DNA of 63,968 bases, counting the filler, from Aduncisulcus paluster (lineage: Eukaryota), in assembly GCA_024181965.1 (NCBI GenBank). It is 10 parts of 10 records of this genome, joined end to end, with 100 filler letters (N's around TTAATTAATTAA, not from the genome) between each part and the next. Parts side by side here need not be neighbours in the genome. Positions count along the whole stretch, not along the records: positions 27,352 to 41,347 come from BQXS01009723.1; 9 more parts are not named here. One strand, given 5' to 3'. Shown in pieces: positions 1 to 63,968 of this stretch. The notes under the pieces are model-generated. The model saw only the letters and a program-made list of their open reading frames with translations, ran no database searches and was not told where the DNA came from. A program made the translations under genes and the position numbers. The number at the start of each line of letters is the position of its first letter. Position 1 is the first letter of the stretch.

Positions 1-939
1 ATAGTGGATTATAAGGTGACAAAATATGCTGATAAGTTGCGGTTGAAATCTATGAATATTGTGAATATCATCGACTTCTTGGCAGAGAAGCTATTCTTCT
101 GGTTTTCTTTGCTTCTCGAATCGTTCTCACTCTTCTCTGCTCTCTGCTCGATTGATAAAAACTAATTCAGTTTATTATTTGTTTATTATTTGTTTATTTT
201 TTGTTTTCTTTCGCTTTTAATTCCTTACCAAGATGTCTTCGAACGGAATTAACAAGTTAGATCACAACTTCTTGTTCGAATCATTGGTGATCTATGACCC
301 ACCGCCCATCCAAAGTGATCGTTAACTCGTTCAGCCCAATGCGTGTTGGATCTCTGCTGTTAAGTTCTAGTTGTAGTCTATGAATATTAGTCCTTTATGT
401 TTCAAATGTTGGATAAGTTATCGGATAAGTGTTATCCATCGTCTTCCTGACTCCCGACATTTGTCAGCCATATTTGAATTATAAAGTTCTTCCTTCATGA
501 CTCCAAGCTGTTGTTATAATCCGTGAATATCATCCACTCCCTGACGAATATCCATTGTCTTGTCCCAGGTTGTTTTCTGGTGTTGTTTTGGTTGTTTATG
601 CTGCTGTTCGATGTGCAATCTTTGAGCTGTTGTTTGACTATTTGATATATTAACAAAGAAGCTTGATAATAATGACCCCATTTTGTTTATTTTATTATTT
701 CCATTTGTTTGATGGAATCCATTAGATAATACCATTTCTTGCTCCTTGAAGTCAGTATCTCTTTGTACACACACTTTATTTGATATTTCCGAAACTCATG
801 ACTTTTCAACATTTTTATCGATTCATTCAGGAATATGATTTCTTTGGAAACTTTCCACCTTCTCTATAGGCCTTCCCCAATCATGAATTACGATTTCCCA
901 AAGTCTCTTTCTAAAAATAACTGCTATTTTTTAAAAATA

Positions 940-2916
940 CTATTTAATGGTTTTATTACCCCCTTTCGTCTGTCTCGTCAGATCTCGTGATCCTTTCTTC
1001 TTTCCCTTGGATCCGTATAACGTTTTCTCCCCAGATTTCACAAATCCAAGACGAGTTTGGCCCCCTTTACAAGCGACTAGATTCAAAACGCCCTTTTCAC
1101 ATGGCTTTATCACCCGTCTTTGCCCATTTTTCATTCTTCCCGGTGTTCCAAGAACAACCAACGAAATGTCAGCGCTTAAAGACCGAGGAGTAAACGGTGT
1201 AAGAGGAGCTTCCAAAGCGAGAGATTTGTCCGATGATTCCCTAATGATGAGAGATGAATTTGGAGTCAATAGAGATTTTGATGGCGTGGAAGAATCTGAA
1301 CCAAAGAGCAAAGAAGAGGTTGAAGCTGCATTTGAAGGAGCTTCACACGTGTGGGGTTTGGATTCTACACTACATTGCTGTTGACTTTTCTTGACTTTGG
1401 GAGTTGTCATTGTGACATTCTTTCTAATTCTTTTCTTATCGCTCCCCCTTTCCTTATTGATTGGATATTGTTCTAAATTTAGATCTTGAGTAACAGATGT
1501 ATTCATAATTTGTCGTTCTCTTGATCTCACTTTTGGTCTCATAGATTCCCTTTGGCAGCGGAAGGAAGAAGAGGAAGAGGAAGATAATAATGTTGATTCA
1601 ACCATTTGTCGAAACAAATTAATGTATTCAATTTCATTCACATCCTGAATTATTGGCCAATCGATGGGTTTTAATACGATAGATAATTTCTCTGATTGGT
1701 GGCTATATTTCTTTTTCCAAACAGATATTACTTTTTCTATATCTTGATGCAAAGCTAAAGATGTTGATTTTGTTGGCAAAAGGAAGAAAATCGATAAGGA
1801 AAAATTCTTTGTTTTAGACATTACTCTTTGCACCCTTTGTTTCATAATCTCACAAACACATGATATACCAATTGCAACACAACCACACACAAAGGTCCTA
1901 AACTCCTTCTGAGAAGAGAAGGAAGAGGAAGAGGAGGAAGAAGAGGAAGAGAACATGGAATTAATCTTTGGAATATCTAACATGACACAGGAACATAATA
2001 CAATATTATTTCCATGAGTTTGTTCATGGAGAGAGTTTACAAGCCAACATTCAGAGATAATAGAACATATTTGAGGAATAAGTTTCCACATGTTTCTCAC
2101 TTTTCCAGAAATAGATTTAGTTTTTGTGCAGTGAGCTTCGACGTGATTTGAGAATATTTTTTTTGAGAAAGAAGCCGGAATACATGATATTGGAACATGA
2201 AATGATTCTGAAAAGTCACGAATAAAATGAAATGAAACCAATTCATCAATAATAATGTTTAAAAACAAATATTTTTCGTGCGAATGTTCATGAAAATGAC
2301 TGGAAATTGAAGAGATATCAGGAAGAAAGGAATCAATCGAATAAATCTCTTTCCTCCCTTTTGCTTCCCGAAATTGAAGGTTAGCTTTTGAAGCTAACTG
2401 GACATTCGATTCTTTAGGATTTTCTGCCATAATTCTATCTCTTTCTCGTCTGCTTTGCTTCTCTTCTTGCTCATCGAGTCGAATCAATATTTCTGCTTCT
2501 TCCTCTTCTTTCTTTCTCTGCCAATCAATCTCTTTTTTTTTCTGTTTTTCTTCTTGACGATGGACATTATTCATGAAAAGCTCATACAAATCACAAATCA
2601 CAATTCTCTGAGTAATTTCTCCTTCTTCTTTCTTCTCTTCTTCTTCTTCTTTTTCTCCTTGCACCAACCTTCTTATGCCATGAGATATTATTGTATTAGA
2701 AATATCCTTAATCACACACAAAGGAGGAACTCTTATCCTATCTTTCTCAAAACTAAAAATAGAACTTGTATTTGGAGAATAATTATATTTTAACCTCATA
2801 CAAATATTTTCCCCCCCCTTTTCTCCCTCTTCTTCCATTTCTCTCTTTGATTTGCCCCATTCCAGGTCAATTGGACAGATTCCACAAGATAAACACAATC
2901 CAGCAGAAGAAAGCAC
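940..2916 (-). CDS. Hypothetical protein, 5'-partial; Ser/Glu low-complexity tracts, basic C-terminus
   Basis: 658-aa ORF open to the contig edge; no recognisable motif. Confidence 0.75.
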   Translation of the reverse strand: MLSSAGLCLSCGICPIDLEWGKSKREMEEEGEKGGENICMRLKYNYSPNTSSIFSFEKDRIRVPPLCVIKDISNTIISHGIRRLVQGEKEEEEEKKEEGEITQRIVICDLYELFMNNVHRQEEKQKKKEIDWQRKKEEEEAEILIRLDEQEEKQSRRERDRIMAENPKESNVQLASKANLQFREAKGRKEIYSIDSFLPDISSISSHFHEHSHEKYLFLNIIIDELVSFHFIRDFSESFHVPISCIPASFSKKIFSNHVEAHCTKTKSISGKVRNMWKLIPQICSIISECWLVNSLHEQTHGNNIVLCSCVMLDIPKINSMFSSSSSSSSSSFSSQKEFRTFVCGCVAIGISCVCEIMKQRVQRVMSKTKNFSLSIFFLLPTKSTSLALHQDIEKVISVWKKKYSHQSEKLSIVLKPIDWPIIQDVNEIEYINLFRQMVESTLLSSSSSSSFRCQRESMRPKVRSRERQIMNTSVTQDLNLEQYPINKERGSDKKRIRKNVTMTTPKVKKSQQQCSVESKPHTCEAPSNAASTSSLLFGSDSSTPSKSLLTPNSSLIIRESSDKSLALEAPLTPFTPRSLSADISLVVLGTPGRMKNGQRRVIKPCEKGVLNLVACKGGQTRLGFVKSGEKTLYGSKGKKKGSRDLTRQTKGGNKTIK

Positions 2917-2917
2917 C

Positions 2918-3017
2918 NNNNNNNNNNNNNNNNNNNNNNNNNNNNNNNNNNNNNNNNNNNNTTAATTAATTAANNNNNNNNNNNNNNNNNNNNNNNNNNN
3001 NNNNNNNNNNNNNNNNN
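2918..3017. other. Artificial contig linker (N44-TTAATTAATTAA-N44); also at 13463-13562, 19817-19916, 27252-27351, 41348-41447, 44469-44568, 48194-48293, 59256-59355, 62824-62923
   Basis: Identical 100-bp N-flanked stop spacer occurring nine times. Confidence 0.98.
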
Positions 3018-6000
3018 ACAGGAAGTGGAAGTAGATCTCCAGCCTCTTCCTCTTCCTCTTCCTCTTCCTCTTCCTCTTGCTCTTCCTCGACTATGTCAGA
3101 CTCTATTGACTTGGCAAAGGTTCTTTTACGATCCATCCAAACAATATTTTCAACATTTAAAGAGCAGAATAGGAGAGCATTCTCTGCCGATAGACCCCAG
3201 GACATTCCCAATACTCTTCTATTCGAGCGAGTCTCAATCACTCACTCAGCTGTCCTGATGTTCAGTTCCATTCTTAATGTGGATCCTATTCGTAAAGCCC
3301 TTACTCCTTCACCGATCTCTGATGTATTTACTCCCTGCGTTGAATGTTGTGTGAGACAACTCTGTGCGTCTGGGCGAGAAGAGAAATTACTATGGGGAGA
3401 CAAATCCCTGATCGAAAGAGAATCCGGTGCGAATGAAGAGGACGCTGGTACAACACGACAGAGTGCTGAAAGCCTCTTGATGATGCTGAGTGAGTACTTC
3501 TTTGAAGAGAGTGTACGCGAAGTGATTCGTCATGTTGAAGAGATTCTTAGTGGTGTGAGTTCCCTTATTCACAGAGATCCATCCATGACCGTTATTCCCG
3601 ATGATAGAATACCATTGGTCGAGTCTTGTCTTATATCACTCTCGCTGTATACCCTCGATATCGAGCCAGAGGATGTCGTGTCAATGATTTCTGTCCTCCT
3701 CAAGATATCATCCGGACTTGTGGCTCATCCTTTGTGTGCTATTGCTATACAGAGAGTGATGGAACAAAGTATGTCGGTCGTTGGACTTGGATCTAACGAA
3801 TCCCTATGTGAGACATCTGGTAGAGATATTCAGAATTCCCACGACGCTAGACTCACCCTGCTTATATCTCTCCTCTCCCATCCTTCTCTCTCTGTTGCTC
3901 TTAGTTGTGTTTCCACCATTACAAGAATTCTTAAGGAATATTCCAGTTGTGGTGATATGTCCCTCGCTTCCTGTCTCCCGTCTCTTACTCTGAAACTAAG
4001 GGAGGTTATGTTAAGGGTTGTGGCATGTTGTTCAGGTGGAAACGTTGAGACACTCATACATAACGCTTGGCGTGAGGATAGGATTGAGATGCCTGCAGAT
4101 GACAACATTGGGGGTAAAAGAGGTGAGATAATTTCAATGATGGTGAAATCCTTGAGTACTGCTACAGAAGGAACCTCTGCATCTAAGGAGGAACTTGAGA
4201 GAAAAGCAACTATCTTGGCATTGATATCTTCATCAAATGTTTCCCTCATGCAGAAGTTATGCCACCATTTGACTTCTGACGGTGTAGATATCCCTAATCC
4301 TCCTGATGAGATCATTGATGATTATTCGTCTCCTTTGGCCACAGATCTCGATTACACATGTTCCTGTATTCTTGAGTGTCTTGCCATGGCCTGTGCTTCA
4401 TGTGGTGATACGATCTGTGTAGGATCAGAGTCCTCCTCTTCTATCTTTCAAATATCGATAACTCCACTATTACTGCTCTTGTTATCTGTGACATATGCTT
4501 GTGTTCAGGATGAGGCTCTTCTATGTGTCGGAGCTTTTCTCCAAACTCTTTGTGAGGCCATTCGATCAGTTGGAAGCGTTGGAGTAACCCTTTTTGAAGC
4601 AATCCAACCTATACTTCTAAGTATCATGAAATCTTCTAGTGTGTCAGGAGGGAGTTCTTCATCAAGTACTAGAGGGAGCAAGAAAGCTTTCATATCCTCT
4701 TCATCATCGGATTCTGATTCATCCGCTTCCTCTCGAACTCCTTCAGACTCGGACCCAGACTACTTTTCATCGTCCTCTCTTATCTATGATCTTCTTTCTT
4801 TCCTCAATGTCTTAACTTTACATCTCACACCGACCACCCTTCCTCTATTGTCTCCATTCGTTCCCCTATTGACTTCTGTTGACTGTATGGTTAATCCAAA
4901 AATAGGTCTTGAGTATGTTAAATATGTTGAGAATGTTTTCTTGCTTGACCCAATGGACATGGTCCAGCATATTTCAGAACCTCTCTGTGCTTCCCTTACT
5001 CGTGTTTTGAAAGAAGGCGATGAGAGAATGAGATTAAGGGTATGCATGTTGCTTGAAAGAGTTTGTGAATGTGTTGTGTTCCCGTGGCGACAACAAGAAT
5101 GGTTATCAAGTGAACAACAAACTTCTTCTTCCTCTTCTCGCTCTCTGGTATCAACTCTGAAGGATTTAAATAGACACAATACCGAAGAAAAGATTCATTC
5201 GATTTCAATTTCATTGTTTTCGAACTGGAGAGTTTGCTTTTTTTCCTTGTTCAATTCTTTTTTCTTCCAACGATGCAAGAATGTCATTGAAAAAGAAAGG
5301 ATGAGTGAAATTGTATGCAAATTCTCAATATTTATTCCAGAAGTCCTAAAAGAATACATACATTTATGTGTTCAGAGCTTTCATGCGTGCGAACAGCTCC
5401 TATCCTATTCTAATATTAAAGCCGTGTGGAAATCTATTCACGATCAATCGCAACAATCTTCTTCCTCTTCTTCCTCTTCCTCTTCTTCCTCACCTTCATC
5501 TCATCCCGGGTCAGTTTCTTCTCATGGTGCTAAAAATAGCCTCTTCAAGAAGAAGAAAGAGATGCAACTTGAAGTCAATGAGAAGTTATCTTCCCTTGAC
5601 TTGGTTAGTAAGAGTTTACCTTCACATTTAGATTTTGTCTTTCTGTTTTCTTCTTCATTTCCTTCATTGCCACTTCCAGATTCGATGCCTCCTTCCACTC
5701 TTCTATTGCTTGTTCTGTATTCATTCATTTCTAACGTGTGTTCCTCTCTTTCTGAAGCTTTGTTAACTTCTCGGCGACTCTCACACTGCATATCGTTGAT
5801 ATTAGTCTGCGGTGGGGCCTGGAAACGCTCAGGTCTCGTGACTTTGGATGAAATTCAGAGACATTCGAAAGACATTGAAGTTATTATGCGTCGAATGTCT
5901 TCTTATTCCTTCCATCATGAGGGAATCTCTCTCTCTGATCTGCCGTGTTATCTTCTGACGTTTTCTGATGATTCCCTCTTCACCTCTCTCCCTTCGCTAC

Positions 6001-6308
6001 TCCTGAGTGATGATAGATTCCTGTGGAAAAAAGTATGTCTGCATGTCTCTTGCGCTCTCCAAGATTTATCCGAACATCTGGCAGAGATGGAGACTATTCA
6101 CAGTCATGGTCACTCTTCGGTGTCTTCAACTTCATTGTTATATAGAGCTCGGCTTCAACAAGCGATGTTCGATTGGAATGTCACAGCAGCAGAAATGAAG
6201 GAATGCATTGTTATTTGGGATATGCTCATGGCTGTGATATCTACCTGCAAAGAAGAACATATCAAGACAGATACAGCAGATATCCTTAAAGGAATTAAAT
6301 ATATCTAA
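3018..6308 (+). CDS. HEAT/ARM-repeat protein, importin-beta (karyopherin)-like, probably 5'-partial
   Basis: Frame is open from the contig edge; Leu-rich helical repeats; EEDAGTTRQSAESLLMMLSEYF resembles the acidic loop plus R-x-x-A-x-x-LL helix of importin-9/11-type karyopherins. Confidence 0.55.
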   Translation, partial: TGSGSRSPASSSSSSSSSSSCSSSTMSDSIDLAKVLLRSIQTIFSTFKEQNRRAFSADRPQDIPNTLLFERVSITHSAVLMFSSILNVDPIRKALTPSPISDVFTPCVECCVRQLCASGREEKLLWGDKSLIERESGANEEDAGTTRQSAESLLMMLSEYFFEESVREVIRHVEEILSGVSSLIHRDPSMTVIPDDRIPLVESCLISLSLYTLDIEPEDVVSMISVLLKISSGLVAHPLCAIAIQRVMEQSMSVVGLGSNESLCETSGRDIQNSHDARLTLLISLLSHPSLSVALSCVSTITRILKEYSSCGDMSLASCLPSLTLKLREVMLRVVACCSGGNVETLIHNAWREDRIEMPADDNIGGKRGEIISMMVKSLSTATEGTSASKEELERKATILALISSSNVSLMQKLCHHLTSDGVDIPNPPDEIIDDYSSPLATDLDYTCSCILECLAMACASCGDTICVGSESSSSIFQISITPLLLLLLSVTYACVQDEALLCVGAFLQTLCEAIRSVGSVGVTLFEAIQPILLSIMKSSSVSGGSSSSSTRGSKKAFISSSSSDSDSSASSRTPSDSDPDYFSSSSLIYDLLSFLNVLTLHLTPTTLPLLSPFVPLLTSVDCMVNPKIGLEYVKYVENVFLLDPMDMVQHISEPLCASLTRVLKEGDERMRLRVCMLLERVCECVVFPWRQQEWLSSEQQTSSSSSRSLVSTLKDLNRHNTEEKIHSISISLFSNWRVCFFSLFNSFFFQRCKNVIEKERMSEIVCKFSIFIPEVLKEYIHLCVQSFHACEQLLSYSNIKAVWKSIHDQSQQSSSSSSSSSSSSPSSHPGSVSSHGAKNSLFKKKKEMQLEVNEKLSSLDLVSKSLPSHLDFVFLFSSSFPSLPLPDSMPPSTLLLLVLYSFISNVCSSLSEALLTSRRLSHCISLILVCGGAWKRSGLVTLDEIQRHSKDIEVIMRRMSSYSFHHEGISLSDLPCYLLTFSDDSLFTSLPSLLLSDDRFLWKKVCLHVSCALQDLSEHLAEMETIHSHGHSSVSSTSLLYRARLQQAMFDWNVTAAEMKECIVIWDMLMAVISTCKEEHIKTDTADILKGIKYI

Positions 6309-7044
6309 TTATAGATCAATATCTTGAGAAAGTATGGATGCATGTATATAGTGGTTATAATATCTATATTCTACCATAAACCACATGCACCTGTTCAAAA
6401 GTGAAAATGTTTTCCCATCACCTTAACTTTATTATCTCAATCTCCTATATTCCGATTTAGTTGTCAACAAAGGCTTTCCAATGAGGTCCCCTCTCACTCA
6501 CAATGAGTATCTAGGTTATCCCTCAAAGGTAGACCGATGTTGTCATGATTCGTTTTGAGTGCACTAGATCGTGGGATGGTGACGACAGATGTTGGTTATC
6601 ATATTGAATTAACTGACATCAAAAACAGATCAATATACTCGTTACCTCAAGTTTTCCTCACCAATTTCATCTTGCTTCTTTGATTTCTTTGCCCTTCACA
6701 GTGTATTCAGTAAAGTTGATTTTTCGTCGAAGCCGATCCATTACAATAATCTTGATGCATTTCTATTGTTTGAAAGTTATCAGAATTATTCATATCACAT
6801 TGTATTTTTTCCAGGTACTATCTCAAAACGGCTACAACACATAATTTCATTATTTGGCACGGCTCATTGACAACAAACAAATATTATTCCATTTTACTTT
6901 CATTATATTCAACATTATTGGTAATAATTCAATTAAAATATCTGTGATATCAGCATAAACGTGATAAATACTATCATGAATAATATTCCCTTGTTTGCAC
7001 AACTTGTGAAAATCCTGTTTATTTTCTTCTCGTTATTATCACTC

Positions 7045-8466
7045 ATGACCACATATTATCGTAATTCATTCTTATTTTCATTTGTCGTATTCTGTTTATT
7101 TGGCTGTATTTTCTCCTCTACAACAGGTTTTGTTGAGTTCATGAATGGTGTTGTGGACGAATCATTGATTAATGAGAATTCTTTTCCCCTTGAATGCAAG
7201 ATTACCTCTTCTAAGCGTGTTTACATTGGACATTGTATCTCGACTCCTTCTCGTGATTGTGATGCTTCTGATGTTTCTTCATGGACTATTTATGATCCAA
7301 ACACAACTGTGAACATAGCTGATGCTTCTAATTCCATCGTTTCCGACTATTCCATTGATATTGCAGATGTTCTCGGTATAGATTCCCTTGGCATAGAAGA
7401 TACCGTATTTTCTGTTGATTTCTATGCGAATTATGGTTGTGAACCTGGAAGCATAGAAGATGAAACCACTTCTCTCCATTGTGTTACGAGTTCTGCACTA
7501 TTTGATTCCTATTCATTCGTCTTCTCTCCTCCTTCCCATTCAGACAATACGATCCGTCTGAAAAAGATGGGAATTAACCCAAAAGTTGGACCAAATGAAG
7601 AAGATTATACCACTTACACTGTTTCTGGAACACTCTGGGGATATATTGCCGAGGCGTCCGGCGTAATCCTTCTCATCCTTCTTATGGTTGGATCCAAAGA
7701 AGGCAAGAATGACATTCCTCCAAATGTGTACTATTTTGTTGGACTCCTTGGCATTGCTATATTAATGGGTAATGTAATAAGACTATATTTAATTGTTTGT
7801 GAGGTAAAATGGCTTTTGGGAGCTGACATTAATGACGACGAATGGGATGGTGTTTCAGAGTTCTTGGATAACCATACACTATGCGATGTCTTTGCATTCC
7901 TTGCTTTTATTATCTTATTTATTGTTCTATCGGTCAACTATAGCGGAGATGAGAATGGTCCAGAAGCAAAGATTAAGTTTGGAGGTTTTCTCTTCTTGGT
8001 GGGCGCTTGGGCTCTTTCTATTATCATTTTTCTCCCTGAATTGGATGCAGGAAGTGGCAGTGAAGATAATACCGGTTGGACATCGGAGTATTATGCACAC
8101 GAATATTATCCTTATGATAGGTTCTGGTTCATTCGAGTATTTTGTCTTCCTGTTGCAGTCAGTTTCGGGGGATTTGGATTTGGCATAGTTATCTCGTACA
8201 GGATGATTGGTAATGATATACCTAATTGTAACAATTGTTCTTTCTCTGTCTTTGTCACATGTGTGGGGTTAACTATTTCTATCATTGGTGCACAACTTTC
8301 ATCTGTGGAACCAGATGAGGATGGAAACCCAAAATGGACATTCTATTTGTATGGTGGACTTGCCGCTTTTGCAATTGGTTTAGGATTAATGGTCTGTGGC
8401 TGCTGCGGAGCTAAAAAATCAAAGTCAGGAAGTGGGGGTATTCAAATGACACCTTCTAGAAAGTAA
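7045..8466 (+). CDS. Orphan membrane protein: signal peptide, Cys-containing ectodomain, 7 TM helices
   Basis: Hydrophobic N-terminus (FLFSFVVFCLFGCIFS), seven hydrophobic segments, CGCC plus basic tail; alternative ATG at 6976. Confidence 0.75.
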   Translation: MTTYYRNSFLFSFVVFCLFGCIFSSTTGFVEFMNGVVDESLINENSFPLECKITSSKRVYIGHCISTPSRDCDASDVSSWTIYDPNTTVNIADASNSIVSDYSIDIADVLGIDSLGIEDTVFSVDFYANYGCEPGSIEDETTSLHCVTSSALFDSYSFVFSPPSHSDNTIRLKKMGINPKVGPNEEDYTTYTVSGTLWGYIAEASGVILLILLMVGSKEGKNDIPPNVYYFVGLLGIAILMGNVIRLYLIVCEVKWLLGADINDDEWDGVSEFLDNHTLCDVFAFLAFIILFIVLSVNYSGDENGPEAKIKFGGFLFLVGAWALSIIIFLPELDAGSGSEDNTGWTSEYYAHEYYPYDRFWFIRVFCLPVAVSFGGFGFGIVISYRMIGNDIPNCNNCSFSVFVTCVGLTISIIGAQLSSVEPDEDGNPKWTFYLYGGLAAFAIGLGLMVCGCCGAKKSKSGSGGIQMTPSRK

Positions 8467-9342
8467 CTTGAAGAGAGAATTATTTCCATCAGATATCGAT
8501 CACGCGGGATAGGCATAAGTAATGACTTAAATCGTTGTTCTTTGTATCGTGTAGAACTTTGACTTGTTGTCATTTGTGGAATGACTGTTGTTATTTTGTA
8601 TTTCTTGTTGAATCTAGTAAATGAAACAAAAATAGACCACGGATCTGGAGCCTTCAGATGATCTCGGAGATCAAAATACTTTTGAAACTGGGTTTTGAGA
8701 TCATCCGATGATCTCATCGAGACTCGGAGTCTCGCTATTTTCTTTGATCCAAAAAAACCTTGTTGAATATCAAGATATAAAATAATATTTATTTTAAGCT
8801 AAACATAAAATTTCCTCGAATTAATGAAATCTGACCTATATATTCTGGCAAAATGTCGTTTTACAATTTAACGCTTTATTCTTCTCACTATTTAGGTTCT
8901 TAGAGGTCTCCTCTTGGTGACTTCCCAGTGGGTGATCCAGGTATACCTGTCTCCTCTCAACCTCCACCCCAGGTCAATCAAACTTATCTACGCCAAAAAA
9001 AAAAAAAAAAATTCGAGTGTTTTTGCCCACATTCTGTCAAAAAACTTCTTTGAAACTACTTTCTCTTCGTTATATTATCAAATAATTTTATCTTTTGGCC
9101 AAATTAGTATGTGATTTTCAAATATTGATGGTTGACAACATTATTTCTCAGAAATTCTGTAGAACCTAATTTTCTTGACAAAAATAATGTGAATACGTTG
9201 AAAATTTAATACATATCTGATAATCATTTTTATATTTTTTCTTTCGTCCTATTATTGCTCGATTGGATTTTCCAATATTGTTGTTTGTTTTCCTCAAAGC
9301 AAAGCTGAAAAGAATTTTTGCTGAAACAAATTTTTCTTCCAA

Positions 9343-12222
9343 ATGAATCCTTTCTCAGTATCTGAACTTAAATCATTGATAATATCCATAAAAAAAACAT
9401 CAAATGTGTCCAAACTCTTTTCTGATTCTTCCCGTCGTCTTCGACTTATTTTCAAAAATTTCGCATCCTCTTCTTCAACCCCTTCCTTTATTATTTCAAA
9501 TAGGGAACTTTTCTCCCTTTGTTTTGAATGCTTATCTGTATTTATTGGATTTGAAGAAACACTCTTCGGCACCTCAAAACATCTGAGTATTGTGTATCGA
9601 ATTGGAGATCTGATTCCGATGCTAAAAGTTGAATCTGTTCTTCGAAAAAGTGATTTTGAAAAATATCAACAAGAAAAAGAAGCTCAAACAACATCTAATC
9701 CAAAAGACTACCCAAGAAGAGTGAATGAAATCACAATGAGTTTATTTAGGATTTTAAGATTATCTCTCCCCAATATTACCCCCCTAAAGCCTTTTCTTGA
9801 TGCCGCTATTCCTCATTTATCCCCTCTTTTGGCGAAGATTCTTAGTCTAGGCCAATCTCAAAAATTCCTAGATCCTTTTGTTAAGGATATCCTTGAAACT
9901 CTCAATTTCATCGCTTTTACCGAAGATAATCCCACTAAAAACTCCCTTTTATCCATTATTATCCCTCATATCTTACCTTGGATGAAGAAGTATCCCGCCA
10001 AGCAGTTCTTTTTCTTGTGGATGAAGATGTTAAAGAATGTCTCCCTTGAAAAGGATAACTACATGCCTCATAAAGACCGTTCCTCACAACTCTGGTTTGT
10101 GTTCCATCCTGTCTTGGATGTAGTGAAGAATCCTGCCTTCTGTGGGATCAAATATGATGAACATTCTCTAATTTGTTGTTTGATTCTCTTTTCGAACTTG
10201 AGTTGCATTCCTTCCCAAGCCATTGAAGTGTATGATTGCCTTAAAGATAATCTTCTTGATATATGGTTTGGGATAGTTAAGGGAGGAAAAGAAAAACCAA
10301 TTGTCGGAGATTTATCTGAAAAGACGGAAATTATACATAAAGATGTAATACCTAAAGGTAACCCTGCAAATAATATTAAAGAAAAATTTAAAAACCCCGT
10401 CGTTGAATGTTTGTGTCGACTTGTTTCCATTCTTGCCCAAGTTCCACTTCTTACTCCTCAAATATCCCTCAAATATGATGACATCATGGTATGGGGAAGA
10501 GAAAACGGAGCATATTTCATGGATTATGAGAGATATTACTGTTCTAGCTGTTCAGATAAGGAATCGTCAATTCTTTTGGATTCCATACAATGTTGTTTTC
10601 AAGATCAAACAGCTCTCTCTGCACTTTACAAAGAAAATAGAGATGCTATTCTGTCTGTTTTCACTCGCTATCAATCTAAAATAGAAATGTCAGAACATAA
10701 AAAAGAAATTATGGCTTATTTTTGGTGTTTAAAACGGTTTTGCTCATCATCTCATTTCCCAACTACAGATGGTGATGACCTCGTTGAGATCTTTATTGAC
10801 CACATGTCACGTGTTGAAGAAAGTTCAAAAGGAATGATCGATGAAGGATATTGTATGATATGCTTGAAATATGCCAAAGACCACGATTATTTTACTGAAA
10901 TTGAAAAAGCTAAAATGAGTGCATTTTTCAATAGGATCCTTCCATCAATCAAAAGAATTCTTGAAAGACGAAACATGATTAGATTAAACAAGAACCCGAT
11001 TTCGTCTAAATTAGCATCCCTTCTATATATTTTTTCTAGATCATCATGTTCTTCAATTCTTCTTGGTCTCCTGACCCTCATCAAACCTTATCTTAGAGAA
11101 TGGTATATCCAATTGCCATCAACCCACCAATGTCAAGACATTATGCGAAATATTGTTAAAGCTTGTTCTTCAAATTCAGAGCGTGCAGTTCTGGCTTTCA
11201 TGACTCCATTAAAATTAAAATGTCAAAAAACATTATGTTCTGACCCATGGCCAATATTTGACCTCGTTCTTGATTCTGTCAAGAAACAACGTTATTTTGA
11301 CTTTTTGGATTATTTTAGCTACCCTTGCTACCAACAAACTCTTTTTCTTTTTCATATTTGCCATTATCTCCCCCTTGCTCTGGAAACATTCGATATGTTT
11401 AAAGATCATTTGGATGAATGGTTTGAGGATTTTAGCGTTACTCAACGCTTACATAGGACCAAAACTAGCCGTGGACTTTGGTTAGATTTTTTTGCAGTAA
11501 TGTCAGAACATACCTCAATAATTCCTCAAATATCCCCTAAATATGATGAAAAGGTGTGGTGGGGTTTGAAATATTGTCCTTATGGTGCTGATTCATATAG
11601 CATTGATCAGTATTCTTTGAATATAGCTTCTTATGTATCGACTTTAAACACTTGGAAATATCTCCATTCTATCCCATTTATTTGTCTAATTCCAACCATC
11701 GAGCTTTCCTTGACTCCTGATTTTTCAAATGAATTCCATGTTGCTACAATGTTTTCAATCGGCATATATTTTAATTTTCCGGGAATTAAGAGAGCACTTT
11801 TCGAATTTAACATTAGGGAAGCGTTCAGTTTTTGTTCTGTTTTCAGCGGAGCTTCGTCAGATCTCAAACATCTCAGAACGATGGAACACAAATACTCATT
11901 TTATTACGAAACTCCCCTCCTTTCGGGTTCCCCTGATCTCTCCGATTATATAACGCATTCTTCCCTCCTCCAATACAAACCTCTTAGACGAATACTTGCT
12001 TTCCTCCCTATTGCTGAAGAAAGACCCTTAAGGCAATCAATATGTGATTTTATTGAACAAACAGGGGCTGGAGTCGAGTTGTTATTTGACGATGCAACAA
12101 TTTCATTTGATGGATATGAGCAAGAAAAATGTGAAGTCGAGAAAAAATGTTATCAATGGTTTGATCTTGACTCTGATTATCTTGAAGAGGATATGTGGCA
12201 AACACCAGATGATCTATCATAA
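9343..12222 (+). CDS. Hypothetical helical-repeat protein of a multicopy family
   Basis: 959-aa ORF; C-terminal LRQSICDFIEQTGAGVELLF matches ORFs at 48307 and 57371; N-terminal NPFSVSELKSL matches NPFSIAELETL in the 59356-59725 ORF. Confidence 0.8.
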   Translation: MNPFSVSELKSLIISIKKTSNVSKLFSDSSRRLRLIFKNFASSSSTPSFIISNRELFSLCFECLSVFIGFEETLFGTSKHLSIVYRIGDLIPMLKVESVLRKSDFEKYQQEKEAQTTSNPKDYPRRVNEITMSLFRILRLSLPNITPLKPFLDAAIPHLSPLLAKILSLGQSQKFLDPFVKDILETLNFIAFTEDNPTKNSLLSIIIPHILPWMKKYPAKQFFFLWMKMLKNVSLEKDNYMPHKDRSSQLWFVFHPVLDVVKNPAFCGIKYDEHSLICCLILFSNLSCIPSQAIEVYDCLKDNLLDIWFGIVKGGKEKPIVGDLSEKTEIIHKDVIPKGNPANNIKEKFKNPVVECLCRLVSILAQVPLLTPQISLKYDDIMVWGRENGAYFMDYERYYCSSCSDKESSILLDSIQCCFQDQTALSALYKENRDAILSVFTRYQSKIEMSEHKKEIMAYFWCLKRFCSSSHFPTTDGDDLVEIFIDHMSRVEESSKGMIDEGYCMICLKYAKDHDYFTEIEKAKMSAFFNRILPSIKRILERRNMIRLNKNPISSKLASLLYIFSRSSCSSILLGLLTLIKPYLREWYIQLPSTHQCQDIMRNIVKACSSNSERAVLAFMTPLKLKCQKTLCSDPWPIFDLVLDSVKKQRYFDFLDYFSYPCYQQTLFLFHICHYLPLALETFDMFKDHLDEWFEDFSVTQRLHRTKTSRGLWLDFFAVMSEHTSIIPQISPKYDEKVWWGLKYCPYGADSYSIDQYSLNIASYVSTLNTWKYLHSIPFICLIPTIELSLTPDFSNEFHVATMFSIGIYFNFPGIKRALFEFNIREAFSFCSVFSGASSDLKHLRTMEHKYSFYYETPLLSGSPDLSDYITHSSLLQYKPLRRILAFLPIAEERPLRQSICDFIEQTGAGVELLFDDATISFDGYEQEKCEVEKKCYQWFDLDSDYLEEDMWQTPDDLS

Positions 12223-12333
12223 TGTTTCCTAAAAGATGCATTTAATCACGTGGATAGATGTTCTACCATTAAACTACCACACCTTAACATCAACAATGCA
12301 TCGCGGCAGAACTATTATAATAAATATTTCTTT

Positions 12334-12639
12334 CTATTCTTTAACTAAATATGGAAGAACCATATTTTTTCTGAATGTTTTTGAGTGCAACTGAATATAA
12401 AACTTGTAAATTTTGGTATAAAGTTCTCTAAGCTGAAATTGTTTTGAAATATTAGTTTCATCACTTTCTTTTCTATTAATTCGAGCTATATTTTTGTTTA
12501 ACGTTTTTAATATTTCAAGACAAACATGATACCCATCAAGAAGCTTTTTTTGATTCTCTAAAGCGTTCGCTTTAGAATATGATATTTTGGCCATTGAAAT
12601 TAGTTTATCATAGGAAATACACAAGAAAAATGGCTTCAT
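12334..12639 (-). CDS. Small hypothetical protein
   Basis: 101-aa ATG-initiated ORF only. Confidence 0.3.
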   Translation of the reverse strand: MKPFFLCISYDKLISMAKISYSKANALENQKKLLDGYHVCLEILKTLNKNIARINRKESDETNISKQFQLRELYTKIYKFYIQLHSKTFRKNMVLPYLVKE

Positions 12640-12776
12640 ATTGTTTTTTTCACCTCTGAATCACGAGAAAATAATTATCCGTCAAGTGCGGTCATTTGGT
12701 CGTTTTTTTTTTTCGTTTTTCGATTTTAATTTTTTTTTGGATGTTTTTGGCTTAAACAGAAATAATAAAATGAATT

Positions 12777-13172
12777 TTATTGTGGTATAAACATGTAGAG
12801 TTTCATTTCCTTTGTAATTGGTTGAATAATTGATGTTATTCCATTTTTATTAAATCGCCGAAATTGACCGTTTAATGTTTTATGGTTGTCCCTAAATGGA
12901 AGCGTGATGCATCGTTTATAATGATTAATGTGATAAAACTTGTACTCGTAGTTTCCAGGGCTCGATAGAGGTGTTCCAAAGACGGATAGGTATGCTTTCT
13001 TCACATGGCATGCTGCATAAATAAATTTCTCGTCACTGAATCCGAATTGAGGTTGAATGTAGTCTTTGTATGTGGCTTTACAATACACAACGAGAGAATC
13101 CTGGATTGTATAATTCTGTGGTCTTAGTTCGACTGTCAGCTGATTCCATTTCTTCAACGTTGATTTCACCAA
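12777..13172 (-). CDS. Hypothetical protein or gene fragment
   Basis: 131-aa ORF with non-ATG start. Confidence 0.3.
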   Translation of the reverse strand: MVKSTLKKWNQLTVELRPQNYTIQDSLVVYCKATYKDYIQPQFGFSDEKFIYAACHVKKAYLSVFGTPLSSPGNYEYKFYHINHYKRCITLPFRDNHKTLNGQFRRFNKNGITSIIQPITKEMKLYMFIPQ

Positions 13173-13563
13173 GTGATATCAACAAGGCACTTTCAAAACA
13201 ATGGTTATCGGCTCCGCTGGCAGAAACCATAAGCAAATCCAGCATGTCGATGAATCCACTTTTTTCTACTATTTCGGGTGCTAGAGTTACGTGACTTCTC
13301 AGGGTATAACATTTCCGAGCGCCAATAAATTACTAAAGATTCATAAAGTTGATATCAATCCAAACGGTGATCAAAAGAAAGGAAGAAAAAGTGAAAGTTA
13401 ATAATCAATTTTTCTTGTTCATTCATGAAAGAATTAATCGTTAGAATAATATTAATCATTGTNNNNNNNNNNNNNNNNNNNNNNNNNNNNNNNNNNNNNN
13501 NNNNNNTTAATTAATTAANNNNNNNNNNNNNNNNNNNNNNNNNNNNNNNNNNNNNNNNNNNNT

Positions 13564-14574
13564 GATGGAAATCGGAGTGTCTCACGTTGTATTGATGGTA
13601 TACGTGGTGTTTTAAGATCTGTGAGTGCATTTGATGAGGATATCTGCGATTGTGGAGAATCCATACACACTCAGGATGCTTCATATTCGATGTCATTGTG
13701 TGATATTGTGAAGACTATTCATAGTTCTACTTCGATTAGCCCGGTTCATGGTTCTATTTTAGGATCTATTGAGATACCTATTTTTAGATTTGCTCTACCA
13801 GAACCAATTCCTCGGCCAAGTCCTCTGAATTGGAGTGAAGAAGAGAAAATGAATATATCTGAAAGAAAAGAAGAAGAGGAGGAGGAAGAGATCGGTGCTG
13901 TTGAATTGATAGTTGAAAAGCCAACGAAAGAATTATTTTCCCGATCTTTTGACATTTCTCCCTTTATTTCATGTCTTGATCCTCCGCCAATAAGTTATTT
14001 TGTCGAGAAAAAGAAGATTGAAGCGAAAGAGAGAGAGGAGAGGAAAAGAAAAGAGGAAGAAGAAGAGGAAGAGAGGAAACGGAAGAAGAGAGAAGAGGAA
14101 AGTGAAAAGAAGAGGAGGAAAGAAGAGGAAGAGGAGAGGAAAAGAAAAGAAGAAGAGAAGAGGAAAGAAGAGGAGGAAGAAAGAGAGAAGAAAGAAAAAG
14201 AAAAAGAGGAAGAAAAAGAGGAAGAGGAAGAGGAAAAACAAGAGGGAAAATATCAATTCGCTTATGAAGATATGATGGAAGATTATGAAAAGGAAGAATC
14301 GATAGGGATGATTCGGATGGCAAGTTTAACTTCCTCTACCAGTTTTCCACAACAATTGTCGGGGTTCAAGGAGGAATATAAGGATACAGATGAGGGTTCG
14401 GTACCTTCTCTTCCTATTTCTTCACTAAATTTCTCACATTGGGGTGAGAGAAGGTATGCTTTTGGATCAGGTTGTGAATTTGGTTCGGCGAAAGATGCTC
14501 CTGCAATTTTGACTGGTGAACGATACTTTCCTCAGCAAAGACACATGTTTTCTCGGAAAAAGCTCTGGAAATAA
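13564..14574 (+). CDS. Hypothetical protein, 5'-partial, with E/K/R-rich charged helix
   Basis: Frame open from contig edge; purine-rich tract at about 14005-14245 encodes (E/K/R)n. Confidence 0.7.
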   Translation, partial: DGNRSVSRCIDGIRGVLRSVSAFDEDICDCGESIHTQDASYSMSLCDIVKTIHSSTSISPVHGSILGSIEIPIFRFALPEPIPRPSPLNWSEEEKMNISERKEEEEEEEIGAVELIVEKPTKELFSRSFDISPFISCLDPPPISYFVEKKKIEAKEREERKRKEEEEEEERKRKKREEESEKKRRKEEEEERKRKEEEKRKEEEEEREKKEKEKEEEKEEEEEEKQEGKYQFAYEDMMEDYEKEESIGMIRMASLTSSTSFPQQLSGFKEEYKDTDEGSVPSLPISSLNFSHWGERRYAFGSGCEFGSAKDAPAILTGERYFPQQRHMFSRKKLWK

Positions 14575-15114
14575 ACTCAATGTTGTTGTTTGCTCTGATA
14601 ATCAGAGTTTGATGTTAGTTTGTGTCACAAACTTTGTGATGATTCATCAGGTGATCCTGATTTGTCCGACAAATTGTGAGACTCATGAGTCTCAGACTCA
14701 CAATGTGAGTCACAAATTGACGGATGATGGAATGGGACTAATACTTCACCAATTTGTAACAGCTTGTTACAGGTTTACGAATCAACACCACTCCAAAGTT
14801 TGGACTCCAAACCCAGGGTCAGATTTCTCCATCGTATTGTGAAATTTGACCAGTAACTGGAATCCAGTTAACTGGATCATCCAATCTTCATCAATTTATT
14901 TCAGTCGTTTGGCAGTCGATTAAACTCAAGATCTGGAGTCAAGATCTTATTAGATTAGATCTTCGAAACATCAAAACGTTGGAGAAAAGTTTTCTCAGAA
15001 AAAATCAGATAAAAAACACCAATAATCTATTGGAATAATCATCAACCCCAAACAATTCCAAGCCTGAAGTTCGGGAGGAACTATTCCAACTTCCACCATT
15101 TAATTATTGTGGAT

Positions 15115-18100
15115 TTAACATCTTCTATAATACACAATAAACTCAGGATAACATAATCGCCCCTCGAATATAGCAAATTCAGAGTACCACCAGCTGGAAT
15201 GTCTATGCCGATCCAAATAAGCTCCTCTATAGTAACAATTAGGATCGGAAGAACCTGGAACTACGGTTCCTTTAGCTGCTTGACTTAGTTCAGTGGGAGA
15301 AGAAAGAGAATGAACCTTTGGGCCCAAAAAACAACGAGAAACAATCATCGCACATTCCCTTGTTCCGGGAGTCTCAGTTCGTGAATACTGATCAGCCTTG
15401 GCGGGATGATCTGAGAAATAACTGGCCATTCCACACATTCTTCTGTCAGGGCGACCAATTCTTTCATTGAAACCTTTGGATAAGATGGAATCAATGTGAC
15501 ATCTATTTGTTCCGTGAAATAGTAAAAGCTCATTCTCATCGAGCTTAATTCCAATCTGAGCTTTCATTGATTGATTAAATTCGAGAGTCTGAGGCTCTAA
15601 TTGCACACGGTCCACAGCCGTGTCAGCACAAGAGGTAACGATTCTCTTCCATTCAGAGCGCTCAGCTTTATATCCATCAAACAAAACCTGAGATACAATA
15701 AACTCTGCACGTATAAATTGAAGTTTAGTATAGGCTGGAAGAGATTTATCTTCATCCCTTCCCTGTCCAGATCTACGCCGAAGATCAGATTTTTGGAAGA
15801 GGGTTGCAAAGATTCTATGCATTTCAGGAGGCACCGGATGCTTTGAAAATGACAAAGAAGATGTTAAAGGAATTGAACACCAATATAGGGGACGATTAGT
15901 CGATAAAGATGACAAAGAAGCCTCCTCAACCTTCAACTTGCCCTTTTGCTCATCAATCTTTTTCTTCATATCCTCAATAATCGTGGCTCCATCTTCAATT
16001 CGCTGATCCATCAATTCACTTTCTTTCTTCCCATTTTCGATACAATCTTTACATTTGTCCACTTGATCCTTTGAAGAATCAAGTTGATCATGAATCTGGT
16101 CAGTATCTTGTCGAATCCTTGAAATTTCTCTCTGTTTTTGTTCGGTAATAAGCTCAAGCTTATTGACAACTTTTTGAATGCAATCGACCCTCATGGTTTC
16201 ATCAACCTTCTGGGAAACGGCATCATGTTCAATCCGAACATGTCGATGAATCGTCTTCATGTTTTGGTGTTTCCTGGATTGGATGAAATATTCTCGTATT
16301 GATTGCTTATCTCTTTTAAAGACTTCAATAGATTCAGCATAGTTCTTCCTTTTTCTCTCACAAATCTCAGACTTTATAGAACATAACGTTTTAAGACGTT
16401 TTTTATAATATCCTTTTTGTTTTAGGAAGTTCGATTCCATTTTCCCCCTGAAATACTTTAATTTCGTTGGTAATTTCTTCTTTGAACTTAAAACATCTGT
16501 GGGTTCCAGCCCAAACAAAACAACAAACCGAAGGCATGATTCTTGAACCCCATCAAAGCCTCTCTCAAAAATCGACACAGGGCAAAACTCCAGGCAATTT
16601 TGAGGATAAACCCTTGAATGGTCTTGAAGAGCTTGTAGCTGTTTAATATCCTGATTTGAATACGGAGGAACTCGTTGAAAATTTTCATTAACTTTCGGGA
16701 AAACGAGAAACATTCCCTCCTCGGAGCATCCCCATCCAACAGGCATGAGACAATATGAATCAGGGCGTAATACACGTTTAGCTGTGCAAAATGCAACAAA
16801 ATGAGATGGATCGAGAGTTGGTGGAATGAGATTATCAAATTCAAATTTCATAGAGCTTTTTACACCTGGTAGATAGGAAGCAATCGTTGGTTTAATCTTT
16901 TCCAGATCATCCAACCACGCTTGATATTTTTCGGTATCATGATGGTCTTGAATGAATTTAATAATACAACTGGAATCAGGGATTTCAATAAATGGCAATT
17001 TGTCTCCAACAATCTTTTCCAATAATAAAATGAATTCCTTGATAACATTTTCTCCGTATACGCTGTTTGATTGCTTTTCAAAACGATCCGAGAGAATANN
17101 NNNNNNNNNNNNNNNNNNATCCAACCACGCTTGATATTTTTCGGTATCATGATGGTCTTGAATGAATTTAATAATACAACTGGAATCAGGGATTTCAATA
17201 AATGGCAATTTGTCTCCAACAATCTTTTCCAATAATAAAATGAATTCCTTGATAACATTTTCTCCGTATACGCTGTTTGATTGCTTTTCAAAACGATCCG
17301 AGAGAATATGATCAAAAAGTGTCACTAATGATTTAAAACACTCCGAATCGGTTTGAATATTCTCAATTTTCTCTTCTTCGCTCGTTTTACCCAGCTCACT
17401 CTTTTCATCAAAAGGTAGAAGATTTCCCAAACTATTGATTATTTTAGGGGATTCAATCAGTAAATTGAACAAAATTTTATGCTCCAACGTTTGATACGGA
17501 CATATTACATCATTTATGACATTGTAGAATGCTGAAAAGTGCTTTTCGTAGTCACAGACAAGTTTCTGTATCTCTGAAACATTTTCAAGGATTTTTCCAA
17601 ATTGTTCATCAAATGTGTCTTTATCACCATCCTCAAGACACTTCATCATCGTGCAGACAAGCTTCACTTTTCTGTCTTTACCTCCACTTTCAAGAAGAGT
17701 TTTCGCAGAATCATAACAATCCCGGATTGGGACAATATATTTGTCAAATGTTCGCAGATATTTCAATGGAAGTTGTTTGGTTATCTTATTTCTGAAGATC
17801 AAATCAGATTTCCACGAGTTCATGACATCGATAAGTCCCTCACATTTTTTATAAATCTTCATGAACAAGGACACCTTTCGACTGGACAACGTCATGTCAA
17901 CACTCATTATTGGATCTAAAATTTCTTTTTCCTTGGGGATTTCATCATCAGAGGTTCCGAATGTTAGTTGGAAAATTCTAAAGTTATGGTCTGAAACCGT
18001 GATGAAATGGGTCTTTGAAAGGGGAAAAAGGTGACAAATTCGAGTTTTCAAGTCAATTTCTGTCATATTATGCCTCGATAAAACGAAAGATCTTGTATTT

Positions 18101-18915
18101 TGCTGAATAATAAAGCAAGACTGTTGAAAACCATTCGACAAGAAAAATATAGGGATAACATTAAGGGGATCCTCTTCTCCGCAAGAAACAACAAAATCTG
18201 ATTCATTATTAAATGTATGATCGTATTTTAAATGCAACTTCTTATCTTTTTGGAAGACAATCCCCAATTCGCCAGAGGAACAATATTTATCGCAAAGAAA
18301 TTCACAAGGAGTAGTATCCCCCCTTCTGTACACAATTAATTTATCCTGAGGGGCGGTGGAAGATTCACAAACGAAATGAAGACAGCCCTGCTGAAGGAAA
18401 GCATCGACAAGACTGATTGAGGGTCCGATATCAAGTCTCTCAATAACACACTCCGGAATCTTAATAGAAAGACTCAGATATTCAGCAGAAATTAAAACGG
18501 ATAGCGTTATAATTTTCCCTTCCTCCGAAAAAACTAGATAAAGAGATGAAGATTGGGGATCAATACAAAGTTCAATAACTACTGGTTCAGAACTCAGCGA
18601 ATAATCCTGTAATTTGACTAATTTATACTTAATATCATGAGGATCCCAAGAAAGTAGACAAATGACACATTTAAAATCATCCATATCCCAAAGAACGAAT
18701 AATGGCAGAGATTCAAAGGTATGGAGAATTTTAAATGGAAAATCAAAATCTTCTATTGATATTTCAAAGATTTTCATATCAGAATAGCGAAAAATATTCA
18801 AAGATTCGGTAGATCTATGATAAATCACAATTCCATCAAGACATCCAAATAAATTAGAATTAGAAATCAATGAAGAATTTCCAGAAAGCACAGGTCGAGC
18901 CAAAATCTGTCCCAT
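15115..18915 (-). CDS. Large protein with coiled coil and C-terminal PARP-like ADP-ribosyltransferase catalytic domain
   Basis: LLFHGT...GF...SYFSDHPAKADQYS...YSEFAIF...CYPEFIVYY; about 70 codons are artefactual (duplication around gap 17099-17118). Confidence 0.88.
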   Translation of the reverse strand: MGQILARPVLSGNSSLISNSNLFGCLDGIVIYHRSTESLNIFRYSDMKIFEISIEDFDFPFKILHTFESLPLFVLWDMDDFKCVICLLSWDPHDIKYKLVKLQDYSLSSEPVVIELCIDPQSSSLYLVFSEEGKIITLSVLISAEYLSLSIKIPECVIERLDIGPSISLVDAFLQQGCLHFVCESSTAPQDKLIVYRRGDTTPCEFLCDKYCSSGELGIVFQKDKKLHLKYDHTFNNESDFVVSCGEEDPLNVIPIFFLSNGFQQSCFIIQQNTRSFVLSRHNMTEIDLKTRICHLFPLSKTHFITVSDHNFRIFQLTFGTSDDEIPKEKEILDPIMSVDMTLSSRKVSLFMKIYKKCEGLIDVMNSWKSDLIFRNKITKQLPLKYLRTFDKYIVPIRDCYDSAKTLLESGGKDRKVKLVCTMMKCLEDGDKDTFDEQFGKILENVSEIQKLVCDYEKHFSAFYNVINDVICPYQTLEHKILFNLLIESPKIINSLGNLLPFDEKSELGKTSEEEKIENIQTDSECFKSLVTLFDHILSDRFEKQSNSVYGENVIKEFILLLEKIVGDKLPFIEIPDSSCIIKFIQDHHDTEKYQAWLDXXXXXXXILSDRFEKQSNSVYGENVIKEFILLLEKIVGDKLPFIEIPDSSCIIKFIQDHHDTEKYQAWLDDLEKIKPTIASYLPGVKSSMKFEFDNLIPPTLDPSHFVAFCTAKRVLRPDSYCLMPVGWGCSEEGMFLVFPKVNENFQRVPPYSNQDIKQLQALQDHSRVYPQNCLEFCPVSIFERGFDGVQESCLRFVVLFGLEPTDVLSSKKKLPTKLKYFRGKMESNFLKQKGYYKKRLKTLCSIKSEICERKRKNYAESIEVFKRDKQSIREYFIQSRKHQNMKTIHRHVRIEHDAVSQKVDETMRVDCIQKVVNKLELITEQKQREISRIRQDTDQIHDQLDSSKDQVDKCKDCIENGKKESELMDQRIEDGATIIEDMKKKIDEQKGKLKVEEASLSSLSTNRPLYWCSIPLTSSLSFSKHPVPPEMHRIFATLFQKSDLRRRSGQGRDEDKSLPAYTKLQFIRAEFIVSQVLFDGYKAERSEWKRIVTSCADTAVDRVQLEPQTLEFNQSMKAQIGIKLDENELLLFHGTNRCHIDSILSKGFNERIGRPDRRMCGMASYFSDHPAKADQYSRTETPGTRECAMIVSRCFLGPKVHSLSSPTELSQAAKGTVVPGSSDPNCYYRGAYLDRHRHSSWWYSEFAIFEGRLCYPEFIVYYRRC

Positions 18916-19916
18916 TTGTTAGATTTCCTCAAGCAAGCTCCCAAAAGATGGACTTTGATTCTCATTGTTGAATTGGGGAGGATAGAAAAAATAAGAATAA
19001 AATCCAAATTCAATCAGAATAAAAATGAGCTCCATCTTAAAACCATTTTAAATAAATATATTTGATGCCTCTTGATTTTAGAAAATTTCTGCGGAATATT
19101 ATATATAATAGGCATAACATGTCATATTTTTCTTCTATATTGATACATTGAATTCGATTACCTGTATTGAATAATTATTTTATTTTCTAATTCGTGATTT
19201 AGTCCAATACTTCATCAGAACTTCATCGTAAATCAAATATCAATGGATACATATAGTATCAATGAATAATTGTTAATTTAATATTCATGAACCGTTTTAT
19301 CTTCATATTTTTTGACAGAATCAGCATTTTACAAATTTTATGCATTTTGACTCGGGGGGGTTTATTCAATTGTGATTAGCATATTCTAATAAAGATTTAT
19401 GGTGTTCGTATTGTTCCAAATCACCCAATGCGGAATAAAGTATATATTAGGAAAGTTTGTGACGGGTCATTAGGGTGGGACTGAAATTGGTTGCTGTGGG
19501 ATGATGATTATGTTCGGGTGGGTTGGAGTTTATATTCATAGCCTTATTTGTCAAACATTTGGTTTGTGAAAGAATTAAGTTGTAATTCTAAAGATTACCA
19601 TAATGCTCCAAGACTCAGCTTGTGCTTCTCAGCGTAGCCCAGGTAAGCCAAATAAGAGGAGGCAAGCCCCACTCCAATTGCTTTCCCAGCCCTTGCCAAG
19701 AAATGTGAGAACCTGTTGGTCTTGAACATGGAAGCACCTGAACTGTCTCTCATGTCCATTTCCCCGGAACTCTCATTCCTTCTCATGCTGGACAGGAGGG
19801 CTCTGGCTTGTTGACCNNNNNNNNNNNNNNNNNNNNNNNNNNNNNNNNNNNNNNNNNNNNTTAATTAATTAANNNNNNNNNNNNNNNNNNNNNNNNNNNN
19901 NNNNNNNNNNNNNNNN

Positions 19917-22900
19917 AGGATAAGGCATTGTTCGAGATGTGGGTATCAAAATCAGTTTGGGTGAAGTTAGTGCTTCGAAGTTCGAGACGGACAAGATTCG
20001 ATGGGAACAATGTGCCAGCAATATAATCAGAAGAAACGGTGAGATCACTGTTGAAATTAAGATATAACTCTCGAAGATTTGAAAGCAACGCAAATGTTGG
20101 AAAAGAAGATATCGAATTGGTTTGTAAGCTCAAAAACTCCAAATTAGTAAGAGTTTTCAAGAGAGTAACATTTGATGAAAGAGAGGATATTATATTATCA
20201 TCCAAAACCATTTCAGTAACTTTCTCAAGATGTTCGATTCCAGACAGATCCGATACATCCTGTGCAGAACACGACAGGATCGGGGATGGATCGCCAGCAG
20301 ATTCAGAGAAGATAGTCTCAAGGGTCTTCAACGAGGCAACACTGAAGAGCACAGACGTGGAATCGGAAGAGGAATCATACACAGTGAGAACATGGGGAGA
20401 GGACGAGGGAAACATGTCGGCAACACACGAATGGAGAGCAGGGTCGACCACAACATCAACACATTGCCCACTCACAAGATCACTGCCAACAGTAGACAGC
20501 ACAACCTGTCGACACTCTTGGCCATAAGCACACCCTCCAATACAGTTCGTGGCAGTGTCAACATCGTTCGTCTGTGTGCACGAGAACGTCGAAGCGTCAG
20601 AGTATTCGGCGAACGAATCGCTTGCACACACAGGATACCATGTGTCAGAACCAGGGAATGTTTCAAGACAAACCATATTCAAAGAAATGGCATCAACTAA
20701 ATTGAGGTAAGAACAAGCAGATGGTGTCTCATATGACGTTTCAATGTTGACTTCTGCAAGAGTAACACTCTCTTCAAGACTCACGAATTTTGCAACGATA
20801 TCCGCCGTCGAAGTGGTACCTTGAACAACTCGAGTATCAATCACAGAGAGAGATTGAAGCATCGAGAAACTGTACAACGGGGAAAGATCGGATACATTGT
20901 TCCCCGAGATATTTAACTCTTCCAGCTGAGTGCTCATCTCAAGGAGAAAACGCAGTGAGGTGATATTATTGTTGCTAACGTCAAGAGTTACAAGAGATTC
21001 CATTGAAGAGAGCCAGGATCCAATGTCATCTTCAGTGAGAGAATGGCCAGATTCTTGATCATCTAACTGTGTCACATCGGACAACCCCAATGATGTTAAA
21101 TTTATGAAAGATGTCAGTTGAGAGACATCTGTCAGGGAACAATCGCTGATAGCAAAAGAAGTGATGGTAGAGAATAAATCGCCAAAGGATGTTGATAAGA
21201 TATCCGATACACCAGTTCCACTCAAATCCAATGTATCGAAGGATTTGTTGGAGACAAGAAAAGTGGAAATAAATAATACATCGGTTTCATCAACCAAAGG
21301 ATTATAGCTCAAGTCCAATCCTGAAATGTTGATAGCAAACTCAAGACCTTTCAATCCAGCAGAAAGATCATTATTGCTCAGATCAAGAATACCGTTTAAG
21401 GCTTGCATTTCAAATGGAGCAACACCATCGCACACAGCATCGGGATCATCTCGAACGATTCGACATAATGCCGCTTCCAGATTCTCATCGTCAAACTTCA
21501 CGTATTCACATGCAGACCCAGTGTAATCCGTCTCACATTGGCATATGTGATCATCTTCCAGACAAACACCATGGGAAGCAGTGACGGAATGGTTAACACC
21601 ACACATTCCTGTGGATTCAACCTCACCGAATTGATCCTCATCGAAAGGATCGAAGGGACAAGGTTGATCACAGTNNNNNNNNNNNNNNNNNNNNCAGCAT
21701 CGGGATCATCTCGAACGATTCGACATAATGCCGCTTCCAGATTCTCATCGTCAAACTTCACGTATTCACATGCAGACCCAGTGTAATCCGTCTCACATTG
21801 GCATATGTGATCATCTTCCAGACAAACACCATGGGAAGCAGTGACGGAATGGTTAACACCACACATTCCTGTGGATTCAACCTCACCGAATTGATCCTCA
21901 TCGAAAGGATCGAAGGGACAAGGTTGATCACAGTCAACACCATACCACCATGTCCGACACTCACCACACTCTTGGAGGGGATCATAAATGGAAGAACTAT
22001 CATCAATCACACATTGTCGATTCAATTTGTCACAGGTGAAACATACACCAAGATAATCACGTATGCATGTTCCAGACACAGAACTTAGATAATGATCGAT
22101 CCGACACTCTTCCGTGAATGTGGATCCGAAAGAATTATGACATACAGCATGGTCGCCACTTGCCATCGATGAGGTTCCAGAACATGATGCATCACACGAT
22201 TGGTCAGATATGGAAATGGTCAAATTGCTCGCACTCCCTGTAGTATATTCAACAAATTCAGCCTTTAAAGCGGCCACATAATCCGATTCAGATGGATCAG
22301 CCAGAGAAGGGTAATACAACGGGAAACATATGGAATTATAACTCAGATCAAGAGATGTCAGAGAGGGAAGGGTTAGAAGAGGACTGACATCTGAGATCTT
22401 GTTATGGCTAAGATTGATATAATTGGCCTTAGAAACATACTCTAATCCACGAACACTCTCAATTCCAAGGTTACTCAGATCAAGAGGCTCTGTTGAAGTT
22501 CCTGTCAAACGTCTAAGATGTGAAACGTTGATGGTATCGCCAAGAGTGAAGGTAAAATTCTCATCATCGGCAGCAATATCCACAAGAAGTTCACCAACCT
22601 TAGTTCGTAAATTCTCATCGTGAAGGACATGACATTGCAATAGTTCACCTGTCTCAGAATCATATTCAGGAAGAGCAAGCCATGAACATGCTGCACCTGT
22701 GATATATCCTGTTGAAGTTTGAAGATCATATGTTCCAATCTCATTCTTAAGAAGTGAGGGCTTAGCGTACGCATACTCATCGGGAAGCTTACAATAATTT
22801 TGATATGCAAGATAACCAATATAATTATTATTTAATGCAGGCAAAACACCAGGATCCGTTGTATCATTACGACCAGCGATATAGGAATACATTGTAGCAT

Positions 22901-25448
22901 TATCTTTAACACAAATCCTGTCATATTGAATATAGAGTAAAATTAAAGCCGATGACATTGTAAATAGAGGAGATATATCATTATAAAGTGAGGAATAACC
23001 ATATAGGATTTGAAGCTTTTTCAGAGGATGTAAAGGAACAATGCCTAAAGGTGGAGAGTAATCAGGTTGAGTATCATTGATATACAAATTTACCAAAGTT
23101 CTACATTTGGCAATTGGAGTCATATTATCGATCTTAGTTCCTTCCAGATAGAGAGTCGTTAACTTCGTGAATGTATCCAGGAAAGACATATTGACAGAAA
23201 TCTTACCTTCAGCTATTGATCTGAAATTCAAGGTTTGAAGAATTGTTAGAGTTGATAATGTCGATAGATCTGACATTTCAGAATCAACACAAAGAGGATT
23301 GCTCGAAATATTCAAGCTGGTGAGTTTCACTAATCCGGACATATCAGGAAGATTGATAATCCCACATGCACCAATACCAAGGGTTCTGATGTTGACAAGG
23401 CTGGACAAATTGACCAGATTATCAGCACTAATATCAAGAGGATTACCATTCAAAGATAAGGTGGTGAGAGATGAAATCGTGTTTGCAAGGGGACTTATGT
23501 CCTCAATAAGATTATTATCGAGATACATCGTATTAATCATTTGGTTTTCACTGATTGAACTGATAGATTGGATGGAATTATTCTGAAAATTAATATACGT
23601 CAACGATGGATTTCCTGCTAAATATGAAATATCTGATATATTATTGTTTTGCATTTCAAGGTGTTGTAGGTTTGTCAAATTCATAAGGGGTTCAACAGAT
23701 GTAATACTATTGGAACTCATTCTAAGATCAACTATTGGATGCCCATCAACAACAGAAAACGGAGTGAGATCGGAAATAGCAGTACTATTTGAATAAAAAG
23801 CTCTAAGACTAACCAAACCTGCCAAAAAAGATCCATCTGAAACGGGCTCAACAACAGCTGTTTCATCAATAACCGTATAAATCTGAACATTACTGAAATA
23901 TAATGTAACAAGTTGAAAAAGTCTGCTAATAGGCTCAGGAGTTTCATAAATCTTCGCATATCTTAAATCCAAGTAAGTTAAAGAAGTACAATTTCCAAGG
24001 TTGGAGATATCAATATAAGACCCCGAGGAATTATATAAATAAAATGTGACAAGTTTTGGATCCTCAGGATCACAAATATCGGGGAAAAAATTCATATTAG
24101 AATAGTGTGCTTGAAGAGTAGTAAGTTCATAAAGACCAGATAATTCATTCCAATTTTTGATTGATCTCCAATAATAGATGTATAAAATTCTCAATGATTT
24201 CATGGAATTGAGAGGAATTACCGACTCAATGTCATAAAGATAATTTAAATCAAGAACCATCATATTTATGGCATTGACAAGAACACTTATATCTGTCACA
24301 TATCGGCAATGAGAACAAGCAAAATTCGTGAGAATATCCCAGTTGATGGTATCAGGAAGAGATGTGAAAGGGGTTGTGACTTCATCAATTATCGTATTGT
24401 AAATATACGAAAAATGTAAATGTGTCAACGCTTCACAATCCTGGAATGTCTCGAATCCACTGAGAGTATTCGAATTGGCTTGAAGATCAAGGTATTTCAG
24501 ATTAGGAAGAGAGGAACACAATTCATCCCCGATAGAAGAAATGGCACAACTAGAAGCATATATATAGGTCAATGAAGTCATAGTGAGGATGTTTCCCCAG
24601 CCGAGCTGACCAATCTTGGTATTGCTATTAACACGAATCTCAGTCAATTTGGTACAAGTCGTAGGCAAAGTTGTTGGATCAACAGCAGTGCTGTATAAGT
24701 ATAAAACTGCAAGATTCGTGCAATTGATCAGTGAGGCATCGACTAAAGAAGTATTTCGATCCAAATACAAATAGGTAATGCTATCAAAATATTGGATTCC
24801 TTCAAGATTCACAATACCTTTAGATCTACAAGAAAGAGAATTGGAGTATGATCGTAATTGCCCCTTTGTAAGGGAGCAATTTGACACCGACTTTCCAAAA
24901 TGTGAGCAAATACACACGTTCAGTGCAGCATCTGGGATCTCGACTATATCATCGTCATCATCACTCTTAACACGGACATAAGGTTCTGAATCAATGTGAG
25001 AACTGGATATATCATGGATGAATTCATCATCAACGGCATCATATGGAGAAAAAGGATCAAAAACACCATCGAGTGAGAGATTTGGATCATCCATAAACAA
25101 TGGATCGGTATCAGGGGGATAGAAAGCTTCAACATGATTATGGGGCATTTTAAACTCGAAATCTGCATCATCGAAAAAAGGTTGTGATTCGAGAGGATTC
25201 TCATGATATCCGTCACCAATTCCTTCATATGGATAATTATATTCGTTATAAACATTTGACGAAATGCTAGAAAAGGAGGGCTCGATGAAATCGTGACCAG
25301 ACGGAGCCAATGGAACACATCCCACTAAGCACGTTATGAAACAAACAACAACAAAGGTACGCCACATCCCCAGTATATGATGGATTTGCATGGAAGGATA
25401 TGTGGTCTTAAAGGGAAAAAGGGAAGAAAGTAATGGAAGAAAATGCAT
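19917..25448 (-). CDS. Secreted/surface leucine-rich-repeat (internalin-like) protein with Cys-rich/EGF-like modules, 3'-partial
   Basis: Signal peptide (MWRTFVVVCFITCLVGC), many LxxLxxLxLxxNxI repeats, IPDAAL/FDDENL caps, CQCETDYTGSAC; the two ORFs overlap through a duplicated segment at gap 21675-21694. Confidence 0.9.
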
Positions 25449-26385
25449 TTTTTGTTATGGAGCTTGAATCAGAAGTTTAAAAATAGTATAATACAGCAAA
25501 TATATTATTTAAATGGGTTATAAGCTTAGAATAGGAAATACAAAAATATTAGGAGCAGCTGATTGATACAAACAAGAGAAGATGATCATTGTTAAGCCGA
25601 TCACTTCCCATACAGTTTAATATATCATTAAAACATATTTGTATCCCCATATTGCATTGTGTTTTAGAAAATCTCTTGTGTAGATTCTTTGTAGAAACGG
25701 ATATACAGTATGTTCTTGGCAATTTGTCAGGAAAGCTGGATGCAATATAGTGATAAAAATCAATATCAAAGGAAATAATGATTGTTAAAGATGAAATACC
25801 CATGAGAATAGTCCAATAACATATACACAGGGCAGTAACTCAATGGAACCCAACGAGTGGGAGTAACCCTATTAAATTGGCCATATGAACCTTGCAATGA
25901 CCTTGAAAAGTGAAAGAATGTGTCATTAGCATTGGCAAGTTCATCACTTCTCCACCATATGATAGATAGAAGATAGTCTTCTCTCCACCCTATCTCAAGA
26001 ATATTCACCAATAACATTTGAAAAATTCTGTAAAAAAAAGATGAAAACTCCGGAATTTGTCCCCTTTATTTCTCCACTTGGATCATATATGGTGTGTTAT
26101 GTGTTTTTCGTTCTGACTTCTTTAAAGGCCGGCCGAAATATTTTTTCTTTCAATTTTTTCAATCTCTAGATCGATAAAAAGAATTTCCCTGTCTTTTGAG
26201 TCCATTTAAAGGATCAACCTTGAGGAACGAATTCATTTCTCAAAATTTTATTATTATAACCCCGTTTTTTCTTTGTCTCAGGAAAAAAATCATATTATTT
26301 TTCAAATCTGAGGTATTATTTCTCAAAAATTGTCTTAATTTTACATTATATTGTGTCATAAGTTTCGAATTAAGTCAGACCTCAA

Positions 26386-27135
26386 ATGTCAGCAATACAT
26401 CAATATACTCGGACTGGAAGCGATACAATTTCGCTTCAAACTCCTCATTGTATTGTAAGAGATATGATTAGGAAGAATAAGATGTTCTGTATAAATCCAA
26501 CAAAAGGAACTCGGGGAAGAAATGGTATGCCTGGTAAGCCCGGGGGAAATGGAAGAACTCCTATTTTACTTGGAAGAGATGGAACTGATGGTGGCCGTGG
26601 AGGCGATGGACAATGTGGTGGCCGTGGAGGCGATGCATCTGATCTTTGTGTCACTTTGTCTGGTGAATCTCTTGAGGCAATGGGTGTTGAATTGAATGTT
26701 CACATTGAACTTCCTGTCTCACACATTAATGTTCTTGAAACAGGGGACTCAATCATATGTTTTGATGTCTCAGGTGGAAGAGGAGGAGATGGTGGAAGAG
26801 GAGGAGACGGAGGGGATGGAGGAAATGGAGACGAAGGAGCAGAAGGAGCTGTAGGACGTGATGGTGGAAGAGGAGGAGACGGAGGAGATGGTGGAAGAGG
26901 AGGAGACGGAGGGGATGGAGGAAGAGGAGGAGACGCAGCCCTGTGTCGTTTTCGAGTTACTGATCCTAAATTTTTTATGCTCTGTGGTGTGGATTTACGT
27001 GGTGGTGTTGGTGGAGATGGAGCACCTGGAGGATCAGGAGGATATGGAGGAAGAGGTGGACCTGGAGGGAAGAGGAGGAGACGGAGGGGATGGAGGAAAT
27101 GGAGACGAAGGAGCAGAAGGAGCTGTAGGACGTGA
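26386..27135 (+). CDS. Gly-rich GGx-repeat protein (GGRGGDGG); 3' end frameshifted or misassembled
   Basis: GGx triplet blocks separated by short beta-like segments; 26794-26945 repeated out of frame at about 27068-27218. Confidence 0.65.
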   Translation: MSAIHQYTRTGSDTISLQTPHCIVRDMIRKNKMFCINPTKGTRGRNGMPGKPGGNGRTPILLGRDGTDGGRGGDGQCGGRGGDASDLCVTLSGESLEAMGVELNVHIELPVSHINVLETGDSIICFDVSGGRGGDGGRGGDGGDGGNGDEGAEGAVGRDGGRGGDGGDGGRGGDGGDGGRGGDAALCRFRVTDPKFFMLCGVDLRGGVGGDGAPGGSGGYGGRGGPGGKRRRRRGWRKWRRRSRRSCRT

Positions 27136-27351
27136 TGGTGGAAGAGGAGGAGACGGAGGAGATGGTGGAAGAGGAGGAGACGGAGGGGATGGAGGAAGAG
27201 GAGGAGACGCAGCCCTGTAAGAGGTGGACCTTCTGGAGAGAATATACCTGCNNNNNNNNNNNNNNNNNNNNNNNNNNNNNNNNNNNNNNNNNNNNTTAAT
27301 TAATTAANNNNNNNNNNNNNNNNNNNNNNNNNNNNNNNNNNNNNNNNNNNN

Positions 27352-28503
27352 GTGCTATAACAATCGGAAGAATCCTACGCGCAATACAATAGTCTATATA
27401 TTCATCAACTGTGTTGAATTGGGGGAAATCACGAAGCTGCCATCCAGCTATATGTAATTTATCCCGTATAACCTTCAATCCTTCTTTATATAAAGCATAT
27501 GAGGTTGGATATGAGAAAGAGAGGAAAAGAAACGTATGATCAAACGAGGAAGTGGAAATTTGTAAAGGGTATACCACCGATAATTAAAGGATATAGTAGT
27601 AGGATCACCTCGTATCTTCGGGATTGTAACATCATTAACCTCTTTGGAAATGACCTTAATTAAGGATATTATTCTCCTTTTTAGACGTTCGATTGATGGT
27701 AGCTCTATCCTTAAGCCAGCTTTCTTGAAGCCACGATATATTTCTGTATATAGTGATTCACTAATCTCGCGGGTAATCATTTTTTTTATGAACAGAATTG
27801 TCAATTCATCTTTTCCGGCGATTAGTTTACCATATACGTCAATATACTCAACTATAGGTGTGAATTCCATTGATTCGCTACGATCCAGCGATAAAGATGA
27901 GTGGCTTGACTGGAAAGGTTGAAACAATTCTGTAAGAAGGGAATCTGCATCCGCAGATACGCTCTCTGATAATATTTCATCCTCAGGATCATGAGGCTCA
28001 TGAACTATGAAGTCGCTCTCAGATGATGGGACATCTGCACCATACCCAAAGTCATCTTCTAAAGGGGGTAAACTCCCACAGTCTTCTGAAACTTCGTCAA
28101 TAGTGGGAATAATATGTGCTGTTGGAGTACAATATTGTAGAAACACAATTCTCACATCTTCATGTGTAATATCATCATTTCCAACCTGAGGTTGAAGTTG
28201 AACGAGTATATAAGCATGTCGTGGCTCATGAAATGTAAGAAGGAAAAATGTAAATAGTCGATATATATGATCACAATAATAAAACATCTCATTTGGCTCA
28301 GTACAAGAGCATTTCATGTCACAATGTTTCCAGAATCTTCTGTGTCTTCTTTTTTGTCTATGACCAAGTTGATTATGACACGTTTTACAGAGCATGCTCA
28401 CTTTTTTGATTTTCAAACTATCAATGTCGTAAATATCTATAATTGAAAACAAATTTGAAGGTATTAGTATTCCTTGATCAAAAATAAATACTTTTGGTGC
28501 CAT
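27352..28503 (-). mobile_element. Possible CACTA/EnSpm-like transposase N-terminal part, frameshifted near 27480 and cut by contig end
   Basis: ISESLYTEIY...LPSIERLKRRIISL and YKFPLPRLIIRFFS resemble CACTA Tnp2 motifs (LPxS..KK, YFPxxPRLxRxF); no catalytic residues visible. Confidence 0.4.
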
Positions 28504-29135
28504 TAATCGAGTTTGGTTTTGTAGATTAGCAGCAAAAGTCGGATGAAAGTATAAAAAAAGAATTTACTATTATATATCATATTCACGATATATTTCAGGA
28601 TGTTCAGAAGGTAAAATAGTTCTTTTAACAAATTCTTTCCACGTGTCAAGGTCCTTAAAGTGCTCAACGCCATAAAAATATATTCCCCTAATTAACAATG
28701 CTTTTTTAAAATTGAAAATGTCATATTTAAGTCTTTGTGTCTTCTTTTTTGTCTATGACCAAGTTGATTATGACACGTTTTACAGAGCATGCTCACTTTT
28801 TTGATTTTCAAACTATCAATGTCGTAAATATCTATAATTGAAAACAAATTTGAAGGTATTAGTATTCCTTGATCAAAAATAAATACTTTTGGTGCCATTA
28901 ATCGAGTTTGGTTTTGTAGATTAGCAGCAAAAGTCGGATGAAAGTATAAAAAAAGAATTTACTATTATATATCATATTCACGATATATTTCAGGATGTTC
29001 AGAAGGTAAAATAGTTCTTTTAACAAATTCTTTCCACGTGTCAAGGTCCTTAAAGTGCTCAACGCCATAAAAATATATTCCCCTAATTAACAATGCTTTT
29101 TTAAAATTGAAAATGTCATATTTAAGTCTTTGTGT
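28341..29135. repeat. 395-bp head-to-tail tandem duplication
   Basis: 28341-28735 equals 28736-29130; MAPKVFIF starts at 28503 and 28898. Confidence 0.93.
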
Positions 29136-29561
29136 TTCTTTTCTCTTCAAATTGCCATATCTTTCTTTTACCTTGTCCTTAATAAAGTCGTCATAAAATC
29201 TCAGAATTTCTTTTTCATCACATCTTTCAAACACGGTCTTTAAAACTGAATTTCTAGTCAATTCATCTATAATAATTTGTTTTTTTTCTTCAAATAATAA
29301 AATTCGTGGCTGTGTGACCTTCGAAGCATCAAATTCTTTTTTTAATAAAACAAGCAAAAATCTAAAAGAAATAATACTTACCATTCGTTCCACTTCAATC
29401 AAAACATCCTCAGCTAACATTAAAATCGATCTTAAATCTCGTAAAAGCAGTCTAGAAGGGTCTCTTGTTAATATGGGCAAGCCGTCTGAAAATCTTCTCT
29501 TCATGTCTTTTAAATCCTCTCTCATCTCTTGTATCATACTTCTTTCGGTCTCTTCTGGCAT
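28965..29561 (-). CDS. Hypothetical basic protein, co-oriented and closely linked to the putative transposase
   Basis: 198-aa ATG ORF ending 66 bp before the next ATG. Confidence 0.6.
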   Translation of the reverse strand: MPEETERSMIQEMREDLKDMKRRFSDGLPILTRDPSRLLLRDLRSILMLAEDVLIEVERMVSIISFRFLLVLLKKEFDASKVTQPRILLFEEKKQIIIDELTRNSVLKTVFERCDEKEILRFYDDFIKDKVKERYGNLKRKETQRLKYDIFNFKKALLIRGIYFYGVEHFKDLDTWKEFVKRTILPSEHPEIYREYDI

Positions 29562-30711
29562 CGTTGTTCACCAAATAATGTTTTTTTATCGCCAGAAAAA
29601 ATGTGCATTGATGACCTTTTCAAAAGCTAAATTAATCATAAAATATGTTTTTATGAAATAAAAATTCATTGTTATTATCCTCAATCATTGGTATAATAGA
29701 CTTTTCTATATCAGCTAATATAAAGTATTGAGTGCAGGAAAAGTATTATTATTATTTAAAATTCTTAGAATAAATTTCATTTTTTTATTTTATATTTCAC
29801 TTTTATGTATTTTACATGATATACCTATGCGCACAATTTAAACAGTCTTTTTTGTCAACATCATGACTATTAAAGCGGTCTCCCTTGGGTCTGATCAACC
29901 CAGGGGAGGCGTAAGACTTAATATTTTTTATTTATTTTCGTTCCCGCTCCTCCCCCCGATGACCCCCCCTGAATCTGTCTAACAATGTTTAAAAAGGGGG
30001 GGTCCCCAACGATTTTTTATTTTTTTTTGTTTTTTATTAATTAAGATTAAATTTTTATAGGAAAAATAGTAAGGATTTATTATATAACACAATTCTTGCG
30101 TTAAACACATATTTTTAGATGTATAACATATATGTCATCACTACAATATGGAGCGGATTACATATCAGTAAATCTTATGTTTTCCATAATGTTGAACTTA
30201 TGTTTTACTGAAAAAAGAGTTCGTTGTGTATCTTATTCAAGAGCATTTTGAGTAGACATGTCTACTCATTAACATAAAACAACCCAATGAATTCGGTATG
30301 AACGGGCGCATTGTCATTGGTAGTATTGACATTACGAATGGAACAAGAGTCGTGTGGTGGACAAGAACAGGAAGGCACAGGAAATGCAGACCCAGTGGTC
30401 CAATCTGTAAATGGGATCGGAAAATTCCCCCTCTTGACGCGTTGCGCATCCACATCAATGGATACTGACAGCGTGTCTTCCTCTTCCGCATCATCTATTC
30501 CACCGTTCAATTGGTCAGGAGCACACCCCGTGGGAGAAATGGGGACAGCAGAAATAGCAGGGACAATGGGGGAGGATATACCCGAATCGATAGAACCTAT
30601 CCCATATTGGGAAGAATCCAATAGAGAAGATCGGGGGGGGAAAGACGGAGGATATAAAGGACCAAAGGACGGAAGAGAATGAAATGGTTGAAACATGTGC
30701 TCCATGTCTTC

Positions 30712-30798
30712 TGTCATGATTCTCATATGATTCTATTTATAGATCATCAATCCATCTGTATAAACAATAAATTTGGCTTAGTTTATTATTGAGCAACA
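30712..30798 (+). repeat. 5' LTR, 87 bp
   Basis: TGTCATG...GCAACA, identical to 35907-35993; contains TATAAA and AATAAA. Confidence 0.96.
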
Positions 30799-30811
30799 AT
30801 TATATAATTGA

Positions 30812-32881
30812 ATGCCTGATAAAACAGTCAAAAAATTGAAGGAAGAAGAGGAAAAAACCACTATTAAGGCTCCGTTTCTGAAAGAACTTTCAACCGAGGC
30901 ATGGAGCGAATTTATGAGGAACTTTGATCACTATGCATCAATTGGGGGACACCGTAAATGGCCGGAGATTGTTGATCCAGTTGTCCTTAGCCTCATAAAA
31001 GACTTGGCGAAGGTCCCTGACTTCGAAGCGAAATCCCATCATAAGAAGGCGAGAGCGGCGGTAAACGCGATTTTTGCTTCGACTTCAGACATCTCACTAT
31101 ATGACGAACTGGGATTGATTAAGATGAAAAAAGAGCTATCGGTCGACGCTTTATTGGACTACATTAAGCGTTTTAAAGACGTAAGAGGGAGAGCAAAAGG
31201 CTTGGGTACGACGGAGGAGATCGTACAAAGATTTATTGACAATTTAAGTTGTGAGAGACTTAAATGCCGAATCTTGGCGGCGTTGGACACTAAAAAAGCC
31301 GATTTAGCCGAAGTGGTCAGAACGTCAGTCGTTCAAATCAAGATTGTGATCGAAAATGAACTCGAACACAAAGCATTAGAAAGAGAAAAACTTTCATTCA
31401 GTGATGCTGGTAAGGAATGCCACTTCTGTCATGAAATAGGACATATCATGAGAGATTGTCCAAACGGTGGAAAAAGAAGAGTTGGTAGTCGTCCTCTACG
31501 TGGTAGACATGACCGAGGAAGGGGTAGAAGAACCCCATTTATTAAGAACCGGGATACGAGGTACAAGAGGTTTTTCCCGGGCGTGGTCTGTAAGAAGTGT
31601 GGAGAACTGGGTCATTATCCAAGCTCATGCCTTGGAACAAAGTCTAGTGATACCAGTAAAGGAGACCGTAAGTATTTTATCAAGAGTTTTATTCAAAACG
31701 AAAATTCTAGTTTTGCTAGGTATGGCTCTTTATCGTCCGGAAGCAGATCGTTAGACGTTTCGTTTTTGCTAGATAGTGGGGCATCAACCTCTGTTATCTC
31801 CCTGAGATTGGCGTTGGAACTCGGATTTAACAATACGGAAACATCAGACAGAACTGCAGAACTTGGGGACGGATCGCTAGTAACCACACTTGGAAGCATG
31901 GAATTAAAGTGCATGATTCCTGGGTATGACAGAATATCAATAGAATTTGAAGAGCTATTCTGCGTTTTAGAAATGAAGAATCCCTCTTTTGAAGTCCTAC
32001 TTGGCGAGGATTGCATCTTAAATAATAGTCTTTTGGATTGGCAACAGCCTGAAAAAAAGGTTCCGGAAGAAGGCCTGGAAGATGAGCTCGACGACTCTCT
32101 GGTGGGGCTACCCATGTTAGAAGAGGCGACAATGGAGCTTAAAATGGAGGGAACCAAAGAATTTAAAGACGCCCTATTTGATATAATTAAGACTTATGAA
32201 AGTAGGGTGAACAGATTGGAACCAGCTTGTGTCGAGGAGTATACATTGAGATTGAAAGACGGAACAAAGCCCATCGCACAGAAGAGACGTTCCATACCAC
32301 AAGGTTTATTTCTGGAAGTGAAGGACCAGATAACAGAATTGAAAGAAAAGGGTTTCATAAGAGACTCAAAAAGTGAGTTCGCCTCACCTTTGGTATTAGT
32401 TGATAAGAAGGATGGGGGCACACGAGTATGTGTAGACTACAGACTCATTAACAGGTACATAGTGGATGATATGTTTCCCATTCCGAGAATGGACGAGATG
32501 TTTGCAGCTCTGGGAGGTATGAAAGTATTCACTACACTTGATTTAAAAAGTGGGTATTATCAGGTCGCTGTCGAGGAAAGTGTGAGGAAAGTACTAGCTT
32601 TCAATACACCTTTTGGGTTGTTTGAATGGAATAGAATGCCATTCGGCGTAAAGACTGCACCTGGTCACTTTCAGCGGTCAATGAATAAGATATTTCTAGA
32701 TTTGATCGGTCGCTGCTGCTTTATTTATCTAGATGATGTACTTGTGTTCGGTAAGACAGAAAACGAAATGCTAGAGAACCTTAAAATAGTATTGGACAGG
32801 TTGGGAAAATACAACCTCGCATTGAATTACAAGAAATGTAATTTTGGATCAGGTGAAATATCTGGGGTTTCTAGTGGATGA
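30812..32881 (+). CDS. Gag-Pol part 1: gag, two CCHC knuckles, aspartic protease, reverse transcriptase
   Basis: CHFCHEIGHIMRDC, CKKCGELGHYPSSC, LLDSGAS, LDLKSGYYQ, MPFG, YLDD. Confidence 0.97.
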   Translation: MPDKTVKKLKEEEEKTTIKAPFLKELSTEAWSEFMRNFDHYASIGGHRKWPEIVDPVVLSLIKDLAKVPDFEAKSHHKKARAAVNAIFASTSDISLYDELGLIKMKKELSVDALLDYIKRFKDVRGRAKGLGTTEEIVQRFIDNLSCERLKCRILAALDTKKADLAEVVRTSVVQIKIVIENELEHKALEREKLSFSDAGKECHFCHEIGHIMRDCPNGGKRRVGSRPLRGRHDRGRGRRTPFIKNRDTRYKRFFPGVVCKKCGELGHYPSSCLGTKSSDTSKGDRKYFIKSFIQNENSSFARYGSLSSGSRSLDVSFLLDSGASTSVISLRLALELGFNNTETSDRTAELGDGSLVTTLGSMELKCMIPGYDRISIEFEELFCVLEMKNPSFEVLLGEDCILNNSLLDWQQPEKKVPEEGLEDELDDSLVGLPMLEEATMELKMEGTKEFKDALFDIIKTYESRVNRLEPACVEEYTLRLKDGTKPIAQKRRSIPQGLFLEVKDQITELKEKGFIRDSKSEFASPLVLVDKKDGGTRVCVDYRLINRYIVDDMFPIPRMDEMFAALGGMKVFTTLDLKSGYYQVAVEESVRKVLAFNTPFGLFEWNRMPFGVKTAPGHFQRSMNKIFLDLIGRCCFIYLDDVLVFGKTENEMLENLKIVLDRLGKYNLALNYKKCNFGSGEISGVSSG

Positions 32882-34958
32882 GCAGGGTCGAAGGATATCT
32901 CCTGAAAAATTGGATAATCTCAAGAAGGTTAAAAGACCTCAAACGTTGAAAGAAGTTCAGAGCTTCATGGGAAAAATGAATTTCCTTAGAGAGTTTATTC
33001 CACATTTTTCTGTGTTATCAACACCAATATCCGATTTGATTAAAGAGAAAAAACCGGTGAAGTGGAAGAATGAACAAGAAATGGCGTTTAAAAGAATAAT
33101 CAAGGCGTTGGAATTACAACTGACGATTTGTGCACCAAAGTTAGATGGCCAATTTATTCTCCGGACTGACGCATCGAAATTAGGAATTGGTGGGGTTCTC
33201 CTGCAAAAGGAGGGTGAAAAAGAATCCTTAATCTCATTGTTCTCCCGAAAATTCTCAAAAAGAGAACAAAACTGGTCTACTATAGAACAGGAGTGTTTCG
33301 GTATTGTGTTTGGAATTCAGAAGAACAGACATATTCTGGTCGGATCATTTTTTACTGTTGAGACCGATCACAGGAATCTCCAGTTTCTCTTTAAGTCGGA
33401 AGTCCCAAAGCTAGTGAGGTGGCGGATGCAGATTAGCCACTATGCTTTTAGTATCAAACATATAAAAGGTTCAGAGAATGGATTAGCCGATTTTCTCTCG
33501 AGAATCGAAATCTCACAAAGGGATATGATCCCTCAAATGAAGAAAAAATCTGTTCCTTCAGTGGAAAACAAGGTGATTTTACTCTCGGGTGAAAAGGAAA
33601 TTAAAAAGAAAAACGAAGTTTCTGAAGCCCAGAACGTACCGACTAAAGACATTGAAGATAAATGGGAAACACTGAGAATTACTCATAAAACACTGGGACA
33701 TGCAGGCCCTAGTCTGGTGACAAGAGCGTTGAAGAATAGAAATATATCCTGGAAAGGAATGAAAAATGATGCGGAAGAAGTGGTGAAGAAATGTCTTTAT
33801 TGTCAGAAATTAAAAAAGGGAAAAGATCCTATGGTTTTTGGGACAATTAAAGAATCAGAACTCTTTAAAACTATTTCCATCGACACCGTGGGACCGTTAG
33901 AACCTGACAAGAACGGCTATAAATATCTGATGGTGGCTATCTGTAATTTCAGTCGATTCGTATTTATTATCGCACTGCGAACAATGTCTAAAGAAGAAAC
34001 TGCAAGAGCACTGCTGACCAGGATCTTGGCAACTCACGGAGTGCCCCATTGTATTCGATCCGACGGGGGTGGGCAGTTCAAGAACGAATTGTCGGCTGAG
34101 TTATGTAAAATGCTGGGCGTATCCCGAATTATTACAAAACCATATAATCATGAGGAAAATGGGATCGTCGAAAGAGTTAATCGCGAGATAAGGAAACTGA
34201 TTCGAATAGAGAGTATGCAAGAAGACACCCAGGATTACGAGATGTTCGCTGCGCTAGCAGCGTCAGCTCTAAACGCGAGAGTACACTCGGCTACGGGTTT
34301 TGCTCCCCATACGTTGTTATTCGGGTGCAGAAAAAGATTATCCTTGGATCTCTCTGAAAAACCAGAAATACAGAATAGCATCGAACATGAATTTATTAGC
34401 GATTTCGTAAAAAGACACCAGAGAATCACTGCAACGGCAAAAGAGAAGCAGGAAGAAGAAATAATGAAAGAAAAAGAAAAAGTGGTGGACAAAAAGTTTA
34501 AAGTAGGGGAAAAAGTGTTTGTCCGACCTGCAAAAGACATTAGAAGGAAGTCTCAACCTGCTCTCGATGGACCGTTCACGATAATAGAGAAATTATCAGA
34601 CTATCTATATAAAATTGAACCCCTAATAGGTGGACAAGCAAGAGAAATCCCCGTCAGACGACTACGAGAGTATGTAGAAGGAACCGAGACTCCGGAAGAA
34701 ATTAAAGCAGTTGTTGGCAGAGATGAAGAAGAGTTAGTCGTCGAAAAAATACTAAAACATAGATATGGAACAAAAAAGCCGGTGGAATTCAAGGTAAAAT
34801 GGAAAGATTATCCAGTATCTGATTCAACCTGGGAATACTACCAAACGGTTGAAGATTGTGAAGCCTTGGAGAATTATTTAAAAGAAAAACCGAGCTTAAA
34901 TAAGAAATTGGAAGAAAAAAGGTTAAATATAAAGAAAAATAAGGAGATGGAAGAATAG
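32844..34958 (+). CDS. Pol part 2 after frameshift: RT end, RNase H, integrase, chromodomain
   Basis: VKYLG, TDASKLGIGGVL, TDHRNL, ADFLSR, HHCC, DTVGP/SDGG/GIVERVN, GPF, VEKILKHR...VKWKDY...STWE. Confidence 0.97.
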   Translation: MDQVKYLGFLVDEQGRRISPEKLDNLKKVKRPQTLKEVQSFMGKMNFLREFIPHFSVLSTPISDLIKEKKPVKWKNEQEMAFKRIIKALELQLTICAPKLDGQFILRTDASKLGIGGVLLQKEGEKESLISLFSRKFSKREQNWSTIEQECFGIVFGIQKNRHILVGSFFTVETDHRNLQFLFKSEVPKLVRWRMQISHYAFSIKHIKGSENGLADFLSRIEISQRDMIPQMKKKSVPSVENKVILLSGEKEIKKKNEVSEAQNVPTKDIEDKWETLRITHKTLGHAGPSLVTRALKNRNISWKGMKNDAEEVVKKCLYCQKLKKGKDPMVFGTIKESELFKTISIDTVGPLEPDKNGYKYLMVAICNFSRFVFIIALRTMSKEETARALLTRILATHGVPHCIRSDGGGQFKNELSAELCKMLGVSRIITKPYNHEENGIVERVNREIRKLIRIESMQEDTQDYEMFAALAASALNARVHSATGFAPHTLLFGCRKRLSLDLSEKPEIQNSIEHEFISDFVKRHQRITATAKEKQEEEIMKEKEKVVDKKFKVGEKVFVRPAKDIRRKSQPALDGPFTIIEKLSDYLYKIEPLIGGQAREIPVRRLREYVEGTETPEEIKAVVGRDEEELVVEKILKHRYGTKKPVEFKVKWKDYPVSDSTWEYYQTVEDCEALENYLKEKPSLNKKLEEKRLNIKKNKEMEE

Positions 34959-35756
34959 AATTCCAAAACTCGCAATGAGTAAATTATTATAATACAAAAC
35001 ATTAAAATTAAAGAATATTATAAAATATTATTAAAGATTTCCATGGATTACCACTATTTATTATTGTAAATAAGAAGATACGGAGAAAAAAATAATTTCT
35101 TAAATTATAAGAGCATAAAAAAGGTAGCAACATACAGCTGACGAACTATAAAAGAACAAAACCACATGGAACCAAAACGAAATACTCTATACAACGAGAA
35201 TACGGAAGATTGAAAGAGAAAAATACTGAGAAGATTAATTTAGCCTATATCAGGGAAGATATAAGTTGACAAGAGTAATAATAATAATATTGGAATTGAA
35301 ATCCAGAATATTCAGAGAATTATCAATGAAAAAAGCAAAATCATAAAAATTCGAAGAAAAACATAAAACACAATTAAATATGACATTTTAGATAAGAGAT
35401 ATAAAATATACAATTAAAAAGCTCAACATAACCTTCATAAAAACTTATAATAATTAACAAATTGTCAGAAAAGTGGAAAATCTACTCGCCCGTTATGATA
35501 ACATACATTTTCACTAAAAAAAGGGGCTACCCTTTCATTTAGAAGTTATTATTAAACACAATCCACCGAAATAATTTTAAATAATTGAGAAACTCCGTGG
35601 GAACAGAATTTTTGCTAGAAAACTCTGACCGCGATGATTATAAAGAGCTCTATCGCAAGATGAGCTACTATATGACGGATTCTGTTTAATAGGGGGGTAG
35701 AGGAGATAAAATTAGTGATTTTGAGAAAAAAGAGTTCTGGTGTGGTTCATCAAAAT

Positions 35757-35828
35757 TGGGTCCAGCGGGACTTGAACCTAGGACTCTCCTCTCGCAAAGA
35801 AAGGAAAAACCAGTTGAACCATCGAAGG
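35757..35828 (-). pseudogene. tRNA-like sequence with Pol III A and B boxes inside the retrotransposon 3' UTR
   Basis: 72 nt; T8, A14, G18G19, TTTCT/AGGAG stem with loop TTGCGAG, GGTTCAAGTCC; acceptor, D and T stems do not pair. Confidence 0.65.
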
Positions 35829-35896
35829 CTATTTGATAAAAAATATATATTATATTAATTATATAGGATATGATATAAAGAGTGGAATGAAGATCT

Positions 35897-35906
35897 AGGG
35901 GGGTAG
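35897..35906 (+). promoter_or_regulatory. Polypurine tract
   Basis: AGGGGGGTAG abutting the 3' LTR. Confidence 0.85.
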
Positions 35907-35993
35907 TGTCATGATTCTCATATGATTCTATTTATAGATCATCAATCCATCTGTATAAACAATAAATTTGGCTTAGTTTATTATTGAGCAACA
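35907..35993 (+). repeat. 3' LTR, 87 bp
   Basis: Identical to 30712-30798. Confidence 0.96.
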
Positions 35994-37842
35994 TCTTCCG
36001 TCTTCCCAGGAAAGAATGTAGACGTTGAAGGCATGGTAGAGAAATTTCCCATGGTGAAATGGGAAACGTGCAGATTCGCAGCATAATTGTCATCAATGGC
36101 ACACCTTTTGCCAAATAATTTTCTTCCATGTATCGTTGTCCGTTCCCCTTCATCGTGGTAGGACATGGGATTGTGAACATACCTAGATGGTACCGTGGGC
36201 AATATTACACTGGGCTTAAATTAATGAATTGCGAAAAAGACATCGAAAAACGGCCACTTTGATTATATATAAAAAAATTGCCTGATGAAAGGGCTTTTTT
36301 TTGCCTCTCCACTTTTACAGCGACAAAAAACGGCCTAGGAAGCAGAGGTCACCGGAGAGCGGGGAGTACTGAAGACACCTCCGGTGACCTTAATTTTAGA
36401 AAAAAAAGATAGAAAATAAAACGTTAGCTTAAAAAAAAATGAAAAAATAAAACAAAAAATAAAAATTGAAACCTGTTGGTTACTAACCAATCGTACAAAA
36501 GAAATATTTCAGTCGGATATACTGAAAACATGTCGTGCAACCCAAAATCGTAGAATAGAATAGATTTATTAAGTTCAAATAATTTCAAATTTATTTTTAA
36601 AAACATAAAAACTTCTTTCATTTATGGGATACAATCATCTTTTTTATTGGTATAAAATACGTTTTTATATTCACTGAATTAGAATAAATAATAAAAATAT
36701 ATTTCATTTTTATGCAGAAATAATCCAACAATATCTTTGAGTATACACATATAACGAAGCAAAATGTATTTTTGTATCTAGGGTTATCATGAGGATATTT
36801 CAAATAAATTTGTTAGATCATCTATAATATTAACCAATGAATTTATTTTTTATATTATTTCAAATTCGGAAAATTTGGGACACTCTGGTTCTAAAGAACC
36901 TTTACTTAGCTCATTGATAGCCTTTCCCTCAATCTCTTTGACAACTTCTTTTAAATTGTTATTGTGGTTTCTTGCAGCATCATCTATAATAGTGGTTGGT
37001 GTGTTTCCACAACACCGTTTGATAGGAGAAGCTTCACTCAATAAAGAGAGAGGAAGGGGGTGCGGGTCCGGGGTTTCAATAGTAATTACCTCCTCATCCT
37101 TTAATAATGTAGTATCGCATACATGTTACGATATTTAGGATAATATTATGTCAGAGATTCACTAAAACGAAACAATCACCACACCGGCCACATGTGTGAA
37201 GCGGGGTCAATACATGTAGAGAGATCAATATCTCGCACAATTTGCATGACTAGATCACTGTCATCTGATGTTGGCNNNNNNNNNNNNNNNNNNNNAGGGT
37301 TATCATGAGGATATTTCAAATAAATTTGTTAGATCATCTATAATATTAACCAATGAATTTATTTTTTATATTATTTCAAATTCGGAAAATTTGTGACACT
37401 CTGGTTCTAAAGAACCTTTACTTAGCTCATTGATAGCCTTTCCCTCAATCTCTTTGACAACTTCTTTTAAATTGTTATTGTGGTTTCTTGCAGCATCATC
37501 TATAATAGTGGTTGGTGTGTTTCCACAACACCGTTTGATAGGAGAAGCTTCACTCAATAAAGAGAGAGGAAGGGGGTGCGGGTCCGGGGTTTCAATAGTA
37601 ATTACCTCCTCATCCTTTAATAATGTAGTATCGCATACATGTTACGATATTTAGGATAATATTATGTCAGAGATTCACTAAAACGAAACAATCACCACAC
37701 CGTCCACATGTGTGAAGCGGGGTCAATACATGTAGAGAGATCAATATCTCGCACAATTTGCATGACTAGATCACTGTCATCTGATGTTGGCATCCCGAGG
37801 CAAGGATGTTTCTTCTTCATTCTGACTTCTCCACTCTCCTGT

Positions 37843-38380
37843 TTAATCTTCAGATCTCGATTGTGAAGAACTTGTTGAAGATTCATCGTCGGAAGCGGAT
37901 TCCGCAGATTCGGAGTCTTCTTCATCCTTTTGATTGATTGCATATGGAAATCCAATCTGTAAACAAGGTAAAATGAATACCCCCCCAAAAGATATTCTAT
38001 TCAGCGTAAAATATATAGCGAACGCCTCCTTCTCAATCACCATCCAGTTCAGACTCCTTTTTCTTCTCAAGATCACTACGTAATTTAATACAATTACGAT
38101 ATCCAGACCAATGTTTAAATAAATTTTTTACACATTCGAGAAGACTTGACCAGCGAATTTCGAAATGAATGATTGGGGGAAGATCATCAAGAATCTTTTG
38201 TTGAGTTGGTGCTTCCTTCTGCACGCCCAGGAGTTTTGCCACTAATAATACAAATTGTCGGACCTTTTTGAACTTAATTAAGAATAAATCTCTTAATAAA
38301 AAATGAACAGTGGGTTACAACACACCCAAATCCCCGTTCAATCAGACCCTTACAAATGGAAACCATTGCTGCATAGGTTT
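37843..38380 (-). pseudogene. Degenerate hAT-like transposase fragment
   Basis: IHFEIRWSSLLE matches the RWSSLLE motif of neighbouring hAT ORFs. Confidence 0.55.
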
Positions 38381-38623
38381 CCATTTTTTTTCAATGAGCT
38401 GTTTCAATAATTTCATTGCAAAAATGGAATAAAATAAATTACAATAACAGAATAAATATTTTATTATTTGCCCAATTTATAAGTTTATTGAATACTCGAT
38501 AATTTGCATTTTTTTCAGATTTTCTTGATTTGATTCACCTACAAATATTATGAGTAAGTTTGTTATTAATTTATTTAAATGAAGCAATTATTGATTTTAA
38601 TTTAACGTAATAATTGAAATAGT

Positions 38624-40537
38624 TTATTCGACTTCTTGATTTGAATTGAACGTGAAAAAAACATTATTCATAAGCGTATCAGTAGATTGATTGGCACGTA
38701 ATGGTTGATCATATCGACGAACGATACTAAAGAGCCTTTCAATCGAAGCTCCTGACATCGGCAATGACATGAAAATATCTTGGATTCTTTTTAGCCAAAA
38801 AAAGTTATCTTCAATTGAGATATCTTCCTTATCGTTAACTGATTTACAGTATTCTCTTAATTGATCCTTTTCTCGATCTGACAGCTCAATATTTATATGA
38901 CTTATAGATGTTTTTAGTTTGATCTCCTCAATCGTGAAATCATCATCCAGAGGTTAAAACAAATTATTCCATAATATATGCTTAAATTAATCTTTAGAAG
39001 TTTAAATGCTCGTTTGAACGGGGTGGATGTGATTTGACTCGAACACCATTCTGATTCTAGTCTTTCTGCAAACGATGAGATTGATCGAAAAGCTTCAACA
39101 TTGGACATTTTAAATTGGGCACACTTGATTGATTTTAATGCGCACGGAATAAATTCCTTTGTTAATCTTCGTTTAAAGTTTTTGTAGGCTTGATTTTGCA
39201 AAAAAGTTCGACAACCCACAACTTGCTCAGTTGGCGTTTTGAATTTTAAACTTGCAAGAATTTCATCCCATCTTAAATAAATTTTAGAAAACTCTTCTAA
39301 AAGTGACGACCACCGAACCTTCGTATACCTTGGTGGACTAATATCTAAGAGTGCACATAATGTCCGATTTTCCTGCGATCCACTACTTAATACCATATTT
39401 AAATCCTCAAGAAATATTTCTATTTGCTCAAAGAAAAATGAAATATAGTGTTGAATAAGAGTATTAAGAACATGGGCTATGCACGGAACCCACAACTGTC
39501 CGTATCCTTCCTCCACAAGTTGAGAGGCTACGGCAACCATTAGGGGTTCTCTATCGGTTACAATAGATGATATTGATGAGTTCCTTATTCCAATCTCTCT
39601 AAATGCTTCTTTTAAAGAATCACATAAGATATCCGTTGATGATGGTAGAACTTCTTGGATCTTGGCCGGGCAACATGCCAATATCCAAGATATCTCTTTT
39701 ATCATTCTTTTCATTGTATGTTTATCAATATCTGTTCCCCTTTCTTTTACCCCAACTTGAGAATGGCCTTGTGACCAATTCTTCTCAGCCCAAAATGATT
39801 TTTGGATTTCTCTTGAAAAGGCATCCTTAAACATATCATCTTTTTCTTTGCCAACATCAACATATCCAACAGCCTTTGTTACCTTTTTGTTGCTCACAAG
39901 AATGGCCAAAACGTTTTTCCCCCTACTTATGGTCTTATCCAAGATAACCGAATATATTCCAACGAGAGCACTCTTTCGTTCTTCTTCAAGCGATTTTCTA
40001 GCCACACGATGAGAGGTGTCATATAACGTTGATATACTTAATTTAATAGGGGATTTTAAAAACAAATATAAAAAATTAAGTTCTTCTTGCAGTTCAGAAT
40101 CCAGAAATCTAACGATGGCTGGAATGGGGATTCCAGAACTCATTGCCTTTTTAACACAGGTTTCTCTAAATCTTCTTTTATATGGAACAATTTTTTGTTC
40201 TTATCTTTTTTAATGAGATGTCCAAATGAGAATTGTGTCCAAGACTTAATATGTGTGAATGGAATGATCTAATCCCATTCAATTCGACAAAACAGACACA
40301 GCATCTAATAATGGGTTCTGTATCAGTTTCAATGATTCGAAAATTGTCCATAACGTCTATTTTAATTTCATCGAGAACTTCGTCCTTTTTCATGCAATGC
40401 CGGAAACGTCGAATCTGTTTATAAAGTTGCCATATTGGCTTGGATTTGAACTTACCATAGATAGTAGGTACTAATAATTTAATAGTTTGATTTGACATCG
40501 AAAGAACAAAATTGAAATGTGTCATTTTTCGTGTCAA
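38624..40537 (-). mobile_element. hAT-family transposase, frameshifted
   Basis: CxxC...H...H finger (40178-40537), VILDKT, IVTDREP, PCIAH, VRWSS, and LPMSGASIERLFS in another frame near 38726-38765. Confidence 0.85.
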
Positions 40538-41035
40538 TCCATGAACCTGATCTCTTTCATTGTATTATAAAATATATTAAATATTTATTGATATTTATTT
40601 ATTGAATGTTTCAAATATGATAATATAATGATTATCTGAATGGGTGAAAAATCATCCGGAATCTCTGCATTGCTGGTTCCCGGTCAGAAATAATTGATAC
40701 TATTTCTGACTTTTAAATTTCAGACTTTTCAAGCTTATTAACTAATGTTAGAATAACACGGCTGTTGCCAAAAGCAGACGTTTTTATTATTTTCTTTAAG
40801 GGGTATTATTATTGAATATTTAATATATATTTTATAATACGATTTTAATTAATATATTTATTTCGATATTAGAATGTTTATTACTATCTTATTACAGAAG
40901 ATCACATCTGGAAGTTTTTGTGTTCTTTGCAGATCACTTTTTTTACTTCTCTTCGCGCATTTCTTTATTCCCAAATTAATAAATTTGCTCCACCATCATT
41001 ATAAAGGTTATTAAACCAACAATAATATTATTGTT

Positions 41036-41347
41036 ATGCCAAGCCCCACGACCAATATTACCTCATCTCGTGTCGAAGTTCCTACTTTAAAGGAGTATTC
41101 TTTGAAAAATTTGACCGAATTTTTTACTCGTTACGAGGCTTACAAAGCTGATCCCTCTGTTATCAGACCAACTCAATGGCATCGACTTTTCGATCCTCCT
41201 CTTTTGGCCGCACTACAACTCGTAACAGGTATAAAAACAATTTCTAATGAGTCTGAGCTAGCCGAATTTAAGAAAAAGCTCATTGAATTAGATGCCCCTT
41301 CCTCGTCATTTGACCTACACACGGAATTATCGGTCATCCATATGGAA
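41036..41347 (+). mobile_element. Gag N-terminus of a third gypsy-like element, cut by contig end; candidate 5' LTR about 40746-41021
   Basis: VPTLKEYSLKNLTEFFTRYEAY parallels APFLKELSTEAWSEFMRNFDHY and APMLTKFSKEDYFRFKTEFKKY of the other two gags; DLHTELSVIHM parallels SLYDELGLIKM. Confidence 0.75.
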
Positions 41348-41447
41348 NNNNNNNNNNNNNNNNNNNNNNNNNNNNNNNNNNNNNNNNNNNNTTAATTAAT
41401 TAANNNNNNNNNNNNNNNNNNNNNNNNNNNNNNNNNNNNNNNNNNNN

Positions 41448-41668
41448 ACACGAACGGGTCTGAGAGTGTTGTTTGCTTAAATAATAGTTGTTTGTTTACG
41501 CCAAGAGAATGATCACGAAGAGGAGAACAGGGTTTCGGCCATGAGATGACCTCTTCAAGTGAGAGGAGGATGTGGTGACCATTCTCAGGGACATTCTAAA
41601 AATAGATTGGTTCGCTCGAGATCTGTTTATTAATAAATTGGACCGCATTATAGTTTAGTTTGGCCACA
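41448..41668. repeat. Dispersed repeat, LTR-like end (...TTGGCCACA), truncating gypsy element 2; second copy 44816-45030
   Basis: About 215 bp near-identical on two contigs with the same right boundary. Confidence 0.85.
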
Positions 41669-43950
41669 AAAGCTTTGTTCATTTCGTCAGTCCAGGCGAA
41701 CTCCACAGATACCTTGGTACCTTTAGTCAATACAGCCATCTTATCTTGAAAAGATGGGATGAAGTTTCGATAATAGTTCACAAGGCCACACAACGAACGT
41801 AATTGTTTCTTACTTTCTGGGGGTTTCAAATTCAGTACATCCTGAAACCTTGATGGGGAAATTGTTATTCCATTTCTTGAAACCAATCTACCCAAATATT
41901 CTACACTCTCAACTCCGAAATAGCACTTCTCTGCCTTCACTCTCAACCTCAACTCCTTCAATCTCTTTAAAACCATCTTTGTTCGTTCCAGTAACTCATC
42001 TTTCGTCTTTCCCCCAATTACGATATCGTCAATATATACCTGACATATGGTGGGTATCAAATCACCCAAAGCCTTCGACAACTCTTTCTGGAAGTGAGCT
42101 GGAGCAATTTTCAGCCCAAACGGCATCCTTAAATACTCATATAAACCTCCAGGGACAACAAAAGCCGTGTATTTACGACTGCCTTCCTCAATCATGATTT
42201 GATTAAAGCCAGAGCGCAAATCCAAACTCGTGAAATAGTTTAAGCCTCCCAAGCTGCTCAACATCTCCTCAACATTGGGCAATGGGAACGGAACATTCTT
42301 CATTATTTCATTTATCGCTGTATAATCGTTACATACACGATAATCGCCACTTCTCTTCTTTGCCATTGTCACCGGAGAAGCGTATTCTGAATCGCTTCGC
42401 TGTAATAGTCCATCTTTCAATCCAATTCTTACTGTGTCATCAACAACCTTCCGTAATGGTGGAGAAAGTCTCCGTGGCTTGCTGACAATTACTTTCGATG
42501 TGTCAGTAAGTTCGATAGTCAACGGTTCCAGTGCACAACCTTCCCTTGGCAGTGTTGGATCAAACACTTCCGCAAATTCCGTCGCAATAGCTAAACCATC
42601 CTCTTCAAAATCCGATCCAAAAGTGATCTTCTTAATCTCGTCTACAGCTGGACCGTTCAATACTTCGGTTTTCTCCATAAACATTTCTTCATCTTGCGGT
42701 GCGATTTCTTCCGTGTCACGTTTTCCTATTAGTGTCTTCACGATACCAGTTTCAATACACCAATTGGCTCCTATGATCATTTCTTCATCCTTCACGATAT
42801 CACTCTTGATCACCATGATAGGAGCTGTAACCTCATCGGCTGTGACAATGTTGGTTGCAGTAAGCATCACCCTATATGCTTCTGTGTGTTTTTCTTCCTT
42901 TCCATCAAACCTCACGACAATAGGTTTATCCAATTGTGTAGACTCAGGATTTAATGCTTCTATCAAACGAGAAGTCATCATATTAACTTGACATCCCGTA
43001 TCGATTAGTGCTTTGACTGGCCTTTGGTTCGTGTCACTCTTTACATATCCTTCAACATAAATGTCATCGTTATAGGCACCTTCCGATTTACTGGAAATCA
43101 GCTTAGGCTTAAAAAGAGCAGATGCCATAATCACGGAGTCATCTTCTTTCACCACTCTCTTCGGTCTCAACTCAGGGAACTGTTTCCAGCATCTTTCATC
43201 GGGGTGTTTGCCCCCACAGTATTTACATGACAACTTACTCCAATCCTGATGGGGCTCCCTTCGTCTTCCTTGTGGGTTCATGCTCCTTCGATCCCCTTTT
43301 GTAGCAGACAGAGTAGGCTCCCTCTTAGCGCTTTGTTTCTTCTTGGTTCCCGTATAGATCAATTTTTTCGCCTTGTCCATCGTTTTCTGGAACTTCAATG
43401 CTTCCTTGGCTAGTGTTTTCACTTCGGTTACACCATCGGTGATGAGCTCCATGGTTCTGTCCCTCGTTGAGAAGACAAAAATACCCTTAGCGAAGATCCT
43501 CGCGATATTTTCCTTGTGACCCTCTATAACATCCTCATTGTGGCTCACAGTGACCAAGAACTTGCCAATATACTCACGTAGGTCTTCTATCTTAAATCCA
43601 TGGCGCATTTTCAACGCTCTTAGCTCCTCGTACACATCTGTTTCAGTTTCGCAGGAAAAGTGCTTATCTAAAGAATTAAACAGGTCTTTTTCATTGAAAT
43701 TGTCGACCTCGACTTCGATTAACAGGGCAACTTCTTCTTTAACTCTAGATTGCGGTTTCGCTTTGCCACCATCGCTTTTGTACTTTTTGAACTCAGTTTT
43801 AAATCTAAAATAATCTTCTTTTGAAAATTTTGTCAGCATTGGGGCTTTTAAAACTGAAGCTTCGGTTCTGGTCGTGATTGGAATGTCACTGACCAATTCT
43901 TCCAAACTCTTGGACGTAATTTCGAATTTCTTCTCGGCAGTTCTTTGCAA
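41669..43950 (-). mobile_element. Second Ty3/gypsy gag-protease-RT ORF, truncated before RNase H
   Basis: CKYCGGKHPDERC, LIDTGC, LDLRSGFNQ, MPFG, YIDD, KCYFGVESVEYLG. Confidence 0.95.
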
Positions 43951-44187
43951 CTGGCTCGAGGTTTGGTAATCGGCAGTGGGTTCTAATTTTTAATAACGCT
44001 TCTAATACAAAATTAATTACGAAAATATGAATAATTTTTACTATTATGAATAAATATTTTGTTTTTATTTTTCTAATTGTCAATCACTTAGAGTTAGCAT
44101 TTCCACATTCAATTGTATTGTTTTCCTTGAAAAAAGGAATGTTATTTTTAATATATAAAAATATTTTATTGATTTTAAATATTATTT

Positions 44188-44468
44188 TTATTCTTCCTTA
44201 TCTGAATATGCTTCTAACCGTCCACCAAGCTTTTTGTTGAATTTCTTCATTGAATTTAACATAAGTGTAGATACCGTTTGACTGGCTCTTGACGGAATAT
44301 TACAATGATGTACGACGCTAAAAAAGCGTTCAATTGCTGCGCCAGACATTGGCAAGGTTGAAAATTGTTGAACTATTTGGTTCAAATGGAAATATTGCTT
44401 TTTGAAATTAATTGTGGAGCCCATCGAAACTTTATCACAATATTCATTTAATTGCTTCAATTGTTGCG
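44188..44468 (-). mobile_element. hAT transposase C-terminal dimerisation domain, partial
   Basis: LPMSGAAIERFFS. Confidence 0.8.
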
Positions 44469-44591
44469 NNNNNNNNNNNNNNNNNNNNNNNNNNNNNNNN
44501 NNNNNNNNNNNNTTAATTAATTAANNNNNNNNNNNNNNNNNNNNNNNNNNNNNNNNNNNNNNNNNNNNGTTGGATTCTGTTGTGTCGAAGC

Positions 44592-44675
44592 CAGTTGTTG
44601 TGTTGTGTTGTTGTTGTGTTGTTGTGTTGTGTTGTTGTTGTGTTGTTGTGTTGTTGTTGTGTTGTTGTTGTGTGT
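44592..44675. repeat. (TGT/TG)n simple repeat
   Basis: G/T-only tract upstream of the dispersed repeat. Confidence 0.9.
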
Positions 44676-44815
44676 ACGCCATATGTCGTGTTATGTGTTG
44701 TATGTGTACGCCATTTGATTGTGATTGTATGTGTGTTCATGTTTGCATTGATGCTGTATGCGTCATGCGCCCATTTTGATCAGAATACCGTCTGTAGCCG
44801 GTATATGCTACTATA

Positions 44816-45030
44816 AACGGGTCAAAGAGTGTTGTTTGCTTAAATAATAGTTGTTTGTTACGCCAAGAGAATGATCACGAAGAGGAGAACAGGGTTTCGG
44901 CCATGAGATGCCCTCTTCAAGTGAGAGGAGGATGTGGTGACCATTCTCAGGGACATTCTAAAAATAGATTGGTTCGCTCGAGATCTGTTTATTAATAAAT
45001 TGGACCGCATTATCGTATAGTTTGGCCACA
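44816..45030. repeat. Second copy of the LTR-like dispersed repeat
   Basis: Matches about 41453-41668. Confidence 0.85.
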
Positions 45031-45045
45031 GGGTCACCACATCCT

Positions 45046-46345
45046 ATTTAATTAAGGAAATTAAAGCCATGAAATTGCGTTCAGAATCAATTAAAACGAT
45101 CATTACCGATAGAGAGCCAATGATGGAGTTTGTGGCAACGCAATTAGTGGAAGCTGGCTATGGGAAAAAATGGACACCGTGCCTATCCCATATTCTTAAT
45201 TCCGTAATCAGTACATATATAAATTATTATTTTGAGTTAGTTCCTCAATTTTTAAATGATTATAACAAGGCCTTAAGTTCATCTTGTCAGGAAAATCACG
45301 CAATTCGTGATATTTTTAAAATTAGACGACCTCGATACACTGCAATAAGATGGAGTTCTTTACTTGAAGAATACTTTATAATATGTTCACATTGGGAAGA
45401 ATTAAAAATAGCCTTCCAAAGGCTAAAAACTCAGTCAGAAGATGTATGTCGATGCAGAGAATTTTTGGAAAATAGAGGTTATCAGAACTTTGCGGATACG
45501 TTAATATCCGACTTTATACCAATATCAATGGAAGCTATAAGAGTTAGTCAATTTGAATCGCCAACATTTGATGGGTATATTAAAATTTCTGAGTTTCGAG
45601 ACAAAATGGTTTCTGAGTGGAAATCTGGCGAAATTCGGTCTCGACCATTCATGACCGCTTTCATTATATGTGGAATTCCTCTTTGTGCGATTGTAAAATT
45701 TTTGGACACAGAAATGCAAAGAAAAATTCAAATGTTAAAATTGCCTGTTCCTTTATCAAAAACAACATTATATAGGGATTCAAAACATTCCATGCACAAA
45801 GCATTGATGGATGCTCGAAGTCTCGCATTGTCAAGCTCCTTACACGATTATACTTGATAAAAGTGTCACTCATGGCAAAGCAGTCTTACCAGTTATTATA
45901 TATAACAATTTCGGAAGATTCGCGGTAACTTACATCGATGTGGGGAAAATTAAAGAAGATATATTTATAAAAGCATTGACAAATGAATTGAAAGCCACAT
46001 TAGAATGTGAAAGAAGACATCCAGAGCTTATACGGTATTCCACTACATCTGATGATTCACCAAATAATTTATGTTTAACCTTTGAGAATCTTGTGACAAA
46101 CGTTGAAAGCTCAATATCGTGTGCCCACGACACGATCCAGAGAAAATTACCACCACCGTATGGAATTCTCTCTAAAGCAATTAAAACGAACTAAATGAAA
46201 TAGGAATAATTGGAAGCAGCATAAGTGCAATAATAACAGACCGAGAACCCCTTATGATTCGAATTGCCAAGACTTTGAATGAGGAAGGGTATGGAGATAT
46301 TTGGTTACCGTGTATTGCTCATTTAGCAAATTCAATTATTAAATT
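45046..46345 (+). mobile_element. Degenerate hAT transposase with reiterated core
   Basis: IITDREP, PCLSH, RWSSLL, then GIPLCAIVKFLD, IILDKS, IITDREP, WLPCIAH again. Confidence 0.8.
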
Positions 46346-46641
46346 TTTCCGTAATATTTTATTTAATCTGGTTTTACACATTTTTGCTTTTTTTTTGTGA
46401 TCGTCAAAGCGATAATTATCACTCAAAACGATCATAGTAATAATTTTAACGTTAATGGATGTTGTTTCAATTAATATATTAGTTGAATCTTCGTAATATT
46501 CTGAAATCTTAAAAAGCACAAAAAGATGATGATAAGCTCCCTCTGAGGGGGGAAGGAAGGATAATGAAAGCGTTATAAAGCAATTTTAATGATAGATTAA
46601 GTGCGTTAACCCTCGATCCTGCATCTTTATGTCCAATAGCT

Positions 46642-46994
46642 CATGAAACATCCATGAAACATGCATGAAACATGCATGAAATATTCATGAAACATCCATG
46701 AAATATCCATGAAGAATGAATGAAATATTCATGAAATATGGATGGAAAATGCACACCTTCTGCGCGAAAAAAGTGCATATAATCCATATGATATCTGCGG
46801 GATATCTTGCCGAATATCTGCGTGATATGGCTACCATATAAGACATACTAATCTGCGTGATTATGATACAATATCTGCGTGATATTGATGGAATGTCTGA
46901 AGGAGATCTGCGTGATCCCTGTACAACATCTGCGTGATGTCCCTTATTGTCCAATTGGAATCTGCGCGATTTCAGGAGAGTATCTGCGTGATAC
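46642..46994. repeat. 11-bp tandem repeat CATGAAA(C/T)ATN x about 10, followed by spaced ATCTGCGTGAT motifs
   Basis: Motif starts at 46793, 46816, 46851, 46873, 46906, 46928, 46960, 46982. Confidence 0.92.
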
Positions 46995-47369
46995 TGTAAG
47001 CACTTAGAGTTCTTTTCCCTTACTCAAGGTTTTCTCTCTAAAACACAACGTGGAACCAGCCTCTGAGGGTAGTGTTGGGAATCCATAGATTCTCAAGGTC
47101 TAATTATAGACTCTGGATCCCTTGTGTTTATTTAATAAATTGTATCAAACAATTCTTACTCTAAACTACAAAAGTGTCTAGTTTGTTCTGTTTGTAAGAA
47201 AGAGTGTTACNNNNNNNNNNNNNNNNNNNNGTGATGTCCCTTATTGTCCAATTGGAATCTGCGCGATTTCAGGAGAGTATCTGCGTGATACTGTAAGCAC
47301 TTAGAGTTCTTTTCCCTTACTCAAGGTTTTCTCTCTAAAACACAACGTGGAACCAGCCTCTGAGGGTAG

Positions 47370-48193
47370 TGTTGGGAATCCATAGATTCTCAAGGTCTAA
47401 TTATAGACTCTGGATCCCTTGTGTTTATTTAATAAATTGTATCAAACAATTCTTACTCTAAACTACAAAAGTGTCTAGTTTGTTCTGTTTGTAAGAAAGA
47501 GTGTTACGGTCTTGCCGGTTCTAGCCGAGCTATCGGCCCCTTCATAACAATAAATGTTCCTTACCATACAATTCTACAGACATACAACAAAGAGATTTAC
47601 AAAATCAAAACTCAAGGGATTCTTCAACACATTATTACTCAAGACCACCAAGATAAGGTAAGAACACTGATAGGAAATGAATTATTATTTCCTGGAAGCA
47701 AATCTGCACTCATTAGAGTTGTAACTAAAGCCATGATGAGATCTTCAACTCCTCCAGAAAGAGTATCTGAACTTTATTCTGAGGATGTAATCAAAACTGT
47801 TTGCTCAGTAGGTGCTTCTGCTAGCGTTCCTTCTCCATTTCAAGTCAGAAAGTGTTCCTTATCTTTGTCTCAAGAAGCTGTTTCTTCTTTTGTTGAGAGT
47901 TCTTCTTTCTTCTCACTCATTCTTGATTCTGGAAATAAGAATTCATGTCATGATCTTGCCATTATTGCACAATCGTCTAAAGAAGTAATTCTTTTGGGTC
48001 TCATTGATATTTTTCAGCTTCGTAAAAAACTAACATCAAGTGAAGTTGTGGAAATTGAAGATAGTTCCGAGTCAGACTCTGAAGAAGAATCGGCTAAAAA
48101 AGAAGAATGGAGCTGTGACGATTCTCTTTCAATTTCAGATGGAGATAAAAATGATCCCCTTCCCTTAGCTGTTATTTCATCAAATATTCTTAT
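47370..48193 (+). pseudogene. Degenerate retropepsin-like aspartic protease ORF
   Basis: One frame reads LIIDSGS (two stops follow)...LIGNELL, then LILDSGN...ILLGLID. Confidence 0.4.
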
Positions 48194-48293
48194 NNNNNNN
48201 NNNNNNNNNNNNNNNNNNNNNNNNNNNNNNNNNNNNNTTAATTAATTAANNNNNNNNNNNNNNNNNNNNNNNNNNNNNNNNNNNNNNNNNNNN

Positions 48294-48630
48294 AATTGAG
48301 ACATCTTTGTGTCCTGAGAAAGATGGATATTCATACGCTTCCCATGTATGTTCTGTTATGAATCTGCATAAAACTATTCCACATCGCAAAGACAAAATCT
48401 CTTGCTATCATGACATTATCAGTGGAAAAGAAATGCAAATCCAACATGTTCTTAAACGTGATGGATCGAGTTCTCAAGATATCCTCACACACTCTTCTCT
48501 CATCCAATACACTTCTCCTCCCCAACACATGCTTGTTAAGATGCCACTTGATGATGAGAGATCCTTGAGACAATCTGTGTATGATCTGATTGAACACACA
48601 GGTGGAGGTGTGGAAGCTTTGTTTGAATAA
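48294..48630 (+). pseudogene. C-terminal fragment of the multicopy family; near-identical inverted copy of about 57520-57853
   Basis: Same CPEKDGYSY...LIEHTGGGVE peptide. Confidence 0.8.
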
Positions 48631-48676
48631 GGAGCGTATGAATATCAGGGAGTTTAATGCAGGTCAATCACATCCT

Positions 48677-49030
48677 TCAAGAGCAGTACCCTGGAGTTCC
48701 AACGTACATGGTTTGGCTTAACAGACGCATTGTTCGTTCACTACAGTCAACAGATCCCTCAAAGTCACACAGAATACCATTGCCAAAGGAATCAATCAAA
48801 ATGTTTGTCGGTTTCAAGTCACAATGAACAATGAACTGACTATGAAGATGAGCAAGAGCAGAAAGAACACAAGTGAGAACGTGTTTAACAGCCTCAAAAT
48901 CAGGATGGGTATTGTTTATCCAATAGAACATATCTCTGTGTGCATAGTAAGGAAACACGAGATAGGCTCCTTTTCGAGATGGGTATGCTTGATGAGGGCC
49001 ATATTGTTCGTTTGAAGGGTATGAATCATA
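48677..49030 (-). pseudogene. Protein kinase fragment (subdomains V-VIII)
   Basis: HCDLKPTNILID, LCDFEG, YVGTPGY; N-lobe and C-terminal subdomains absent. Confidence 0.8.
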
Positions 49031-49404
49031 CCGTATGATCAAGAAGCATGGCAGTTTATTACGCTGAATGATCACAACACAAGAGAGGCACATGAAATGT
49101 AAATTCATAAATAAATAACTATGTAATGATTGTGATCATTGATCATTAAATGTTCATAATGCATTGTAATTTGTCAATCCAATTCACTTCGTGAAAGAGG
49201 AACGTGCCAACGACAGCATGAACAATGTGTGAAGTTTATCTGCCCCGGATATCCTTGTTCTTCCCAAGCTCTCCACATGAGGATAAAATGAATGTGAACG
49301 AAACACAGAAGAGACCGAAATAAATTCGTGAAGTGCTAAAGCATGAAGTGGAGGGATAACATCAACCTTCTTCTTGATAATGATCCCTTTGAGGACCTTT
49401 TAAC

Positions 49405-49713
49405 TCATTTCAATGGAAGGCCTCGACCAATAACATCATCAACATGATCACTCTCAGAGGGGGTTTCTTTCTCAGGTTGGGAGGAGAAAACACGCCAGAA
49501 CCTCAAACCAGCAGATACAACGGTGACATTGTCAGGACCCAAACGTGCATGGAGCACCCTATTCGTATGTCCAGTAAAATGTGTCAACACGCTCAATGCA
49601 TCGACCAGATGTTGTATTCCAGATTCAGATGGAACGGTCAGTTGTACCACCACCAGTGGCAAGTAAATCGTGCTGGAAGGGAGCCCAAGCAAGGGCTTTA
49701 ACAGCAGCAGCAT
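49405..49713 (-). pseudogene. CDC20/Cdh1 (Fizzy family) WD40 C-terminal fragment
   Basis: [30 protein letters not shown]...VDT in one frame, GHTNRVLH...VVSAG-LRFWRVF in another; internal stop and deletions. Confidence 0.8.
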
Positions 49714-49771
49714 CTTTCAGGGTGTGGATCGATTTCCCGCCTTCTCTTCTCCAAATCTTGACAGAATTATT

Positions 49772-52219
49772 CTATTCCAAAAGCAAAGAATCCATAGAAC
49801 CAAGGCTTGATGCGCTATAATAGTCAAACCGATTACATTCGAATAAAGAACCATAAAATCCAGAATTTACAGTTTGACACAACCCATAAAACCCATCTTT
49901 ATCCTTTTCACTGAAACCTAAGGTGGACAAAAACTTGGTAACATTTCGTTTAAATTCACCAGCTCTGCTTTTATCCATTGGAACATGCAACATGACTCTT
50001 GCCCCAAATTCTTCATCGTCACACCTATACATGCTCTCGAACCTTCTCAAACTATCATCCTCAGCCAACCTGGTGGATGGTAACTCACGTCCAATATCCC
50101 TTTCGATCTCCGCCTTGACAAATTGGGTGTACACGCAGGCCTTATTCACGCATTGCTCTGTCCAGTGTGTGATCAAAGTCTCTTTCAACCTGATAGTGAC
50201 GCTTTGCAGGGTTGTATTCACAAACGAAAGAATATACGGGAAGGGTTTCCTCAACATAACATGTGAAGTGGGACTAAACAAAGCTCTCTTCCTAACCTTT
50301 TCATGAAGATGGTGGAAATCATTGTTCTCTTTGGTTTTGTAGGGAACAAAATTTCTCACAACGTCACTCACTCTTACACCATCCCGTACATGACTCTCTC
50401 GTTTGCTGTGAGCAACGGAGAGAGGTTTCCCGAGTTGCATCAACACTTTTCCTCCTTTTCTTGCAACTTCCACAATTCCACATTCTGGCCCAACCTCATC
50501 AAACACACACATGCATATATGCGAGAACACTATTGGATTTGAGAGGGTATGAGGAGGGGGGGCAGCGATGGGAACTTTCTTCACTCGCTTCATATCACGA
50601 TGACCAGAAGACTTGCGGGTTGACCCAGACTCGCCATACCCAACCCCACTTTTCACTGACAAAACCTGCCCATCGACACACTCTGACCACATATATAAGG
50701 ACTCGAATGTGGCATTCTGGAGAGACATTCCAGGCAGCAAAGGTCGTGGAAACGAGGGCTTAGCTGTGAAAGACGAGGAAGAACTGCTCGAAGAGTGATG
50801 TCTGTGGTGTCCGCGACCAGCAATAGGCGAGGAAGCGATGGGATGAGACGTGGTCGAAAGAGAAGAGAGAGAGCTCTCACTGGGTGGCAAAGAAGAGGAA
50901 GTTGAGGACAACGAGGAAGTCGACGAAGACTCAGAACTTGGAGAACCGCTCGAATGGGAAGAAGAGGAGGATGTAGGGGTTAGGGAAACCATTGGAGAAG
51001 GGTAAAAACTTGATCTACCTCCGTGTTTCCAAGATTCCTTAGTGGAGTGGACAAGTGGATCCTTTGTGGAAATATGCTGTGAGTGATGAACAGAAATATG
51101 CTGGTCTTCGTCATCTTCAGGATTATATATGCACACTTTCCCTTTCTTCTCACGAGCAAGACAGACTCGAAGAAGCCTAACAATACTCTGAGCAACATCA
51201 ACATCAGCCGTGGAACTAATAACACAAACGTTGAAGGAACACGCATGCAAGAGGGAGATCAGAAGTGCAACAGAAGCCGAAGAGAGCATCGAAAGGGCAG
51301 AGACAAAGGGAACAGAGGCGGAAGCAGGAGGGAAAGAAGAGTGGGAGCGAGGAAGACGACGTTCATATGAAGATGGGAATAAACTGAAACCTTTGGAATA
51401 ACTTTTATCAAATGAACCCACTGTTGGCATCCTAAGAGATCCACCAAGCCGATCAGGAACGAATTGTGGGAGAGCCAACAGAGGAACAGGGTTTGGGGGA
51501 TCTTGAGGTGAATAGTCGAACGATGGAAATGATTTCCAGATATACCCTGGCGTAATATGATCGATTGAGGCTGATATGACTCCATGACTATATATATGAA
51601 GATATTTGATCTTTTCTATAACATTATCAACAATATCCATCACATCACATTCGTTATGGGACAAAGTTAATTGCGTGGAGCGACTTATTCGTTTACCTTC
51701 CTTGAGGAGAGTCTCAACGAGAAAAGAGGTTGGTGGAAATGAAGCTTTAGGATGACAGCGAATAGTTATTGCTATTCGGGTAGGATTCATGGTATTAAGA
51801 ACATTATTTAAATCAATTGCTGATTGAGTCAGGTGTGATACTGGGCCGCTTTTGGATGAAGCTCGCTTCTTTCTTCGAGATCTCTTCGCGGCAAAAAGAA
51901 AGCAGACTAAGAATTGTAAATTTCGTTCATTAGCACCATAATCAGCTTTAGTAACAAAAAATAAAACCTTTGACTCTATATGATAGCGAATAGGATCTAA
52001 TATTGAGTGTATAGCGTAATTCTCACCGTAGTCCGATACTTTTCCACTTTCTCGGAAAGATGTCCTCCCTAATTCACCAGCTAAAGCTAATCTAGCATCC
52101 TCTTTTGAATATAATTCTCCCTTATCATTGGGAACAGAGTGTAAAATCCTTGGACCATATGTGTTGTCAAAATAACACAATTGGGTTTGAATAAAAAATG
52201 ATTTATGTTTAATTATCAT
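49772..52219 (-). CDS. C9orf72-like DENN/longin protein
   Basis: CYFDNTYGPRI and LAGELGR...ESG parallel C9orf72 AYWDNILGPRV and LNGEILR..ESG (recalled); similar C-terminal helices. Confidence 0.7.
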   Translation of the reverse strand: MIIKHKSFFIQTQLCYFDNTYGPRILHSVPNDKGELYSKEDARLALAGELGRTSFRESGKVSDYGENYAIHSILDPIRYHIESKVLFFVTKADYGANERNLQFLVCFLFAAKRSRRKKRASSKSGPVSHLTQSAIDLNNVLNTMNPTRIAITIRCHPKASFPPTSFLVETLLKEGKRISRSTQLTLSHNECDVMDIVDNVIEKIKYLHIYSHGVISASIDHITPGYIWKSFPSFDYSPQDPPNPVPLLALPQFVPDRLGGSLRMPTVGSFDKSYSKGFSLFPSSYERRLPRSHSSFPPASASVPFVSALSMLSSASVALLISLLHACSFNVCVISSTADVDVAQSIVRLLRVCLAREKKGKVCIYNPEDDEDQHISVHHSQHISTKDPLVHSTKESWKHGGRSSFYPSPMVSLTPTSSSSSHSSGSPSSESSSTSSLSSTSSSLPPSESSLSSLSTTSHPIASSPIAGRGHHRHHSSSSSSSSFTAKPSFPRPLLPGMSLQNATFESLYMWSECVDGQVLSVKSGVGYGESGSTRKSSGHRDMKRVKKVPIAAPPPHTLSNPIVFSHICMCVFDEVGPECGIVEVARKGGKVLMQLGKPLSVAHSKRESHVRDGVRVSDVVRNFVPYKTKENNDFHHLHEKVRKRALFSPTSHVMLRKPFPYILSFVNTTLQSVTIRLKETLITHWTEQCVNKACVYTQFVKAEIERDIGRELPSTRLAEDDSLRRFESMYRCDDEEFGARVMLHVPMDKSRAGEFKRNVTKFLSTLGFSEKDKDGFYGLCQTVNSGFYGSLFECNRFDYYSASSLGSMDSLLLE

Positions 52220-52647
52220 GAAATAGTGATATTAATAAACAAAAAATTGGAATGATTCCAAACAACACTCTAAAGAAAGATCAAACTCACGTTTTTTTTG
52301 TAGGAAACTACTGGGACATGGCGGCTTATTTTAATGTGATTAAAGAAAATAAATAAAATATAAAAAGGGACATTCTTTTCCCAACTTGGGATAATTCCAT
52401 GACAATGGCTACATAGTGACAAATCGCAATTCTTCAGAGTTTGGAACACGAAATCATATTGAATCTATGCAAAAAGTAATTAATGCTATAAATCAATAAT
52501 TTATTAAGCAATGGTTATTCCTTTTTTCACTGGATGCATAATTATATGAAAAGAAACTATTCCACCATTGTATGAAATTGTTTTTCCCATTCACAAGTCT
52601 TTCTTTTGAACAAAATTAAACATACCTTCGATTTAAAATCAAAAAAT

Positions 52648-55600
52648 ATGGAAATAATCAATGGAAGAAAGGTGGAAGAGATTTTCTTGCGTTATCTGCA
52701 CAAAGACCATCAAGAAAGAGCGAAAGTTGATTCTTATATTGCAACATATGATCCATCAGTGAGTTTCAATCTTGATGTATTTATTAAACCATGCATCTTC
52801 TTCAAGTCGTATTCTTCATCCAAATTTTCTCATCCTGATGATCTGGTGTTATTGTTTTTTTTATATTGCCATCCAAGAACTTCCAGAAAAGTGTACGAAT
52901 GCTTTTGTAAGACAATATGTCGGTCGATTAAACTTGTCCATAAAACATTCCCAACACCTTCTTCATTGGATTTGACAGTATTATTCAATTTGGATGATAA
53001 TAATGGGAGCACAGTCTCTCTTCTTTATAAACTTATGGATTCTAAGTTCTGGGTTTCCATTGAGAGACGGTATTCTATCCATTCAGAGTTACTTGCATAT
53101 TCTCAGTCAGCTAAACACGATTTTGACATTAACATGGCAAGTACTCCACAAAAACGTCGATTCTCAAGTCCTTCAAGAGTATCTATATTCAAAACCCGGC
53201 TTAATATCAATTTATTTCAAAACTCAACAATATCCAAGATATTTCATATTTCTTCTGGATATAAGGGACCTTTAATGGCTCACGATACGATTATATCGTT
53301 TTTCCCAGCACCAATGACGTCTGAACGTTGTGGTCGTGTCTATGGTGCGAATGCTACAACTCTCTGCTCTTCCTTTTGTATTTTATGCTCAAATTCAATC
53401 AGAGATTCTGACCAATGCCAATGTGCCTTTTCAAGATCAAATGAATGTCCTCTTATTGTTGCTATTTCACACCATACCCACTCGTATACACCCGCAGAGT
53501 TGTGTGAGATTGTTGGCCTTCCATCTATTCCTTCTCATTCTCCGTGGATTGATTTATTCACATATTCACGCCCCATTTCCTCTTTCACTGAGTCTTTGCT
53601 CTCACTGACAGCACATATTACACGCTCACTCTCAAAGATTTCCCTCAAGGGTAGTCAACATTCAGAGAGTTGTGACATACAGTCATCTCCCTTGGGTTTT
53701 GTGAGTGAGGAAAAGATAGAGAAAGAATGGGACCGAGTAATGTCCTATCTTCTCTCTCTTTCTAGATCTATATTTTACCCCAAGGATACTCATACATCAA
53801 CTGCTGATGATCATTGTGCACTGTGCATGTTCTTGAGTCTTATTAGTTCTCAATTGTCCAGGATAACGATAATCACAGCTCCAGAAGAAGGCTTAATTGA
53901 TGGAGAATATACTAGAATAGCTGACCGTGATGGTATGTATCTTGCTGAGTCGTCTCATGATCGTTCTGGGCTTTCAGATATGTCAGATAATACTACATCA
54001 ACTCCTTATTTCAATTTCAGGGTTAACGACCTTCTTTGCTCGTGTGATTGTGATCATCCTGAACGTGTNNNNNNNNNNNNNNNNNNNNCTCTCAAAGATT
54101 TCCCTCAAGGGTAGTCAACATTCAGAGAGTTGTGACATACAGTCATCTCCCTTGGGTTTTGTGAGTGAGGAAAAGATAGAGAAAGAATGGGACCGAGTAA
54201 TGTCCTATCTTCTCTCTCTTTCTAGATCTATATTTTACCCCAAGGATACTCATACATCAACTGCTGATGATCATTGTGCACTGTGCATGTTCTTGAGTCT
54301 TATTAGTTCTCAATTGTCCAGGATAACGATAATCACAGCTCCAGAAGAAGGCTTAATTGATGGAGAATATACTAGAATAGCTGACCGTGATGGTATGTAT
54401 CTTGCTGAGTCGTCTCATGATCGTTCTGGGCTTTCAGATATGTCAGATAATACTACATCAACTCCTTATTTCAATTTCAGTGTTAACGACCTTCTTTGCT
54501 CGTGTGATTGTGATCATCCTGAACGTGTCCCAGCTCCCCTCACGTCCAATCCCCCCCTTGCTCCTCTGCATGTGCTTTTTGTTGGTCGTCTCTGTCCTCA
54601 TTCACATACACTGCATCATACGCTCTCAATGCTTAGTTCTCTTCATGTCCTTGGTGAAGACATCACTCGGCTTGTCACAGGCATTCTTCAAGCAACCTCT
54701 GTACGGAAACATAAGAAGAAAACATTCTCACATCGTCATTATAGTACTGGCCATCATAGTTCAGGAGGAGAAGGTGACACTATGTTGGCTGGATCGATTC
54801 ATTCTGTTGTTTCTACGACATCTGATCATTCCCAACTTCAGTGGATCGATGCAGTGAAGCAATTAGGAAGATCTAAAGTCCACCTTATGACTTCGCCTTC
54901 CTATACTCTCCCAACAATCGAGGCCTCCCGAGTGCTTCATGGATTGATGCATGAACAGCTCCACATACTCCCACGAACATCACATACTCAGCATGTCATC
55001 AGGATGTGTGTGCCGATATGGAGTGTTTCTGAGGGACCCGGTGGGAGGAAAGGAAGATATATGTGCGACTCTGACTGGAAAGAAGTCAGCGATGAGGAGA
55101 TGGGAGTGACTCCTGATGTTCTGAAAGGGTTTTCTCTCGTGGTGCGTGATATTATCGGAGTTGGAAACCTAGGCGAGGAATGGGAAAGAAGGAAATCAAA
55201 GGAAATGAAGTCAAAGACTCTTTGTCGGACAAAGACTGGTTCATTATCAGTACGAAATCCTTGTGTTGTGAAGACTGATAGGAAAAGAGTGGAAGGGAAG
55301 ACTATTGTTAAGAAAGAACAGCCACTTTCCTCATCTCCTAATATAGGTTTCTTAGGCAATAGTGTTTTTCCAGATCATGATCGACTTGTTACTCCCCTCC
55401 AATGCGCTCAACATCTCTGTTTCTCTGAAGGCGGTGTTTCATTGCTTTCACCCCCAGCTCCTTCCTTTCTATCGTTATTTATTGATACTATTCCCTTCTT
55501 ATCTTCCCGTTCATCTTCCATCACCATTCCACCTGCCACTCTAGCTTGCCTCTCTTCTCTCTCGGCTGTGCTTAGTTGTGATGATGCACTGATAAGAATC

Positions 55601-56029
55601 GCCCTCTGTGTTTGCATTGCTCGAGGTGGTCGTATCCTGCGTGACGTGGATATTTGTATTGCCAGTATCGTTTGGGGTACATGTGGTGAACGTAGTGTTG
55701 TAACTGGTGATTCCTCTGCCATGACTCTTTCGTGTCATAAAGGCGACAGAATGGATCGATTGGGAGTTGGATTGAAGATTCCTTCATGGATTGATGGAAA
55801 AACAATGATCGATAATCCCTATGGTCAAGTTGATCGTGGATCTTCGACTGAAATGTCCATTGCTTCGAAACATAAGCCAACGAAAAAGAATTCTGACGGA
55901 TTAAACTTTATATTGCGTCGTTTTGGTGGTTTAAGGAACTATTGGAAAAGATTGAATCGAACTCAAGGTCTGATGGGCATTATCTCATCGAGAACAAAAC
56001 GATTTCAGGTCACAGATGAAAGTTTTTAA
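52648..56029 (+). CDS. Large hypothetical protein, possibly divergent MCM-like (MCMDC2-type)
   Basis: One gene split by duplication at gap 54069-54088; Cys cluster CILC...CQC; DALIRIALCVCIARGGRILRDVDICIA resembles the MCM C-terminal helix; no Walker motifs. Confidence 0.55.
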
Positions 56030-56146
56030 CTAATATATTCATGAAAATACAATGTCGAATTTAACGACTTTTAAATTTTTTTTTGAGGAGCTTCACCATC
56101 AATAACGGACAAGATATATGATTGGTTTTCCATAGATTTACAACCC

Positions 56147-56731
56147 ATGGAACTATTTTTAGAAGATAACTCTTCATCTCCACTGACCACTCGAGGATAT
56201 GCCCTCTCATCTCGAAGAAAGCATCCAGTGTTATCTTGGCTATTGATATTTCCCTTCCAACTTATTCGTCTATCTCTCCAGATCTTTTTATCCATTGCCC
56301 TTGCTTGCCTCGCTTTCTATACCATGTTTACTCTGGCGCAATCACGATTACATTATTCGATTGATATTATTCTTGGGATTTCGGTCTCCTCCTTATGTTG
56401 CACCATTTATTTCTTGAAAAGGAACAAAGTGAGAAGAAGAGGGGCATCAAACTTATTTGAAAGAGTCGTGCAATATTGTGAAGATGAGTTAGCTTGCAAT
56501 GGATTTGCATTGAGAGAACTATCATGCTTGTCCGAAGAGGAGGAGGAGGAGGGTGGGAGAGATCAAGAATCATCTCGTGTTGGGGATGCTTCTCGTGAGA
56601 GGAGGTACACAACACTCGGGGGAATAAAGACATATATTCATCTCGACAATGCATCCCGTAGGTCTCGTTTTTCACTTACACTGCATTGGATGAACACTCA
56701 GTGTGACAGGCTGTCCGATGAACAACTATAA
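56147..56731 (+). CDS. Sphingomyelin/IPC synthase-like (PAP2 family) C-terminal portion
   Basis: TM helices flanking SRLHYSIDIILG (HYxxD motif); upstream SGH motif missing. Confidence 0.55.
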   Translation: MELFLEDNSSSPLTTRGYALSSRRKHPVLSWLLIFPFQLIRLSLQIFLSIALACLAFYTMFTLAQSRLHYSIDIILGISVSSLCCTIYFLKRNKVRRRGASNLFERVVQYCEDELACNGFALRELSCLSEEEEEEGGRDQESSRVGDASRERRYTTLGGIKTYIHLDNASRRSRFSLTLHWMNTQCDRLSDEQL

Positions 56732-57370
56732 ATATCAAATGGGATTCCATGAGAGTCTCATTTGAGAGACACGAATATGAACATTAAAATCATTCAGCAA
56801 ATAAAGACTATTATTAGATATACAATCTACACTTTGAAAACATTTCGATGTGAAATCGACAAAGATTAAACACCATCTTGCAAGTGAAAGAAGTTGATGT
56901 GACACCCTTCAAGGTAACAGAAGATGATGCGAGAGAAGTGGATTGAGCTCCTCCACCAAATGTTAATGTGGAAGATGAAGAAGATCCTCTTGGAGGCATC
57001 ATTGAAGGGCTGAGGAATGAGCAGTGGATGATAATGGGAAATTATGTGCGGAGATTCTGGAAATTCATTGAACCCTTGAGCTTTCTGAGCAGGGATTACC
57101 AATACAGTTAAAAATGGTCAACCTAGAAGGAAACTGGAGAAGTGAGGAGAGAACATACATGGGAAGCGTGTTCATGATCCCTGTTCACCGAATTTGGCAA
57201 CTCTAATGAATCATTTTATCGCGAAAGAATTGTCGAGAATAAACTTACTCAACGTTATTGAGCAATCTCTATTTTAAAGAAGACCATTATTCATTATTCA
57301 TTTTTGATTGTATGATCTCCCTCTCTCTCTCTCTCTCCGCTCTAACAAGATTATCCCATTAGTTTAAACT

Positions 57371-57940
57371 TTAAACAATTTGACAATGTTTTCCTTCTTT
57401 TGATTGCCTTCTTCCTCTTTTCTGTTTGACCTCCTCTTTCATTTCTTCTTCAATATCTTCCATTCCTATCCTCCATGCTTCTTGATCGTATTCTTCAAAC
57501 GAACAACATAATGATCCCTGTTCAAACATCACTTCAACACCTCCACCTGTGTGTTCAATCAGATCATACACAGATTGTCTCAAGGATCTCTCATCATCAA
57601 GTGGCATCTTAACAAGCATGTGTTGGGGAGGAGAAGTGTATTGGATGAGAGAAGAGTGTGTGCGGATATCTTGGGAACTCGATCCATCACGTTTAAGAAC
57701 ATGTTGGATTTGCATTTCTTTTCCACTGATAATGTCATGATAGCAAGAGATTTTGTCTTTGCGATGTGGAATAGTTTTATGCAGATTCATAACAGAACAC
57801 ACATGGGAAGCGTATGAATATCCATCTTTCTCAGGACACAAAGATGTCTCAATGGAAGGAATAAATGAAACCATTGGAACAGAATGGAAAAGAGTTGAAG
57901 AGAGATATGAAGAAGATACGAAGGAGGAAATGTTGTATCC
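57371..57940 (-). pseudogene. C-terminal fragment of the multicopy family
   Basis: NISSFVS...HSVPMVSFIPSIE...LRQSVYDLIEHTGGGVE aligns with the end of 9343-12222; in-frame stop upstream. Confidence 0.75.
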
Positions 57941-57960
57941 CAGCTATGAATTCAGAAAAG

Positions 57961-59255
57961 TTAACAAAATCCATATTTCATCTTTAAGTTCTCAAGTAAC
58001 TCACTTGTAGCACTTCCATTAACGTCAGAAATGCTATGGTCATGCATTGCAGCTGATTCACTACTAATGTCAGGCAACTCAGGCAGATCCAATTCTTCAA
58101 GAGCGGCCTTATATAGGGATTCATCTGCCTTGGACAGATCAACAGCTGGTGATTCACGCAGTTCCAGCATTCTCAAAAGTTCTTCATCATTCATGGCATC
58201 CAGAGGCTTTGAAGGAATTCCAATAGATTCCACAGTTGGCATCATGAATCCATTTGACACCGAATGGAACATTTCATCTGAGACCACAGACTCAGACCTA
58301 TCGCCGAGAAGAGGAGAAGCACTGAAGGAACGAGCACGCAAACCCATACCATACGAAGATCTTCCATGACCGACACTGGGAGATGGAGATAACATATGGC
58401 TTGAACTCCCCGCATGGATATGCATGGCTTCTCGGACTCTCGCATGTTTGGATGTGGCAGTTCCATCGTATTGCATGGGGTATGAAGGGTACATTCGACT
58501 TAGTTGAGCCTGGTAAAAGTCAGTAGAAGACATGGGACGAAGGAGAGAAGCGGGAGCTTCGTGTTGATGCATCATTGGAACATGAGGTTTTCCTTTTTCT
58601 TCCTCATGAGGTTGTTTTCCAACAAGAAGAGTTTCTTCTTGAGAGGGAGGAAATCCTTCGACACGATTCTTTTTGGCTTCTTCAAACATTTCCAGTAGTC
58701 GTTGTTGCATTTCTTTCCTATTCTTCTTCTTTTGAGCCTCATCTTCCTTTTCTTTCGTTACTCTTTCGGCTTCTTTGCGTTCACGAATAGATTTGGCCAA
58801 ATATTGCATGTCACCGCTTTCTTTGTAAGCTTCTTCGCCTAATAATTTCGAATAGAGCATCATGTCTTGCCTTGACACAAACACTCCTTCTTTTTCTTCC
58901 TCTTCTCTCCTCTTCTCTTCTAATTTTCGTATCCTTTCTTTCTGTTTTTCTTCTTCCTCTTTCGCTTTTAATGCGGCTTCAATCTCTTTCTCTCGCAACA
59001 GTCTGTCCATCTCTTTCCTCTTCTTCTCTTCTTCATCTTCAGGGGGGAGAGTAGGTTCTATAATTAGAACTTGAGAAGGAGAGAGAGATACATGTTGTAA
59101 TTGACGCATCTTTGCTTCCTCTTCGATATCTTGCGCCACTGTGTGACCATCTCTTCTCTCTCCTTCAATTTCATATCGTCTCATTTCCTCTTTCTTCTGT
59201 TGCTCTTCCCATTTCAACTTTCTTTCAGCCAATATCCTTCTTTCACACTCTAATT
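57961..59255 (-). CDS. Coiled-coil hypothetical protein, 5'-partial
   Basis: 423-aa E/K/R-rich ORF reaching near the contig edge. Confidence 0.75.
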
Positions 59256-59355
59256 NNNNNNNNNNNNNNNNNNNNNNNNNNNNNNNNNNNNNNNNNNNNT
59301 TAATTAATTAANNNNNNNNNNNNNNNNNNNNNNNNNNNNNNNNNNNNNNNNNNNN

Positions 59356-59725
59356 TGAGTTGATTAATAAAATGGTCATCGGACAGCGTTTCCTCCACTT
59401 TGAGCATTGGAATGTATATCTTCTCAAATAACCAACTGATATCCTTTTTTGCTTTCATGGATATGGGACCAAGATAAAAACATCGACTGAGTGTCATTGA
59501 GATGCATTCTAATAAAAGAGTGAATTCTGTTCTATTGGCAATGATATCGCTTGGAGTTCGAATCATCTCAAAGTGAGCCTGGATACGGTCAATGTTATCG
59601 ACAAACAAAAGATCTGTATAACACGACCAATGAGAATCGAAATCGTACTCTTCGATGGTCGTTTTTAACGTTTCAAGCTCAGCGATGGAGAAAGGGTTTC
59701 TGGATTGGCTGTGTTCCTCCAGCAT
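59356..59725 (-). CDS. N-terminus of another multicopy-family member, 3'-partial
   Basis: NPFSIAELETL and IIANRTEFTLLLECIS match NPFSVSELKSL and IISNRELFSLCFECLS of 9343-12222. Confidence 0.7.
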
Positions 59726-59996
59726 GGCGGATGAATATTAAAAAGATAAAAAATCTGATGATGTGATATAACGAATTGATTAGATGTGGCGGTATGGTGA
59801 AATAAAAAAAAGAGATTGAAGGGGCAAAAGCCTTTTCAAAGATAGAACCGCAATCATACATTTAATACAAGAATAAATGGTTAATATGAAAACTAAATGA
59901 AGTGGCTAATATATAAATATTCCTTTTAGCAAAACTAATAATATGGTAGCTTTCCCAGAACCAAAACTAGGAATTTAGTTTGAAAGGGATGAAACA

Positions 59997-60048
59997 GAAA
60001 TAACGGTAACGGCACGTACATCGAAATAACGGTAACGGCACGTACATC
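59997..60048. repeat. 26-bp perfect tandem duplication
   Basis: GAAATAACGGTAACGGCACGTACATC x2. Confidence 0.9.
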
Positions 60049-60251
60049 TAGCGATCATCGCAAATGATTTGCAGTAAAACTTGCAAAATTACCGAATGGA
60101 ACTTTTTATAGATTTGTATTGTATATACAAAGAAAAAATTTACAATTTCATACAAATTTAACCGGCTTTGCAAAAATTTTCCTTTCGCTTTCCCGAGTCA
60201 TTTTTTCTAAAACCAGCAATATAGTAATGGATCTTTAAAGGCTATTATTGT

Positions 60252-62823
60252 TTACTCTTGATCACTCTTTCTCTTTTTCTCAAGCTCTTTAAGCAGTTTT
60301 GAGGCTCCAACCTTTGATAATATTGCCGACAAGGGATTGGCCAGTTCCATCTGTTCGATTTCTCTAAATTCCTTACTTAATACTCCCTTCCCAACCCTTG
60401 GAACGATCCTCCTCTTCTTCCCTTTCTGGTATTTTTCCCATTCTTGCTCTTCAACTTTTGCCATCCTAAGGAGATACGATTTCACTGATACTCCACACTC
60501 TTCAATTCCAATGCTAAACCCAACATCTTTCTCAACTTTGAGCTCTTTTTTGAGCCACAGGGGTAATTTTTGAATGAGTCCTGGTTCACACCAACGTCTG
60601 TCAGCAAGTACCATGATTCCATAATCAGTTTTCCCTCGAATCACCCGACCTAGACACTGGGCAGCATGTTTACAAGCGTCATATCGGATATAATCGCTTG
60701 GATTCACTTGTTTTTGCTGTCTCAAGTACTCAAGTTGGATATGTTGGATCGGAGAGTGGACATTCAAATATGGCNNNNNNNNNNNNNNNNNNNNGATACG
60801 ATTTCACTGATACTCCACACTCTTCAATTCCAATGCTAAACCCAACATCTTTCTCAACTTTGAGCTCTTTTTTGAGCCACAGGGGTAATTTTTGAATGAG
60901 TCCTGGTTCACACCAACGTCTGTCAGCAAGTACCATGATTCCATAATCAGTTTTCCCTCGAATCACCCGACCTAGACACTGGGCAGCATGTTTACAAGCG
61001 TCATATCGGATATAATCGCTTGGATTCACTTGTTTTTGCTGTCTCAAGTACTCAAGTTGGATATGTTGGATCGGAGAGTGGACATTCAAATATGGCACTC
61101 CGACAACAACTACTGCTCTCCCATATTGTCCTCCGAAATCTACTCCCTCGGCAGCTCCACTCCTGGTGACTCCGAACAACATAGCACCTCGGCCACTGTC
61201 CACACTGCTTCTATAATTAGTAATAGCATGACTGCTCTCGATTGGATCGGGGGATTGAATAAATAGGAGTTTGCGTTGGGACAGTTTGTGAAGTAGAGAT
61301 GCACCTTCAAGCGACAACAATAACTCTTCGAGGTATGTGTATGAAGGTGCGAACACAAGGATTCCATCAGGAACCATCTCCGCCAGCCGAATCAACAACA
61401 TGCCATAGTTCTTGACGACGGCTTGCTCTTCTCTAACGTCATATCTGGTTGTGAGTGGCAACTGATCATCTCCTTTCCCAACAATCAACGGAGACAGAAT
61501 GCTTCGATGAAAAGTGTACGGAATGGACACCTGAGCACTGATTGATTGTGCATCAAGCCCAAGGATTGAAGAGAGAGTTGGAAATGGTGACAATGTACCA
61601 GATGTGAGCAAAACACTATCAAAATACTCAACGACTTCCGATAAAACCGTGGATGGATCACAACATAATAAAGCAAACACAGGAGCTCGTCGAACCCTTC
61701 CATCGGCATAATACGAATGGTATTGCTTTCGCTGGAGACCAGAGCTCTGTCTCTTCTCTTTAGCTTCATCTTCACGATATGTACAGCACCACATACCCCT
61801 AACTTGCTCCCGAACACTAGACACAGCTCTCCCACTCACTCCAAGAAGTGTCAGAAACCTGCACATGGATATCAAGGCGTTATAGTTTGAATAATCATCA
61901 ACAACGGCTTCCATAAACACCTCTCGAAGCCTTTCAGTGTAAAATTGAAGGGAATCTGCATCGACACTATAATCATCTTTTTGGAGCTCACTGACAATAA
62001 TCTGAGGCTTTTCAAATGCTGGTTCAACAACCTTCCCGATTTTCTGTTTAAAATATGATATGCATCTCCGAATAGCAAGCAAGAAATGCTTTGTATTATT
62101 GATTTGTGCAGCCGGGGTTGATTTATCCACAACTCCAATGCTAAAAGGGCTTGGTGAAGGAGTGGAAGAGAGGGAGAGGACAGAACGCTGCCATTCAGAT
62201 ATCGTTGACTGTTCAGGAATCTCACCAACCTTGGGGATCCTGCCGACCCTCTGTTCGCTAACATTCAGGATGGAGAGATCACATCGACCTTGACCAAACA
62301 CGGCTTTCCTCGTTTTGCTCACAGCTTTCGCATAAGCCATGATTTTTTTATCATCCAGTCGTTTTGAAAGCTCATCCAAACAGACCTGGGATGCGGATAG
62401 AATGCGTCTATTTATATGTTGGCTGAGAATCTCTTTGCAAACACCTTCGATATTGTGTGCTTCATCGAAAATAACCATGCTATTTTTAGGAATCAGTTCG
62501 ATATCCTCTGTCAGTGTCGGATCAAGGAGATATAAATAGGAACAGACGACAATATCAGCCTCATAAAATGAATGCCTCGCCGTGTGATAAGGGCATATTC
62601 CGACAGATCCACATGCTGTTCGCAGAGCTGAAAGATTATAGGTGTGGATTGGATACGCAAAGCCATCATCCTGTCCAATCTTTGATTTCATGGTATCATC
62701 ATGAATGGAAGAACCTGTTGGTATCGACCTTCTCTTCCCCATGGATATATCAGAAGATAGAGATTTAGAGGATTGATACGCACCGCCACTGCTTTTCTCT
62801 TTCTTCACACTGACTTCTTCATC
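60252..62823 (-). CDS. ERCC2: TFIIH helicase XPD/Rad3, 5'-partial
   Basis: CPYH, DEAHNI, LTSGTLSP, VPDG, EGVDF, AAQCLGRVIRGKTDYGIMVLADRR; duplicated segment at gap 60775-60794. Confidence 0.93.
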
Positions 62824-62923
62824 NNNNNNNNNNNNNNNNNNNNNNNNNNNNNNNNNNNNNNNNNNNNTTAATTAATTAANNNNNNNNNNNNNNNNNNNNN
62901 NNNNNNNNNNNNNNNNNNNNNNN

Positions 62924-63089
62924 TACCTGGATATAGAGCCATCCCCCTTGGATTATCATCTGTGTAACCTTCTTTGAATACCAAATCACCGTCTGCGTTA
63001 AGCTCTTGATATGCGCTTACGTCGCTATAAGCTTTCCCACTGATAAAAATGCCTGTTTCAACGTTATACGTAAATAGCTTGGTCTTCAT
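62924..63089 (-). CDS. Hypothetical protein N-terminus, 3'-partial, operon-like coupling to upstream ORF
   Basis: TAA-TC-ATG junction with GGGGG just upstream. Confidence 0.5.
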
Positions 63090-63091
63090 GA

Positions 63092-63968
63092 TTAATCCCC
63101 CGCCTTAAATCTTACATCGTCCAGATAGAAAGTAGATGGCGATCCTTCAAATCTCATCGACCATTCCCCACTTGTAGTTACAACGACATACGCATTACTG
63201 CCTATACTTGAATCGTCACATGCGACTGAAAACTTTCTAGTAGCTGCAGGTGCTTCTTCAGTTTCTAAGAACACTTGATGACTAGCTAATGACCCTTTAA
63301 GGAAAGCGCCTACGCCCTCAACATAACCATTTGATACACGAATTTTGCAACTGCTATTAGTCGAACCATTCAATAATGTGGGCTCAAATTCTTCAACACT
63401 CTTCAGATTAGCTAACTCCGCTTTGGCATATATCAGTTCCTCAACAGTTTTTCCCAAAGCACTTGCCAATTCTTCTACCGTCTCTGGGAGTGAGTCCTTA
63501 TAAGACATTGTTGCTGAGAAAACTCCGCAGTTTGTGGATTCTGCGACAGTCTCATAAACTACAAAATAGTCTGCATCTGTATCATAGGATTCAGCGTTTG
63601 AATACGCAATTTGAGTGCCATATGCGTATTGATTCTCAACAATGGTCCAAGAATCATCTAATCGTTCCTCACCATTCTTGAATTTTATGATACTTATTAT
63701 TCGCTTCACTGCCTTACTTAATGGACAATCATTTATTGTAGGGTGACCTACTACATTGATATTCGGTGTGCCAGATTCAGAAAATCCACACGAAGCTTTT
63801 TCTTTCACAACACCTGTCAAAGCAGTCACATGAGTCACACCAGCACCTAACTGCAATGATGGTAATTGCTTCGTATAGTTGTCTGGATTTGCGAGATCAT
63901 ACCACATTTCATAGCATTTTGTAATCTCCCCATACGCTTTTTCCTTGGGGCACACTATAGTATCAGTA
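63092..63968 (-). CDS. Hypothetical beta-rich protein, 5'-partial, probably bacterial
   Basis: 287-aa ORF ending FYLDDVRF; next ATG 2 bp after its stop. Confidence 0.6.
   Translation of the reverse strand, partial: TDTIVCPKEKAYGEITKCYEMWYDLANPDNYTKQLPSLQLGAGVTHVTALTGVVKEKASCGFSESGTPNINVVGHPTINDCPLSKAVKRIISIIKFKNGEERLDDSWTIVENQYAYGTQIAYSNAESYDTDADYFVVYETVAESTNCGVFSATMSYKDSLPETVEELASALGKTVEELIYAKAELANLKSVEEFEPTLLNGSTNSSCKIRVSNGYVEGVGAFLKGSLASHQVFLETEEAPAATRKFSVACDDSSIGSNAYVVVTTSGEWSMRFEGSPSTFYLDDVRFKAGD

Follow-up and report, generated by a model that had tools for sequence, protein, structure and literature searches.

A conserved palindrome occupies the primer position in two related LTR retrotransposons of Aduncisulcus paluster

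Introduction

From what primer does an LTR retrotransposon start reverse transcription when the place after its 5' LTR is taken up by a palindrome? The question is raised by an element, here called A, in the genome of the free-living fornicate metamonad Aduncisulcus paluster. A tRNA-type site beginning with TGG after the 5' LTR is usual, though not universal, in Ty3/gypsy elements, and to our knowledge the way in which reverse transcription starts in LTR elements that have no tRNA site is settled for Tf1 only. The draft genome of A. paluster is fragmentary (29.4 Mb, GC 39.1%), and its announcement is silent on mobile elements (PMC9933649). Our searches, which covered the main texts of openly accessible papers, turned up no LTR retrotransposon described as having a palindrome for its primer site, and no account of LTR elements in fornicate metamonads.

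We analysed a stretch of 63,968 nucleotides from this genome, referred to throughout as the window. It is made up of short contigs strung together by N44-TTAATTAATTAA-N44 linkers, and it also contains N20 scaffold gaps, which are bordered by exact duplicates. A first-pass annotation, made from the sequence alone, had pointed to a palindrome in element A and to a second one in a divergent element, here called C, on the same contig. Both elements do lie in the same piece of the window (27352-41347), but an N20 scaffold gap intervenes between them.

Results

Element A is a complete Ty3/gypsy chromovirus

The features of A, in window coordinates, are listed here, including the palindrome to which most of the analysis is devoted.

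30712-35993, plus strand: element A, a complete LTR retrotransposon
30707..30711, plus strand: target-site duplication, left copy TCTTC, with the identical five bases at 35994-35998
30712..30798, plus strand: 5' LTR, 87 bp, TGT...ACA, 100% identical to 35907-35993
30797..30810, no strand: perfect 14-bp palindrome CAATTATATAATTG, which overlaps the last two LTR bases and whose 10-nt A/T core (30799-30808) adjoins the LTR
30799..30811, plus strand: leader, 13 nt, from the LTR end to the gag ATG; by position the presumed minus-strand primer site, following the general scheme of reverse transcription in LTR elements
30812..32881, plus strand: ORF 1, with gag (two CCHC knuckles), aspartic protease and reverse transcriptase (RVT_1 5.8e-32, Asp_protease_2, zf-CCHC)
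32844..34958, plus strand, other frame: ORF 2, with the end of RT, RNase H, integrase (H2C2 and core) and chromodomain (RT_RNaseH 1.3e-29, rve 9.9e-13, Chromo 4.7e-12)
34959..35896, plus strand: A-rich non-coding stretch from the pol stop to the polypurine tract, with no ORF of at least 120 aa and no Rfam match
35897..35903, plus strand: polypurine tract AGGGGGG, 3 nt upstream of the 3' LTR
35907..35993, plus strand: 3' LTR; sample contigs of other copies break off at 35907 and 35993
35994..35998, plus strand: target-site duplication, right copy TCTTC

Both LTRs start with TGTCATG and finish with GCAACA, the 5' copy ending in CAACA at 30798. The Pfam domains found over ORF 1 and ORF 2 follow the gag(CCHC)-PR-RT-RNase H-IN order of Ty3/gypsy elements, after which comes a chromodomain (PF00385, residues 632-680 of ORF 2, 4.7e-12) C-terminal to the integrase. 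The best solved relative of the A reverse transcriptase is that of Ty3 (4.6e-43), and ORF 2 matches Ty3 Gag-Pol at 5.6e-40 (structures 4ol8 and 7q5b). Element A is a complete Ty3/gypsy (Metaviridae) chromovirus; the first-pass annotation had called it a chromovirus, and the TG..CA LTRs, the domain order and the chromodomain bear this out. The copy in the window may be dead, because its pol is split over two frames.

A protein identical to the A product, from a spliced gene model, is held at NCBI as 'Transposon Ty3-I Gag-Pol polyprotein [Aduncisulcus paluster]'. Leaving this gene model aside, no public protein is more than 28-43% identical to that of A, and the similarity is confined to the RT part, which makes this an unsampled lineage; a search of viral contigs with the A protein returned 0 relatives.

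Element A is also carried by two sequencing runs from one sample, with no RNA run among the carriers listed; these runs may be the source of the assembly in the window and are therefore not independent of it. At precisely 30712, 35907 and 35993, contigs from this sample part from the window sequence, which gives the LTR limits of A a second, independent basis. At least one further copy exists at another locus, for one contig joins the LTR from a different flank at 30712 and reaches 31107. In this second copy the arrangement of LTR, palindrome and gag start is kept, with one difference in 396 nt (at 30906) and none in the site. The contigs of the two runs contain neither variation of the site among A copies nor molecule ends. 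On this sequence evidence, the A family is multi-copy, young and recently active.

A palindrome fills the leader in A and in a distant relative

The 5' LTR of A is directly followed by ATTATATAATTGA, without TGG. An in-frame TGA (30809-30811) stands directly upstream of the gag ATG (30812-30814), and the ATG at 30812 is thus the first possible start of A gag. The layout given in the first-pass annotation, with the 14-bp palindrome lying across the LTR end and the ATG 13 nt past the LTR, can be read directly from the sequence. Its statement that a TGG primer site is missing is correct as well: none follows the 5' LTR of A, and the leaders, 13 nt (A) and 14 nt (C) long and both filled by the palindrome, leave no space for one. 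For want of a TGG, the 3' end of a tRNA does not fit as the primer.

The corresponding features of C are these.

40919..41021, plus strand: putative 5' LTR of C, its start uncertain and its end placed from the CAACA block that it has in common with A
41018..41035, no strand: perfect 18-bp palindrome AACAATAATATTATTGTT, with CC before it and ATGCC directly after it, overlapping the putative LTR by 4 nt
41036..41347, plus strand: 5' part of C gag, 104 codons, ending with the contig piece at 41347

The second element was thus reported with the right layout, palindrome first and ATGCC next, while the LTR end at 41021 rests on resemblance to A, the window having no second copy of the C LTR. The gag of C aligns with that of A at 23% identity over 92 aa (E 4e-7), and by this alignment C is a real, very distant relative of A, represented by its 5' part only.

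The window as a whole has no general excess of palindromes, with six perfect ones of at least 14 bp against 5.6 expected from 50 Markov-1 simulations, and two of these six take up precisely the interval that separates an LTR end from a gag ATG. With up to three mismatches permitted, the motif has no real match elsewhere in the window; followed by ATGCC, it had 0 matches in viral contigs and 0 in genome contigs.

The two sites are nearly identical and differ by a symmetric swap

In the block CAACAATWATATWATTG, 15 of the 17 bases are identical between A and C. The codon-threaded gag of the two elements agrees at 40% of its nucleotides (120 of 303) and at 24 of 101 aa, and the remainder of the LTR can be aligned only with 34 gap columns. 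We take the two sites to be one conserved block, newly recognised here. The first-pass annotation had described sequences that differ with symmetry and position kept; symmetry and position stand, but the sequences are nearly the same, the inner 14 bases of the C site matching the A 14-mer at 12 of 14.

The only differences within the 14-mer are at positions 5 and 10, which are each other's partners (T.A in A, A.T in C), so that they amount to one compensatory swap. All seven pairs of the 14-mer are paired in both elements, six of them invariant and one changed on both sides, and when the partner is shifted by 1-3 columns, 23-69% are paired. A shuffle control for pairing has no power at two sequences, as 247 of 500 shuffles attain a value as high as that of the real pair. 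By our own estimate, the chance that two changes fall on partner positions with complementarity kept is about 0.03-0.08. Symmetry is kept in both of the two lineages with one swap, two sequences being too few for statistics, and these two lineages and the one compensatory event suggest, but do not prove, a constraint on the symmetry of the site.

Pairing of two RNAs is predicted to exceed folding and LTR pairing

The predicted homoduplex energies of the palindrome (-12.0 kcal/mol in A and -17.2 kcal/mol in C) far exceed its hairpin energies (0 and -2.9 kcal/mol), and for this reason we prefer pairing between two RNAs. The snap-back hairpin, which the first-pass annotation had offered as one option, comes out as weak and the less likely of the two. 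Small hairpins that take in the flanks are likewise weak (-3.2 and -3.7 kcal/mol). The C hairpin is better than 198 of 200 shuffles, and the A hairpin is lengthened in the predicted fold by GCA/UGC pairs that reach two bases into the start codon. Against shuffles, the long folds of the leader show no advantage (z -0.23 and -1.40), and the small hairpins alone stand out.

Pairing of the Tf1 type, the possibility against which the first-pass annotation had set its proposal, was sought in the LTRs of A and C, and no complement beyond shuffles was found. The best RNAduplex with the A leader has -5.7 kcal/mol (shuffle mean -6.8; 69% of 1000 shuffles equal or beat it) and that with the C leader -4.8 kcal/mol (shuffle mean -5.9; 73% of 1000). 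Elsewhere in A, Watson-Crick complements of the leader reach the length of a 9-mer at most; it lies in the 3' non-coding stretch, at 35857, and is not significant (17% of 300 simulations).

ARAGORN found 0 tRNAs in the window. The Rfam matches numbered 0 across the window with the gathering score as threshold, and 0 across element A at E <=1. The stretch at about 35757-35800 resembles by eye the antisense 3' half of a tRNA and was confirmed as such by no tool.

The metagenome relatives examined lack the layout

Metagenome contigs contain 77 related loci, used here purely for contrast, in which RT is 32-52% identical and gag is unrelated. For the comparison of leaders, 18 of the 77 loci (at least 4 kb) were examined and the leaders of 15 were read. 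A TGGCG... site lies about 200-260 nt upstream of gag in 5 of these 15 leaders, and a palindrome of at least 14 bp in 0 of the 15; together these results make the layout special to the A/C lineage. The window contains one further element.

43863-41668, minus strand: element B, decayed, with no recognisable LTR or motif

Element B gives no alignment with C gag and is uninformative, speaking neither for nor against the palindrome layout.

Discussion

The anatomy of A and C is real and unusual, and it belongs to a class already on record, the tRNA-independent LTR elements. The A lineage is a stripped-down case, with LTRs of 87 bp, a leader of 13 nt and a primer site confined to a conserved palindrome, and this confinement means that the priming question can be put to the test using only a small number of constructs. 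The lineage is also a record of a young family of chromoviruses from the fornicate metamonads, whose mobile elements have received hardly any description.

In LTR elements, the end of U5 is set by the first base copied from the 3' end of the primer, according to the retroviral scheme of reverse transcription. Since the start of the minus strand sets this end, the bases from 30799 on must bind the primer, whichever primer that is. The palindrome core occupies this position, so only the RNA of the element itself, in this very stretch, is sure to offer a perfect complement. Tentatively, and as a reading that falls short of probable, we infer that A may prime itself through an RNA dimer at the palindrome, an inference that extends to the pairing, the nick and the priming alike. 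Two packaged genomic RNAs would pair at the site in an A/U-rich duplex of 14-18 bp, and one strand would be nicked within the duplex or at its 3' side, much as RNase H acts on the self-primer of Tf1. The new 3' end would then prime the copying of a few U5 bases and of R on the partner RNA, and plus-strand strong-stop synthesis would later copy the primer, as it copies the tRNA end in retroviruses. In every cycle either palindrome half would be templated anew on its counterpart, the two thereby correcting each other, which would keep the symmetry and convert a single change into a symmetric pair. The outer pairs of the palindrome may play the part of the U5-IR stem, by which the primer site is enclosed in retroviruses and Tf1. 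One may go further and suppose that primer binding and genome dimerisation are a single site, at which each RNA is nicked and primes on its partner and the palindrome renews itself, although we hold this fuller version to be doubtful. If true, it would be a third start of LTR-element reverse transcription, beside tRNA priming and cis self-priming of the Tf1 type.

Several observations weigh against self-priming. Palindrome and LTR share 2 nt in A and 4 nt in C, and from a primer that ended at the 3' edge of the duplex, DNA synthesis would begin within the LTR and lose the terminal CA; the nick would have to fall at least 2 nt (A) or at least 4 nt (C) into the duplex, an ad hoc requirement. Plus-strand strong-stop DNA with a palindromic primer site could fold on itself, a cost to the element. 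The conservation of 12 of 14 bases is equally expected from a fixed host partner, RNA or protein, and the case for self-priming rests on two lineages and one compensatory event. The primer could alternatively be a host tRNA, tRNA fragment or small RNA with a 3' end matching ATTATATAATTG.

On the main rival reading, the palindrome may be only a site of dimerisation, packaging or a translation switch, with the priming left to a host RNA that binds these bases or ones overlapping them. We regard this as possible but, on balance, unlikely. Short 5' palindromes of Ty1 and Ty3 RNA are required for dimers (PMC6844567, PMC11381356). A role of this kind would account for the symmetry without a new priming mode, and the high sequence conservation suits a fixed partner. 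The palindrome also adjoins the AUG, and the predicted A hairpin, with its two start-codon bases, recalls by analogy the U5:AUG switches of retroviruses. Against this, a 13-nt leader without a separate primer site means that the primer would still pair with palindrome bases, in which case a complementary host RNA would itself carry the palindrome. A and C, moreover, differ at two positions, so that a single host RNA cannot match both perfectly, and the A/T-only 10-mer is not known to resemble the end of any nuclear tRNA.

A symmetric swap in both half-sites would likewise be expected if the palindrome worked at the DNA level, as a two-fold symmetric site bound by a dimeric protein of the host or of the element, such as a transcription factor, just downstream of a minimal promoter of 87 bp. 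The high sequence conservation would fit such a site, the LTR is so short that control elements may extend into the leader, and internal enhancers exist in Ty1 and copia. The primer problem would remain, however, and a protein site does not predict a palindrome lying exactly flush with LTR end and ATG in A as well as in C; the sites have no G.U pairs or other RNA-only signals to decide either way. We consider a protein site improbable.

Cis self-priming as in Tf1 and Tj1, in which the first bases of the transcript would fold onto the leader and be cut off as the primer, seems to us more improbable again. A is a chromovirus without TGG, as are members of the Tf1/sushi and Tcn1 groups, in which self-priming has been demonstrated or is predicted (PMC4600332, PMC6317226). 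The duplexes between LTR and leader are nevertheless no better than shuffles in A and C, and the longest leader complement elsewhere in A is the non-significant 9-mer. Last and least probable, A/T-rich leaders might be palindromic by chance and without function, as the unenriched palindromes of the window, the cheapness of symmetry in A/T-only cores and the count of only two cases would allow, but the block keeps 15 of 17 bases while the coding sequence next to it keeps about 40%, the position relative to LTR end and ATG is kept, the sole two changes are pairing partners and the C hairpin outdoes nearly all of its shuffles.

Self-priming through an RNA dimer, our preferred reading, would have its closest parallel in the cis self-priming described for Tf1 of S. 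pombe, Tj1 of S. japonicus and the Tf1/sushi and Tcn1 groups (PMC4600332, PMC6317226). Like Tf1 and Tj1, A is a Ty3/gypsy element with a chromodomain and without a TGG site, and Tf1 and Tj1 take their own RNA as primer, which A is only proposed to do. Their primer, unlike that proposed for A, is the 5' end of the transcript, pairing across R-U5 in one molecule, whereas the site of A is complementary only to itself and has no complement in the LTR.

Chromoviruses in which no primer site can be recognised have been published before, namely Skipper of dictyostelids, which has a polypyrimidine stretch in place of the canonical site (PMC5006619), and SM-Tcn1 of Selaginella, which has a T-rich leader and 440-bp LTRs (PMC2864245). 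Both resemble A in being chromoviruses with a conserved non-tRNA sequence at the primer position; unlike A, they have a polypyrimidine or T-rich stretch there and not a palindrome, and both LTR and leader exceed those of A in length.

Towards the 5' end of genomic RNA, where A and C are predicted to carry them, self-complementary sequences are also found as the dimerisation palindromes PAL1/PAL2 of Ty1, DS/PAL6 of Ty3 and DIS of HIV-1, which join two RNA copies (PMC6844567, PMC11381356). Such palindromes are 6-7 nt long and stand apart from a normal tRNA primer site, whereas those of A and C are 14-18 nt long and occupy the primer position. With Ty3, the type element of Metaviridae, A has in common the 5-bp target duplication and the domain order. 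Unlike A, Ty3 primes with initiator tRNA-Met on a bipartite site, and it has LTRs of 340 bp and no chromodomain.

Pol frame and 3' non-coding stretch of the chromovirus

In the window copy of the complete Ty3/gypsy chromovirus (element A), pol is divided into two overlapping frames within the reverse transcriptase region (32844-32881). One contig from sequencing runs of the same sample carries a 5-base indel relative to the window at 32847, exactly at this break, and the break therefore looks either private to the window copy or like an assembly error. In the public gene model of the element, an intron spans the same point.

An A-rich non-coding stretch of just under 950 nt (34959-35896), unusual for an element as compact as this one, separates the pol stop from the polypurine tract. 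Within it, the sequence at about 35757-35800 resembles by eye the 3' half of an antisense tRNA gene (T-arm and acceptor, without the CCA); neither ARAGORN nor Rfam gave a match to this tRNA-like stretch.

Insertion site and further palindromes

Element A interrupts an open frame (30262-30726, minus strand, and 35999-36220). When the element and one copy of its TCTTC target-site duplication are removed in silico, a minus-strand frame of 223 codons runs across the insertion point. Two further palindromes in the window are both long and perfect, and their ends are similar:

30249-30268, perfect palindrome TGAGTAGACATGTCTACTCA, 20 bp, 450 nt upstream of element A
14677-14694, perfect palindrome TGAGACTCATGAGTCTCA, 18 bp

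Other mobile-element remnants

The third gypsy-like element (element B) is decayed, with neither an LTR nor a start codon recognisable, and ends abruptly in RNase H at the start of a 173-nt repeated sequence, the second copy of which lies in the next contig piece. Remnants of hAT-like transposons occur at two places, one of them upstream of element B.

41668-43863, minus, element B, gypsy-like gag-PR-RT, 26% identical to element A
41496-41668 and 44858-45030, 173-nt repeat (family D9), copies 98% identical
38914-40143, minus, hAT-like remnant, 409-aa ORF with a DUF659 match below threshold
about 44100-44330, minus, hAT-like remnant, frame end resembling a hAT dimerisation domain by eye

Other open reading frames

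Among nine long ORFs without introns (496-1071 aa), Pfam identifies three, as a PARP-domain protein, an LRR protein and a DEAD_2 helicase; the other six have no Pfam family at E <= 1e-4. A repeat in coding phase lies within a further ORF.

3093-6308, 9343-12222, 49772-52219, 53930-56029, 940-2838 and 6976-8466, ORFs without a Pfam family
26767-27245, coding-phase repeat (family D1), spacing 9 and 27 nt, within ORF 26386-27135

Structure of the window

The window consists of contigs strung together through linkers of the form N44-TTAATTAATTAA-N44, and it also contains N20 gaps. These gaps are bordered by sequences duplicated exactly over 190-300 nt or more (families D2-D8), and the duplications look like unresolved scaffolding overlaps rather than biology.

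2918-3017, 13463-13562, 27252-27351, 41348-41447 and eight more, linkers
17099, 21675, 37276, 47211, 54069 and 60775, N20 gaps

Follow-up and report, generated by a model that had tools for sequence, protein, structure and literature searches.

We consider it likely, on balance, that a 72-nt tRNA-like stretch on the minus strand of an Aduncisulcus paluster Ty3/gypsy chromovirus (35757-35828) is a fragment, now decayed, of a tRNA gene or tRNA-derived repeat, carried as an antisense passenger in the 3' tail of the element, and that it is neither a tRNA nor a primer-binding site (PBS), with no selection evident. The evidence comes from a stretch of 63,968 nucleotides of assembly GCA_024181965.1 (hereafter, the window), which was made by joining contigs with N44-TTAATTAATTAA-N44 linkers (e.g. 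2918-3017, 13463-13562, 27252-27351 and 41348-41447) and which also holds 20-N gaps. Because the window is not continuous genome, distances across linkers or gaps mean nothing. The contig bearing the chromovirus covers 27352-41347.

The host element and its 3' tail

The chromovirus occupies 30712-35993 on the plus strand and is complete, as judged from its Pfam domains, its LTRs, its target-site duplication (TSD) and its polypurine tract (PPT). The two plus-strand LTRs are 87 bp long and 100% identical (5' LTR, 30712-30798, TG...CA; 3' LTR, 35907-35993), and they are bordered by the 5-bp TSD TCTTC at 30707-30711 and 35994-35998. Two plus-strand ORFs lie between them in different frames. The first (30812-32881) encodes gag with a zinc knuckle, protease and reverse transcriptase, and the second (32844-34958) encodes RNase H, integrase and a chromodomain; the Pfam matches were RVT_1 (5.8e-32), RT_RNaseH (1.3e-29), rve (9.9e-13), Chromo (4.7e-12), zf-CCHC and Asp_protease_2. 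A related contig differs by a 5-letter indel at 32847 that alters the frame relation of the two ORFs, so that this copy alone may have the two ORFs split. The closest protein relatives of pol come from the metamonad A. paluster itself, at 40% identity. When the element and one TSD copy were removed in silico (joining 29600-30711 to 35999-37275), a 223-aa minus-strand open segment spanned the junction, which suggests that the element inserted into an ORF.

The second ORF is followed by a non-coding, A-rich 3' tail of 948 nt (34959-35906, plus strand), which holds the tRNA-like stretch. We found no ORFs in this tail under the standard code. We also considered an alternative genetic code (table 6), under which pol extends only to 35141, through three in-frame TAA/TAG codons, and so ends short of the tRNA-like stretch. 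This candidate was rejected: the main ORFs are free of reassigned stops, and thus the standard code fits. The tail ends in the plus-strand PPT, TAGGGGGGTAG (35896-35906), which abuts the 3' LTR. A second exact copy of this 11-mer is found on the plus strand at 35690-35700, with 56 nt between it and the tRNA-like stretch downstream. The two copies, 206 nt apart, flank the stretch, and the doubling may reflect either an additional site of plus-strand priming or a duplication scar. Upstream of the first copy, the arms of an inverted repeat (15 nt, 93% complementary, 112 nt between arms) lie at 35550-35564 and 35677-35691. We rejected a relic third LTR, either between the upstream PPT copy and the tRNA-like stretch (in the order PPT, LTR, PBS) or elsewhere in the tail, as the scores of alignments to the LTR were reached by 548 of 1000, 62 of 300 and 97 of 300 shuffles.

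Two other features of the window are recorded here. A second Ty3/gypsy gag-protease-reverse transcriptase region lies on the minus strand at approximately 41668-43863, on a short separate contig, and has 26-32% protein identity to the first; its contig ends before any 3' tail. At 26386-27250, long GGA/GAT-type repeats with a 9-nt period encode a Gly/Asp/Arg-rich ORF, part of which is duplicated as a 151-nt block. Our literature search found nothing joining Aduncisulcus with retrotransposons and, in the portions of the literature available to us, no comparable antisense tRNA-like stretch by the PPT of an LTR retrotransposon.

Anatomy of the tRNA-like stretch

The stretch was described in an initial annotation as a 72-nt antisense element with tRNA-like promoter boxes but unpaired stems, about 70 bp upstream of the PPT, and this description was borne out. 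The letters quoted there are found on the minus strand at 35757-35828, 67 nt from the PPT and 79-150 nt upstream of the 3' LTR. In the cloverleaf register of that annotation, an A-box or D-loop-like motif, TGGTTCAACTGG, takes up tRNA positions 8-19 (35810-35821, minus strand), and a B-box or T-loop-like motif, GGTTCAAGTCC, takes up positions 51-61 (35768-35778, minus strand). The B box is perfect, and the offset of 43 nt between the two is that of a tRNA. A run of five T residues, similar to a Pol III terminator, is indeed present on the minus strand at 35805-35809 (tRNA positions 20-24).

The stems are as poorly paired as had been stated, with three of seven pairs in the acceptor stem, one of four in the D stem and three of five in the T stem. 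The sole stem that pairs is that of the anticodon-arm-like hairpin TTTCT / TTGCGAG / AGGAG (35786-35802, minus strand), which is present in the MFE fold; all five of its pairs form (two of them G-T), and its TTGCGAG loop has T33 and a purine at position 37. The 3' 22 nt (35757-35778, minus strand) correspond to the T loop, the 3' strands of the T and acceptor stems and the discriminator A. Past this terminal A, the minus strand reads ATTTTG, without CCA, so that a T4 run lies directly 3' of the tRNA-like end; the sense strand at this end is AAT-T-GGGTCCA. G+C content within the tail also peaks at the stretch, at 0.50 as compared with 0.17-0.40 in the remaining 60-nt bins.

The stretch is not a tRNA

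ARAGORN found no tRNA genes in the whole window, and the tRNA-like stretch was still uncalled when the thresholds were lowered to 60% (-ps60). At a 70% threshold there were 209 calls in the window, none of which was the 72-nt stretch; the sole call within 35600-35999 sits elsewhere, at approximately 35857-35933. In Rfam there was no tRNA match at the gathering score, and none at E<=10 either on 801 bases or on 96 bases. We also built our own tRNA covariance model from 20 bacterial and phage tRNAs and ran it without filters. The stretch was ranked first in the window by this model, at 12.3 bits, with an E-value of 0.41 and a shifted 5' end. The covariance-model check that the initial annotation had proposed therefore gave no significant score at 35757-35828 with either model. 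In addition, the stretch folds no better than its shuffled versions (minus strand, z of -0.53; plus strand, z of +0.11). Matching 5' stem strands were absent within 35000-36600, and a split or permuted tRNA gene is accordingly unsupported. A tRNA gene was thus rejected as a candidate, since the stretch stays below the cloverleaf and covariance thresholds and only one of its four stems pairs.

Probable traces of tRNA ancestry in the primary sequence

The primary sequence is probably tRNA-derived, chiefly in its 3' two thirds, as is suggested by several comparisons of modest significance. We searched the window with a sequence-only profile (nhmmer) of 21 tRNAs, from which those sharing the 3' end of the stretch had been left out. 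The stretch was first among the nine listed matches on both strands (128 kb), with an E-value of 0.044 and 10.0 bits, and it was aligned in register with the 3' half of the tRNA (profile positions 34-74). When the profile was run on 80 chromovirus loci, nothing as good was obtained (best match, 9.0 bits, E 0.62).

The 3' 22-mer has exact matches in four prokaryote genomes, and all four are the 3' ends of tRNA-Lys genes called by ARAGORN. The identity stops exactly at the discriminator, after which the called genes end in CCA (three) or CC (one). Given that the four genomes belong to one bacterial lineage, they count for roughly one event, and the near-universal T-loop makes up half of the 22-mer. 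In a viral collection there was one exact match to the 22-mer, at the edge of a tRNA-rich contig, where ARAGORN made no call. In a blastn search of a phage collection, the best 10 places were all annotated tRNA genes (nine tRNA-Pro and one tRNA-Lys), each with an E-value of 3-9. The best of these matches is 83% identical over 40 nt, running from the anticodon stem into the T arm, and all of them were seeded by the shared T-loop; the resemblance to tRNA-Pro runs through the variable region. The corresponding search of a plasmid collection gave five short matches, none under a listed feature, in PLSDB tables that list no RNA genes.

The two boxes were assessed against consensus motifs. If up to one mismatch is allowed, 1.04 B boxes are expected per window by chance; the site at 35768-35778 alone in the window matches the consensus perfectly. 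Under a looser consensus, six B-box-like sites are present in the window, and only 35768-35778 has an A-box-like motif at tRNA spacing; the joint expectation for the two boxes is 6 x 0.0038 = 0.023 per window. The stretch was singled out by eye in a very large scan; in a scan of that size, such values alone are expected by chance somewhere. At this modest significance, the profile score, the 22-mer and the joint boxes support the captured tRNA that had been proposed as the origin of the stretch.

Copy number and conservation

Read depth was taken from the one DNA run that contains the stretch, possibly the source of the assembly. The segment 34277-35936, which includes the tail, is on one contig at a depth of 1226.9, compared with 1227.3 for the unique flank, and is therefore single-copy; no other contig at least 80% alike over the tail is present in this run. 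The LTR, the 5' part of gag and parts of the reverse transcriptase showed approximately 3-7 times the depth of the unique flank in the same run. This difference indicates that related elements are present in the genome, none of them with this tail. A second run of the sample, which we guessed to be RNA, has no contig over the 3' tail, and this says nothing on expression.

A blastn search of the element against the window returned only the element itself, its LTRs and one 76-nt match at 75%. No metagenome relatives were confirmed from a single protein query. With a 5-sequence alignment, we collected 80 distant chromovirus loci from metagenomes, many of which end before the 3' tail; these gave no ARAGORN tRNAs and no antisense tRNA-like match downstream of pol. 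We found neither a repeat family nor a target duplication around the tRNA-like stretch. Conservation in other copies, which the initial annotation had asked about, was therefore not seen in any of the 80 distant relatives or in any contig at least 80% alike over the tail. The same annotation held that the stretch had been kept as a functional element. This is not what the data suggest: there is no covariance score, no sibling carries the stretch and the tail is single-copy. Lack of a covariance score together with absence from sibling elements is the outcome that was named there as counting against the proposal, and it is largely what we observed, as far as it is applicable.

A decayed passenger as the best explanation

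On the account that we favor, the source would have been a tRNA gene, a pseudogene or a tRNA-derived repeat, probably acquired at the DNA level. The discriminator is followed directly by a T-run and not by CCA, which argues for a gene-type source rather than read-through into a mature primer tRNA. The stretch would then have lost three of its four stems while keeping a tRNA-like primary sequence, and it would be copied along whenever this young chromovirus copy is copied. That it has no function is what we infer from this one copy. It resembles tRNA pseudogenes and tRNA-derived repeats in its A- and B-box sequence, its tRNA register, its lost pairing, the lack of a call by a tRNA finder and the lack of CCA; it differs from them in its place, antisense within the internal part of an LTR retrotransposon and 67 nt away from the PPT.

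Some observations sit less easily with a passenger. The 3' 22 nt look intact and their pairing partners do not, a pattern that neutral decay does not predict. In addition, a random passenger leaves unexplained the two flanking PPT 11-mers, the G+C peak and the PBS-like orientation.

We also considered the possibility that the resemblance arose by chance, from a G+C-richer patch of the tail in which a T-loop-like 11-mer and a D-loop-like 12-mer happen to lie at the right spacing. Neither covariance model gave a significant score, the profile E-value is only 0.044, the joint expectation is 0.023 per window, very many windows were scanned, and the individual phage matches have E-values of 3-9, all of which is consistent with chance. 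However, the boxes at tRNA spacing share one 72-nt frame with an anticodon-like stem that is fully paired and accompanied by T33 and a purine at position 37. The likeness to tRNA-Pro continues through the variable region, and the 22-mer equals real tRNA 3' ends and stops at the discriminator. Moreover, tRNA-derived relics are common in eukaryote genomes. As the figures are modest and the stretch was picked by eye from a large scan, we retain chance as an explanation, although a rather unlikely one.

A possible 3' tRNA-annealing site

Two elements of the same superfamily offer a precedent for a different reading. According to the available part of PMC5371799, Ty3 uses a bipartite PBS; the 3' portion lies in U3, where the T and D arms of the primer tRNA pair with it. 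In Drosophila gypsy, as far as the available text of PMC1635307 describes it, there is an 11-nt 3' PBS with complementarity to the anticodon and T stems; it anneals tRNA-Lys,2 and bridges the 5' and 3' RNAs in vitro. By analogy, the sense RNA of the present element might carry a 3' tRNA-annealing site, with priming taking place elsewhere. The T arm and 3' acceptor strand of a host tRNA would anneal to 35757-35781, and perhaps its D arm to 35810-35821. Placed there, near the 3' terminus of the genomic RNA, the tRNA would bridge the RNA ends, or would help strand transfer or packaging.

The orientation fits this reading, as the sense RNA is complementary to a tRNA, and so does the position upstream of the 3' LTR. 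The best-kept parts, namely the 3' 22-25 nt and the D-loop region, are the parts that would be used, and the element has no 5' TGG site. However, no second antisense-tRNA piece of significance is present in the 152 nt downstream of the 5' LTR: the best piece there, an A/G-rich run, had a score of 22 against a null of 16.0 +/- 2.6, which was reached by 18 of 500 shuffles. These 152 nt also showed no complementarity (468 of 500 shuffles reached the score), and the stretch is not conserved. On the available descriptions, the Ty3 and gypsy sites are short (approximately 11-20 nt), whereas the present stretch is in register over a whole tRNA length, and the gypsy 3' site is dispensable for cDNA synthesis (PMC1635307). 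Therefore, we regard an annealing site of this kind as improbable.

The likeness to Ty3 and gypsy, as far as those sources go, lies in a tRNA-complementary sequence near the 3' end of the sense RNA, which involves the T and D arms in Ty3 and the anticodon and T stems in gypsy. The sites in those elements are complementary to a known primer tRNA and are accompanied by a 5' PBS by U5. The present stretch is of tRNA length and has no 5' PBS to accompany it. A working 3' tRNA-docking site between two PPT copies, in a chromovirus without a classical 5' TGG site, would be a still less probable conclusion. If it were true, the bipartite-PBS principle would extend to nearly the whole length of a tRNA, and tRNA capture would be tied to an unconventional route of priming or strand transfer. 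It would also bear on how chromoviruses without a TGG primer site start reverse transcription.

Pol III and primer-binding readings

The initial annotation had also proposed a TFIIIC site or an antisense promoter. In this reading, an extra TFIIIC site or an antisense Pol III promoter would act as a chromatin boundary, as a lure for tRNA-targeting elements or as the source of a short antisense RNA. The only perfect B box in the window, the A-box-like motif 43 nt upstream of it and the T4 run straight after the tRNA-like 3' end agree with this proposal. However, Pol III terminates at T-runs, and the T5 at tRNA positions 20-24 would stop the transcript after approximately 25 nt, so that the stretch has the box spacing of a type-2 Pol III gene and lacks a terminator-free unit (T5 at 35805-35809). 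In addition, chance alone should give about one B box per window when a single mismatch is allowed, and there is no conservation, as the tail is single-copy and none of the 80 relatives has the stretch. An antisense Pol III gene is hard to square with the T5, and we consider either role improbable.

Cassandra-type LTR elements carry a Pol III gene-like 5S RNA sequence in their LTRs, conserved across many copies and species. The present element is similar in being an LTR retroelement with a Pol III gene-like module that has internal promoter boxes. In contrast to the conserved module in the Cassandra LTR, the module here exists in one copy outside the LTR and is decayed and interrupted by T5.

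The missing PBS noted in the initial annotation was confirmed: past the end of the 5' LTR at 30798 there is no primer site of the TGG type. The 13 letters after the LTR, ATTATATAATTGA, are A/T only, and the gag ATG follows at 30812. A perfect 14-nt palindrome, CAATTATATAATTG, straddles the boundary of the 5' LTR with the internal region (30797-30810). Self-priming of the Tf1 type was rejected: no complement of the post-LTR letters is present in the LTR upstream of the border, and the only matches to these letters are the 14-nt palindrome of the border itself and one A/T 9-mer at 35857.

A displaced PBS, in which a tRNA annealed at 35757 onward would prime minus-strand DNA in place of a 5' PBS, had been suggested as compensation. 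The claimed complementarity of the sense strand to a tRNA 3' end holds for the 22 nt inward from the discriminator; it fails for CCA, since AAT stands where TGG should pair, and the TGG form is matched only with three mismatches. In the canonical scheme by which LTR elements are reverse transcribed, the position of the U5 border follows from where the primer has its 3' end, which means that the primer of this copy anneals at 30799 onward and not 5 kb away. Although the 5' LTR has no TGG site downstream, the stretch lies 4.96 kb downstream of the 5' LTR end and does not adjoin U5, and priming there cannot give two identical 87-bp LTRs, the 5' one ending at 30798, together with a 5-bp TSD. The geometry (30799 as against 35757) and the missing CCA complement thus contradict this proposal, and we judge it to have almost no chance of being correct.

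A missing TGG site needs no compensation, given that the Skipper chromoviruses of dictyostelids also lack a canonical TGG PBS and, in the available part of their description, have an unknown mode of priming (PMC5006619). Skipper and the present element are alike, on that description, in being protist chromoviruses with a chromodomain integrase and no TGG after the 5' LTR (PMC5006619). They differ in that Skipper has a polypyrimidine stretch after the LTR, whereas the A/T-only 13-mer found here forms the 14-nt palindrome with the LTR end; the portion of the description that we found mentions no tRNA-like stretch in Skipper (PMC5006619).

Implications

If the stretch is tRNA-derived debris, as we favor, it is an ordinary object in a slightly unusual place, and it matters little in itself. 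It does call for caution: look-alikes of A and B boxes that have no cloverleaf or conservation and that contain an internal T-run should not be taken for Pol III genes or primer sites. The host element is of more interest than the stretch, as a chromovirus whose LTRs are just 87 bp long, which lacks a recognisable primer site and which has a palindrome across the U5 border.
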